In this document: piece after piece, positions 1 to 43,126 of the stretch | Position numbering within the stretch: position 1 is the stretch's first letter | How the letters are laid out: each line of letters opens with the position of its first letter | NCBI GenBank assembly: GCA_944358735.1 | Contig: CALVRT010000062.1 | Span: 1-43,126 of the forward strand | DNA length: 43,126 nt | Direction of reading: 5' to 3' | DNA from: an uncultured Bacilli bacterium | GTDB lineage: Bacteria; Bacillota_I; Bacilli_A; RF39; UBA660 | Translations under genes and position numbers: made by a program | The notes under the pieces: generated by a model | What the model saw: the letters and a program-made list of their open reading frames with translations, nothing else | The model's database searches: none | Told to the model about the DNA's origin: nothing

Positions 1-2
1 AG

Positions 3-260
3 AAAAGATTTACTAAATTAACAACTGCTGATTTTGCTAATGTATTTTTAAATTTTGATGATAATGATGAAATGGTAAAAAGAACTATTAGAAGTGAAGC
101 TTTTGAAGATGGAATGACTGAAGGAATTTCTAAAGGTAAAACAGAAGAAAAACTAAAAACAGCTAAAAATTTACTAAAATCTGGTATATCAGAAAAAATT
201 ATAAGTGATGCTACCGGACTTTCAAAAGACGAAATTAATGCCATTAAATTAGCTAATTAA
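3..260 (+). CDS. Rpn/PD-(D/E)XK nuclease family (transposase-like) protein, C-terminal part, 5' truncated by window edge
   Basis: Frame is open from base 3 (KRFTKLTTADF...). Tail EDGMTEGISKGKTEEKLKTAKNLLKSGISEKIISDATGLSKDEI is the typical Rpn-family C-terminal motif. Confidence 0.7.
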   Translation, partial: KRFTKLTTADFANVFLNFDDNDEMVKRTIRSEAFEDGMTEGISKGKTEEKLKTAKNLLKSGISEKIISDATGLSKDEINAIKLAN

Positions 261-304
261 ATAAACTAGTTTAAAATAAAAAGTGACACAAGATAAAAAG
301 CACC

Positions 305-1453
305 TTAAGCGGGTGCTTTTACTTTAATATTTTCATCATACATTTTTACAACACTACTATATTTATCATATAAACGTTTATAATCACTATTATAATCAGT
401 ATTCATTTTGCTAAAAGGTATTACTTTAAAATCATACCATTTACTTCCTTTTTTATAATAATTGTAAAGTAGTTCATTATTTAAATTTTCTAAAGTAATA
501 CTTGTTTTCTTTCCTTTGGTTTTTTTGACAATATCAACACTTGTCATTAATTCAACCATAGTATTATAATCATTATTTGTACTTTGAGCAGAAATAAAGT
601 TGCCTAAAGAATAAATAACTAAAGTATCATCGATAAAAGTAATTGGTTCTATTATATGAGGATGTGTACCAATAATAATATCAACACCTAAAGATGCTAA
701 ATATTCAGCTTGCCTTTTTTGTTCAGCACTTGGCTCTGTTTGATACTCCGTACCCCAGTGCATTGACACTAATAAAACATCGACTTTATCCCGAACCTTT
801 TCAACATCACTTTTAACCTTTTCATCACTATAAAGGTTAACTAAATAATCTTTACCTTCGGGAACTGAAATTCCATTAGTACCATAAGTATAAGCTAAAA
901 GTGTATAAGTAATATTATTTTTTTCAAATATTTCTATTTCATCAGCTTCTTCTTCACTACAGTAACTACCAGCAGATAAAACATTTTCTTTACTATTCCA
1001 ATATTCACAAGAATTTATTACAGCTGTTTCTCCTCTATCTAAAGTATGATTATTAGCTAAACTAACTAAATTAAAGCCAGCATCTAGCATTGCGTCACCA
1101 AACTCCTGTGGACTATTAAATGTAGGATAATCAGAAAGGCCAATTGAAGTTCCCCCTAAAATACTTTCTTGATTATAAAAAGCTAAATCATAATTCTCGA
1201 CAATTGGTTTAATTAGCTCTAATTGACTAGTAAAATCATAAGTACCATTTTTATAGCCATCGTTATAAAGAGAACTATGTAGTAAAGCATCCCCAACCAT
1301 TACTAAACTAAGTTTATTTGTTTCTTCTTTTATTTCGGATTTTTCAGTTTTTGTTTCATCTTTTGTTTCTGGCTTGTCCACTAATCTCGTTAAAAAGAAA
1401 ATGGCTAAAGCCCCTATTATTACAGCTAAAATCACTACTACTATTTTTTTCAT
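305..1453 (-). CDS. CapA family (PGA_cap) metallophosphatase-fold protein, membrane anchored
   Basis: Motifs VGDALLH, NQES, LANNHTLD, SMHWGTE, GTHPH, YSLGNF; N-terminal TM helix. Confidence 0.9.
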   Translation of the reverse strand: MKKIVVVILAVIIGALAIFFLTRLVDKPETKDETKTEKSEIKEETNKLSLVMVGDALLHSSLYNDGYKNGTYDFTSQLELIKPIVENYDLAFYNQESILGGTSIGLSDYPTFNSPQEFGDAMLDAGFNLVSLANNHTLDRGETAVINSCEYWNSKENVLSAGSYCSEEEADEIEIFEKNNITYTLLAYTYGTNGISVPEGKDYLVNLYSDEKVKSDVEKVRDKVDVLLVSMHWGTEYQTEPSAEQKRQAEYLASLGVDIIIGTHPHIIEPITFIDDTLVIYSLGNFISAQSTNNDYNTMVELMTSVDIVKKTKGKKTSITLENLNNELLYNYYKKGSKWYDFKVIPFSKMNTDYNSDYKRLYDKYSSVVKMYDENIKVKAPA

Positions 1454-1722
1454 TATTCACAAACTCCACCATTATTTTCAATATAATTATTTAAAGCTTC
1501 TTTAGCTTCTTCATTAGTCGTTGTACTAGTAAAATAAGTACCATTTAGTTCATCAATTGTAGATGAGCTTTGTTTTTCACCATCTATTGTTAAACTTTCA
1601 ATTATTCCATCTTTTAAAGTATAAACTTCTTCAAGGCCATTATTTTGACAAGTTACTTCTTCACCACTTGTGCACCCTGAAAGCAATAAAGCTAAACCAC
1701 CTAATAATAATACTTTCCTCAT
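1453..1722 (-). CDS. small lipoprotein (89 aa)
   Basis: Start refined to ATG at 1722 behind SD AGGAGG; signal MRKVLLLGGLALLLSGC with lipobox LSGC. Confidence 0.8.
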   Translation of the reverse strand: MRKVLLLGGLALLLSGCTSGEEVTCQNNGLEEVYTLKDGIIESLTIDGEKQSSSTIDELNGTYFTSTTTNEEAKEALNNYIENNGGVCE

Positions 1723-1733
1723 TTTCTCACCTC

Positions 1734-3260
1734 CTACATTAAAGGCGCGAAAGCCTTTAGTATTTGCATCCATAATTTATATAAATAATTGGCTTTTTTC
1801 TTCTTTATTTTAACTTTTTGACTCTCATCAATTGTTTTCAAAAAATCCTCTTTAACATCATTAATCATTTTACTCATATAAAGCCAAACGCCACATTCAA
1901 AATGTAAATATAAACTACGATAATCTAAATTAACCGTTCCAACTGTTACATATTCATCATCAACAATAAAAGTTTTAGAATGAATAAACCCCGGAGTATA
2001 TTCATAAATTTCCACACCAGCTTTTATTAATTCTTCATAATAAGTTTTAGTCACCATATTGACAATCTTTTTATCAGGTATACCTGGAGTAATTATTTTA
2101 ACTTCAACTCCATTTTTAGCAGCCAATTGTAAAGCCGTACTCATCTCATTACCAATAATTAAATAAGGCGTTGTTATATAAATGTATTTTTTAGCTTTAC
2201 TTATCAAATTTAAATATATATTTTCCCCAACGGCTTCATTATCCCAAGGATTATCATCATAAGGCGCGACATAACCATCTAAATAAAATTCACCTTCTTT
2301 ATTTTGATAGTTTAAAAAATTACTATCTGTTTTATTAATGTAATTCCACATTGCTAGAAATTGAATAGTTAAACTCCAAACCGCATCGCCTTTTAACATA
2401 ATTCCATTATCTTTCCAATAACCAAATTTAGAGCCTTTGTTAATATATTCGTCGGCTATATTAATACCACCAGTAAAACCAACCTTACCATCGATAACGA
2501 CGATTTTCCTATGGTCACGATTATTAACTCGGTTTCTTAAAAAAGGAACAAATTTATTAAAAGAACAAGCTTTAATCCCATAACTTTCTAACTCTTTATA
2601 GTATTTACCAGGAAGGGAGAAAATACACCCTAAATCATCATAAATAAATCTTACTTCAACGCCTTCTTTTACTTTTTCTTTTAAAATTTCTAAAATACTA
2701 CTCCACATTTCACCAGGTTTAACAATAAAAAATTCCATAAAAATAAACTTTTTAGCCTGTTTTAAATTTTCCTTTAAGGTTTCAAAATAATCAGTTCCAT
2801 CTTTTAAATAGTTAGCCTGTGTATTTTGATAAATATAATTATGTGCCCATGACTGAATATAACTAGCTTGCAGAAAAGCATCCTTGTTTTCCATTTTTAA
2901 TTTTTCCATTACCTCAATATCTTGCCGCGCATATTTAGCTTCACGGTAATAAATTTCCATTAATCTTTTCCGCTCGTGTTTGCCAAGCTGACTACCACCA
3001 AATACTAAATAAATGATAATTCCTAACATAGGAACAATCAATAAAACTACTATCCAGGCAATTTTATAACCCGGATTAGAATTACCACCAATGATATAAA
3101 AAGCCATTAAAATTCCTAATATTTCACTTAAAATATAATAATATATATAATAATCATTAATATCAAGAACTAATGATAAAATAAAATATATTTGTAAAAT
3201 AATTAAAAAAGCAACAATAAACGCTCGGTGCGTTATTACGTTTAATATTTTTTTTAACAT
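1734..3260 (-). CDS. cls: cardiolipin synthase
   Basis: Two HKD motifs (HRKIVVID, HSKTFIVD) and N-terminal TM segments. Confidence 0.95.
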   Translation of the reverse strand: MLKKILNVITHRAFIVAFLIILQIYFILSLVLDINDYYIYYYILSEILGILMAFYIIGGNSNPGYKIAWIVVLLIVPMLGIIIYLVFGGSQLGKHERKRLMEIYYREAKYARQDIEVMEKLKMENKDAFLQASYIQSWAHNYIYQNTQANYLKDGTDYFETLKENLKQAKKFIFMEFFIVKPGEMWSSILEILKEKVKEGVEVRFIYDDLGCIFSLPGKYYKELESYGIKACSFNKFVPFLRNRVNNRDHRKIVVIDGKVGFTGGINIADEYINKGSKFGYWKDNGIMLKGDAVWSLTIQFLAMWNYINKTDSNFLNYQNKEGEFYLDGYVAPYDDNPWDNEAVGENIYLNLISKAKKYIYITTPYLIIGNEMSTALQLAAKNGVEVKIITPGIPDKKIVNMVTKTYYEELIKAGVEIYEYTPGFIHSKTFIVDDEYVTVGTVNLDYRSLYLHFECGVWLYMSKMINDVKEDFLKTIDESQKVKIKKKKANYLYKLWMQILKAFAPLM

Positions 3261-3321
3261 CTTAACCTCACCCTAATAACATTATACTCTATTTTATGAA
3301 AAAATAAAAGAAAAAGCCCGA

Positions 3322-5484
3322 TTATTCGGACTCTTCATATTTATTTGATAAAGTTATTTTAACTTCACCAGTTACCGTATCACCAGCTTTAATACTTTGA
3401 CTGGTAACATAGCCATAACCATCTATTTGATATTCATAGTCTAAAGCATCCATTAAATTAATAACTTCACTCCTAGAATATCCAGTTAAATCAGGCATTT
3501 TTCCTTTATCACCATTAGTAATTAAGAATACTTTATCATAAGATAAAACTTTACTATCCTTTTTAGGATATTGGTCGATTACTTTATCACCACTACCAAT
3601 AGTAATAACTTTTATCTTGTCAGCTTCTAGTTCAGCTTTAACAATATCAGTCTTTTGATTAGTATAAGAATCTAATGTTATAAGCTTAACTTCATCTTCT
3701 TCACTACTATTATCACTAAACATATTTCTATATTTAGCAATATTCTTCATTAAATTATTAACAGCATCACTAACAGTAATTGACGAACCAACATTTGGTT
3801 GTTTTACAGCCGCATAAATAATAATTTCTGGGTCATCTTTTGGATACATACCAGCAAAGGAATAAATGTAGTTAGTATCACCAGTTAAATATCCACCTCT
3901 TTTATCATCATATATTTGAGCGGTACCAGTTTTACCAATAACATCAAAACCATCTATTTTATAACGTCTTCCAGAAGCAGCAGGGTCATCACTATTAACG
4001 ACATTATACATTAAATCTTTGATTGTATTAATAGTATTTTGGCTAACTATTTGCTTACTTTCTTCAACCTTTCTTTTATAAGTCGTTTCTCCAGTATTCA
4101 CATTAACTATTTTTTTAACGACATGTGGTGTTAGTTTTTTTCCATTATTAGCAATTAAAGTTAAGGCTTGAAGGTGCTGGATAGCTGTAGTATTTATACC
4201 TTGTCCAAAAGCCGCATTAGCAACTTCAACCGGATATTTAAAATCAAGGTCACCAGCAACTTCTCTGGCTAAATCAACACCAGTTAAAGTACCAAAGCCA
4301 TAATCTCGAAGACAAGCTTTCAAATCATCACGGCTAATAAATTTATCTATCATATTAACCACACCAACGTTACTAGAGTATTCATAACCCTTATCAAAAG
4401 TAATTGTTCCCCAACCTGTATTATTCCAGTCTCTAATTGTCGCATCGGCAACATCTATTGAACCTGATTTAAAGGTTTCCCCGCCGTTATATGTACCCTT
4501 TTCCATCGCACACATATAAGTATAAGTTTTCATTGTTGACCCTGGTTCAAAAGCATAAGAAACTAAAGGGTTTTCATAACTAGTAATATCTCTTGTATTA
4601 GGGTTGAATGAAGGAATTGAACCTGACGCTAGAATATCGCCGGTTTTCGCATCCATAACTCCAATAACAGCCCACTCTGGGTCAAATCTTTCAGCTATAT
4701 TAGATATTTCGGTTTCAACAAATCTTTGAATTGAAGAATCTAAAGTTAAATAAATATCACTACCATCTAAAGCATCGGTTCTTGTTTCTGGCGTATCAGG
4801 AATCCTATATCCAAACCGGTCTTGTTGATAAGATAAATAACCATCTGTACCTTTTAATAAGTCATCATATTTAGCTTCAATACCAAGTTCCCCATCAATA
4901 CTAGTAACAATTTTTCCATTAACTTCCTTTTCATTGGTTTTGGCATAACCTAAAATATAAGAAGCAAAATTACCATTAGGATAATAACGTTTATAATCTT
5001 CTTCAAAATCAATACCATCAAGTTCTAGTTCTTCAATTTCACTTTTTTTAAGTTCAGTAATATTTTTACCAATATTACCAAGCTCGACTTGATATTTACC
5101 ATCTTCTTTACCTTCTTCTAGTCTTTTTTTAATATCGGCTTCATCGCCTTCAAGAGCTACGGCCAAAGCTTTAGCTGTACTTTCAATATTTTTTACGTAA
5201 TTACCTTCTTTACGTTCAGGGTCAAGATACGCAATTAAGGTGTAAGAAGTTACATTTTGAGCAAGGATATTTCCTGTAGCATCAAATATTGTTCCTCTTT
5301 TTGCTGTCAAAACTCTTGATACGGTATTACGATTAGAAGCAAATTCTTTTAAATTTATTCCATTAACGGTTGGCGACAAAGCTAAATAAATATATCTTAC
5401 AAACAATATAAAAATAAGCACGAAAAAAACAAAAAAGATTATTTGCGGAAATTTCCAAGTTTTTCTTCTTTGTTTTTTCTTCAC
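3322..5484 (-). CDS. pbpB: class B division penicillin-binding protein (PBP2B/2X, FtsI type) with PASTA domains
   Basis: EPGSTMK (SxxK), SSN and KTG motifs; C-terminal PASTA domains; follows ftsL. Confidence 0.9.
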   Translation of the reverse strand: MKKKQRRKTWKFPQIIFFVFFVLIFILFVRYIYLALSPTVNGINLKEFASNRNTVSRVLTAKRGTIFDATGNILAQNVTSYTLIAYLDPERKEGNYVKNIESTAKALAVALEGDEADIKKRLEEGKEDGKYQVELGNIGKNITELKKSEIEELELDGIDFEEDYKRYYPNGNFASYILGYAKTNEKEVNGKIVTSIDGELGIEAKYDDLLKGTDGYLSYQQDRFGYRIPDTPETRTDALDGSDIYLTLDSSIQRFVETEISNIAERFDPEWAVIGVMDAKTGDILASGSIPSFNPNTRDITSYENPLVSYAFEPGSTMKTYTYMCAMEKGTYNGGETFKSGSIDVADATIRDWNNTGWGTITFDKGYEYSSNVGVVNMIDKFISRDDLKACLRDYGFGTLTGVDLAREVAGDLDFKYPVEVANAAFGQGINTTAIQHLQALTLIANNGKKLTPHVVKKIVNVNTGETTYKRKVEESKQIVSQNTINTIKDLMYNVVNSDDPAASGRRYKIDGFDVIGKTGTAQIYDDKRGGYLTGDTNYIYSFAGMYPKDDPEIIIYAAVKQPNVGSSITVSDAVNNLMKNIAKYRNMFSDNSSEEDEVKLITLDSYTNQKTDIVKAELEADKIKVITIGSGDKVIDQYPKKDSKVLSYDKVFLITNGDKGKMPDLTGYSRSEVINLMDALDYEYQIDGYGYVTSQSIKAGDTVTGEVKITLSNKYEESE

Positions 5485-5498
5485 TTATTTCACCTTCT

Positions 5499-5795
5499 TT
5501 ATTCGTCAATAACAACTATATTATCATTATTATACGCTAGTCCCATATCTTTGACAACATCACTAACGTTTTCAAATGAAGTAAGTTCATTAACTTTCAT
5601 TGTCAAACTTTCATTAGTTTTTTCTTGGTTATCAATATTATAATTCATCTCTTCAATACTCATTTTCATTTCACCAATAAACGCACCACAAAAGATTTTT
5701 AAAGAAATAGTAAATACAAGGGCGATAACGCCATACATATATAATAGTCTTTCACCTTTTGTGATTTTTATTTTTGCACTTTTCTTTCTAGCCAT
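5499..5795 (-). CDS. ftsL: cell division protein FtsL
   Basis: Small bitopic coiled-coil protein located between rsmH and pbp. Confidence 0.8.
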   Translation of the reverse strand: MARKKSAKIKITKGERLLYMYGVIALVFTISLKIFCGAFIGEMKMSIEEMNYNIDNQEKTNESLTMKVNELTSFENVSDVVKDMGLAYNNDNIVVIDE

Positions 5796-5796
5796 C

Positions 5797-6699
5797 TTAT
5801 CTAACCCTTTCTATTACCCGAAGCCTTGCACTTCTAGCACGGTAATTTTCTTCTATTTCTTCTTTTGTCGGTGTAAGAGAAGCAATCACTTTATATTTTG
5901 GTAAATATTTATCAGGAATAATGGGCATCCCCGAAAGTTCCTTTGGTAATGTACTAACCTCTTTAAAAATATGCTTACAAATGCGGTCTTCCAAAGAATG
6001 AAATGTAATAACACATATCCTACCGCCAACACTAATAATATCTAAAGCATCATTTAAAGCTTTTTCAAAGACACCAAGTTCATTATTAACTTCAATTCTA
6101 ATTGCTTGAAAAACTTTTCGGGCGGGATGCCCTTTTCGGCGGTATTTTTCAGGGACACTTTCTTTAATAATTTCCGCAAGCTCTAAAGTTGTTTTAACAG
6201 GTCTGTTCTTTATAATGTTTTTGGCAATACTTGAAGCATATTTTTCTTCACCATATTTATAAAATATTTCTATTAGTTTTTCATAAGGATACCCATTAAC
6301 AACATCATAAGCGCTTAAACTTTGACTAGTATCCATTCGCATATCTAAAGGGGCATCTTTATGAAAACTAAATCCTCTTTCAGCATTATCAAGTTGGGGA
6401 GAAGATACTCCTAAATCAAACAAAACCGCATTAGGAGTTTTTCTTTTATTCATTTCTTTTTTTAAGTTTTCAAAATTAGTATGAATGATTTCATAATTAT
6501 TACCAATTTTCTTTAATTTTTCATTAGCATTTTCAATAGCTATTTTATCTTGGTCAAAAGCATAAAGAAAACCATCTTTTATATTTTTTAATATTAAAGA
6601 GCTATGGCCACCATAACCTAAAGTACAGTCAACGACAATACTGTTTTTATTTAAATTTAAATATTTAACCGCTTCTTCTAATAAAACAGTATTATGCAT
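5797..6699 (-). CDS. rsmH: 16S rRNA m4C1402 methyltransferase
   Basis: Motifs DCTLGYGGHS, DLGVSSPQLD, PLDMRMD, FHSLEDR, RARSARLR. Confidence 0.97.
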   Translation of the reverse strand: MHNTVLLEEAVKYLNLNKNSIVVDCTLGYGGHSSLILKNIKDGFLYAFDQDKIAIENANEKLKKIGNNYEIIHTNFENLKKEMNKRKTPNAVLFDLGVSSPQLDNAERGFSFHKDAPLDMRMDTSQSLSAYDVVNGYPYEKLIEIFYKYGEEKYASSIAKNIIKNRPVKTTLELAEIIKESVPEKYRRKGHPARKVFQAIRIEVNNELGVFEKALNDALDIISVGGRICVITFHSLEDRICKHIFKEVSTLPKELSGMPIIPDKYLPKYKVIASLTPTKEEIEENYRARSARLRVIERVR

Positions 6700-7126
6700 C
6701 AAACTTACTCATAAATAAATTATCGGCCATATCTGATAAATTATCTTCATTTTCGGTAATAAAATTATTCCATCTTTCTTGGCTCCAGATTTCTAAACGG
6801 TCACCAACCCCGATGATTGTGCAGTCTTTTTGCAGGTCAGCATATTTAATTAGTGGTTGTGATAAATTAATTCGTCCTTGTTTATCAAACTCCATTTTAC
6901 TAGCGCCTGATAAAAAGAAACGCATAAAGTTACGGGCATCTTTAACATTAGGTAAATTTTTATAACTTTGAACAAGTTCTTCCCAGTCATTCGTTTTATA
7001 AACAAATAAGCAGCCATCAAGACCTCTAGTTACAACAAACTGTTCACCTAGTTCATACCTTATTTTTGAAGGGATTGTTAATCTGCCTTTATCATCCATT
7101 GTATGATGATATTCACCCATAAACAC
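6692..7126 (-). CDS. mraZ: division cluster transcriptional regulator MraZ
   Basis: (M)FMGEYHHTMDDKGRL and DKQGRI motifs; probable GTG start at 7126. Confidence 0.96.
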   Translation of the reverse strand: MFMGEYHHTMDDKGRLTIPSKIRYELGEQFVVTRGLDGCLFVYKTNDWEELVQSYKNLPNVKDARNFMRFFLSGASKMEFDKQGRINLSQPLIKYADLQKDCTIIGVGDRLEIWSQERWNNFITENEDNLSDMADNLFMSKFDA

Positions 7127-7133
7127 ATTTATC

Positions 7134-7162
7134 ACCCACTTTCCCCCACTTTGTAACACTGT
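7134..7162 (-). promoter_or_regulatory. MraZ operator (direct repeats with 10-bp period)
   Basis: Minus strand reads ACAGTGTTAC AAAGTGGGGG AAAGTGGGTG, i.e. AAAGTG(G/T) boxes just upstream of mraZ. Confidence 0.8.
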
Positions 7163-7283
7163 ACACCATAATTTTACTATCTAATTATATTTTTGTAAAT
7201 AGTTTTGGGAAAGTTTTTTTAAGAAAAAATGTCAATTTTACACAGAAAAAAACTAATAAATAGATAATTTCTAAATATTAGTT

Positions 7284-7335
7284 AAAAAAGCACGGCCAGC
7301 CCGAGAAAAGCGACGGGTAAATTAGGCTAGCCGTG
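7284..7335 (-). terminator. GC-rich hairpin with U-tract, probable terminator upstream of the mraZ promoter
   Basis: Minus strand CACGGCTAGCC...GGCTGGCCGTG followed by CTTTTTT; alternative inner pairing CCCG/CGGG. Confidence 0.6.
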
Positions 7336-7438
7336 GTGTTTTATTTATAGTATATAATCATAGATACTATATACTTATTATATATTCAATTATATATATT
7401 AAATTGTAAGGACAAATTATCCAGAATTAGTGATAATA

Positions 7439-7573
7439 TCAAGTCATTTCAATTCCATCTGGAACTTCTGTATCAGCTTGAACTGTTTCGGCAAATGCTT
7501 TGGCCGGAGTATTGACTAAAGCACCCGCTAATAATACTGAAAAAAATTTACAATTTAACTTATATTTTTTCAT
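7439..7573 (-). CDS. 44-aa secreted peptide or truncated secreted protein (not in ORF track)
   Basis: SD AGGAGG; translation MKKYKLNCKFFSVLLAGALVNTPAKAFAETVQADTEVPDGIEMT*; Sec signal with AFA cleavage site. Confidence 0.6.
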   Translation of the reverse strand: MKKYKLNCKFFSVLLAGALVNTPAKAFAETVQADTEVPDGIEMT

Positions 7574-7640
7574 TACACGCTCCTCCTTAATTGCCTTATA
7601 TACTAGCACACTTCCACTAAAAAAGCAAATTCATATGAAC

Positions 7641-9944
7641 TTACTCTTTAAATTTAAACTTATTAACTAACTTGTCACAAACACCAAAATAGAAATTAAA
7701 CATCATAAAGGCAATCATTCCAAGAATCGCTAGTAAGATAAGTAAATTAGGCGTTAATATAACAAGTGAAAATAACGTTCTAAACCCAACAATAAATATT
7801 ACAAAAATTGTAATTAAGAAAACAAATAAAACTCTTCTTAAAAGATTAAAAGGAACAGATATCCGGTATAAAAGCATAAATCCTGTAAAGCCTGTTAAAA
7901 TAACAGCTAAAGTTGATACTTCCTCTGGAGATAATCTAATAATGCTAGGTAAAACACTTAATATAACAATATTGGAAACAATTGTTAAAGCGGTAGGCAG
8001 TGATTTCTTTAAAACATTAATAATAATTCTTCCATTAATCCGCTCATTATTTGGTTCAAGAGCCAAGATAAATGATGGAATTCCAATCGTTACTACACTA
8101 GTTAAGGTAAGCTGAATGGGAATAAAAGGATATTCTCTATCTAAAAATAAGAATATTAAAGCAAGAAGTGTTGCGTAAGTCGTTTTACAAAGAAATAATG
8201 ATGAAGAACGCTGCAAGTTATTAATACTTCGTCTTCCTTCGGCTACAACTTTTGGCATAGCTGAAAAATCAGAATCTAGTAATACAATTTGCGAAACATT
8301 ACGAGCTGCATCACTACCACTATTCATAGCCACACTACAATCAGCTTCTTTTAAAGCTAAAACATCATTAACCCCATCCCCCGTCATTGCAACGGTATGT
8401 CCTTTTGCTTTTAAGGCCATAATTAAAGCTTTTTTCTCACTAGGTTTAACTCTTCCAAAAACGTTATACTCATCAGCAATTTCTTCAATTGGTTTATTAT
8501 TTCTTGATAAATCAATGTATTTTACATTAGAAAGCCCAACCTTTTTAGCTACACCTGCCACCGTTTCTGGATTATCGCCAGATATTAATTTAATATCAAC
8601 GCCTTGCTCTTTAAAGTATTCAAGAGTCATACGGGCTTCTGGTCTTATTTCATCACTGATTAAGACAAGGCCAAGCGGTACAATATCATCTGGTAAAGTA
8701 TCCGTTAAAACTTTTTTTGATTTTGCTAACAAAACCACCCGGTTATCTTCAGTAAACTCATCTAAAAGTTTTTTTAATTTAGCTTTCGGACAAACTATTT
8801 CTGGAGCTCCCAAAATATAGCTCACTTCATTAAAAGAAATTCCCGACCATTTTCTTTGCGACGAAAAAGGAACTATTTTTTTTACCGCTTCCTTATTCTT
8901 TTTCGCATATTTCTCACTTATAGCTTCCATCGTTTGGTTATCACTAGCCATATGATAACTCATTAATCCTAAAGCCATTTCTATTTCCCCTTTAGAAACA
9001 TTTTCAAGTGGTAATACATCATTAACTTTCATTACCCCTTTAGTTAAAGTCCCCGTTTTGTCTAAACAAATAGTATCAACCCTAGCAAGCGTTTCAATAC
9101 AATAAAGTTCCTGCACCAAAACCCTTTGTTTAGCGAGTCGCATAACGCTAATAGCTAAAACAGTACTAATAAGTAAAACTAACCCTTCTGGTATCATACC
9201 AATTAATGAAGCAACAGTACTAACAACGGCATTTTTAAAGGTATGACCTGGTAAATTTAATTGATGCATAAACATTAATATTCCAAGGGGGATAATAAAA
9301 ATAGAAATACCTTTAATAATTTTTTTAATAAAATTCATAATTTCAGAATTAGCCTTTTTTATATATTTAGCTTCAGCCGATATTTTAGCGGCATAATTAT
9401 CAGCACCAACGTGAATAGTTTTACAGTAACACCAGCCACTAACAATATAACTACCAGATAATAATTCATCACCAGCGCATTTCGTTACTGATTCACTTTC
9501 GCCAGTAATTAATGATTCATTAACTAAAACTTCGCCGGATAAAATTTGACTATCCGTCGCGATTTGGCTACCGGCTTTTAACCGGCAAACATCACCTAAT
9601 ACAATATCATTAATACCAATTTCTTGTTCTTTACCGTCCCTAATAACGGTCACTTTAGCCACATTAAGTAACGATATTTTATCAACGATTATTTTACTTC
9701 TGATTTCTTGAATAGTACTAATTAACGTATTACAAATAACAACCCCTAAAAAAAGTAAATTTTTATATTCACCGACTAAAAAAATAGCTAGTCCAAGTCC
9801 AAGATTAAGAAAGTTAAATAAAGTTAAAAAATTGGTAGCAATTATAACCTTAATACTTTTAGTATTAACATCAGCTTTATAATTGACAAGACCTTTATTA
9901 GTTCGATTTAAAACTTCCTCGCTTGTTAAACCAGTTACTTTCAT
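7641..9944 (-). CDS. cation-transporting P-type ATPase (CtpE-like)
   Basis: Motifs TGES, MIPEGL, DKTGTLT, SGDN, GDGVND. Confidence 0.92.
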   Translation of the reverse strand: MKVTGLTSEEVLNRTNKGLVNYKADVNTKSIKVIIATNFLTLFNFLNLGLGLAIFLVGEYKNLLFLGVVICNTLISTIQEIRSKIIVDKISLLNVAKVTVIRDGKEQEIGINDIVLGDVCRLKAGSQIATDSQILSGEVLVNESLITGESESVTKCAGDELLSGSYIVSGWCYCKTIHVGADNYAAKISAEAKYIKKANSEIMNFIKKIIKGISIFIIPLGILMFMHQLNLPGHTFKNAVVSTVASLIGMIPEGLVLLISTVLAISVMRLAKQRVLVQELYCIETLARVDTICLDKTGTLTKGVMKVNDVLPLENVSKGEIEMALGLMSYHMASDNQTMEAISEKYAKKNKEAVKKIVPFSSQRKWSGISFNEVSYILGAPEIVCPKAKLKKLLDEFTEDNRVVLLAKSKKVLTDTLPDDIVPLGLVLISDEIRPEARMTLEYFKEQGVDIKLISGDNPETVAGVAKKVGLSNVKYIDLSRNNKPIEEIADEYNVFGRVKPSEKKALIMALKAKGHTVAMTGDGVNDVLALKEADCSVAMNSGSDAARNVSQIVLLDSDFSAMPKVVAEGRRSINNLQRSSSLFLCKTTYATLLALIFLFLDREYPFIPIQLTLTSVVTIGIPSFILALEPNNERINGRIIINVLKKSLPTALTIVSNIVILSVLPSIIRLSPEEVSTLAVILTGFTGFMLLYRISVPFNLLRRVLFVFLITIFVIFIVGFRTLFSLVILTPNLLILLAILGMIAFMMFNFYFGVCDKLVNKFKFKE

Positions 9945-10026
9945 ATAAAACCTTCTTTCATTAATTATTGTAACATTAATGACTTTTTTTGTAAATTACA
10001 TTTTCGTAAGAAAAAAGCTTTAGAAT

Positions 10027-10809
10027 TTAGCCTAAAGCTACATCTAAAACCATCATTAAAACAAAGCCAAAGGCCACCCCAATTGTTCCAATATTAGAAT
10101 GTTTACCAGCCTGGGCTTCGGGGATAAGTTCTTCCGTTACTACATAAATCATTGCCCCAGCTGCAAACGCTAATAAATAAGGTAAAATAGGAACAACTAA
10201 ACTAGTCAGCATTATAGTTATAACCGCGGCTACGGGTTCAACAATACCGGATAAAGTACCATAAGCAAATGATTTTGATTTACTTGCTCCCGCACTCCTA
10301 AGTGGCATAGAAATAATCGCCCCTTCAGGAAAGTTTTGAATCGCAATACCAATTGTTAAAGCTAAAGCCGCCGCCACACTGATTTCTGTATTTCCGGTCA
10401 GTAACCCAGCAAACACTGTTCCAACAGCCATCCCTTCAGGAATATTATGGAGGGTTACAGCGAGTGTTAACATTGTCGTCTTTTTCAAGCTTTTTTTCGG
10501 ACCTTCCGGTTCTTCGCTATTAAGATGAAGATGTGGGATAATGTTATCAAGTAGAAGTAAAAAACCAATACCAAGCAAAAAGCCAACAGCCGCGGGTAAC
10601 CATTTTATCGCACTAGTTGTCATATCAAGTGCGGGAATTAATAATGACCAGACTGAAGCGGCAATCATTACGCCAGAAGCAAAACCTAACAATAATTTTT
10701 GAACTTTATGGTTAATTTCTTTTTTCAAGAAAAAACTCATAGATGCCCCTAAAGTAGTCCCAACAAAAGGTATTAACAAACCAATTATAACTGCATTAAT
10801 GTTTTCCAT
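10027..10809 (-). CDS. ZIP (GufA/ZupT) family metal transporter
   Basis: Motifs HNIPEG and QNFPEG; multiple TM helices. Confidence 0.93.
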   Translation of the reverse strand: MENINAVIIGLLIPFVGTTLGASMSFFLKKEINHKVQKLLLGFASGVMIAASVWSLLIPALDMTTSAIKWLPAAVGFLLGIGFLLLLDNIIPHLHLNSEEPEGPKKSLKKTTMLTLAVTLHNIPEGMAVGTVFAGLLTGNTEISVAAALALTIGIAIQNFPEGAIISMPLRSAGASKSKSFAYGTLSGIVEPVAAVITIMLTSLVVPILPYLLAFAAGAMIYVVTEELIPEAQAGKHSNIGTIGVAFGFVLMMVLDVALG

Positions 10810-11110
10810 TTTTCTCTCCTTCTATAAGTTCTTTTATATGTTCTGTTCCATATTTTAAAATAATGGCAATATGTTCATCGCTAATTTGATAATTAACATT
10901 TCTTGAAGTTTTATTTGTTTTTACCACATTTAAGGTGCGCAGGGTTGAAAGCTGATGAGAAACGGCTGACTGGCTAATACCAATAGCTTCAGCTATTTCT
11001 TTAACACATTTCTCCCCTTCTAGCAATTGCTTTAATATTTTTAATCTCGTTGGGTCACCAAATAATTTAAAAAATTCACTTAAACTAATTAAAAATTTAT
11101 CATTATGCAT
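10796..11110 (-). CDS. ArsR/SmtB family metal-sensing repressor (alpha5 type)
   Basis: FKLFGDPTRLKIL, SQSAVSHQL, and the alpha5 site D-x-H-x10-H-x2-E. Confidence 0.92.
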   Translation of the reverse strand: MHNDKFLISLSEFFKLFGDPTRLKILKQLLEGEKCVKEIAEAIGISQSAVSHQLSTLRTLNVVKTNKTSRNVNYQISDEHIAIILKYGTEHIKELIEGEKNGKH

Positions 11111-11121
11111 ATTTTTTCTCC

Positions 11122-11145
11122 TTATATGAATATTTGTTCATATAA
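11122..11145. promoter_or_regulatory. SmtB/CzrA-type operator
   Basis: Inverted repeat TTATATGAA-N6-TTCATATAA (minus-strand core TGAACAAATATTCA) immediately upstream of the repressor RBS. Confidence 0.85.
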
Positions 11146-11251
11146 TAGTGTATGCTAAAAAAGGAGATATGTCAATTTAATTTGATTTTTTTTCGTTTAT
11201 TGTTGATTTTTTAACGTAAATAATAGATAATAAAAAAAGGAGGAATTTTAT

Positions 11252-12901
11252 ATGACAAGAGAAGAATATGCTAATATACTTTTGCCCGGTGTTAAACATA
11301 CGTGGCAAGAATATGAAGAAATGTATCCGGAAAGAAATTTAAAGGAAGGAGCTATTGTTAGTAGATATGCTCCAAGCCCAACTGGTTTTGTCCATATAGG
11401 CGCGCTTTTAACTACTTTTATAAACTATAAAATGGCAAGGCAAACTGATGGTGTATTTTATTTGCGGGTTGAAGATACGGACCAAAAAAGAAGTATCGAT
11501 GATGGCATTAATAGAATTATCGAAGACCTAGCTAAATTCGATATCAAGTTTGATGAAGGAGTTACTAAAGCTGGCGATAAAGGAAGTTATGGCCCTTATA
11601 CCCAAAGTGAGAGAAAAGATATTTACTGGGCTTTTGCTAAAAAATTAATTGCCGAAGATAAAGCCTACCCTTGTTTCTGCACTGAAGAGGAAAATAAAAA
11701 TGACAGAGCTGTTCAAGAGAAAAATGGTGAACGTCTTGGATATTACGGTAAGTGGGCCAAATGCCGAAATTTAAGTATGGAAGAAGTTTTAGAAAAAATT
11801 AATAATGGTGAAAAGTATATTATTCGTTTAAAATCTAATGGTGATTTTAACAAAAAGTTTACTTTTAAAGACTGTATTAAAGGTAAAGTAGAATTTCCTG
11901 AAAGTGATGAGGACATTGTTATTATTAAATCAGATGGCCTTCCTACTTATCATTTTGCCCACGCCGTTGATGACCATTTAATGCGTACTACCCACGTTAT
12001 TCGTGGTGAGGAGTGGTTTTCTAGTATTCCTAAACATACGCAGTTATTTGTGATGCTTGGTTTTAAGGTTCCAAAATATGCTCACATTTCTCCTTTAATG
12101 ATTGAAGATAACGGGACAAGAAGAAAAATCAGTAAAAGAAAAGACCCTGAAGCTGCTATTAGTTATTATCACGAAAAAGGTATTCCTAATAAAGCGATTA
12201 TGCTTTATTTAGAAACCGTTGCCAATTCAAACTTTGAAATGTGGATGGAACAAAACAAGGATAAAAGCACTGATGAATTTATTTTAGACTTTAAGAAAAT
12301 GAGTACTGGTGGAACGATGTTTGATTATGATAAATTAATCAATATTTCTAAAAATTATATCAGCCGGTTAAGGGCGAGTGAAATTTATGATTTAGCTTTA
12401 GAACACGCCAAAACTTATAATGAGAAGTTTGCTAAAATATTAGAAAAATACAAAGACTACAGCACTAAAGTTTTTAATATTGAAAGAGAACAAAAGAAAC
12501 CTCGTAAAGATATTGCCTACTTTAGCGATACTGAAAATCAAACTTGGTATATGTATGAAGAACTATTTACCCCTACTTCTTATGAGTGGCAAAATATAAA
12601 TGATAAAAAAGAAATAGAATTAATATTAAATACTTATGTTAATGACTACTATAATATTAACGATGACAAACAAACTTGGTTTGATAAAATGAAGAAAATG
12701 AGTGAGAGTTTAGGATACGCGGGTGATATGAAAGCTTACAAAGCAAATCCTGATAATTACAAAGGTAATATTGCTGATGTAAGTATGGTTATTAGAGTGG
12801 CTTTAACAAGTAAGTCTATGACTCCTGATTTATATGAAATAATGAAACTACTTGGAACTGAAAATATTCAAAAAAGAATAAAAAAGGCTTTACAAGCATA
12901 A
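11252..12901 (+). CDS. gltX: glutamate--tRNA ligase
   Basis: RYAPSPTGFVHIG, LRVEDTD, THVIRGEEW, KISKR. Confidence 0.96.
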   Translation: MTREEYANILLPGVKHTWQEYEEMYPERNLKEGAIVSRYAPSPTGFVHIGALLTTFINYKMARQTDGVFYLRVEDTDQKRSIDDGINRIIEDLAKFDIKFDEGVTKAGDKGSYGPYTQSERKDIYWAFAKKLIAEDKAYPCFCTEEENKNDRAVQEKNGERLGYYGKWAKCRNLSMEEVLEKINNGEKYIIRLKSNGDFNKKFTFKDCIKGKVEFPESDEDIVIIKSDGLPTYHFAHAVDDHLMRTTHVIRGEEWFSSIPKHTQLFVMLGFKVPKYAHISPLMIEDNGTRRKISKRKDPEAAISYYHEKGIPNKAIMLYLETVANSNFEMWMEQNKDKSTDEFILDFKKMSTGGTMFDYDKLINISKNYISRLRASEIYDLALEHAKTYNEKFAKILEKYKDYSTKVFNIEREQKKPRKDIAYFSDTENQTWYMYEELFTPTSYEWQNINDKKEIELILNTYVNDYYNINDDKQTWFDKMKKMSESLGYAGDMKAYKANPDNYKGNIADVSMVIRVALTSKSMTPDLYEIMKLLGTENIQKRIKKALQA

Positions 12902-12941
12902 AAATTTATTATATAATGAAAAAGAACTTTTAGTTCTTTAT

Positions 12942-13016
12942 GCAGGTGTAGTACAACGGTTAGTATATGGCCTTGCCAAGGCTAAGATGCCGGTTCGATT
13001 CCGGTCACTTGCTCCA
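12942..13016 (+). tRNA. tRNA-Gly(GCC)
   Basis: Cloverleaf with acceptor GCAGGTG/CACTTGC, anticodon loop TT-GCC-AA, T-loop TTCGATT, encoded CCA. Confidence 0.96.
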
Positions 13017-13026
13017 TTATGAAATT

Positions 13027-13055
13027 AACCCTTGAAAAATCAAGGGTTTTTGTAT
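13027..13055 (+). terminator. hairpin downstream of tRNA-Gly
   Basis: AACCCTTGA-AAAA-TCAAGGGTT followed by T-tract. Confidence 0.75.
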
Positions 13056-13068
13056 ACTAAAATGTAAT

Positions 13069-13090
13069 TAGGTACATATTAGGTACATAT
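13069..13090. repeat. 11-bp tandem repeat x2 (possible integrase arm-type sites)
   Basis: TAGGTACATAT TAGGTACATAT followed by degenerate CAGGTG. Confidence 0.7.
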
Positions 13091-13126
13091 CAGGTGTTAG
13101 GTGCAATTTCACCTCTTAATTACCTC

Positions 13127-13923
13127 TTATTTCAAATATTTTATATCAGTTTTATTAAGTATTTGCATTTGCGAAATGGCAATTTTATTTAGTCTCTCAA
13201 GCCTTTCTGATTGCTTTAATCCATCATTAATAAAAACAGAATTTAAATTTTCTAAATTTGCTAAACAAATTAACTCATTAATAGTAGCATAATCTCTTAT
13301 ATTTCCATCTTTATTTATATTTTTTGATCTCCATTCTTTTGCTGTCATACCAAATAAAGCCATATTTAAGACATCTGCTTCTGCTGCATATATACGATTT
13401 ATTTGTTCTTTAGTTAATTTTATAGGTATTAAATTTTGTTTAATGGCATCAGTATGTATTCTATAATTTATTTTAGACAGTTCTCTTTTTGCATTCCAAC
13501 CTAATTGTTTTTGCTCCTCTGGTTTTAATCTTTCAAATTCTTTGATTAAAAGTAATTTAAATTTTGGGCTAATCCACATTCCAAATTCAAAAGCGATATC
13601 TTTATGAGCATAAGTTCCACCATATCTTCCTGCTTTTGATATTAAACCAATAGCATTTGTCTTTTTTACCCATTCTTTAACACTAATTTTATAACTATTT
13701 AATCCTGTTTGACTTTTAATTATGGCGAATTCGCCATAATTAAAATTAGGGTTATGTATTTCTTCCCATATTCCTAAAAATTCAATAGTATTTCTATTTC
13801 TGAGCCAATCAGATACAAAGAAATCACCATCTTTAGATTTAAGCATATCTGTAATTGATATATAATCTTCATCATTTATCTTAAAATACGAATTTTTTGA
13901 TCTAATACTGTTAGTTCGGCCAT
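13127..13923 (-). pseudogene. KilA-N domain DNA-binding protein, frameshifted near the 5' end
   Basis: SD plus ATG at 13923 gives MAELTVLDQKIRIL; a 1-nt loss near 13882 disconnects it from INDEDYISITDMLKSKDG. Motifs WLRNRNTIEFLGIWE and GRYGGTYAHKDIAFEF. Confidence 0.85.
13714..13745. repeat. perfect 32-bp palindrome inside the KilA-N coding sequence
   Basis: TTTTAATTATGGCGAATTCGCCATAATTAAAA equals its own reverse complement. Confidence 0.95.
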
Positions 13924-14228
13924 TATATCTCCTTTATCAATAATTAATATATTTTATTTTTCCTTATTTTTTATAAGGTAAATATCTTTAACTTATAAGT
14001 CATCTTTAACAAACAATCTTAGAATATTACATGCTTCAGCTTCATCATGTTCTACTTTTAGTATAGAAATTTCTTCTTTTAGTTTTTCACATTTGAAGAA
14101 TGCAAGTTTACCAATGGCATGATTCCATTTTCAGAAATTTAAACTAAAATTAGGATTATTATACTATAAAATTTAAAAAATATCCATATTATTATTAAAA
14201 TTAATAACAAAAAAACTAGCAAATAATA

Positions 14229-15341
14229 CTATCCGCTAGTTTTAATATTATCAATTTTTTCTAAAAAGCAATTTAAACCTGTATACCAATTAAACATGCC
14301 TAACTTTTTACTAGCATATATCTGATATTCTTCATTTGTATAATTTTTATTATTAGTTTTCCACCTGTTTAATACCCTATCATAACAAGTTTCAACACTT
14401 GTTCTCATTACAATTATTTTCCCTTTTAAAATAGAATAATCTTTTATATTTCGGTACTGCGCCGAATCAATAACGATAATTTTATTAGTGGTTTTAAAAT
14501 ATTCTAATATTTTTATATAAAATTCATCAAAATTAGTAAATAAATAATCTTTAGGTTTATCATTAAATATATTTCTTAACTCCACACTCTCTTTATTATC
14601 AGATAATCCATTACTAAATACAATATCAGTATCAATTACTACATAATTATCATCATTTAAATATTTATTACTAAAATATGACTTACCACTACCAGATTCT
14701 CCAGTTAAATTTATTACTTTATCACCAGTAATATCTCTTATGTAAGGCTCTTTATCTATAAATCTACTTATTAACAAATCAGATTTAATTTCATTTAAAT
14801 ACTGCATAACTTCATCATATACTTCCGTACCATTTTTAACAGCATCACTACTTTTATATGAAGTAACAAAATCATTTATTTCACTTAAAACAATATCTAT
14901 ATTATCCCTATTCACTTTATCTTTAATAATTTTTATGCATGTATTCCTATAACCCATAATTGCGCAACCAATTAAAGCTTTATAATAAGATTTTTCTGGT
15001 AAATTAGATTTTAAATATAAATTCATAGCAATATCATCAGTTACAGTTCTTGGATTATGAAGTATTATTTTATTACTTCTAAATACTCCATCAGGAGTAG
15101 ATTCACTAGAACAGTTAACAACTTCTGCATCTTTTGGAATTTCTACATCATATAAGGTATCACCACGAATTAGCCATCTTAATATTTTATCTTCTGTACT
15201 AAAGTTAAATCCGCCCATATCCCTAGGATTTATTGCCTTAGGATTCCACTTATCAGCAACATTAATTTCATCTACTTTATAATGTACATCACTATTAGCG
15301 CCTGAAGTAGTATCAAACATTACTTTAACATATTTACTCAT
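14229..15341 (-). CDS. unknown N-terminal domain fused to a P-loop nucleotide-kinase-like domain
   Basis: Walker A GESGSGKS, VIDTD, IVIDS, ETCYDRVLNR; N-domain GGFNFST...LYDVEIP...FRSNKIIL. Confidence 0.75.
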   Translation of the reverse strand: MSKYVKVMFDTTSGANSDVHYKVDEINVADKWNPKAINPRDMGGFNFSTEDKILRWLIRGDTLYDVEIPKDAEVVNCSSESTPDGVFRSNKIILHNPRTVTDDIAMNLYLKSNLPEKSYYKALIGCAIMGYRNTCIKIIKDKVNRDNIDIVLSEINDFVTSYKSSDAVKNGTEVYDEVMQYLNEIKSDLLISRFIDKEPYIRDITGDKVINLTGESGSGKSYFSNKYLNDDNYVVIDTDIVFSNGLSDNKESVELRNIFNDKPKDYLFTNFDEFYIKILEYFKTTNKIIVIDSAQYRNIKDYSILKGKIIVMRTSVETCYDRVLNRWKTNNKNYTNEEYQIYASKKLGMFNWYTGLNCFLEKIDNIKTSG

Positions 15342-15394
15342 ATTTTTATCCTTTCAAAATTATATTTATTTCATACAATTAACCATTACCAAAA

Positions 15395-15541
15395 TTAATA
15401 GTTTTTAGTGTTTACACAATAACAAATCGCTATTACTATATCTTGATTATATATTTTAGATTTCCATGCGTCAAGACTTATGTCGGAAATTCCGACCGAA
15501 GTTCATTCCTTAAGTTCACTATCATTTAATATGTTATCTAT
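15395..15541 (-). pseudogene. relic of a RhuM-family gene
   Basis: Translates IDNILNDSELKE*TSVGISDISLDAWKSKIYNQDIVIAICYCVNTK, matching the RhuM pattern NI..EL...YNLD.II.VGYRV.S as recalled from memory. Confidence 0.6.
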
Positions 15542-15545
15542 TTAA

Positions 15546-15640
15546 CCTTTTTTCTTTATAAAAGTTTAACAATTTAATATAATAAGACCAACTAAATTGT
15601 GTCACCACTAGTGTCGCAATTAAAAAATTTACTTTCCTTC
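15546..15640 (-). pseudogene. relic of a YhcG/DUF1016 gene
   Basis: Translates IATLVVTQFSWSYYIKLLNFY versus IATTVSSQLSWSHYVELI in the yhcG at 24 kb; 29/36 nt identity of 15586-15621 to 24025-24060. Confidence 0.75.
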
Positions 15641-15702
15641 AAAAAATATTGCCATTAAATATCAAATATGAGACAATTAATTTATATCAAGGAGGATAAG
15701 GC

Positions 15703-16233
15703 ATGGAAAATTATATTTGTAAAATAGCCACTTTAGAAGAAATTATCAAAAAATGCGACTATGAAATTAAAAGCCATCCAGGAAATGAAATGTGGAATGT
15801 TTTTAAAAAGCGAGCTATCGAAAAATTTAAAGAAAGAACTGCTATCACTTATATAGGAATATTAAATGACAAAATTATATGTGAAGCAACAGCTTATATA
15901 AATATCAAGGCATTTGAAGGTGATATTAGTAATCCGGATGGCTTATTATCTGAAGAAATGGTTTATTTATCTGGTTTTAGAACAAACAAAGAATACGAGG
16001 GTAATGGATATTTTTCAAAGTTATTTAAATTTATGGAAAAAGATTTAAAAGAAAAAGGTTATAACAAAATGTGTTTAGGTGTAGAACCAAATGAAATCAG
16101 AAATATACAAATATATTTTAAATTTGGATTTACGAACTATATAAAAACAACTATTGAACGTTTACCCGCCAAAAATAAAGAATCAAACCCTGAAGAAGTA
16201 ATAATAAATTTTTATTACAAAAATATAGATTGA
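15703..16233 (+). CDS. GNAT family N-acetyltransferase
   Basis: FRTNKEYEGNGYFSKL acetyl-CoA motif, LGVE..N..IYFKFGF; strong SD. Confidence 0.88.
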   Translation: MENYICKIATLEEIIKKCDYEIKSHPGNEMWNVFKKRAIEKFKERTAITYIGILNDKIICEATAYINIKAFEGDISNPDGLLSEEMVYLSGFRTNKEYEGNGYFSKLFKFMEKDLKEKGYNKMCLGVEPNEIRNIQIYFKFGFTNYIKTTIERLPAKNKESNPEEVIINFYYKNID

Positions 16234-16246
16234 TTTCTTTTCTTAA

Positions 16247-16283
16247 AAAATAACACCGTCGAAAAAATCTACGGTGTTATTTT
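16247..16283. terminator. bidirectional terminator
   Basis: AAAATAACACCGT...ACGGTGTTATTTT. Confidence 0.75.
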
Positions 16284-16560
16284 CATTAAATCAATCAAAT
16301 TAATATTATAAATTATTTTTAATTACTAACTTTAATATTTACACCATCAACATTTTTATAAATACGTTTGGCGTTTTTTTCTAATAAAATGAATCAAATA
16401 GAGAAAAAATATATTTTAATTATTTTGTATTTTTCATACCACCATACACTAATCATTACTTAGGTTGCTATATTTTAATTTTCCTAATATATCAGAGATA
16501 CCGATACGGTAAGCCACATACCACGGCCAGTACTAAAAAAAGATGATTTATCAATCAAAA

Positions 16561-18705
16561 TCATCTTTTTCTTGCACTTAAGTTTTCGTCGTCAAATGCA
16601 AGTTCACCAGCATAACTCATTGTATATAAAGGCTCTGGTTTTTGCGTTGGCTGATTAATACCTAATGATTGTAAGAATAGTTTATTAATCATTTCAGTTT
16701 GATATGGCGACCTAAACAAATTAACAATTATTTCTCTATTATATTTATAACTATTATTATTTTCAATATTTCTTAACAAATCAACGGTATCTATAACACC
16801 TTTATCCCGGCATGAAGTTAATAATTCTTTACAAATTGTGTTATATAATTCTTCTGCTAATTCATTAAAAGCATAGTTTTCTCCTGGCCTTGCTTCATCT
16901 TCAAAGTATTTTAATCCCGCAGAAGTAAGCCATATATTGGCAAATATCGCTTTATCGATAATAGATGGGCCTGTTTGAATTTGACCGGTTTTAATATCTC
17001 TCACCTTAATTTTAGATGCATCTGATTCAAATGAATCTTTTGAATCCATGAATATTTCATATGTTGACGCTAAAGACTTTAATTCACTGAAATTTGGAAT
17101 CTGAATTGTAGGCTTCGTTTGCTTATTTTGTCTATTTAGTGAATCAATATCAACTTTTCTAGATGTTCCAAAAAATTTAACTAAATCAGGATTATAGGTT
17201 CTTATACCATTTGCATCGTAATAACCTATGTATCCGCCTGTCTCATCAACCTTTCTATCAAGTCTTTCACGACTTAAATAATCATCGACCATACTTTGTC
17301 TAGTATCTTTAAAAAAATTTCTTTCAGTAAATACAGAATTTCTTTTTAAAACATCTTTACCATTTTCATTAACCATTTCAAATATATCATATCTCATAAC
17401 ATCAATATCTTTTGCTTTGCGCGGAGCATCAAACATTTGCTGCGCTATAAATACACTTCCATCGCTTCTTGTAAATCTTTTTGTTGGATATACAAATAAA
17501 TTCCTTTTTTCTTCCGGTTTGGATATTTCTTGATATGAGGATACTAATTCCAACTTGTTTCCAACTTCACTTTTTCTAACCTTACCAATATAGTAAGTTT
17601 TCTTTGCTATTGAATCAGCAATATTTTCTTTTGAAAACAAAATATTATCAATAGTTTCTTCATAATTAGGTGGAATAGGTTTTCCAAAATTTTTACAATC
17701 AACTAAATGAGTAACGTTTGTATCGCTATATAGTATTAATGGTAATTGCTTTGTACCATCTTTTGAAATTTCAACATAATAATATCTATAATAATTTGTA
17801 TTATTAATTGTATTGTCACCGATTTGAGCAACTATAAATCTCGAACCATCTTTTCGCGTTCCATAATAAGTAGTTGAACGATAATCTCTTGCTCTTCCTA
17901 TCCCCGTTTGTGAATATATTTGTTTTACCAGTTGGGGTTCGATTTGCGATAATGTATGTTCATAATCTTGAGTTCTTTCACCTGGTGCAGGATGATGCTT
18001 TCTACTAAATGTCGAAATATCTTTTCCTAACCAATCAAAACTCTTCGATTTACCAGAACTAAATATATTATTATCCCAAGTTAAATCAATAGGATATTTT
18101 TTATCATCAATATTTACTATATTCCATGCATGACCACCAGTCCCATCAGATTTTGTATATCCTTCCACATATTCACAATTTATACCATTTCTATCCATAA
18201 ACTCTTTTAATATCATTGCATATCCAGCACATACTGTTTGTTTGGTAATCAAACCTCTTAAACTTCTAATTTCGCTTGAAAGTTTATGCTCAAATTTCGG
18301 ATCATACATTATACCTGTTTTTAATCTATCATACACATAAAGTAATTTTTGAATATCTGACCAATTTCTATTTAAACCAGATTCAATCCTTTCGATTTCT
18401 TCTAATATTTTAATTGTTTCATTTCTCGTATAAATAACTGCACTTGTATAATATTCACCGGTCTCCCCATTACTAAATCGAATATTACCACGTCTTCTTA
18501 TTCTATCCTCATCATATCCACCAGCAATTCTTATTGCTACATTTGAATCTAGTTGTCTTATCATAGATGAAGTTATTCCTTTAGTATTTTGTACTTCAAC
18601 CAATATTTTAGCATCAGGATATTGATTGCATACATTTTTTATATAATTAATATCAAAAGGTTCATTTAATTTAAATGTAATTTTATACTGATAATCATAT
18701 TTCAT
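16561..18705 (-). CDS. transglutaminase-like (papain-fold) domain protein with an internal duplicated domain
   Basis: Triad VCAGYA / HAWN / DLTWD; no signal peptide; start refined to ATG at 18705, overlapping the LRR gene end. Confidence 0.85.
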   Translation of the reverse strand: MKYDYQYKITFKLNEPFDINYIKNVCNQYPDAKILVEVQNTKGITSSMIRQLDSNVAIRIAGGYDEDRIRRRGNIRFSNGETGEYYTSAVIYTRNETIKILEEIERIESGLNRNWSDIQKLLYVYDRLKTGIMYDPKFEHKLSSEIRSLRGLITKQTVCAGYAMILKEFMDRNGINCEYVEGYTKSDGTGGHAWNIVNIDDKKYPIDLTWDNNIFSSGKSKSFDWLGKDISTFSRKHHPAPGERTQDYEHTLSQIEPQLVKQIYSQTGIGRARDYRSTTYYGTRKDGSRFIVAQIGDNTINNTNYYRYYYVEISKDGTKQLPLILYSDTNVTHLVDCKNFGKPIPPNYEETIDNILFSKENIADSIAKKTYYIGKVRKSEVGNKLELVSSYQEISKPEEKRNLFVYPTKRFTRSDGSVFIAQQMFDAPRKAKDIDVMRYDIFEMVNENGKDVLKRNSVFTERNFFKDTRQSMVDDYLSRERLDRKVDETGGYIGYYDANGIRTYNPDLVKFFGTSRKVDIDSLNRQNKQTKPTIQIPNFSELKSLASTYEIFMDSKDSFESDASKIKVRDIKTGQIQTGPSIIDKAIFANIWLTSAGLKYFEDEARPGENYAFNELAEELYNTICKELLTSCRDKGVIDTVDLLRNIENNNSYKYNREIIVNLFRSPYQTEMINKLFLQSLGINQPTQKPEPLYTMSYAGELAFDDENLSARKR

Positions 18706-19402
18706 TGTCTTCACCACAAAACTCAACCATATTTTCATTTAAAACTAAAATATTGTTTTTCATTAAATTATTAAATAATTCCTTATTGCTGTTATATTGT
18801 TTTTCATCTATGCTTATTCTTTTTAAATTTAATAAACTATTTAAAAAATCAAAATTAGAAATATTAGTATTATCTATATACAATTCTTCTAATGTATCAA
18901 TATTTAATCCAATGTTATCTATTATATTTGAATAAGATATTTGTAAATATTTTAAATGATTTAGCATATTCAACTTTTCAATTTTAATTCTTCCATTTAC
19001 AATTGATAACTCTTCTAAATTTTCAAGAACATTTACAAACGAATAATTCTCTATCTTACAATTTATTAAAGATAATGATTTAAGTTTAAATGAAGCTATT
19101 AAGTCAGCATTTTCAAACTCACAATTTTCAAATACAAATTCTGATAAATTGGTTAAATTCAAAAAAATATTATAATTATCATTAAATATATATCCGTTTC
19201 TTAATGTAATAGTTTTTAAGTTTTTAAGTTTTAATAGTTCTTCCAAAAAAACAAAACTACTATCTGTTTCATTATTATAATCAATAACTACTTCTGTTAT
19301 TTTATTTAATTCTTGCTCTGTAAATTCATTATCAAGTTTATCTAGCTTAAACATTATATAATTAGCCAAATTTTCATTTTCAATTTTAATTATAGTTTCC
19401 AT
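18695..19402 (-). CDS. leucine-rich repeat protein
   Basis: Repeated LxxLxxLxL motifs (LKNLKTITL, LENLEELSI, LNHLKYLQI, LLNLKRISI); ATG at 19402, alternative GTG at 19411. Confidence 0.85.
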   Translation of the reverse strand: METIIKIENENLANYIMFKLDKLDNEFTEQELNKITEVVIDYNNETDSSFVFLEELLKLKNLKTITLRNGYIFNDNYNIFLNLTNLSEFVFENCEFENADLIASFKLKSLSLINCKIENYSFVNVLENLEELSIVNGRIKIEKLNMLNHLKYLQISYSNIIDNIGLNIDTLEELYIDNTNISNFDFLNSLLNLKRISIDEKQYNSNKELFNNLMKNNILVLNENMVEFCGEDNEI

Positions 19403-19476
19403 TAAATGCACCTTACTTTCATATATAATTATAACATCAATTCATCGATTTGTTCTAAAATTGTAAATATCACTAC

Positions 19477-19522
19477 TAAAATGTACAATTTTGTACATTT
19501 TATTTTCCCATTTTTGTACATT
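19477..19522. promoter_or_regulatory. 12-2-12 inverted repeat plus extra half-site upstream of the LRR operon
   Basis: TAAAATGTACAA-TT-TTGTACATTTTA, then TTTTGTACATT. Confidence 0.6.
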
Positions 19523-19732
19523 CTTATAGTATCATTAACATTAAATGTATCAAAAGGAATATCTTCGTTTTAAAAACATCAACAAATGCTCCTTTAAAGC
19601 GCTCAATATGATTTCATTTTGTTCAGTCCATAAATCTACTCTAGCACCATTTCTTGTAAAATTACAAATTTTTCTATAATTTGTTTATTAATTAAAATTT
19701 TGATAGAATAACAGGCAAAGAGGTGAAAAAAT

Positions 19733-20557
19733 ATGAATAGTTTTAATTACTCAAGTACAATTTTAATATGTTCTAAAATTAAAGATTTTAAAGAGTATTT
19801 AAAGAATATAAAAAGTGACTTTCATAAACTAGATAAAAGAAATAAAGAAAAATATTTAACAACAATAAAGTTAATGAGTTATACAGCTTTAAGTGGTAAA
19901 ACTAAAGAATCATACAGAACTCTTTATAATCATAAAGCTATAAAAAAGCTCATACTAGAACAATTTGCTGGCTTAAACTTACAAAACTTTGATTCTATTA
20001 TTGATGATTTACTAACAGTTTTATCTTCTATTACAGATACCCATACTACCCCAAACATATCAGAAGATAATATCAAAACAATATTTAAAACAATTAATCA
20101 AAAAATCCCTGAATTTAATAATATTTTATCCAATATTGATTTAGATATTTTAATTTTAGATTACACTGATAAAAATGTAAATTCAGCTACTGTTCCTTCA
20201 CAAAATTTTAAAAAATTTAAAATCCTTTGCTTTTGTATGAAAGACAACGATGAATACAAAAGTGGTGCTCTTAATCCTGTTTATGTTTTCTTGCACGAGC
20301 TAGGACATATTATTTGCTGGCTTGTAACAAGTGAATATAAAAAAACTCCTAATTCATTTTTTCAAGATATAGGAAAATATTTTATTGGTCTAACACCGGA
20401 TAATCCTGATGCTTTAGAAGTTTTCGCCGATTGTTTTGCCATGGCTATAATGTATAACACACCTTTAAATAAATATAATCCCTTTTCTATGTTTTCTGAA
20501 GAATTATTTATTGATTTAGAAAAGTATTTTACCAAAATTATTAAAACTATAAAATAA
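19733..20557 (+). CDS. zincin-like metallopeptidase (ImmA/IrrE-like)
   Basis: FLHELGH plus downstream EVFADCFA. Confidence 0.7.
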   Translation: MNSFNYSSTILICSKIKDFKEYLKNIKSDFHKLDKRNKEKYLTTIKLMSYTALSGKTKESYRTLYNHKAIKKLILEQFAGLNLQNFDSIIDDLLTVLSSITDTHTTPNISEDNIKTIFKTINQKIPEFNNILSNIDLDILILDYTDKNVNSATVPSQNFKKFKILCFCMKDNDEYKSGALNPVYVFLHELGHIICWLVTSEYKKTPNSFFQDIGKYFIGLTPDNPDALEVFADCFAMAIMYNTPLNKYNPFSMFSEELFIDLEKYFTKIIKTIK

Positions 20558-20559
20558 AT

Positions 20560-20607
20560 AGAGTATAGAATTTTACTCATACGTGATCTTCTATACTCTT
20601 TTTTTTA
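20560..20607. terminator. terminator between convergent genes
   Basis: AGAGTATAGAA...TTCTATACTCT followed by T-tract. Confidence 0.65.
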
Positions 20608-20619
20608 CATACTAATATT

Positions 20620-22362
20620 TTAATCAGCTGTCCAGCGATTTTCAAATTTATCTGGAGACATTTTTAACACTTTATATAAATTATCTCTTAACTCTTTTCC
20701 TTCAGACATATAGCTTAATGCATTTATTTGACTTCGTACGGCATCGCGAATATTTTTTAAAGAACCTTTATTCTTACTCCAATTTTGAGGGCTAAATATC
20801 TTCCCGTTATCTCTAGCCTCAGCATTAGCATTTTCAAAAGCCATATTTAAACAATTTCCTGCTAAATCAACTACTTTATCCATTAAATTATTTTCTTTTA
20901 AAAGATTTAAAACAATAGTCGGATTAGGAACCGTTTCAGGCATATTATTTATAACACAGAATACATACGAAATTGTATATAAATGATGATATGTAGCGTA
21001 TGACTTCATTGCTAATAATTGCTCATTCATATTTAACGGATTACTCTCATTCCACCTAAGCTTAACCGCATCAAATAATTCTTTTAAAGCTTGAATATTT
21101 TCTGGTTGATATTCTTTATGAAATAATTGCGTAAAATATTTATCAAAAATTTTAGTCTCACTATAAGATATTGTTGGTCTTTGAGAATGCCAAGCAATTA
21201 ATTCTTTGCCCAAATCTGTCAAATCAATTATATGGTTGGTATTATACTTGGCAGTATTTACTTTTTCACCACGCTTAGTTTTAAAATATCCATCTGGATA
21301 TCTTTCTTCATATGCTTTCTTAATTGCTAAAATATTTTTATCATTGCTTCTTAAATCTCTGGCTTTAACTGCACTTTGAGAATTAGTGTTTACACTTATC
21401 TTATCTGCTTTGTCATTATCGGCAATTTCATAAAACTTAAACAAAATATATCCATCATTTGTAGCCTTTATTGATTCACTACAAGAATAAATCGTATTTA
21501 ATGACTGGCAACCATTTACAACATTCAATTCTTTAGCCTTCAAAACATTATTAACTACTTCAAGTTTTGAACATATTGCTGTGATACCATTGTGATAAAA
21601 GAAAAATTCTTTGGGATTATTTTTTATCGTTTTAGCAATCCCTTTATTAATCTTATTATTTCCTAAAGATTGTCTAACATTTTTTCTAAACAAACTTCCA
21701 TCATGTATACCAGGAATATTTATACATTCTTTTAAAGGTATTGCCGCAATTATAGCTTTTGTGCCATCCAAATCTAATTCAATATATTTATTAGGTTGAA
21801 TTTTAAAATCATAATTAATATATGGCCTACTTTTATTCATAGCTTCATCATATCTAAAATTTATAACATCCAAATCCACCAATGTAAAATTTGCCGTTAA
21901 ATTTTCATAAGACGATAAAGTTTTTTGAAACACTTCAAAATCCTTTTTGGCTGCCGGTGTTAAATCTGCTATTGTTACCAACTCAAAACATATCGTATAA
22001 TCATCATCTATGGCATTAGAAATGTCATTAATCTTTGCTTTCAACTTTTCGTTAGCATTTTCTTGCAATGCATCTAAATTATTTATTTGGACCCATGATG
22101 CTAAAACTTCTTGTAATGGTTCAGAATCTACTTTACCTGAGTAATATTTACCTTGTAATATATAAATTATTGAATCTTGATTATCTATATATACAGCATC
22201 TATTTGTTTATCTCCCGCTCCATCAGTAATACAATCTTTAGTTTCAACAGTATCTAAATTAAAAATATTCCGCAAATACCATGCGATAAACCTTTGTCCG
22301 TCATTGGCATAATTGTTTTGATAATATTCACTTTTAATATCTTCACTTATCTTTTCTTTCAT
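20620..22362 (-). CDS. AIPR family (abortive infection phage resistance) protein
   Basis: DGAGDKQIDAVYI..QGKY, NVRQSLG, FFFYHNGIT, VVNGCQS, NSQSAV...DLRSND. Confidence 0.9.
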   Translation of the reverse strand: MKEKISEDIKSEYYQNNYANDGQRFIAWYLRNIFNLDTVETKDCITDGAGDKQIDAVYIDNQDSIIYILQGKYYSGKVDSEPLQEVLASWVQINNLDALQENANEKLKAKINDISNAIDDDYTICFELVTIADLTPAAKKDFEVFQKTLSSYENLTANFTLVDLDVINFRYDEAMNKSRPYINYDFKIQPNKYIELDLDGTKAIIAAIPLKECINIPGIHDGSLFRKNVRQSLGNNKINKGIAKTIKNNPKEFFFYHNGITAICSKLEVVNNVLKAKELNVVNGCQSLNTIYSCSESIKATNDGYILFKFYEIADNDKADKISVNTNSQSAVKARDLRSNDKNILAIKKAYEERYPDGYFKTKRGEKVNTAKYNTNHIIDLTDLGKELIAWHSQRPTISYSETKIFDKYFTQLFHKEYQPENIQALKELFDAVKLRWNESNPLNMNEQLLAMKSYATYHHLYTISYVFCVINNMPETVPNPTIVLNLLKENNLMDKVVDLAGNCLNMAFENANAEARDNGKIFSPQNWSKNKGSLKNIRDAVRSQINALSYMSEGKELRDNLYKVLKMSPDKFENRWTAD

Positions 22363-22375
22363 ACATTTACTCCTA

Positions 22376-23296
22376 TCATTTTTTATAATTCTTTGCTACT
22401 TTTATTAAATTTGTAAGTAATTCCTTATATGAAGACAAAATTATTATATCTTCACTATCTTTTTCAAAAGAATTTGTCTTTTGTGACAATTTATTTTTAA
22501 TAATAATCTTATTCTTAATTCCTTTAATCTTACAGGATTTATTCATTTTACTAATACACTCTTCTAACGATTCATTATCTTTTTGAAATTTAAGAGCAAT
22601 AACATTTTCTTTATCCTCTGATGGGATAATTGCATCTATTCCAGAATTTCTTTGTATAGGCAAACAATCAAATAAATCAATAATAAATTGTTCTTCTTTT
22701 GATTTATGATTATATTTTTCAATACCATCTTCAAGCAATTTAGAATCGGTTTTCACAATATTTCCAGTTAATCTTTCTTTACACAAATTAATTGCCTCAT
22801 CAGAAATATCAATACCAATATATTTCCTTTTTAAAAGTTTCGCCGTAGCTAAAGCAGTTCCGCTTCCACAAAAAGGGTCAAGAACTATATCACCTTCATC
22901 TGAACCTATTTTAATTATCTGTTCCAATAAAAGAATCGGCTTTTGTGTTGGATAACCATTACGCTCTTTCGCTTTTGGATTCAAATATGGTATATTCCAA
23001 ACATCAGATAAAGGAACACCTTTTTTGTCATAATTATTTACAATATTACCATCTTGGTCAGTTTGATATACCGTTATTCCATCACTATCTTTAACTCTAT
23101 TTTGTAATATTTGATCTAAATTAGTAGTTAAAGAATAATTTGTATATAAAGTATTAAATTTATAATTATTTGTTTTACTATAAAAAAATATATTTTGATG
23201 AGAATTTAATAAACCTTTTTTGGAATTAGACCATCTTTTATATGCCCAAATTATTTCACTTCGAAAATTATTACTTCCAACATTTGTTAATCCCAT
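22376..23296 (-). pseudogene. N4/N6 DNA methyltransferase (beta class), N-terminally truncated
   Basis: YPTQKP and VLDPFCGSGT are present; the catalytic DPP(Y/F) motif and preceding N-terminal region are absent. Confidence 0.8.
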
Positions 23297-23322
23297 AACT
23301 TACCACCACCTTTATAATTTTT

Positions 23323-24350
23323 TTAATATTCATTTAATTCAAAATTTTTCTTTTCTTCTTCTACAGCATTAATCAATTCTTGTTCTGTCGGCATATGCAA
23401 TTTATATTCTGTCGAAAATATTGTTTTGTTATCTTCAGGAAGTGTATATTTTACAACAGTTTTATTTCTGTTTGTAGAAAGCAATATTCCCACCGTTGGA
23501 TTTTCATCATCTTGTTTTATTTCTCTATCGTAGTAATTAACATACATTTGCATTTGCCCGATATCTTGGTGAGTTACTTTTCCTATTTTTAAGTCAATTA
23601 TAACAAAACATCTTAATAATCTGTTATAGAAAACTAAATCCGGATAAAAATGATCTTCTTCTAACGTTAATCTCACCTGATTGCCAACATAACTAAAGCC
23701 TTTACCAAGTTCTAGTAAAAATTCTTTTAAGTGTTCTAATATATTTTTTCCAAATCGCTTTCTAAATAATCTGTATTTTCCTTAATGTCCAAAAACTCTA
23801 AGACAAATGGATCTTTTACCAAATCTTTACCAGTTTTTAATACCTGCCCTCTTTCTGATAATTCCAATACCTTATTTTTATCAGCAGATAAAGCTAATCT
23901 TTCATATAACAAAGAATCCTTTTGTCTTTGAAGTTCTCTGACACTCCAATTAGAATTAATTGCTTCTTTAAAATAGAAGTTTCTTTTAGTTTTTTCTTCT
24001 ATCTTTATTAACTCTACATAATGCGACCAACTCAATTGCGACGACACTGTTGTCGCAATTTGAAAGCAATTATAAAATTTTCGCATCCTTTCCAAATTTC
24101 TTTTTGAAAAGCCTTTGCCAAATTCTTTAGTTAATTTTTCTGATAACTTTTCTAAAATAGCATCACCGTAACTGGCCCTTTCATTTCCTTGTTGCACTTC
24201 CATAATCACTTTACCTATATTCCAATATAAATTAAGCATTTCAGTATTTACAGCACTATAAACTTTATTTCTACTATTGATAACTAGCTATCTTATATTA
24301 GCAAATATATTATTTATTTCGCGATCATCATTTATTAATTCATTAACCAT
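23323..24350 (-). pseudogene. yhcG: YhcG/DUF1016 PD-(D/E)XK nuclease family gene, disrupted twice
   Basis: ATG at 24350; in-frame TAG at 24288-24290; frameshift in an A6 tract at 23744-23749. Motifs LYWNIG, LSWSHY, KDPFVLEFL, DLVFY, GQMQMY. Confidence 0.9.
24034..24060. repeat. in-frame inverted repeat in yhcG
   Basis: AATTGCGAC-N9-GTCGCAATT, encoding IATTVSSQL. Confidence 0.9.
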
Positions 24351-24399
24351 AAATTTCCCCCTTTTCCTTGCTTTTTTTCATTACTTTAATGATATCACA

Positions 24400-24446
24400 T
24401 TTCCTATTATTTTCCTAATAAATTTCCTAATAAATTTCCTAATAAA
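24400..24446. repeat. 12-bp tandem repeat x3 plus one degenerate copy
   Basis: TTTCCTAATAAA at 24411, 24423 and 24435; TTTCCTATTAT at 24400. Confidence 0.85.
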
Positions 24447-24483
24447 ATCAAAAAAACAAATGATTTTCTTATAACCATTTGTT

Positions 24484-24867
24484 TTAATCATTACCAAGTA
24501 AATATAAACTAATACTAAATAAACCAATACCAAGCATAATTAAGGATGATTTAACATCTATTTGCCCTAGCACATTTAATACTATAATAGCAATGCTCAT
24601 TGCTAAAGCGACCGCTTTTAAAATTAAATTCACTAAACTTTTGTTTTTAGTAACAACCCCATTTTGCATTTTAGTATTTAATAAATCATTGACTGGCACT
24701 TCCAGCACATCAGCAAGCCTAGCAATGGTATTGATATCAGGATAAGATAAATCTCTTTCCCATTTAGAAACAGCTTTATCAGTAACGTTCATCTTTTCCG
24801 CAAGTTCTTGCTGGGTATAACCTTTTTTCTTCCGTAAAGAAGCAATCGTTTTTCCAATACTTTTCAT
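24484..24867 (-). CDS. XRE-family HTH regulator with two C-terminal TM helices
   Basis: TQQELAEKMNVTDKAVSKWER; SD GGAGG before ATG at 24867. Confidence 0.88.
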   Translation of the reverse strand: MKSIGKTIASLRKKKGYTQQELAEKMNVTDKAVSKWERDLSYPDINTIARLADVLEVPVNDLLNTKMQNGVVTKNKSLVNLILKAVALAMSIAIIVLNVLGQIDVKSSLIMLGIGLFSISLYLLGND

Positions 24868-25046
24868 TTTTATAACCTCCACAAAAATATTACCATTATT
24901 TATATATAAAGTAAACCGACAATCAGTTTAGTTTTATAAACTATTAGTTTACTAATTACAAACTATGTCCAGTTAACGACCTTTTAAATTTTATCATACA
25001 TCTTAATGTTTGACCATTATTAAAAAGATAATAAGTAAATTCCCTA

Positions 25047-26387
25047 TTATCTTTGTGAATTATATTTTTTAGAAAACTCTTTAATATATTTTTTACGCAT
25101 TACTGGAAGAATTTCTGAAGCAATTTCAGTAGATACATCGTTCATACTCATATTAGAAGTGTCAAGTAATATAAGAGAGTTTACACTACCCAAAAATAAT
25201 TTTTGTAAAGCAGACAAGCTATCATTATAAGAGTTAATATTTTCTTCATTTAGGAATGACCTTTGTTCTAAAGCTAGACTAGATACATAATCCCTTCTTA
25301 AAGAAACTAAAGGGTCAGCATAAGTAATTACTAAAAAATCTATTAATTCTTTTGAAATATCAGCATATTTATCTCTAGCTTCTAAATACACATCTTCTGG
25401 CATATCACCGCTTATAAATCTTCGGTAATTCCATATTTGTCTATCATTTATTGACCTATCAATTAATATAATATCATTATTTGAATAAATTCCCTCTTGT
25501 AATTGTCTATACACTTCTTCTAAAATTGCTATATTACTATCAGCAAGATTCATTTGATGAAATTTAGCTTTTAAATTTTCTTTATAGTATTTTGAAGTTG
25601 TAAATTCTTCTATAAGTGAAACACTAAAACCACCTTTTTTAAAGAAATCATATAAGTTATTTATCGTTGTTGTTTTACCAGTCCTTGGCGTTCCCGAAAA
25701 CTCAATGACAAAAGGTTTGGGAAGGGAAACCAAAGCTTTTAATCTTTGTAATTCTATCTTTTCAGCGTGTAACTGTTTTAATTTTTGATAATATTCTTCT
25801 TCACCAGCAAAAATAGTATCTTTTAAAAACTCATTTTCTTTAGGCATAAATACTTTATCTAAAATATCTTTTAACCTTTTAAAAATCGGTAAATTTTCAT
25901 CTTCACCATAAATTAAACTTTCATAAACACCTGTATAATACCACCTTTGCGCTTTTTCGCCTCTTTTAAAAGCACTAAAATCTCTATTACCAGATTTTTC
26001 GAATTTCAAAAATAAATCTTCTAAATTATTTATTTTATCAGCACATATAACTAGTTTATTTCTAAATGGTAAATTTTTAGTTTCTCTAATTGTATAACTT
26101 TTCCTATCTTCCCAAGATAATGATTTATCAGGTTCAGAAGCTCCCATTACTAAATTAGCAATATCTTCTCCAAACTCTTTCTTTATATCATTAATTGTAT
26201 ATTTGGTATCTTCGACCACGTCATGCAGATATCCAGCTGCCACAACATTATCATCATAACCATATTCTTCTAATAAATTTCCTACACTAATCGGATGAAT
26301 TATTTCAGGTTTATCTGGTTCATTTTTTCTAATTTGCCCCATATGCGCCATAACTGCAAACCTTTTAGCTTTTTCTTTTACATCCAT
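25047..26387 (-). CDS. HD (RelA/SpoT-hydrolase/Mesh1-like) domain fused to a thymidylate/deoxynucleoside-kinase-like domain
   Basis: AHMGQIRK...IIHP, LHDVVEDT, ADKINNL; then EFSGTPRTGKTT and LIDRS. Confidence 0.85.
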   Translation of the reverse strand: MDVKEKAKRFAVMAHMGQIRKNEPDKPEIIHPISVGNLLEEYGYDDNVVAAGYLHDVVEDTKYTINDIKKEFGEDIANLVMGASEPDKSLSWEDRKSYTIRETKNLPFRNKLVICADKINNLEDLFLKFEKSGNRDFSAFKRGEKAQRWYYTGVYESLIYGEDENLPIFKRLKDILDKVFMPKENEFLKDTIFAGEEEYYQKLKQLHAEKIELQRLKALVSLPKPFVIEFSGTPRTGKTTTINNLYDFFKKGGFSVSLIEEFTTSKYYKENLKAKFHQMNLADSNIAILEEVYRQLQEGIYSNNDIILIDRSINDRQIWNYRRFISGDMPEDVYLEARDKYADISKELIDFLVITYADPLVSLRRDYVSSLALEQRSFLNEENINSYNDSLSALQKLFLGSVNSLILLDTSNMSMNDVSTEIASEILPVMRKKYIKEFSKKYNSQR

Positions 26388-26506
26388 AACTCATAATCCC
26401 CCTTATTTTTAATATAATTTCTTAACCCCATAACTAACTCTTTCTTTTATAGAATATCACATAACAAACTATTTATCAATTATAAAATAAAAACCGTTAA
26501 AACAAT

Positions 26507-27343
26507 TTAACGATTTTCATCTATCCAAGCATCTACTTTAGATATCCAGTTACCGCTTGCTCCAAAGCCGTGTGGATAATTATCTAAAACATTTACTTCG
26601 ATATTTTTATTCAAATTTTCCAGTAAATCTACCTGTGCATTAAACTGATTATAAAATGGGTCTTCCGTCCCATAGACATAGTAAGTTGGAGGAAGGTCAA
26701 AATCTTTAAATGTATTTTCATCTAAATCAGCCACGGATAATCTGCCATAAAAGGAATAACCCATAATTACATTATTTGGTGTACTAGAAGTCTTATCTAT
26801 TTCATCACTAGATTTAGTATCTAAATTACCAGTAGGCTCATCAGCTAAAATAATTGAAGGATTAGTGATTATTGCCCGCCCAATTGATGTTCTTTGTTGC
26901 TGCTCGCCTGATAATTCGTTTGATAAATGGTGTTTCCTACTTTCTAAACCTAATTGTTTTAATAATTCTTTTAACTTTGTTTTATCAACCTTACGGTTAT
27001 CAAGTTCTAACGGTAAAGTAATATTTTCTTCGACATTTAATATTGGTATTAAGTTATAAAACTGATAAATAAGTCCAACTTGCCTTCTCCTAAAAATAGC
27101 TAGTTTATCATCATTTAAACTATAAATATCTTTATCACCAATAAATACTTTACCTTTAGTTGGTCTATCAACGCCACCAATTAAATGCAGTAATGTACTT
27201 TTACCACTTCCACTTGCTCCGACAATAGCAACAAATTCACCTTTATTAACGGTAAATGATACATCATCTAAAGCAACAACTTTATTTTCACCTTTGCCAT
27301 ATACTTTAGAAAGATGTTCAACTTTAAGTATTTCCATAGACAA
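26507..27343 (-). pseudogene. chimera: LolD/MacB-type ABC ATPase N-part fused to an alpha/beta-hydrolase C-terminus
   Basis: GASGSGKS, LSGEQQQR and LADEPTGNLD but no H-loop; continues into PPTYYVYGTEDPF...HGFG. Confidence 0.75.
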
Positions 27344-27434
27344 CTCTCCTTTTCTCTTTAATTATATTATAACGTAAATGACAAGTAAGTGACTTTTTTT
27401 AATTTTATAAAAAAACATAAGTTATAACCTATGT

Positions 27435-27692
27435 TTACAATTTAGATTTTAAAAAATTTTCAAATACTTTAATTCCATAATCCTTATTATAATAATTAGG
27501 AAATTCATTGAGATGCGCAAGAGCGATTTTAGCTGTCATAAACAAATTATCATCAGTGACATTTGTTTTCGGGTTTATCCTTCCGTGTTCTAATTCAATA
27601 TTTATTCCTTCTAAAAACTCTTCAGGTGTAAATTTATCAAAAGTAACGCCTAGTAAGGATGCGGCATAATAAGCATCTTTTAAATCATACAT
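27435..27692 (-). CDS. DUF5661-like small protein
   Basis: GINIELEH...TAKIALAHLNEFPNYY. Confidence 0.75.
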   Translation of the reverse strand: MYDLKDAYYAASLLGVTFDKFTPEEFLEGINIELEHGRINPKTNVTDDNLFMTAKIALAHLNEFPNYYNKDYGIKVFENFLKSKL

Positions 27693-27745
27693 TATATCAC
27701 CATTATAATATATGCGTTATTGATAATATTCATAAATAAAACTGT

Positions 27746-28630
27746 TTAATTTTCTAATAAAAACGGGTCTGTCTCTGCTCCAGTTCCGCCAGTAATTTTA
27801 ACATTTGGGGATAAATATACTGCAGGACGAGGTGTAAAAACCGAACTATTTACACGATCATTATCCATTGTACGATCATCATATATAGGATAAAATACAT
27901 AATTAGAATAACCAAAATAAGGTGAAATAGTCCACCAACGATAGGGCGAATACATCCATGTAGTATCTCTACATATACTATAGTTAACAAGATTACTTAA
28001 CCGCAGTGTTCCGCATAAATTAATATCATTATTGGATCTAATAACATCACTTGCAGTAACCAAGCCAATGTTTCCAAACCATTCATTACTTTTTTCATCA
28101 CTTATTTGACTAGCCAAATCATTATTATTGTATTCTATTGCTCCAATATACCGTATATGATTAATAATTTGATTTTGAGCCTCATTTATTAAACTATTAA
28201 AATATTCTTCATTCAAATATGTGTTTAAAGTTGCTGGTCTCGCCCAATTATTACTGTTAGATGTATCCCAAGCTTGATTAGACAATACTTCGTTTCTTAA
28301 TATTTTTATTGTATTATCACTTTCTACAGATATTATTCGCCATAATTCATTATTAAAATTTATATAATTATTTGGATTTGCTCCTTTATAAATATATCTT
28401 CTTTCTTCATAGGTATCAGCATACAAACCATCACCTGATGTAACCACATCAACCATCTCTAGTAATGCTTCCCCACCAGTAGGATTACTAACTACATTTC
28501 CTTTAGCCTTTATTTCTAAATTAGTTTGCATTGCCGCATACCCTACAGTCATAATTAATAATAAACTACATATACTAATTATAATTATTTTTCTTTGTTT
28601 ATTTCTTCTTCTACTTCTAATCCTTCTCAT
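27746..28630 (-). CDS. membrane-anchored surface protein (DUF6273-like)
   Basis: Basic N-terminus plus TM helix; NNYINFNNELWRII, WWTISP, RPAVYL, GGTG...DPF. Confidence 0.7.
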   Translation of the reverse strand: MRRIRSRRRNKQRKIIIISICSLLLIMTVGYAAMQTNLEIKAKGNVVSNPTGGEALLEMVDVVTSGDGLYADTYEERRYIYKGANPNNYINFNNELWRIISVESDNTIKILRNEVLSNQAWDTSNSNNWARPATLNTYLNEEYFNSLINEAQNQIINHIRYIGAIEYNNNDLASQISDEKSNEWFGNIGLVTASDVIRSNNDINLCGTLRLSNLVNYSICRDTTWMYSPYRWWTISPYFGYSNYVFYPIYDDRTMDNDRVNSSVFTPRPAVYLSPNVKITGGTGAETDPFLLEN

Positions 28631-28744
28631 TTTACTTCCCTTCTTTATATTATCAAAAATATTATATCACATTTTATTGGTATACTCAAACTTTTATTAA
28701 TAATTTGGTTTTTAATGAGAAAATTACTAATGGTGATGGATATA

Positions 28745-29173
28745 ATGTTAAATAATAATTTACAATTTTGCCGAGAAGAACTTGGGATGACCCAAACAGA
28801 ACTTGGAAACGTTTTTGGTATTCATAAATCAACTATTTCTGGCTGGGAAAATGGTTATAGTGTAATTCCTTTAAAAAAACTAATTGCCTTTTGTAACTTA
28901 TACAATTATTCAGTAGATTTTGTTTGTGGACTTTCACGAAAAAATAACAAAGATTTTAAAGTCGCTTTAGACAAAAAATTAATCGGTCAAAGATTGAGAG
29001 AAATAAGAAAAAAATTAGGCTTAACCCAGCAACAAATGGCTGACGAATGTGCGGTTTCCCAGCCCACTTATAACACTTATGAAACCGGCCTATATCTAGC
29101 TAGTACTATGACAATATATACTATTTGTAAAAAACATAGTATTTCAATGGACGATATTTTAAAATCTAAATAA
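28745..29173 (+). CDS. tandem double XRE HTH regulator
   Basis: MTQTELG...ISGWENG and LTQQQMA...YNTYETG; start refined to ATG at 28745. Confidence 0.85.
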   Translation: MLNNNLQFCREELGMTQTELGNVFGIHKSTISGWENGYSVIPLKKLIAFCNLYNYSVDFVCGLSRKNNKDFKVALDKKLIGQRLREIRKKLGLTQQQMADECAVSQPTYNTYETGLYLASTMTIYTICKKHSISMDDILKSK

Positions 29174-29185
29174 AACAAACAGTTT

Positions 29186-29716
29186 TTAATTTCTGTTTGT
29201 TTTTTTAGACACATATAAATTACTCATATCTGTGTTTTCGTGATTTAACAAATATATTTTTTTATCAATTCCGCCAGCATAACCAGTTAAGTTGCCACCT
29301 TTTCCTACTACTCTATGACAAGGAATAATAATCGATATTGGGTTATGACCCACCGCACTTCCAACAGCTCGGGCAGATGTTTTTTTACCAGTTTTAGTTA
29401 TCTCTTTAGCAATATCGCCATAAGTAATAACTTTTCCATATGGTATTTGACATAAAATTTGCCAAACTTCTTTAGCAAAGGAACTACCCATAGGTTTTAA
29501 AGGTAACTCATTAATACTAGGTTTTTTACCATTAAAATAAAGGTCTAACCACTTTTTAGTTTTAATTAAAATATCATCTTCTTTTTCTATAAAGTCTTCT
29601 TTAATATTTCCTAGATAATACTTTTGATTAGGAAGCCATAAGCCAATTAAATTACCTTCTTTACTCGCAAGTATTATTTTTCCAAGTGGTGATTCATAAT
29701 AACTTGTATGTATCAT
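29186..29716 (-). CDS. ogt: methylated-DNA--protein-cysteine methyltransferase
   Basis: IPCHRV active site, IPYG..TYG; SD GGAGG before ATG at 29716. Confidence 0.93.
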   Translation of the reverse strand: MIHTSYYESPLGKIILASKEGNLIGLWLPNQKYYLGNIKEDFIEKEDDILIKTKKWLDLYFNGKKPSINELPLKPMGSSFAKEVWQILCQIPYGKVITYGDIAKEITKTGKKTSARAVGSAVGHNPISIIIPCHRVVGKGGNLTGYAGGIDKKIYLLNHENTDMSNLYVSKKTNRN

Positions 29717-29902
29717 ATTATCCTCCAAAAGGCATTTTACCAAATGCCCAAATTCTAAATTTAGTACCTTGTTGTGGCTTAAAAAATCAACTGCAATTAT
29801 CATTTCTATAGTAATTAGCTTTTTTAGTAGAAAATTTGAAAATTCCGACTTTTCTCATTGCCTTGTTTTTTTCTAATTCCCGCTCTAAACAAATATTTTT
29901 CG

Positions 29903-30685
29903 CTAATTATCTAATTTACTCATTATATATTCTTTCGCACATTTCCTGATATTTTCCATTTTAACTTTAGTATCTTCATCTTTATACTCTATTCTATTAA
30001 TTAATATATCAATATAATTATGATTTTTAATATACTCTAGCGATACCTTAAAATTTAAATCATAAATAAAAGCTAAAGCACATATCCAAAAGTCAAGAAA
30101 CGTTTTTCTATCAGCAAGTTTTATACATTTATAATGCATAAAATCATCATATACTTTAGGACTTATCTTTTCATAAACCACATTCTTATTATAAACATCT
30201 GGAAAAGTATCTTCTAAAGCTTCAGTACTATTAACTCTAAAATTATCAAGCTTATCCGCATCTCTAATTATTTTCGCGTGTAAAAGTTCTTTATCACTTA
30301 ACCCATCTTCTATTTTATATTTATTGTGGTTATAAATAGCTTTTTTAATAATATTATCGTATTTATTAGACCCTATAAAATTTCTAATTAACCCATTATC
30401 AAATAATAATTTAACCCCATACTGGGCGTGCTCAAGGCCTTCAAAATTTTGAAATTCTTTTACTTCTTCAAAACGACCAATATCGTGCAGTAAAGCAATT
30501 AATTTAGCTAATTCTATATCTTCCTCACTTAAATTTAAGCTTTTAGCAATAAATTCACTTTTACTTACTACTTCATAAGTATGTTTTATTTTAAGTTTAA
30601 TACTTCCATTATTTTCATCATAATTTTTTAAAAATTGTTCAAATACATTTTTAGCTTTAGCAAAATCGATACTTTCCATTATCAC
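29903..30685 (-). CDS. HD domain phosphohydrolase
   Basis: KIKHT, LLHDIGRF, RDADKLD. Confidence 0.9.
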   Translation of the reverse strand: MIMESIDFAKAKNVFEQFLKNYDENNGSIKLKIKHTYEVVSKSEFIAKSLNLSEEDIELAKLIALLHDIGRFEEVKEFQNFEGLEHAQYGVKLLFDNGLIRNFIGSNKYDNIIKKAIYNHNKYKIEDGLSDKELLHAKIIRDADKLDNFRVNSTEALEDTFPDVYNKNVVYEKISPKVYDDFMHYKCIKLADRKTFLDFWICALAFIYDLNFKVSLEYIKNHNYIDILINRIEYKDEDTKVKMENIRKCAKEYIMSKLDN

Positions 30686-30753
30686 ACCTTCTCTTAATTA
30701 AATTATATCATTTAAAATTATTTTTATAAAGAAAAAAGCAGAAAATCTGCTAA

Positions 30754-31380
30754 TTACAAGCCATCACAAAAATTAGTTAATTTTCCCTTTTCTAGTTTTG
30801 GTAAACCGTGAACCTTTTTACCAATCTCAATTGATTTTATTAAAAAGGCCATATTCTTACCTAAATTGCGCATTGTTCTTAAACCTTCTAAATCTTTTTC
30901 AACATCTTTAGCTTTGCTTCCGTGAACTTCATTCCAATAATTACTAGAAACTACAGGCATATTACTAATCATAAAATATTTATTTATTTCATCAAAAGCC
31001 GAAGTACTACCGGCTCTTCTTGATGAAACAACTGCTGCGCCTACTTTCATTGATTTATTAAAATTCGTACTATAAAATAAACGGTCCAAAAAAGCTTTAA
31101 GCGTTCCATTTATTCCGGCATAGTATACAGGCGACCCAATAATAAGGCCATCAGCTGTTTTAAATTTAGTTGCCACTTTATTAACTAAATCTTCATATAT
31201 ACATTTACTCGTTTTTTTACATTTTTGGCAGCCAATGCAACCTTTTATTTCTTTCCGACCTAATGTAATCGTTTCCGTTTCAATATTTTCTCCTTCTAAA
31301 GTCTTTGCTACTTCCTTTAATGCTCTAGCTGTACAGCCATTAAAATGGGGACTCCCATTAATAATTAATACTTTCATCAA
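30754..31380 (-). CDS. flavodoxin family / iron-sulfur flavoprotein
   Basis: INGSP, CIGCQKC...C, GSPVYY. Confidence 0.9.
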   Translation of the reverse strand: MMKVLIINGSPHFNGCTARALKEVAKTLEGENIETETITLGRKEIKGCIGCQKCKKTSKCIYEDLVNKVATKFKTADGLIIGSPVYYAGINGTLKAFLDRLFYSTNFNKSMKVGAAVVSSRRAGSTSAFDEINKYFMISNMPVVSSNYWNEVHGSKAKDVEKDLEGLRTMRNLGKNMAFLIKSIEIGKKVHGLPKLEKGKLTNFCDGL

Positions 31381-31388
31381 AAACCTCC

Positions 31389-33974
31389 CTAATCTTTAAA
31401 TATTCTTTTTAATATTGGTTTACCAAGTTCATATAATAGTAAACCAATTAAATTAAAGACAAATAGTAAAATAAGATGCATTAAATCAAGCCGAGTTAAT
31501 CCAATAAATGAACCAATTGGTGTTAAGAAAACTAAAAATTCAATAGCGGTAACAATAATTAAACCAATATTCATGTATTTATTAGAAAAAATTCCTTGTT
31601 TAAAAGCAAATTCTTTTAAATTACGGCACGATACTGCATAAAGTATTTCCTGCACAACTATAGTAAATAAAGCGAGAGATGCAGCTACTTTAGCATCAAA
31701 ATAATTTAACGCAATAAAATATGTTGCTAAAGCCAAAGCCGTTTCAACAATAGCTGAATATATAATACAAGAGTTAATAAACGGTGTAAATATTGGTTTA
31801 TTAATTCCTCTAGGTTTTTGTTCCATTATTCCATTTTCGGCTTTTTCAAAAGACAAACAAACACTAGGAATCGTATCAGTAACTAAATCGATAAACAATA
31901 TTTGAATTGGTAACAAAATAGTATGCCCCGTAAACATTCCAATTAAAACCGTGAAAAGCTCAGCAAAATTACTTGATAATGAATAGACAACGTTATTGCG
32001 AATATTGGTAAATATTCTCCTACCTTCTTCTACGGCATCGACAATCGTCGAAAACGAATCATCAAGTAAAATAACATCGGCAACCGATTTTGTAACTTCC
32101 GTTCCAGTAATTCCCATACCAACACCAACGTGAGCTTCTTTAATAGCTGGAGCATCATTTACGCCATCTCCGGTCATCGCCACAACTTTACCACTTGCTT
32201 GATGAGCTTTGACAATTCTTGTTTTATGTTCCGGACTAACCCGGGCATATAACTTATATTTTTTAACTATTTCCTTAAGTTCTTCATCACTATATTTATC
32301 TAGTTCACTACCTAATAAGCCTTCACTTTCATCCTTAAGAATACCTACTTCTTTAGCAATAGCAACTCCAGTTACTAAAGAATCTCCAGTAATCATAATT
32401 GGTGTAATACCAGCTTTTTGACATTTCTTAACAGCCGCTTTGACACTTTTACGCGGCGGGTCAATCATCCCCACCATTCCAACATATATTAAATCACTTT
32501 CTTCATCCATTACTTTGAGGGCTGTTTTCGGTTCTTCTTTTAATTCTTTATAAGCAAATCCTAAAACGCGCAGAGCTTTACTGGCCATTTGATATTCTTC
32601 ATCTTTAATATTTGTTTTTAACTCATCAGTTATTTTTTCTTTTTTACCTTCATTTATAATATAAGTACATTTATCAAGTAAATTTTCTAAACTACCTTTA
32701 ACTAAAATATATTTTTTATTATTAATGGTATTAACCGATGACATCATTTTTCTTTCACTATCAAAAGGCGCTGATATTATTCTTGGACATATTTCTCTAA
32801 CTTTTAAAGGATTAATTTTTTGATTTTTTAAATAAGTAAACAAACAAGTTTCCGTTGGGTCACCAATATATTTGTCGCCATCAATAATTGTTTCATTAGC
32901 TAAAGCTGCTGTATAATTAAACATTTCGTTATCTAAAATATTAGTCTTTTCCACTTGCATTTTATTTTGCGTAATTGTTCCTGTTTTATCAGAACAAATA
33001 ATATCGGTTGAACCTAAAGTTTCAACCGCACTCATTTGTCTTACCACCGTTTTTTTCTTGGCTAAAGCGGTTGTTCCAATAGATAAAGCTACCGTAATAA
33101 CGACTGGTAAGCCTTCAGGAATCGCTGCTACTGCTAAAGATACACAAAGCATAATAATTTCCATTGTTTTATAACCATTTAAAACGCCATAGAAGAACAT
33201 AAAAATTATAATTATAAAAACTAAAATAGTAATTTTTTTACTTATTTCTTCCATTTTTATCTCTAAAGGTGTTTTTATTTCATAAGGAGTATTTAAACTA
33301 GCTGCAATAGAGCCAAGTTCCGTATTCATCCCCGTCTTAACAACTATTGCTTCGGCCGAACCATTAACAACATTAGAGCCAGAGAAAACCATATTAACCC
33401 TACTTTGTAAAGCTTTTTTACCGTGCAGAATACGGACCATTTTTTTAACAGGATTGCTTTCTCCCGTTAATGGTGATTCATCAACTTTTAAATTAGTAAC
33501 AGAAATCAATCTCGCATCAGCGGGAACTTTATCACCAGCTTCTAGTAAAATAATATCGCCAGGTACAATTTTTTCAGAATTGATAACAGTTATTTTCCCA
33601 TCTCTTTTAACTTTAGAATTAGTTATGGTATATTTTTTTAAGCCTTCTAAAGTTACTTCCGCTTTTTGTTCCTGAATAAAGCCCATCACGGCATTTAGAA
33701 AAATAACGACAGTAATAACAATGGTATCAGTATAATCATGAGAGTATAAAAAACCATAAACGCCCATAATAATCGCCACAATAATTAAAACAATTATCAT
33801 TGTATCATTAAATTGTTCTAAAAAACGTCTAAACTTCGACTTTTTTTTAGCTTCTTCTATTTTATTAAGTCCATATTTATTTAAATTATTATTAGCGACT
33901 TTTTCAGAAAGTCCATCTTTACTGGTTTTTAATTCTTCATAAATTTCTTCAAGTGTTTTATTATAGTAATTCAT
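31389..33974 (-). CDS. P2A-type (Ca2+) cation-transporting ATPase
   Basis: TGES, AAIPEGLP, DKTGT, KGS, TGD, GDGVNDAP. Confidence 0.93.
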   Translation of the reverse strand: MNYYNKTLEEIYEELKTSKDGLSEKVANNNLNKYGLNKIEEAKKKSKFRRFLEQFNDTMIIVLIIVAIIMGVYGFLYSHDYTDTIVITVVIFLNAVMGFIQEQKAEVTLEGLKKYTITNSKVKRDGKITVINSEKIVPGDIILLEAGDKVPADARLISVTNLKVDESPLTGESNPVKKMVRILHGKKALQSRVNMVFSGSNVVNGSAEAIVVKTGMNTELGSIAASLNTPYEIKTPLEIKMEEISKKITILVFIIIIFMFFYGVLNGYKTMEIIMLCVSLAVAAIPEGLPVVITVALSIGTTALAKKKTVVRQMSAVETLGSTDIICSDKTGTITQNKMQVEKTNILDNEMFNYTAALANETIIDGDKYIGDPTETCLFTYLKNQKINPLKVREICPRIISAPFDSERKMMSSVNTINNKKYILVKGSLENLLDKCTYIINEGKKEKITDELKTNIKDEEYQMASKALRVLGFAYKELKEEPKTALKVMDEESDLIYVGMVGMIDPPRKSVKAAVKKCQKAGITPIMITGDSLVTGVAIAKEVGILKDESEGLLGSELDKYSDEELKEIVKKYKLYARVSPEHKTRIVKAHQASGKVVAMTGDGVNDAPAIKEAHVGVGMGITGTEVTKSVADVILLDDSFSTIVDAVEEGRRIFTNIRNNVVYSLSSNFAELFTVLIGMFTGHTILLPIQILFIDLVTDTIPSVCLSFEKAENGIMEQKPRGINKPIFTPFINSCIIYSAIVETALALATYFIALNYFDAKVAASLALFTIVVQEILYAVSCRNLKEFAFKQGIFSNKYMNIGLIIVTAIEFLVFLTPIGSFIGLTRLDLMHLILLFVFNLIGLLLYELGKPILKRIFKD

Positions 33975-34054
33975 TAAATCGCCTTCTATCTATACCATCA
34001 TCATTATATCATATTTTAACCGAAAAAAAATAAAAAGCTACTAAAATAGTAACT

Positions 34055-34786
34055 TTACAAATTATAACTTTCATAAGCTTCAGCTAAAGCATCAATCTCA
34101 TTTATATATCCATTATACTCATTAACTAGTTCATCATTAGAAAATAAAATAGTATCTCCTTCAATTTCCCAGTTACTAGCATTATTAGTTAAAAAATCAA
34201 GAACATTTTCACTAATATCTAATAAAGATATTAAATCATTAACAACAACTTCTACCAAACTATTATAATCAATACTATCAATTTCTTTAGCGAATTCATT
34301 TTGATATAAATCGATATAATATTCATCTAAATTTTCATTATCAATATAAGTCATAACTTTTTCTTCAGAAAACAAATCTTTAAGTTTTTCATTTTCTTCT
34401 TCTAATGAAGTTCTAACTTGACCGATAAATTGCTTGCTTTCAATAAAATTAGGCCCATCAGTTATATAATTATCGGCAGTTAATAAATTAATTATTCGTT
34501 CATCTTCAGCAAATTCAACCATTTTATTAACACTACCCAAAATATCGCTCAAATAATTTTTAATTGCTCTTTCTAATTTTCCATAATCTCCAGTTGTTAC
34601 CGTTCTTTCTAACCTCTCATTAACGGCATCCATATCCATTTCATCTTCACTGACTAATTCATTAATTTCAAAAAATTCTTGATTTAGCTTATTTTCCTCT
34701 CTTATATCATAAATAATAGAACCTACAAAAGCAACAATAAGTATAGCTATAATAACCCCGACTATAATTAAAACTTTTTTCTTCAT
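34055..34786 (-). CDS. membrane-anchored acidic hypothetical protein (paralog of 41035-41724)
   Basis: N-terminal TM helix; shared blocks GDY..E..K.YL, NY..DGP.F, DFL..N...W.I. Confidence 0.8.
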   Translation of the reverse strand: MKKKVLIIVGVIIAILIVAFVGSIIYDIREENKLNQEFFEINELVSEDEMDMDAVNERLERTVTTGDYGKLERAIKNYLSDILGSVNKMVEFAEDERIINLLTADNYITDGPNFIESKQFIGQVRTSLEEENEKLKDLFSEEKVMTYIDNENLDEYYIDLYQNEFAKEIDSIDYNSLVEVVVNDLISLLDISENVLDFLTNNASNWEIEGDTILFSNDELVNEYNGYINEIDALAEAYESYNL

Positions 34787-34843
34787 ACTTCCTCCTACGA
34801 TTACATTATATCATAGTTATCTATTATTTGATAATGTAAAATA

Positions 34844-34882
34844 AAAGAAGTTACTTAATAATCAGAAATAACTTCTTTTTTA
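34844..34882. terminator. terminator
   Basis: AAAAGAAGTTA...TAACTTCTTTT. Confidence 0.6.
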
Positions 34883-34895
34883 TATTCTAAATATA

Positions 34896-35795
34896 TCATT
34901 TATCAAAAGTAATTGTCATAATTAATTTATTTTCCTTTTTTGAAGCGGTTATCGTTCCACCTAGTTCTTTAACAAACTCTTTAACTATTGCTAGGCCAAG
35001 ACCAGTATTACCTTTAGTTCTAGCAATATCCACCGTATAAAATTCATCAAAAATTCTTTCAGTGTCTAAATTTTTATATAATAACTCATTAGTAAATGTA
35101 ATTATAACCTTATTATCAGTTTCCACTTTAATATCTAAATTACCTTTACTATGCTTATAACTATTGCGAATTAAATTATCAAATATCCGCATCAGCATCA
35201 TTTCATTGGATAAAATATTAATTTTAGGTTTTGAAATATTTAAATTAATTACTCTTTTATCATTAGAAAAATCTTCATAATGGTTAGAGATAGAATTTTC
35301 TAAAATTTTAACTAAATTAACCTTATTGACTTTAATTTCTTCATCATTAGAAATAATTTTTGAAAACTCAAAAAACGAATTAATTAATTCTGATAATCTT
35401 TTTAAACGTTCTTCAATTATTTTTAAATTCTTTATATCTTTAGGATTAGAACTTGTTTTAAGCAAAATATCAATATAACCTAAAGCTGATGTCAACGGCG
35501 TTCTTAAATCGTGAGAAATATTAGTCATCATTTTTCTTAAATTACTATTTTTATTTTCATATTCATTTTTAAGACTAGTATATTCTTTTAAAGTATTATT
35601 AATAGTTTTTATAAGCTTACATAAATCTTTATCTGATACATCTGTTGTCAATAAAACATTACTTTCAGTTATGATTTTTTTATCTAAATCCCTATTTAAT
35701 TTTTTTAAAGATTTTTTTAATAAAATCAAACAAAAAATAGTAATGATTAGACTAATAATTAATAAAATAATAATTATATCTTTCATTACTATCAC
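34896..35795 (-). CDS. sensor histidine kinase
   Basis: ISHDLRTPLT, NLIRN, FYT, GLGLAIV. Confidence 0.93.
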   Translation of the reverse strand: MIVMKDIIIILLIISLIITIFCLILLKKSLKKLNRDLDKKIITESNVLLTTDVSDKDLCKLIKTINNTLKEYTSLKNEYENKNSNLRKMMTNISHDLRTPLTSALGYIDILLKTSSNPKDIKNLKIIEERLKRLSELINSFFEFSKIISNDEEIKVNKVNLVKILENSISNHYEDFSNDKRVINLNISKPKINILSNEMMLMRIFDNLIRNSYKHSKGNLDIKVETDNKVIITFTNELLYKNLDTERIFDEFYTVDIARTKGNTGLGLAIVKEFVKELGGTITASKKENKLIMTITFDK

Positions 35796-35799
35796 CTGC

Positions 35800-36639
35800 C
35801 TAAATATCTCTTGCTTTAAAATTATTATACCCGATAATTACTGTTATAGCAAATACTACTGCCCAAAAGCCTAAAGTTTGAAGCAAATAAGTTAAATCAG
35901 GACTTAAACTTAATTTTGTTAAAGCAGTTTCCCACTCATAATTTATAATATAATTAGGTAAATCTAAAAATTTAATAGCTGTAGTTAAAACTAACTGAAA
36001 AGCCATTACTAACGGAATAGTAATTCCATTATAAAGGGGCGCTTTTCGAATAATAACATTAAGCATTAAAAGGATACTTATCATCGCATATAAAAGTGGT
36101 AGTTGTTTGATTATTATTAATAACACATCGGTAAATGGGCTTACAAAGCTTTGACCGTTCAATATAATATTGGCAAAATGACTAAAAAAAGCATTTAAGA
36201 AAATTAGAAGTGTACCTAAAATAAGCGCTGTTACTAATTTTGAAAAATAATATTTACGTTTAGAAATATTAGTTGAAATAGTATTTTTTATAGTATTATT
36301 AGAAAAGTCTGAACCAATAACAAAAACAATTACCGCGATAAAAAGATAATATAAATTATTGTTTTTAGCTACAACGGCAACATCTAAAGAATAATCACCA
36401 TAATTTAACAAAATATCTCTAGTATCTTCAATACTAACGGTATTATATAATTCATTTAACTGTTCATCAGTTAAATTATACATTTTATTATTGTCTTCTT
36501 CACCTAAATTAAGGCCCATACTAACGGGAGATAAAGAATAAGCTGACATACAAGCTGACGCTATTAAGAGAATAATAACAATATAAATACCTTTGCTTTT
36601 AAATATTCTAAATAAATCTGCTTTAATTAAGTTAAGAAT
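35800..36639 (-). CDS. ABC-2 type permease, apparent ATT start
   Basis: Frame is open up to (I)LNLIKADLFRIFKSKG, the typical N-terminus of this family; the first codon is ATT overlapping the upstream TAA. Confidence 0.8.
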   Translation of the reverse strand: MLNLIKADLFRIFKSKGIYIVIILLIASACMSAYSLSPVSMGLNLGEEDNNKMYNLTDEQLNELYNTVSIEDTRDILLNYGDYSLDVAVVAKNNNLYYLFIAVIVFVIGSDFSNNTIKNTISTNISKRKYYFSKLVTALILGTLLIFLNAFFSHFANIILNGQSFVSPFTDVLLIIIKQLPLLYAMISILLMLNVIIRKAPLYNGITIPLVMAFQLVLTTAIKFLDLPNYIINYEWETALTKLSLSPDLTYLLQTLGFWAVVFAITVIIGYNNFKARDI

Positions 36640-37553
36640 TAATTCGCCTCCTTAATGATTTCTTTAAAATAATCTTCTAAAGAAATACCATATTCATAAA
36701 ATCCTTTTAATTTTATTTGATTTTGAGCTAAAACATCACTTATAACATCAGGCGTTTCTAAATAATCATAAACCCTAATTTCTTCGTTGTCGATGACCTT
36801 ATAGTTTTTCGTCTGTAAGTTATTTTCTAATAAATAAGCAACTTTTTTAGTATCATAAGTTTTAATAACTAAACATTTTGAACACTCTAAATCCAGTTCT
36901 TCTTTAGTTATTTCTTTAATGAGTTTACCATTTTCGATAAAAGCAAATTTATCAGATAATAAATATAATTCTGATAAAATATGACTTGATATTAATAAGG
37001 TAACCCCATTACTAGCTAAATTTTTAAATGTATCACGAAGTTCACTGATTCCAATTGGGTCAAGACCATTTATTGGTTCATCTAATATAACAAAATCAGG
37101 ATTATTTAAAATAGCTAAAGCAATACCTAATCTTTGTTTCATTCCTAAAGAAAAGGTTTTAACTTTTTTCTTGCCCGTATTTAAATTAACTAAAGATAAT
37201 ACTTTATTTATTTGCTCGTAATCGGTAATTCCCCTTTGCAAAGCATAGTATTTTAAATTGTAATAAGCTGATAAATTAGGGAAAAAAGCGGGATATTCAA
37301 TTAAAGAACCAACCCTTTGTTTATTTTCAAAAAGCTCGTTATTTTCACTACTTTTTCCAAACAAAGTAAAAGTTCCAAAAGATGGCGCTGATAAAGTGGT
37401 AATTAATTTCATTAAGGTTGTCTTACCAGCTCCATTTCTACCGATTAAACCATAAATATCGCCTTTTCTAATCGTTATATTAATATTATCAAGAACAATG
37501 TTTTTACCATATTTTTTAGTTAAATTATTAGTTTGTAATACGATTTCACGCAT
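36639..37553 (-). CDS. ABC transporter ATP-binding protein (BcrA/lantibiotic-immunity type)
   Basis: GRNGAGKT, FSLGMKQR, LDEPINGLD, SSHIL. Confidence 0.93.
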   Translation of the reverse strand: MREIVLQTNNLTKKYGKNIVLDNINITIRKGDIYGLIGRNGAGKTTLMKLITTLSAPSFGTFTLFGKSSENNELFENKQRVGSLIEYPAFFPNLSAYYNLKYYALQRGITDYEQINKVLSLVNLNTGKKKVKTFSLGMKQRLGIALAILNNPDFVILDEPINGLDPIGISELRDTFKNLASNGVTLLISSHILSELYLLSDKFAFIENGKLIKEITKEELDLECSKCLVIKTYDTKKVAYLLENNLQTKNYKVIDNEEIRVYDYLETPDVISDVLAQNQIKLKGFYEYGISLEDYFKEIIKEAN

Positions 37554-37588
37554 ATAATCATCCCTTCCAAAATAATTGTATAAAAAAA

Positions 37589-37618
37589 GTGTTAAAAAAC
37601 TCTTAACACAAATATTAA
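37589..37618 (-). promoter_or_regulatory. putative OmpR-family binding repeats upstream of the ABC genes
   Basis: Minus strand TTAATATTTGTG TTAAGAGTTTT TTAACAC; also an inverted repeat GTGTTAA-N7-TTAACAC. Confidence 0.5.
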
Positions 37619-37625
37619 TTTTTCC

Positions 37626-38291
37626 TTAATTTTTAAATTTATAGCCAATGCTCCAAATTGTTTCGATATAATCTTTAGCTCCCGCCTTTTTTAATTTATT
37701 TCTTATTTTACTAATATGAACATTTAAAGTATTATCATCTGCTGAATAAAAGTTATCCCAAACAGTATCAAAGATAATACTTTTCGTAACAACCTTATTA
37801 CTATTTTGTATTAATAATTTTAAAATTTCAAATTCGGTTTTTGATAAATTAATATTATTTCCATTAACCGCTATGGTATAAGTTTTAGTGTTTAACTCAA
37901 TTTCATTTATTTTAATAACATCACTATCTAAAGTATTTTCTTTTTTTAAATGAACTTTTATGCGGGCTAATAATTCTTCATTGTTAAAAGGTTTCGTTAC
38001 ATAATCTTCAGCCCCTAATTTAAATAAGTCTAATTTCTTTTCAATATCAGTTATCGCACTCATAACAATAACGGGAATATTTTTTATTTTTTTTAATTCA
38101 TTTATTATTTCTTCCCCATTTTTACCTGGCAACATTAAATCAAGAAGGACTAAATCAATATCCTTATTCATTACTAATAAAGCTTCAGTTCCTGAATAAG
38201 CACTTTTAACATTATAATTATTATGATGTAAAACTTCACCTAACATTTCATTAATATTTTTATCATCTTCAACTACTAATACTGTTTTCAT
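37626..38291 (-). CDS. OmpR-family response regulator
   Basis: VVEDD, LLDLMLP, KPF, winged helix LNVHISKIRNKL. Confidence 0.95.
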   Translation of the reverse strand: MKTVLVVEDDKNINEMLGEVLHHNNYNVKSAYSGTEALLVMNKDIDLVLLDLMLPGKNGEEIINELKKIKNIPVIVMSAITDIEKKLDLFKLGAEDYVTKPFNNEELLARIKVHLKKENTLDSDVIKINEIELNTKTYTIAVNGNNINLSKTEFEILKLLIQNSNKVVTKSIIFDTVWDNFYSADDNTLNVHISKIRNKLKKAGAKDYIETIWSIGYKFKN

Positions 38292-38305
38292 TTATATCAC
38301 ATTCC

Positions 38306-39139
38306 TTATTTTACAATAACTTTACCATCTAAATTACAAATATAAGCATTAGGTAGTAATTCTTTTATTTCTTTTAACATTTCCTTATCTTTTTCATATT
38401 TTCTTCCAACTAAAATGCCTTCGATAAAACAAGCTGGAATACCAAATAATACCGCACTTTCTCTGTCAGTAAAAAAATCATCTTTATTTTTTCTATCAAT
38501 AATAAATTGTTTATAATATTTAGGATTAACAAATTCTTCGGCATCCTTATCATTAATGCTATCTGTTAAAATATCGCCTTTTAAAAGTTCCTTTATTTCT
38601 TTACTTTGGCCGTCAAAGATAATACCTATTTGCACATTGTTTTGAACTAAACTTGGCATAAATCTTGCTTCTTTAGTTTGCTCCATATCCCATTTATGAT
38701 ATTCATCCTTAAAAGAAACAATATTAATAATATTTGGAAGTTCAGAATAACTTATTACTTTGCTTTCGTACTTTCCGGGACCACCAAATCTAATAGTCCC
38801 ACCACTATAAAAATTAATATAATCTTTTAAATAATAATCTTGTTTTAAATTCCAAACCCCAACAGAACTAGGATATTTAGAATTACGACCTTGGATAAAG
38901 AAAGCAGCCACTAAACCAGTTTGAACGATTTCTTTTAAGCCATCTATATTCTTATAAGTTCCATGGAGTAATGTACCTTTTTTTAAATAAACATCATCAC
39001 CAATATTGTAATTATGTTTTAATAAAGTAAAACTATCTTTTATTTCATAAAATTTATTAATTTGCTTAACCATTATTTGTTTAGCATTTTTGTGTTTTAA
39101 TATTTTATTAGCTTCTTTAATATAATCTTCTTTGTTCAT
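38306..39139 (-). CDS. hypothetical protein, possible ADP-ribosyltransferase fold
   Basis: LLHGT...I...GL and C-terminal E..VLFGIP...IEGILV; start refined to ATG at 39139. Confidence 0.6.
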   Translation of the reverse strand: MNKEDYIKEANKILKHKNAKQIMVKQINKFYEIKDSFTLLKHNYNIGDDVYLKKGTLLHGTYKNIDGLKEIVQTGLVAAFFIQGRNSKYPSSVGVWNLKQDYYLKDYINFYSGGTIRFGGPGKYESKVISYSELPNIINIVSFKDEYHKWDMEQTKEARFMPSLVQNNVQIGIIFDGQSKEIKELLKGDILTDSINDKDAEEFVNPKYYKQFIIDRKNKDDFFTDRESAVLFGIPACFIEGILVGRKYEKDKEMLKEIKELLPNAYICNLDGKVIVK

Positions 39140-39227
39140 CTTACCACTCCTACATAGATTATAACGGAAAAAGTTACCCATTACAAGCAATTAATTAGAT
39201 AATCTTGGTTATTTTTTGTTATAAAAT

Positions 39228-39264
39228 AAAACCTCATTTATTAAATATATAAACGAGGTTTTTC
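39228..39264. terminator. terminator
   Basis: AAAACCTC...GAGGTTTT. Confidence 0.55.
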
Positions 39265-39273
39265 TTTAAAATA

Positions 39274-40158
39274 TTAATCAATTGTAATCAATTCATATTC
39301 CCTGCTACCAACACCAAGTTCTGTTGCCGCCTCAACTGTATGAACACCGTGACGTGTTTCAATTCTTTCTATTAACTTATCTTTACCTGGGTCAGTACTA
39401 TTATAAACCAAATCAAGACAAGCTTGGTCTACAGCAACAGGGTCAAGGCTAGCTAAAATACCAATATCCTGCATACAAGGTGCAGAAGCATTACCATCAC
39501 AATCACAATCAACAGAAAGATTTTTCATAACATTAATATATGCCGCATTGCCTTTAAAATAATTAACAACACTTAAAGCCGCGTCGGCCATAGCTTCTAG
39601 GAAATGGTCTTGTTCTGGTAAATTATTCCATAACTCTTTTTGGTCGCTAACTTTACCAGCAGTATGAATTAAAGTTTTACCAGCTGATGATGCGCAGCCA
39701 ATTGAAAGTTGTTTTAAAGCTCCACCATAGCCACCCATAGCATGACCTTTAAAATGTGATAAAACAAGTAATGAATCATATTTAGCTAAATCTTTACCAA
39801 CATAATTTTTCTTTAAAATTTTACCGTTTGGCACATCAAGTTCCATATCTGGCCCTTCAGCATCTAATAAATCAAACGGAAAATATTTTTCCCACTCGTG
39901 TTCTTTAATTAATTCACGATGTTTTTCAGTTGAGTTTCTTGCGCCTTCATAAGCAGTATTACACTCAACAACTGTTCCATTTACGTGATTAATAACATCT
40001 TTAACAAATTCTGCTCGTAAATAGTTTTGATTTCCTTTTTCACCAGAATGCATTTTAACAGCTACTTTCCCTGGTAATTTAATACCTAAAGCTTCATAAG
40101 CTTTAATAATGTTTTCTGGAGTAATCTCCTTAATAAAATAAACTTTTGATTTTTCCAT
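39274..40158 (-). CDS. DUF362 family Fe-S protein
   Basis: VAVKMHSGE, SHFKGH, GGALKQLSIGCAS, DCDC, DPVAVDQAC. Confidence 0.88.
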   Translation of the reverse strand: MEKSKVYFIKEITPENIIKAYEALGIKLPGKVAVKMHSGEKGNQNYLRAEFVKDVINHVNGTVVECNTAYEGARNSTEKHRELIKEHEWEKYFPFDLLDAEGPDMELDVPNGKILKKNYVGKDLAKYDSLLVLSHFKGHAMGGYGGALKQLSIGCASSAGKTLIHTAGKVSDQKELWNNLPEQDHFLEAMADAALSVVNYFKGNAAYINVMKNLSVDCDCDGNASAPCMQDIGILASLDPVAVDQACLDLVYNSTDPGKDKLIERIETRHGVHTVEAATELGVGSREYELITID

Positions 40159-40176
40159 TATAATTCTCCTTTCCTT

Positions 40177-40965
40177 TTAATGGCCTTCGCCTTCAATAAT
40201 CATTGCCCGAAGTATTCCAGCAGTTTCATATTTTCTTTTCCCCGCGCCAATTCCTACTTTAACAATTTCATAATTATTAGGTAACTTATCACCAGTTTTA
40301 ATCGCGGCAATTGTCGCTGCTCCCGTTGGTGTAACTAGTTCACCTTCAACATCTGTTAAATGAAGATTTAACTTATAGTCACTAACAATATTTAAAGTAG
40401 CTGGCGCCGGAATTGGAATTAATCCGTGCTGACAGCGAATCATCCCCTTTCCTTCATATAAAGGGGAAACAACTACTTCAGACAAATTCAAATAATCAAG
40501 GCAAAAGGCAATAGCGATAATATCGACAATTGAGTCGGTCGCTCCAACTTCGTGAAAATGAACCTCATCAATTTTCGTTCCGTGAACTTTAGCTTCGGCT
40601 TCAGCTAAAATTTTGAATATTTTTTTAGCTATTTTTTTCGCCTTTTCACTAACTTGCGTTTCATCGATTATTTTTTTAATTTCTTTAAGTCCACGGTGCG
40701 AATGATGGTGCTCGTGATGATGTGAATGTCCGTGTAAGTACTCCATATCATGGTCGTGATTATCTTCTTTTAAAATAACATTAAAATCATTTGCTAACAA
40801 CCCTGATTTTTTGACTTCGGTTATTTCAATATCAAAGTCTTTAACCGGGATTGATTGTAGTGCTTTAATTAATTTTTCTTTTGGTACACCTAGACCAATT
40901 AAAGCAGCCACTGTCATATCACCACTGATACCGGAATAGCACTCTAAATAAAGCTTTTGCTTAAT
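40177..40965 (-). CDS. larC: nickel insertion protein LarC, N-terminal half only, apparent ATT start
   Basis: LYLECYSGISGDM, His-rich stretch, HFHEVGATDSIVDI, ELVTPTGA. Confidence 0.85.
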   Translation of the reverse strand: MKQKLYLECYSGISGDMTVAALIGLGVPKEKLIKALQSIPVKDFDIEITEVKKSGLLANDFNVILKEDNHDHDMEYLHGHSHHHEHHHSHRGLKEIKKIIDETQVSEKAKKIAKKIFKILAEAEAKVHGTKIDEVHFHEVGATDSIVDIIAIAFCLDYLNLSEVVVSPLYEGKGMIRCQHGLIPIPAPATLNIVSDYKLNLHLTDVEGELVTPTGAATIAAIKTGDKLPNNYEIVKVGIGAGKRKYETAGILRAMIIEGEGH

Positions 40966-41034
40966 AATATCATCTCCTTTCAGTCTATTAATTACATTAT
41001 ACTAATTGGAGTAAACTTTAAGTCAAGCCTTTTT

Positions 41035-41724
41035 TTATAAATTATCAATTTCCTCGACATAAGTATTATAAGTGCTTTCTAAATCTGAATTATAAAATAT
41101 TAAAGTATTATTAACTATTTGCCACTGACTACTATTAGCAATTAGAAAATCAATTACCTTTTCTTGCTTATTTAAAATTTCTTTCATTTTATCAATATCA
41201 GTCTTTACTTCATTTGTCATATTAATATTTAAGTCTTCATTATTAATTAGTTTTTTAAAATAATTTTTATAATAATTACTAACATCCTCATTATCAATAT
41301 ATTCATTTATTTTTTCATCAGTAAAAGCACTTTGATAATTCTCATAATTTTCATCTAAACTATCTTTCATTTCTTGAAAATAGTTTTTGGTATTTACAAA
41401 ACCAGGACCATCATTTAAATAATTACTTATCGTTAAATTATTACTAATTTGCTTATTATTTAAAGCATTATTAACATTATTATATAGTCCATTAACTTCT
41501 TTTAAATAAGCTTTTAACTGTTTTTCAACTATTTCATAATCACCAGAGCTTACAATACTTTCATTTGGCTCTCCGCCACTTGTTAAAGCAAGTTGATAAT
41601 TAATTATTTCGGTTTCTAACTGTTCTTCAACATTTAAATCTCTTACGACAAAATAAGCAACGATTAATGAAAAAACAAATAAAACAATTATGGTAGCTAA
41701 TATTATTTTAGTTTTAGTTTGCAT
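41035..41724 (-). CDS. membrane-anchored hypothetical protein (paralog of 34055-34786)
   Basis: Shares motif blocks with the paralog; SD GAGGTGG before ATG at 41724. Confidence 0.8.
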   Translation of the reverse strand: MQTKTKIILATIIVLFVFSLIVAYFVVRDLNVEEQLETEIINYQLALTSGGEPNESIVSSGDYEIVEKQLKAYLKEVNGLYNNVNNALNNKQISNNLTISNYLNDGPGFVNTKNYFQEMKDSLDENYENYQSAFTDEKINEYIDNEDVSNYYKNYFKKLINNEDLNINMTNEVKTDIDKMKEILNKQEKVIDFLIANSSQWQIVNNTLIFYNSDLESTYNTYVEEIDNL

Positions 41725-41846
41725 AATACCACCTCTATTATAATCAAATAATAACAACTTTTAAACTTTTTGTCAATTTTATAATGGTCCAAAAAAATAC
41801 TTTTAATCAAAAACTCCGCTTCTATTTTAAGAAACGGAGATAAGTT

Positions 41847-42494
41847 TTATTTTCGTTCACCAAAAATACTTAACAACTGTATAAATAAGTTAATATAATC
41901 TAAATATAAATCTAGTGCTCCATAAATAGCTAAATTATCTTCATTTATCATATTGAGTTTACCAAGTCTAATTATTTGCTGAACATCATAAGCAGTTAGT
42001 CCAATAAAGATAAGAATTAAGACAATAGAAATAATTAAATCAAAAGTTGAATTTTGTAAGAAAATATTAACAACAATACAAATAAGTACAGCTATTAAAG
42101 CCATAAATAGAAATGTTCCTAGTTTACTTAAATCAACCTTTGTAACCGCTCCGATAAAAGCAAAAATAGCAAAGACAACAGCGGTAATCAGGAACACATA
42201 TATAATAGAAGTAAGTTCATAAGCAAGAAAAATAGTTCCAAATGTTATTCCAGTAACAAAAGAATAAAGTAAAAATGAAATTCTAGCCGTAACCGGACTC
42301 ATTTTCATAATTCTGGCTGACAAAAAGATAACTAGGGCGATTTCAATTATTACAACAATTAAAAGCCCCCAACCAGAAACAATATTTAAAACGGTATATG
42401 GATAATAAGTAGCTAAAATATACCCTACCGCAAAGGTTACTAATAAACCAATAAACATCCAAGTAAATACTTTTGGTAAAATTTGTTTTGACAT
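41847..42494 (-). CDS. Bax inhibitor-1/YccA family membrane protein
   Basis: Multiple TM helices, LTAYDVQ, ALDLYLDYINLF. Confidence 0.92.
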   Translation of the reverse strand: MSKQILPKVFTWMFIGLLVTFAVGYILATYYPYTVLNIVSGWGLLIVVIIEIALVIFLSARIMKMSPVTARISFLLYSFVTGITFGTIFLAYELTSIIYVFLITAVVFAIFAFIGAVTKVDLSKLGTFLFMALIAVLICIVVNIFLQNSTFDLIISIVLILIFIGLTAYDVQQIIRLGKLNMINEDNLAIYGALDLYLDYINLFIQLLSIFGERK

Positions 42495-42595
42495 TTTTTT
42501 CGCCTCCTTATATAGTATTATACCATTTTTATAGTATTTTTAATACTTTTATTAGTAATTATCCGCAACAATTTTCACTTTTTTCATATAATAAA

Positions 42596-42624
42596 TTGAC
42601 AAATATGAAAATATATAATAAAAT
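42596..42624 (+). promoter_or_regulatory. sigma-A promoter of tRNA-Cys
   Basis: TTGACA-N17-TAAAAT. Confidence 0.75.
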
Positions 42625-42639
42625 TATATTGTCTTATTT

Positions 42640-42713
42640 GGGTCTATAGCCAAGTGGTAAGGCATGGGACTGCAACTCCCTGAGCGTTGGTTCAAATCCG
42701 ACTAGGCCCTCCA
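42640..42713 (+). tRNA. tRNA-Cys(GCA)
   Basis: Acceptor GGGTCTA/TAGGCCC, anticodon loop CT-GCA-AC, T-loop TTCAAAT, encoded CCA. Confidence 0.95.
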
Positions 42714-42725
42714 ATAAGTAATTAT

Positions 42726-42752
42726 CCCTTGAATTTTCAAGGGTTTTTGTAT
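42726..42752 (+). terminator. hairpin downstream of tRNA-Cys
   Basis: CCCTTGA-ATTT-TCAAGGG followed by TTTTT. Confidence 0.75.
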
Positions 42753-42875
42753 GTCATTTTTTGTTTTTTAATCACTACATCGCAGTGTAAAAATATTGTA
42801 AACTATGATAATTTTATATTGTTCTTATGATAAAAATACTATATAATTTAATTATAGTAGTGAGGAGATGTTTTT

Positions 42876-43126
42876 ATGAGATGTAATAATTGTGGAACTA
42901 TTAATGAAAATAATGCAACTATATGTATAAATTGTAAATCACCATTATCAAGAGTAACTAATCAACCCCAAAACATAGTTCCTAATCAAACTGTAAACAA
43001 TAACGTTCAGGCCAGGCCTAATATAACAAACAATAATGTTCAGGCTAATCCTAGTATGACAAACAACAATGTTCAGGCTAATCCTAGTATGACAAACAAC
43101 AATGTTCAGGCTAATCCTAGTATGAC
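42876..43126 (+). CDS. zinc-ribbon domain protein with N/Q-rich repeats, 3' truncated by window edge
   Basis: SD GAGGAG; translation MRCNNCGTINENNATICINCKSPL... Confidence 0.85.
   Translation, partial: MRCNNCGTINENNATICINCKSPLSRVTNQPQNIVPNQTVNNNVQARPNITNNNVQANPSMTNNNVQANPSMTNNNVQANPSM
42996..43126 (+). repeat. 33-bp coding tandem repeat, about 4 copies
   Basis: Unit AACAAYAATGTTCAGGCTAATCCTAGTATGACA encodes NNNVQANPSMT; first copy diverged. Confidence 0.92.

Follow-up and report, generated by a model that had tools for sequence, protein, structure and literature searches.

The analysed window, a stretch of 43,126 nucleotides from an uncultured Bacilli bacterium, carries four short inverted repeats (dyads), two of which lie in genes of the KilA-N and YhcG families (Table 1). 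The KilA-N gene scores 81.5 bits against PF04383, for which the curated cut-off is 23.8, and thus belongs to that family. Its listed ORF spans 13127-13846. An upstream start (RBS and ATG at 13924) is in a different frame, so the gene is frameshifted near its 5' end, close to a homopolymer run at about 13881-13890; in contigs from two other runs, one extra base is present at 13890. At the yhcG locus (23323-24296), both domains of the YhcG/DUF1016 family (PF17761 and PF06250) match, but not within one protein. Because the two domains occupy separate ORFs and a TAG lies upstream, this copy is a broken member of the family; in a genome profile search the N-terminal match runs upstream of its ORF through this single TAG (23898-24296). 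A literature search found no account of conserved in-frame dyads of this kind.

Table 1. Genes, domains and dyads of the window
Feature	Position	Strand	Description
KilA-N family gene	13127..13924	-	Pfam PF04383, E 4.7e-23
KilA-N in-frame dyad	13714..13745	-	Perfect 32-bp palindrome; centre at the codon boundary between GAA and TTC; encodes FNYGEFAIIK
Solo RhuM-type dyad	15476..15502	+	11/13 pairs; 7+1+7 core, centre GAA-A-TTC, ACTT/AAGT outside
Solo YhcG-type dyad	15595..15621	-	10/13 Watson-Crick pairs; minus strand LIATLVVTQFSWSYY
YhcG C-terminal PD-(D/E)XK nuclease domain	23323..23676	-	Pfam PF06250, E 1.1e-35; separate ORF
YhcG N-terminal domain (DUF1016_N)	23736..24296	-	Pfam PF17761, E 1.2e-42; ORF 23736-24239
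yhcG in-frame dyad	24034..24060	-	27-nt odd palindrome, 12/13 pairs; encodes (Q)IATTVSSQ(L)

All four inverted repeats of the original prediction were located by direct check. The KilA-N dyad is self-complementary at 32 of 32 positions, and no other short-loop inverted repeat in the window is as long. The yhcG dyad, first described as a 9-9-9 repeat, has perfect 9-bp arms and a 9-nt spacer, and is better read as an odd palindrome around one centre base, the first base of a GTG codon; a conserved Trp codon lies 18 nt downstream. When the dyads were folded as single-stranded DNA and compared with 200 shuffles, the z-scores were -7.8 (13714), -3.0 (24034), -3.0 (15476) and -1.7 (15595), with 0, 1, 2 and 15 shuffles, respectively, folding equally well; the element at 15595 is therefore weak taken alone. 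A GC content above that of the surroundings, claimed for all four, holds for three (0.44, 0.44 and 0.41, against 0.283 for the whole window) but not for the KilA-N dyad as a whole (0.25), which is GC-rich only in its inner GGCGAATTCGCC. Rfam 15 covariance models at the gathering score matched two tRNAs elsewhere in the window and nothing at the dyads. An intrinsic terminator was considered and rejected: T-runs upstream of the stems pair with A-runs downstream of them, and no T-run follows.

The two dyads between these genes had been taken for relics of rhuM and yhcG. A full-length RhuM HMM (PF13310, i-Evalue ≤0.01) found no match in the 600 nt on each side of 15476-15502, and blastn of these flanks against RhuM genes found no similarity. 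The likeness to RhuM is limited to the core, which matches the dyads of full RhuM genes; in frame, the element reads ..CRKFR... The flanks of 15595-15621 gave no match to the YhcG family HMM (i-Evalue ≤0.01), and neither element has flanks with nucleotide similarity to family genes. The exception is a 15-residue motif read from the minus strand at 15595-15621, ..IAT.V..Q.SWS.Y, which resembles the YhcG family motif. Judged from sequence, both elements are solo dyads with a family-like core, not demonstrable gene remnants.

Across homologues, dyads of 17-39 bp occupy one fixed codon position per family, inside the N-terminal domain. They are common to the KilA-N, YhcG and RhuM families, as originally proposed, and occur in ORF6N and Bro-N-type genes as well. 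The distance from gene start to site is about 190-330 nt (in codons of the ORF, about 65-130), and the dyad is the sole such element per gene. The strongest inverted repeat of the whole ORF falls on the family site in 74 of 81 RhuM genes, 31 of 33 ORF6N genes, 20 of 26 Bro-N-type genes and two sets of KilA-N genes (45/45 and 14/17), and on the same codon position in 63 of 76 YhcG genes from many phyla with a GC content of 21-64%; homologues within families are related, and these counts overstate their independence. Fic genes, the negative control, have a fixed-site strongest repeat in only 2 of 25. Within the genus, the family-specific YhcG site holds the strongest repeat in 32 of 46 rows; across the class, the YhcG dyad lies at exactly -18 nt in 15 of 27, and 4 more are displaced by insertions. 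Dyads are found in bacteria and phages, and those of YhcG span many bacterial phyla and one archaeon. The peptide that they encode, a loop and the start of a helix, lies between conserved protein blocks, as had been noted for the window, and at such a place the protein tolerates the dyad. A genome-wide scan (Markov nulls 3-7) returned 35 GC-containing perfect repeats, about 20 of which lie within the dyad families by our own reading, including relics assigned by motif. A mobile in-frame element like the Rickettsia palindromic elements (RPEs) was rejected: most homologues have the dyad at an identical profile position, and each family has dyad sequences of its own.

Residues carry part of this symmetry, as would be expected if the dyads were a by-product of the amino acid sequence, or chance: at the YhcG site, synonymous resampling keeps 6.26 of 13 pairs, compared with 3.68 at 39,734 control centres. 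The observed value is 9.67, however, and 38 of 138 YhcG genes lie above all 1000 of their synonymous resamples; at least 10 of 13 pairs occur at 0.06% of control centres. In the window, the KilA-N and yhcG dyads each beat 5000 of 5000 resamples in which amino acids were kept and codons drawn by genome usage. Residues at mirrored positions covary as codons that are reverse complements of each other, with three frame registers represented among the families, and paired amino acid swaps in KilA-N obey the reverse-complement rule (V/D, G/A, L/Q and P/G). Paralogues within a single genome differ in arm sequence and retain pairing. Synonymous differences at identical residues are fewer in the dyad than in its flanks (YhcG, 0.19 vs 0.44; RhuM, 0.14 vs 0.50; KilA-N, 0.027 vs 0.57), and the dyad is the single synonymous trough along the KilA-N gene and likewise along the RhuM gene. 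Resampling, covariation and the synonymous trough together refute a by-product or chance, to which we give practically no probability. These comparisons show arm complementarity to be kept by a constraint on nucleotides, not on protein, and so bear out the proposed selection at the nucleic acid level. The inner arms of YhcG have a GC content of 0.46-0.58 at a gene GC of 25% or 58% alike, using codons that are rare in AT-rich genomes, and stem stability is thus buffered against genome GC. Easy melting of the centre is not a universal property, because the dyad centres of high-GC YhcG homologues are GC-rich.

That selection had been placed at the DNA or RNA level, and only the DNA part has held up. 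Arm mismatches total 23 G:T and 38 A:C, with no G:U excess, and centre bases occur in both orientations (YhcG, G 45, C 49, A 11 and T 11; RhuM, A 39 and T 32), as do loops (e.g., TTTTT and AAAAA between the same arms in RhuM). Because of this lack of G:U excess and the strand-symmetric centres and loops, comparison of homologues shows a strand-symmetric constraint that acts on DNA rather than on sense RNA. The symmetry includes the innermost pair, with GAA in 40 of 40 KilA-N centres compared with 67% elsewhere. A hairpin in the sense transcript, which would slow ribosomes, set mRNA stability or serve as a processing site, fits the stable stems (DNA-folding z-scores of -7.8 and -3.0), the fixed position within the ORF and the buffered stem GC; it is nevertheless quite improbable, as G:U pairs are not tolerated, centres and loops take either orientation, innermost positions unable to pair in RNA stay complementary, no Rfam family matches and no U-tract follows the stem.

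The dyad had also been considered a site of recombination or cassette exchange, or else a hypervariable cassette for specificity that template switching rewrites. Exchange would suit the tandem paralogue arrays and many relics in this genus, the tandem paralogues with identical C-terminal and different N-terminal parts, and the enrichment of DUF1016 and RhuM beside targets of programmed inversion that is reported in PMC9881135. Among 1539 paralogue pairs, however, the best breakpoints do not cluster at the dyad: only 2 of the 90 with chi-square >20 lie within 30 nt of it, and the strongest fall 60-375 nt downstream. Dyads differ between paralogues, which leaves no common crossover sequence. 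In close pairs the dyad zone is 1.7- to 4.7-fold more conserved than the flanks, and no compensated double change was seen there, which speaks against hypervariability among close relatives. Both ideas, already disfavoured, are very improbable. A functionless quasi-palindrome might instead perpetuate itself, if template switching during replication copied arm onto arm faster than point mutation; the dyad would then stay perfect and covary wherever the protein tolerates change. Quasi-palindrome correction by template switching is a known mutational mechanism and would give arms that pair perfectly by Watson-Crick rules, symmetry that extends through the centre, and centres and loops that are flipped, all of which are seen. 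It also predicts frozen synonymous sites, because forward conversion would alter the partner residue, and it accords with perfect dyads in pseudogenes and solo copies: one (C87) has a perfect 13+1+13 dyad in a frame with three stops, and a relic (C59) keeps a 35-nt identical core in flanks of about 80% identity with indels, as estimated from the alignment. Such self-maintenance is still improbable. It is a mutational process, not a system, and leaves unexplained the restriction to a few functionally linked families (Fic 2/25; the rarity among control centres; the share of the genome-scan repeats) and the GC-buffered arms, which are near 50% GC in genomes with a GC3 of 0.16. The conservation of YhcG dyads across phyla and in one archaeon also weighs against it, as does the lack of compensated double changes in close pairs.

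Structural modelling supports a symmetric homodimer of the KilA-N N-domain. The predicted dimer scores 0.55, compared with 0.01 for the best of 3 controls; at least 96% of contacts are the same between runs, and partner pLDDT is at least 81. Of solved homo-pairs, 20 of 30 reach the score mark, compared with 1 of 23 single chains. In the model, the helix encoded by the dyad is not part of the interface. Such a dimer might read the double-stranded palindrome in its own gene and repress elongation as a roadblock, each paralogue with its own site. This self-operator would agree with the DNA-binding type of the KilA-N, ORF6N and Bro-N domains (by their Pfam names), the exposed helix of the model, a strand-symmetric constraint that extends to the very centre, the different dyads in paralogues of one genome, the distance of the site into the gene and the existence of intragenic operators such as that of PurR in purB and lac O2. 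It is unlikely all the same. Freely varying positions stay complementary: if they are read, specificity must re-evolve with every change, and if they are not, their symmetry is unexplained. Operators are usually imperfect, whereas the dyads are often perfect over 12-16 bp; a second copy of the arm lies near the gene at just 5/108, 1/58 and 1/39 loci; and the outer arms of E. coli yhcG are self-complementary yet different between copies.

The dyads of bacteria, phages and an archaeon, as far as homologous sequences can tell, point to an undescribed DNA-level signal inside coding sequence. Our best explanation, held at somewhat less than even confidence, is that selection maintains a cis element that forms a hairpin or cruciform and gates the expression of its own gene, the consequence for expression being the least supported step. 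The dyad would act through intrastrand pairing, as a DNA hairpin or cruciform, and would travel with the gene that it throttles or gates. It might block elongating polymerases or form a structure-specific landing site for the symmetric dimer of its own N-domain, alone or together with the polymerase block. A potentially harmful island or phage gene, which often lands in foreign operons, would thereby be controlled in a promoter-independent way. The symmetry of the innermost pair, which cannot pair in a hairpin loop, counts against a hairpin and is better fitted by dimer recognition or copy correction; cruciforms with arms of 10-16 bp are generally regarded as hard to extrude in vivo, which counts against a cruciform; and perfect dyads in dead or solo copies are unexpected if the sole role is control of a live gene. 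A more doubtful reading makes the dyad a new kind of switch, carried by the gene and independent of the host, either a self-encoded operator or a gated cruciform. As the former, the N-domain dimer of each paralogue would recognise the palindrome encoding its own exposed helix or loop, and site and reading head would change together; as the latter, a supercoiling- or replication-gated cruciform would shut potentially toxic defence or phage genes until topology changes (e.g., on infection).

Known systems share some of these properties. Intragenic operators, which serve as roadblocks or loop anchors (e.g., the PurR box in purB, lac O2 and gal OI), are dyad-symmetric sites a few hundred bases into coding sequence, translated in frame. 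They are imperfect, single-gene sites bound by a separate regulator, without family-wide covariation of the arms, whereas in these dyads complementarity itself is conserved and the binder is only a candidate. Replication origins inside the gene of their own initiator (lambda ori in O, pT181 ori in repC) are also cis dyad sites that travel with the gene of a protein possibly acting on them. The origins have iterons with AT-rich regions or a nick site, and their initiators belong to known families; these dyads, in contrast, are usually single (tandem in E. coli yhcG), lack initiator motifs and lie in chromosomal islands. RPEs, according to PMC4316617, are in-frame selfish insertions of about 100-150 nt, and likewise represent palindromic DNA tolerated in ORFs without disruption; they are one element family across unrelated genes, present or absent among orthologues, whereas these much-shorter dyads have a family-specific fixed site within the profile in nearly all members. 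Mitochondrial genes of Nematomorpha contain perfect coding palindromes of up to 284 bp with both arms translated, which, according to PMC6649704, are long, lineage-specific and many per genome; these dyads are short, one per gene and conserved across distant taxa.

Within the coding sequence of five gene families, all of them widespread and together populating defence islands, type I restriction loci and phage accessory regions, the dyads represent a hidden second layer of information. If functional, they would explain how such genes enter foreign operons yet remain controlled. They would then be a cis element now ignored or destroyed when these genes are annotated, codon-optimised or expressed in other hosts, and also a rare natural case of nucleotide pairing dictating paired amino acid changes. 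If they are switches, KilA-N, Bro-N, ORF6N, RhuM and YhcG genes would have a portable control device in common; if template switching alone maintains them, mutation-driven concerted evolution within genes would still have a striking natural example in them. The yhcG gene of E. coli K-12 carries such dyads, and the question is thus directly testable. Its dyads are in tandem, and the two that were scored are each self-complementary over 15-16 bp. A third dyad was noticed upstream, by eye only.

In-frame DNA palindromes and inverted repeats (dyads) at a fixed codon position of KilA-N, YhcG (DUF1016), RhuM, ORF6N, and Bro-N-type genes are a real and statistically robust feature, far broader than the original prediction saw. 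All four dyads that it had listed for the window are present in the sequence. The KilA-N palindrome is centered on a codon boundary. The dyad in yhcG is an inverted repeat as proposed, but is best described as an odd palindrome rather than a 9-9-9 repeat. The two intergenic dyads had been read as lying in relics of rhuM and yhcG; no family homology is detectable in the flanks of either, and they are termed solo dyads here. No variant inside the KilA-N palindrome occurs among the matches listed from four sequencing runs, which are DNA contigs and uninformative on expression or inversion. Several public contigs end at 13739-13741, inside this palindrome, as 31-mer graphs should where they meet a palindrome of 32 bp. 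De Bruijn assemblies break at perfect dyads of this length, and such breaks may fragment these loci in metagenome bins.

The source genome (G000), which derives from animal gut metagenomes according to the sequencing-run records, comprises 1.39 Mb at 28% GC in 104 contigs, of which the window is contig C62. The region at 13014-25000 looks like a decaying island. In addition to the dyad-bearing genes, it encodes an AAA_18 ATPase, a GNAT protein, a transglutaminase-like protein, an LRR protein, an AIPR protein, and an N6/N4 methylase (Pfam assignments). The yhcG gene (23323-24296) is likely a pseudogene, as it is split into two ORFs with an upstream TAG. The ribosome-binding site and ATG of the KilA-N gene at 13924 (region 13870-13924) are out of frame with the main ORF, which points to a frameshift close to a homopolymer run; one extra base is present at 13890 in contigs of sequencing runs X3 and X6, so that the break is either strain-specific or an assembly error. 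A separate intergenic palindrome between two divergent genes resembles an ordinary operator-like site.

Coordinates of dyads, genes, and related features (window positions unless another sequence is named; z, DNA folding z-score)
Feature	Location	Strand	Description
tRNA gene	12942-13013		directly before island region
KilA-N gene	13127-13924	minus	frameshifted near start
KilA-N dyad	13714-13745		perfect 32-bp palindrome; z -7.8
Solo dyad, RhuM-type	15476-15502		11/13 pairs; z -3.0
Solo dyad, YhcG-type	15595-15621		10/13 pairs; z -1.7
Gene	18695-19411	minus	divergent from next gene
Intergenic palindrome	19477-19502		AT-rich, 12+2+12
Gene	19733-20557	plus	divergent from preceding gene
yhcG nuclease-domain ORF	23323-23676		separate from N-domain ORF
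yhcG N-domain ORF	23736-24239		TAG upstream of N-domain
yhcG dyad	24034-24060		27 nt, 12/13 pairs; z -3.0
ORF6N dyad (L317)	G000:C11:15522-15550		14+1+14; confirmed in relatives
Bro-N dyads (L318, L319)	G000:C27/C87		10-12-bp arms, 5-nt loop; confirmed in relatives
Identical YhcG dyads	G000:C59:8342-8368 and 8925-8951		27 bp each, 583 bp apart
Long palindrome	G000:C74:21574-21615		perfect, 42 bp (21+21, 10 G/C per arm)
Tandem YhcG arrays (examples)	G006:C18:18786-21851; G009:C1:579506-581663		period ~900 bp
E. coli K-12 yhcG dyads (L387)	NC_000913.3, ORF nt 338-410		adjacent; 15/16 pairs + 3-nt loop, and 15+3+15

Profile searches of G000 gave 13 DUF1016_N, 8 RhuM, and 3 KilA-N matches. In every anchorable YhcG copy, a conserved ..L.W.H motif is closely preceded by a GC-rich odd palindrome with a CA-N-TG core and arms that vary from copy to copy. 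Each of the three KilA-N copies carries a 16+16 dyad that is centered on GAATTC and differs from the others in its inner arms; the RhuM dyads are centered on GAA-N-TTC or AAA-N-TTT, with arms of 10-13 bp. A genome-wide scan (arms of at least 9, loop of at most 1, and at least 3 G/C per arm) found 35 perfect inverted repeats, compared with 3-7 in three Markov nulls. About 20 of the 35, as read off the list and counting short relics assigned by motif, belong to these families, and the scan also revealed the same feature in ORF6N and Bro-N genes. Dyads also occur without a live gene. Perfect examples lie in stop-filled frames on contigs C87 (13+1+13) and C68 (9+1+9), and a relic on C59 retains a 35-nt core identical to that of the neighboring gene between flanks that are ~80% identical with indels, as estimated from the alignment. 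Of the identical dyads on C59, one is in the gene and one in an upstream relic with diverged flanks. Further dyads are solo, with unrecognizable flanks.

The comparison across genomes used the position of the best inverted repeat within the whole ORF, a measure described as unbiased. For YhcG, positions were counted from a conserved Trp codon. Within the genus, 32/46 rows (three rows being duplicate mappings) placed the repeat at -18, -21, or -27 nt; within the class, 15/27 were at -18 and four more were displaced by insertions. In a sample of 80 named loci (gene GC 21-64%) that spans many bacterial phyla and includes one archaeon, the repeat was exactly at -18 in 63/76. The best repeat was at the family site in 74/81 RhuM genes on metagenome contigs, 31/33 ORF6N genes of the genus, and 20/26 Bro-N-type genes of the class. 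KilA-N genes on viral contigs had it there in 45/45 cases, although one of the two search patterns overlapped the dyad peptide; the test was therefore repeated on a Pfam-based sample, which gave 14/17. Viral-contig scans with Bro-N and Fic alignments returned no matches because the search patterns came from N-terminal stretches of near-identical paralogues. The hhalign comparisons between families (RhuM-N with ORF6N, E 0.003, probability 10%, aligned only upstream of the dyad; KilA-N with ORF6N, E 0.41) do not establish shared ancestry of the dyad site. The yhcG gene of E. coli K-12 contains two dyads that have a common CAGAC..GTCTG core and outer arms that are self-complementary but differ. 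A possible third lies upstream, possibly from about nt 300 (by eye, unscored). This gene is a handy model for experiments. Its multiplied dyads resemble those of a Desulfobacteria MAG locus (L140), where two YhcG-type dyads stand in tandem, 36 nt apart, in one gene.

At a single site in each gene, complementarity between the two DNA arms is under selection or a selection-like force. The predicted constraint at the DNA or RNA level is borne out: the arms covary, synonymous changes are suppressed within the dyad, and resampling controls are beaten. The arms are highly variable and yet Watson-Crick paired, with mirrored residues changing jointly as reverse-complement codons. At the fixed YhcG center, 9.67 of 13 positions pair, compared with 6.26 after synonymous resampling; 39,734 other codon-position-1 centers in the same genes average 3.68 pairs, and 0.06% of them reach 10. 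Individually, 38/138 YhcG genes beat all 1000 of their own resamples, whereas pooled resamples reach the observed value in 20,052/138,000 cases, a count inflated by genes with indel-shifted dyads. Synonymous differences at identical residues are fewer in the dyad than in its flanks (YhcG, 0.19 vs 0.44; RhuM, 0.14 vs 0.50; KilA-N, 0.027 vs 0.57), and this trough is the only one along the KilA-N and RhuM genes. Inner-arm GC is ~50% in YhcG and KilA-N regardless of gene GC, which entails rare codons in AT-rich genomes; the arms of RhuM in AT-rich genes are an exception (GC 0.29).

An artefact of the amino acid sequence has a negligible probability. Neither coding dyad in the window was reached in 5000 recodings with amino acids fixed and genome codon usage (0/5000). 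Moreover, the dyad is centered between codons in KilA-N, on the first base of a codon in YhcG and ORF6N, and on the third base in RhuM, and no peptide property can account for symmetry in three different registers. An mRNA hairpin is improbable as well. A stem in sense RNA is expected to tolerate G:U far better than A:C, but in-arm mismatches show no such excess (G:T vs A:C, 11 vs 11 in YhcG, 9 vs 15 in RhuM, and 3 vs 12 in KilA-N). Center bases are symmetric (YhcG G45/C49/A11/T11; RhuM A39/T32), asymmetric loops are seen in both orientations between identical arms, and the innermost pair is kept, with GAA in 40/40 KilA-N centers vs 565:276 GAA:GAG in the remainder of these genes. In the window, an Rfam search found no family match to the dyads, and the stems lack a following T-run. 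It is therefore DNA on which the constraint acts, strand-symmetrically.

Two roles that had been proposed for the dyad, a recombination or cassette-exchange site and a hypervariable cassette, are together very improbable. A maximum chi-square scan of 1539 YhcG paralogue pairs shows no clustering of breakpoints at the dyad, by which a recombination hot spot was rejected. Among close pairs, changes are fewer in the dyad zone than in the flanks (0.038 vs 0.063, 0.024 vs 0.067, and 0.0045 vs 0.021, from small samples of 4, 31, and 7 pairs), and these same few pairs contain no compensated double changes. Functionless self-maintenance by template switching is rather unlikely: stem GC is buffered, and the dyads are confined to a few linked families and conserved across distant taxa, which favors function over pure mutational drive. 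A sequence-specific self-operator is possible but doubtful. Extra 10-nt arm copies that could mark a second operator near the gene occur in only 5/108, 1/58, and 1/39 loci, and complementarity is kept at freely varying positions, which favors intrastrand pairing over sequence reading. We tentatively prefer a cis element in which the two DNA arms would pair intrastrand as a hairpin or cruciform that gates expression of the carrying gene, the dimeric N-domain encoded by this gene being a possible structure-specific binder. Such an element explains poorly two main facts, the conservation through the center and the persistence in dead copies.

AlphaFold predicts the KilA-N domain confidently (pLDDT 87.9) and the YhcG N-domain ORF at pLDDT 81.8, with a poorly predicted C-terminal tail from residue 140. 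In the models, the dyad peptide of KilA-N forms a loop and the beginning of helix 48-57, and that of YhcG forms loop 59-64 and a short helix of lower local confidence. By helix periodicity, the variable KilA-N residues 48, 49, 52, and 53 would share one helix face. Modeling supports a symmetric homodimer of the KilA-N N-domain (score 0.55, best control 0.01), with runs agreeing in at least 96% of contacts and pLDDT of at least 81; of the solved homo-pairs 20/30 attained the mark, as did 1/23 single chains, counts that are only rough since a custom alignment was used. The predicted interface comprises residues 28-41 and 93-118, and the dyad helix lies outside it. A sequence search retrieved no solved structures for YhcG or KilA-N, and Foldseek with the KilA-N model gave nothing at E <=0.001, only weak winged-helix matches.

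The dyads are apparently undescribed so far, as they are not mentioned in the open-access full texts searched. Among described phenomena, they come nearest to intragenic operators, replication origins embedded in initiator genes, Rickettsia RPEs, the coding palindromes of Nematomorpha, and quasi-palindrome correction, but each of these fails on a defining feature.

Many YhcG paralogues are found in this small-genome genus, and tandem arrays are common; some tandem neighbors have identical C-terminal parts and different N-terminal parts. Fic genes, used as a control, were rejected as a further dyad family, with a dyad in only 2/25 genes of the class, both close paralogues from G000. These two genes on contig C39 (L320 and L321, 85% identical) have a 26-bp dyad at ..EFR(K/N)(I/V)DFSKH.., and one compensated A:T to G:C change separates their dyads. 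The long palindrome on contig C74 starts 7 bp past a 488-codon open frame, with a Fic-type ORF ~700 bp farther downstream.
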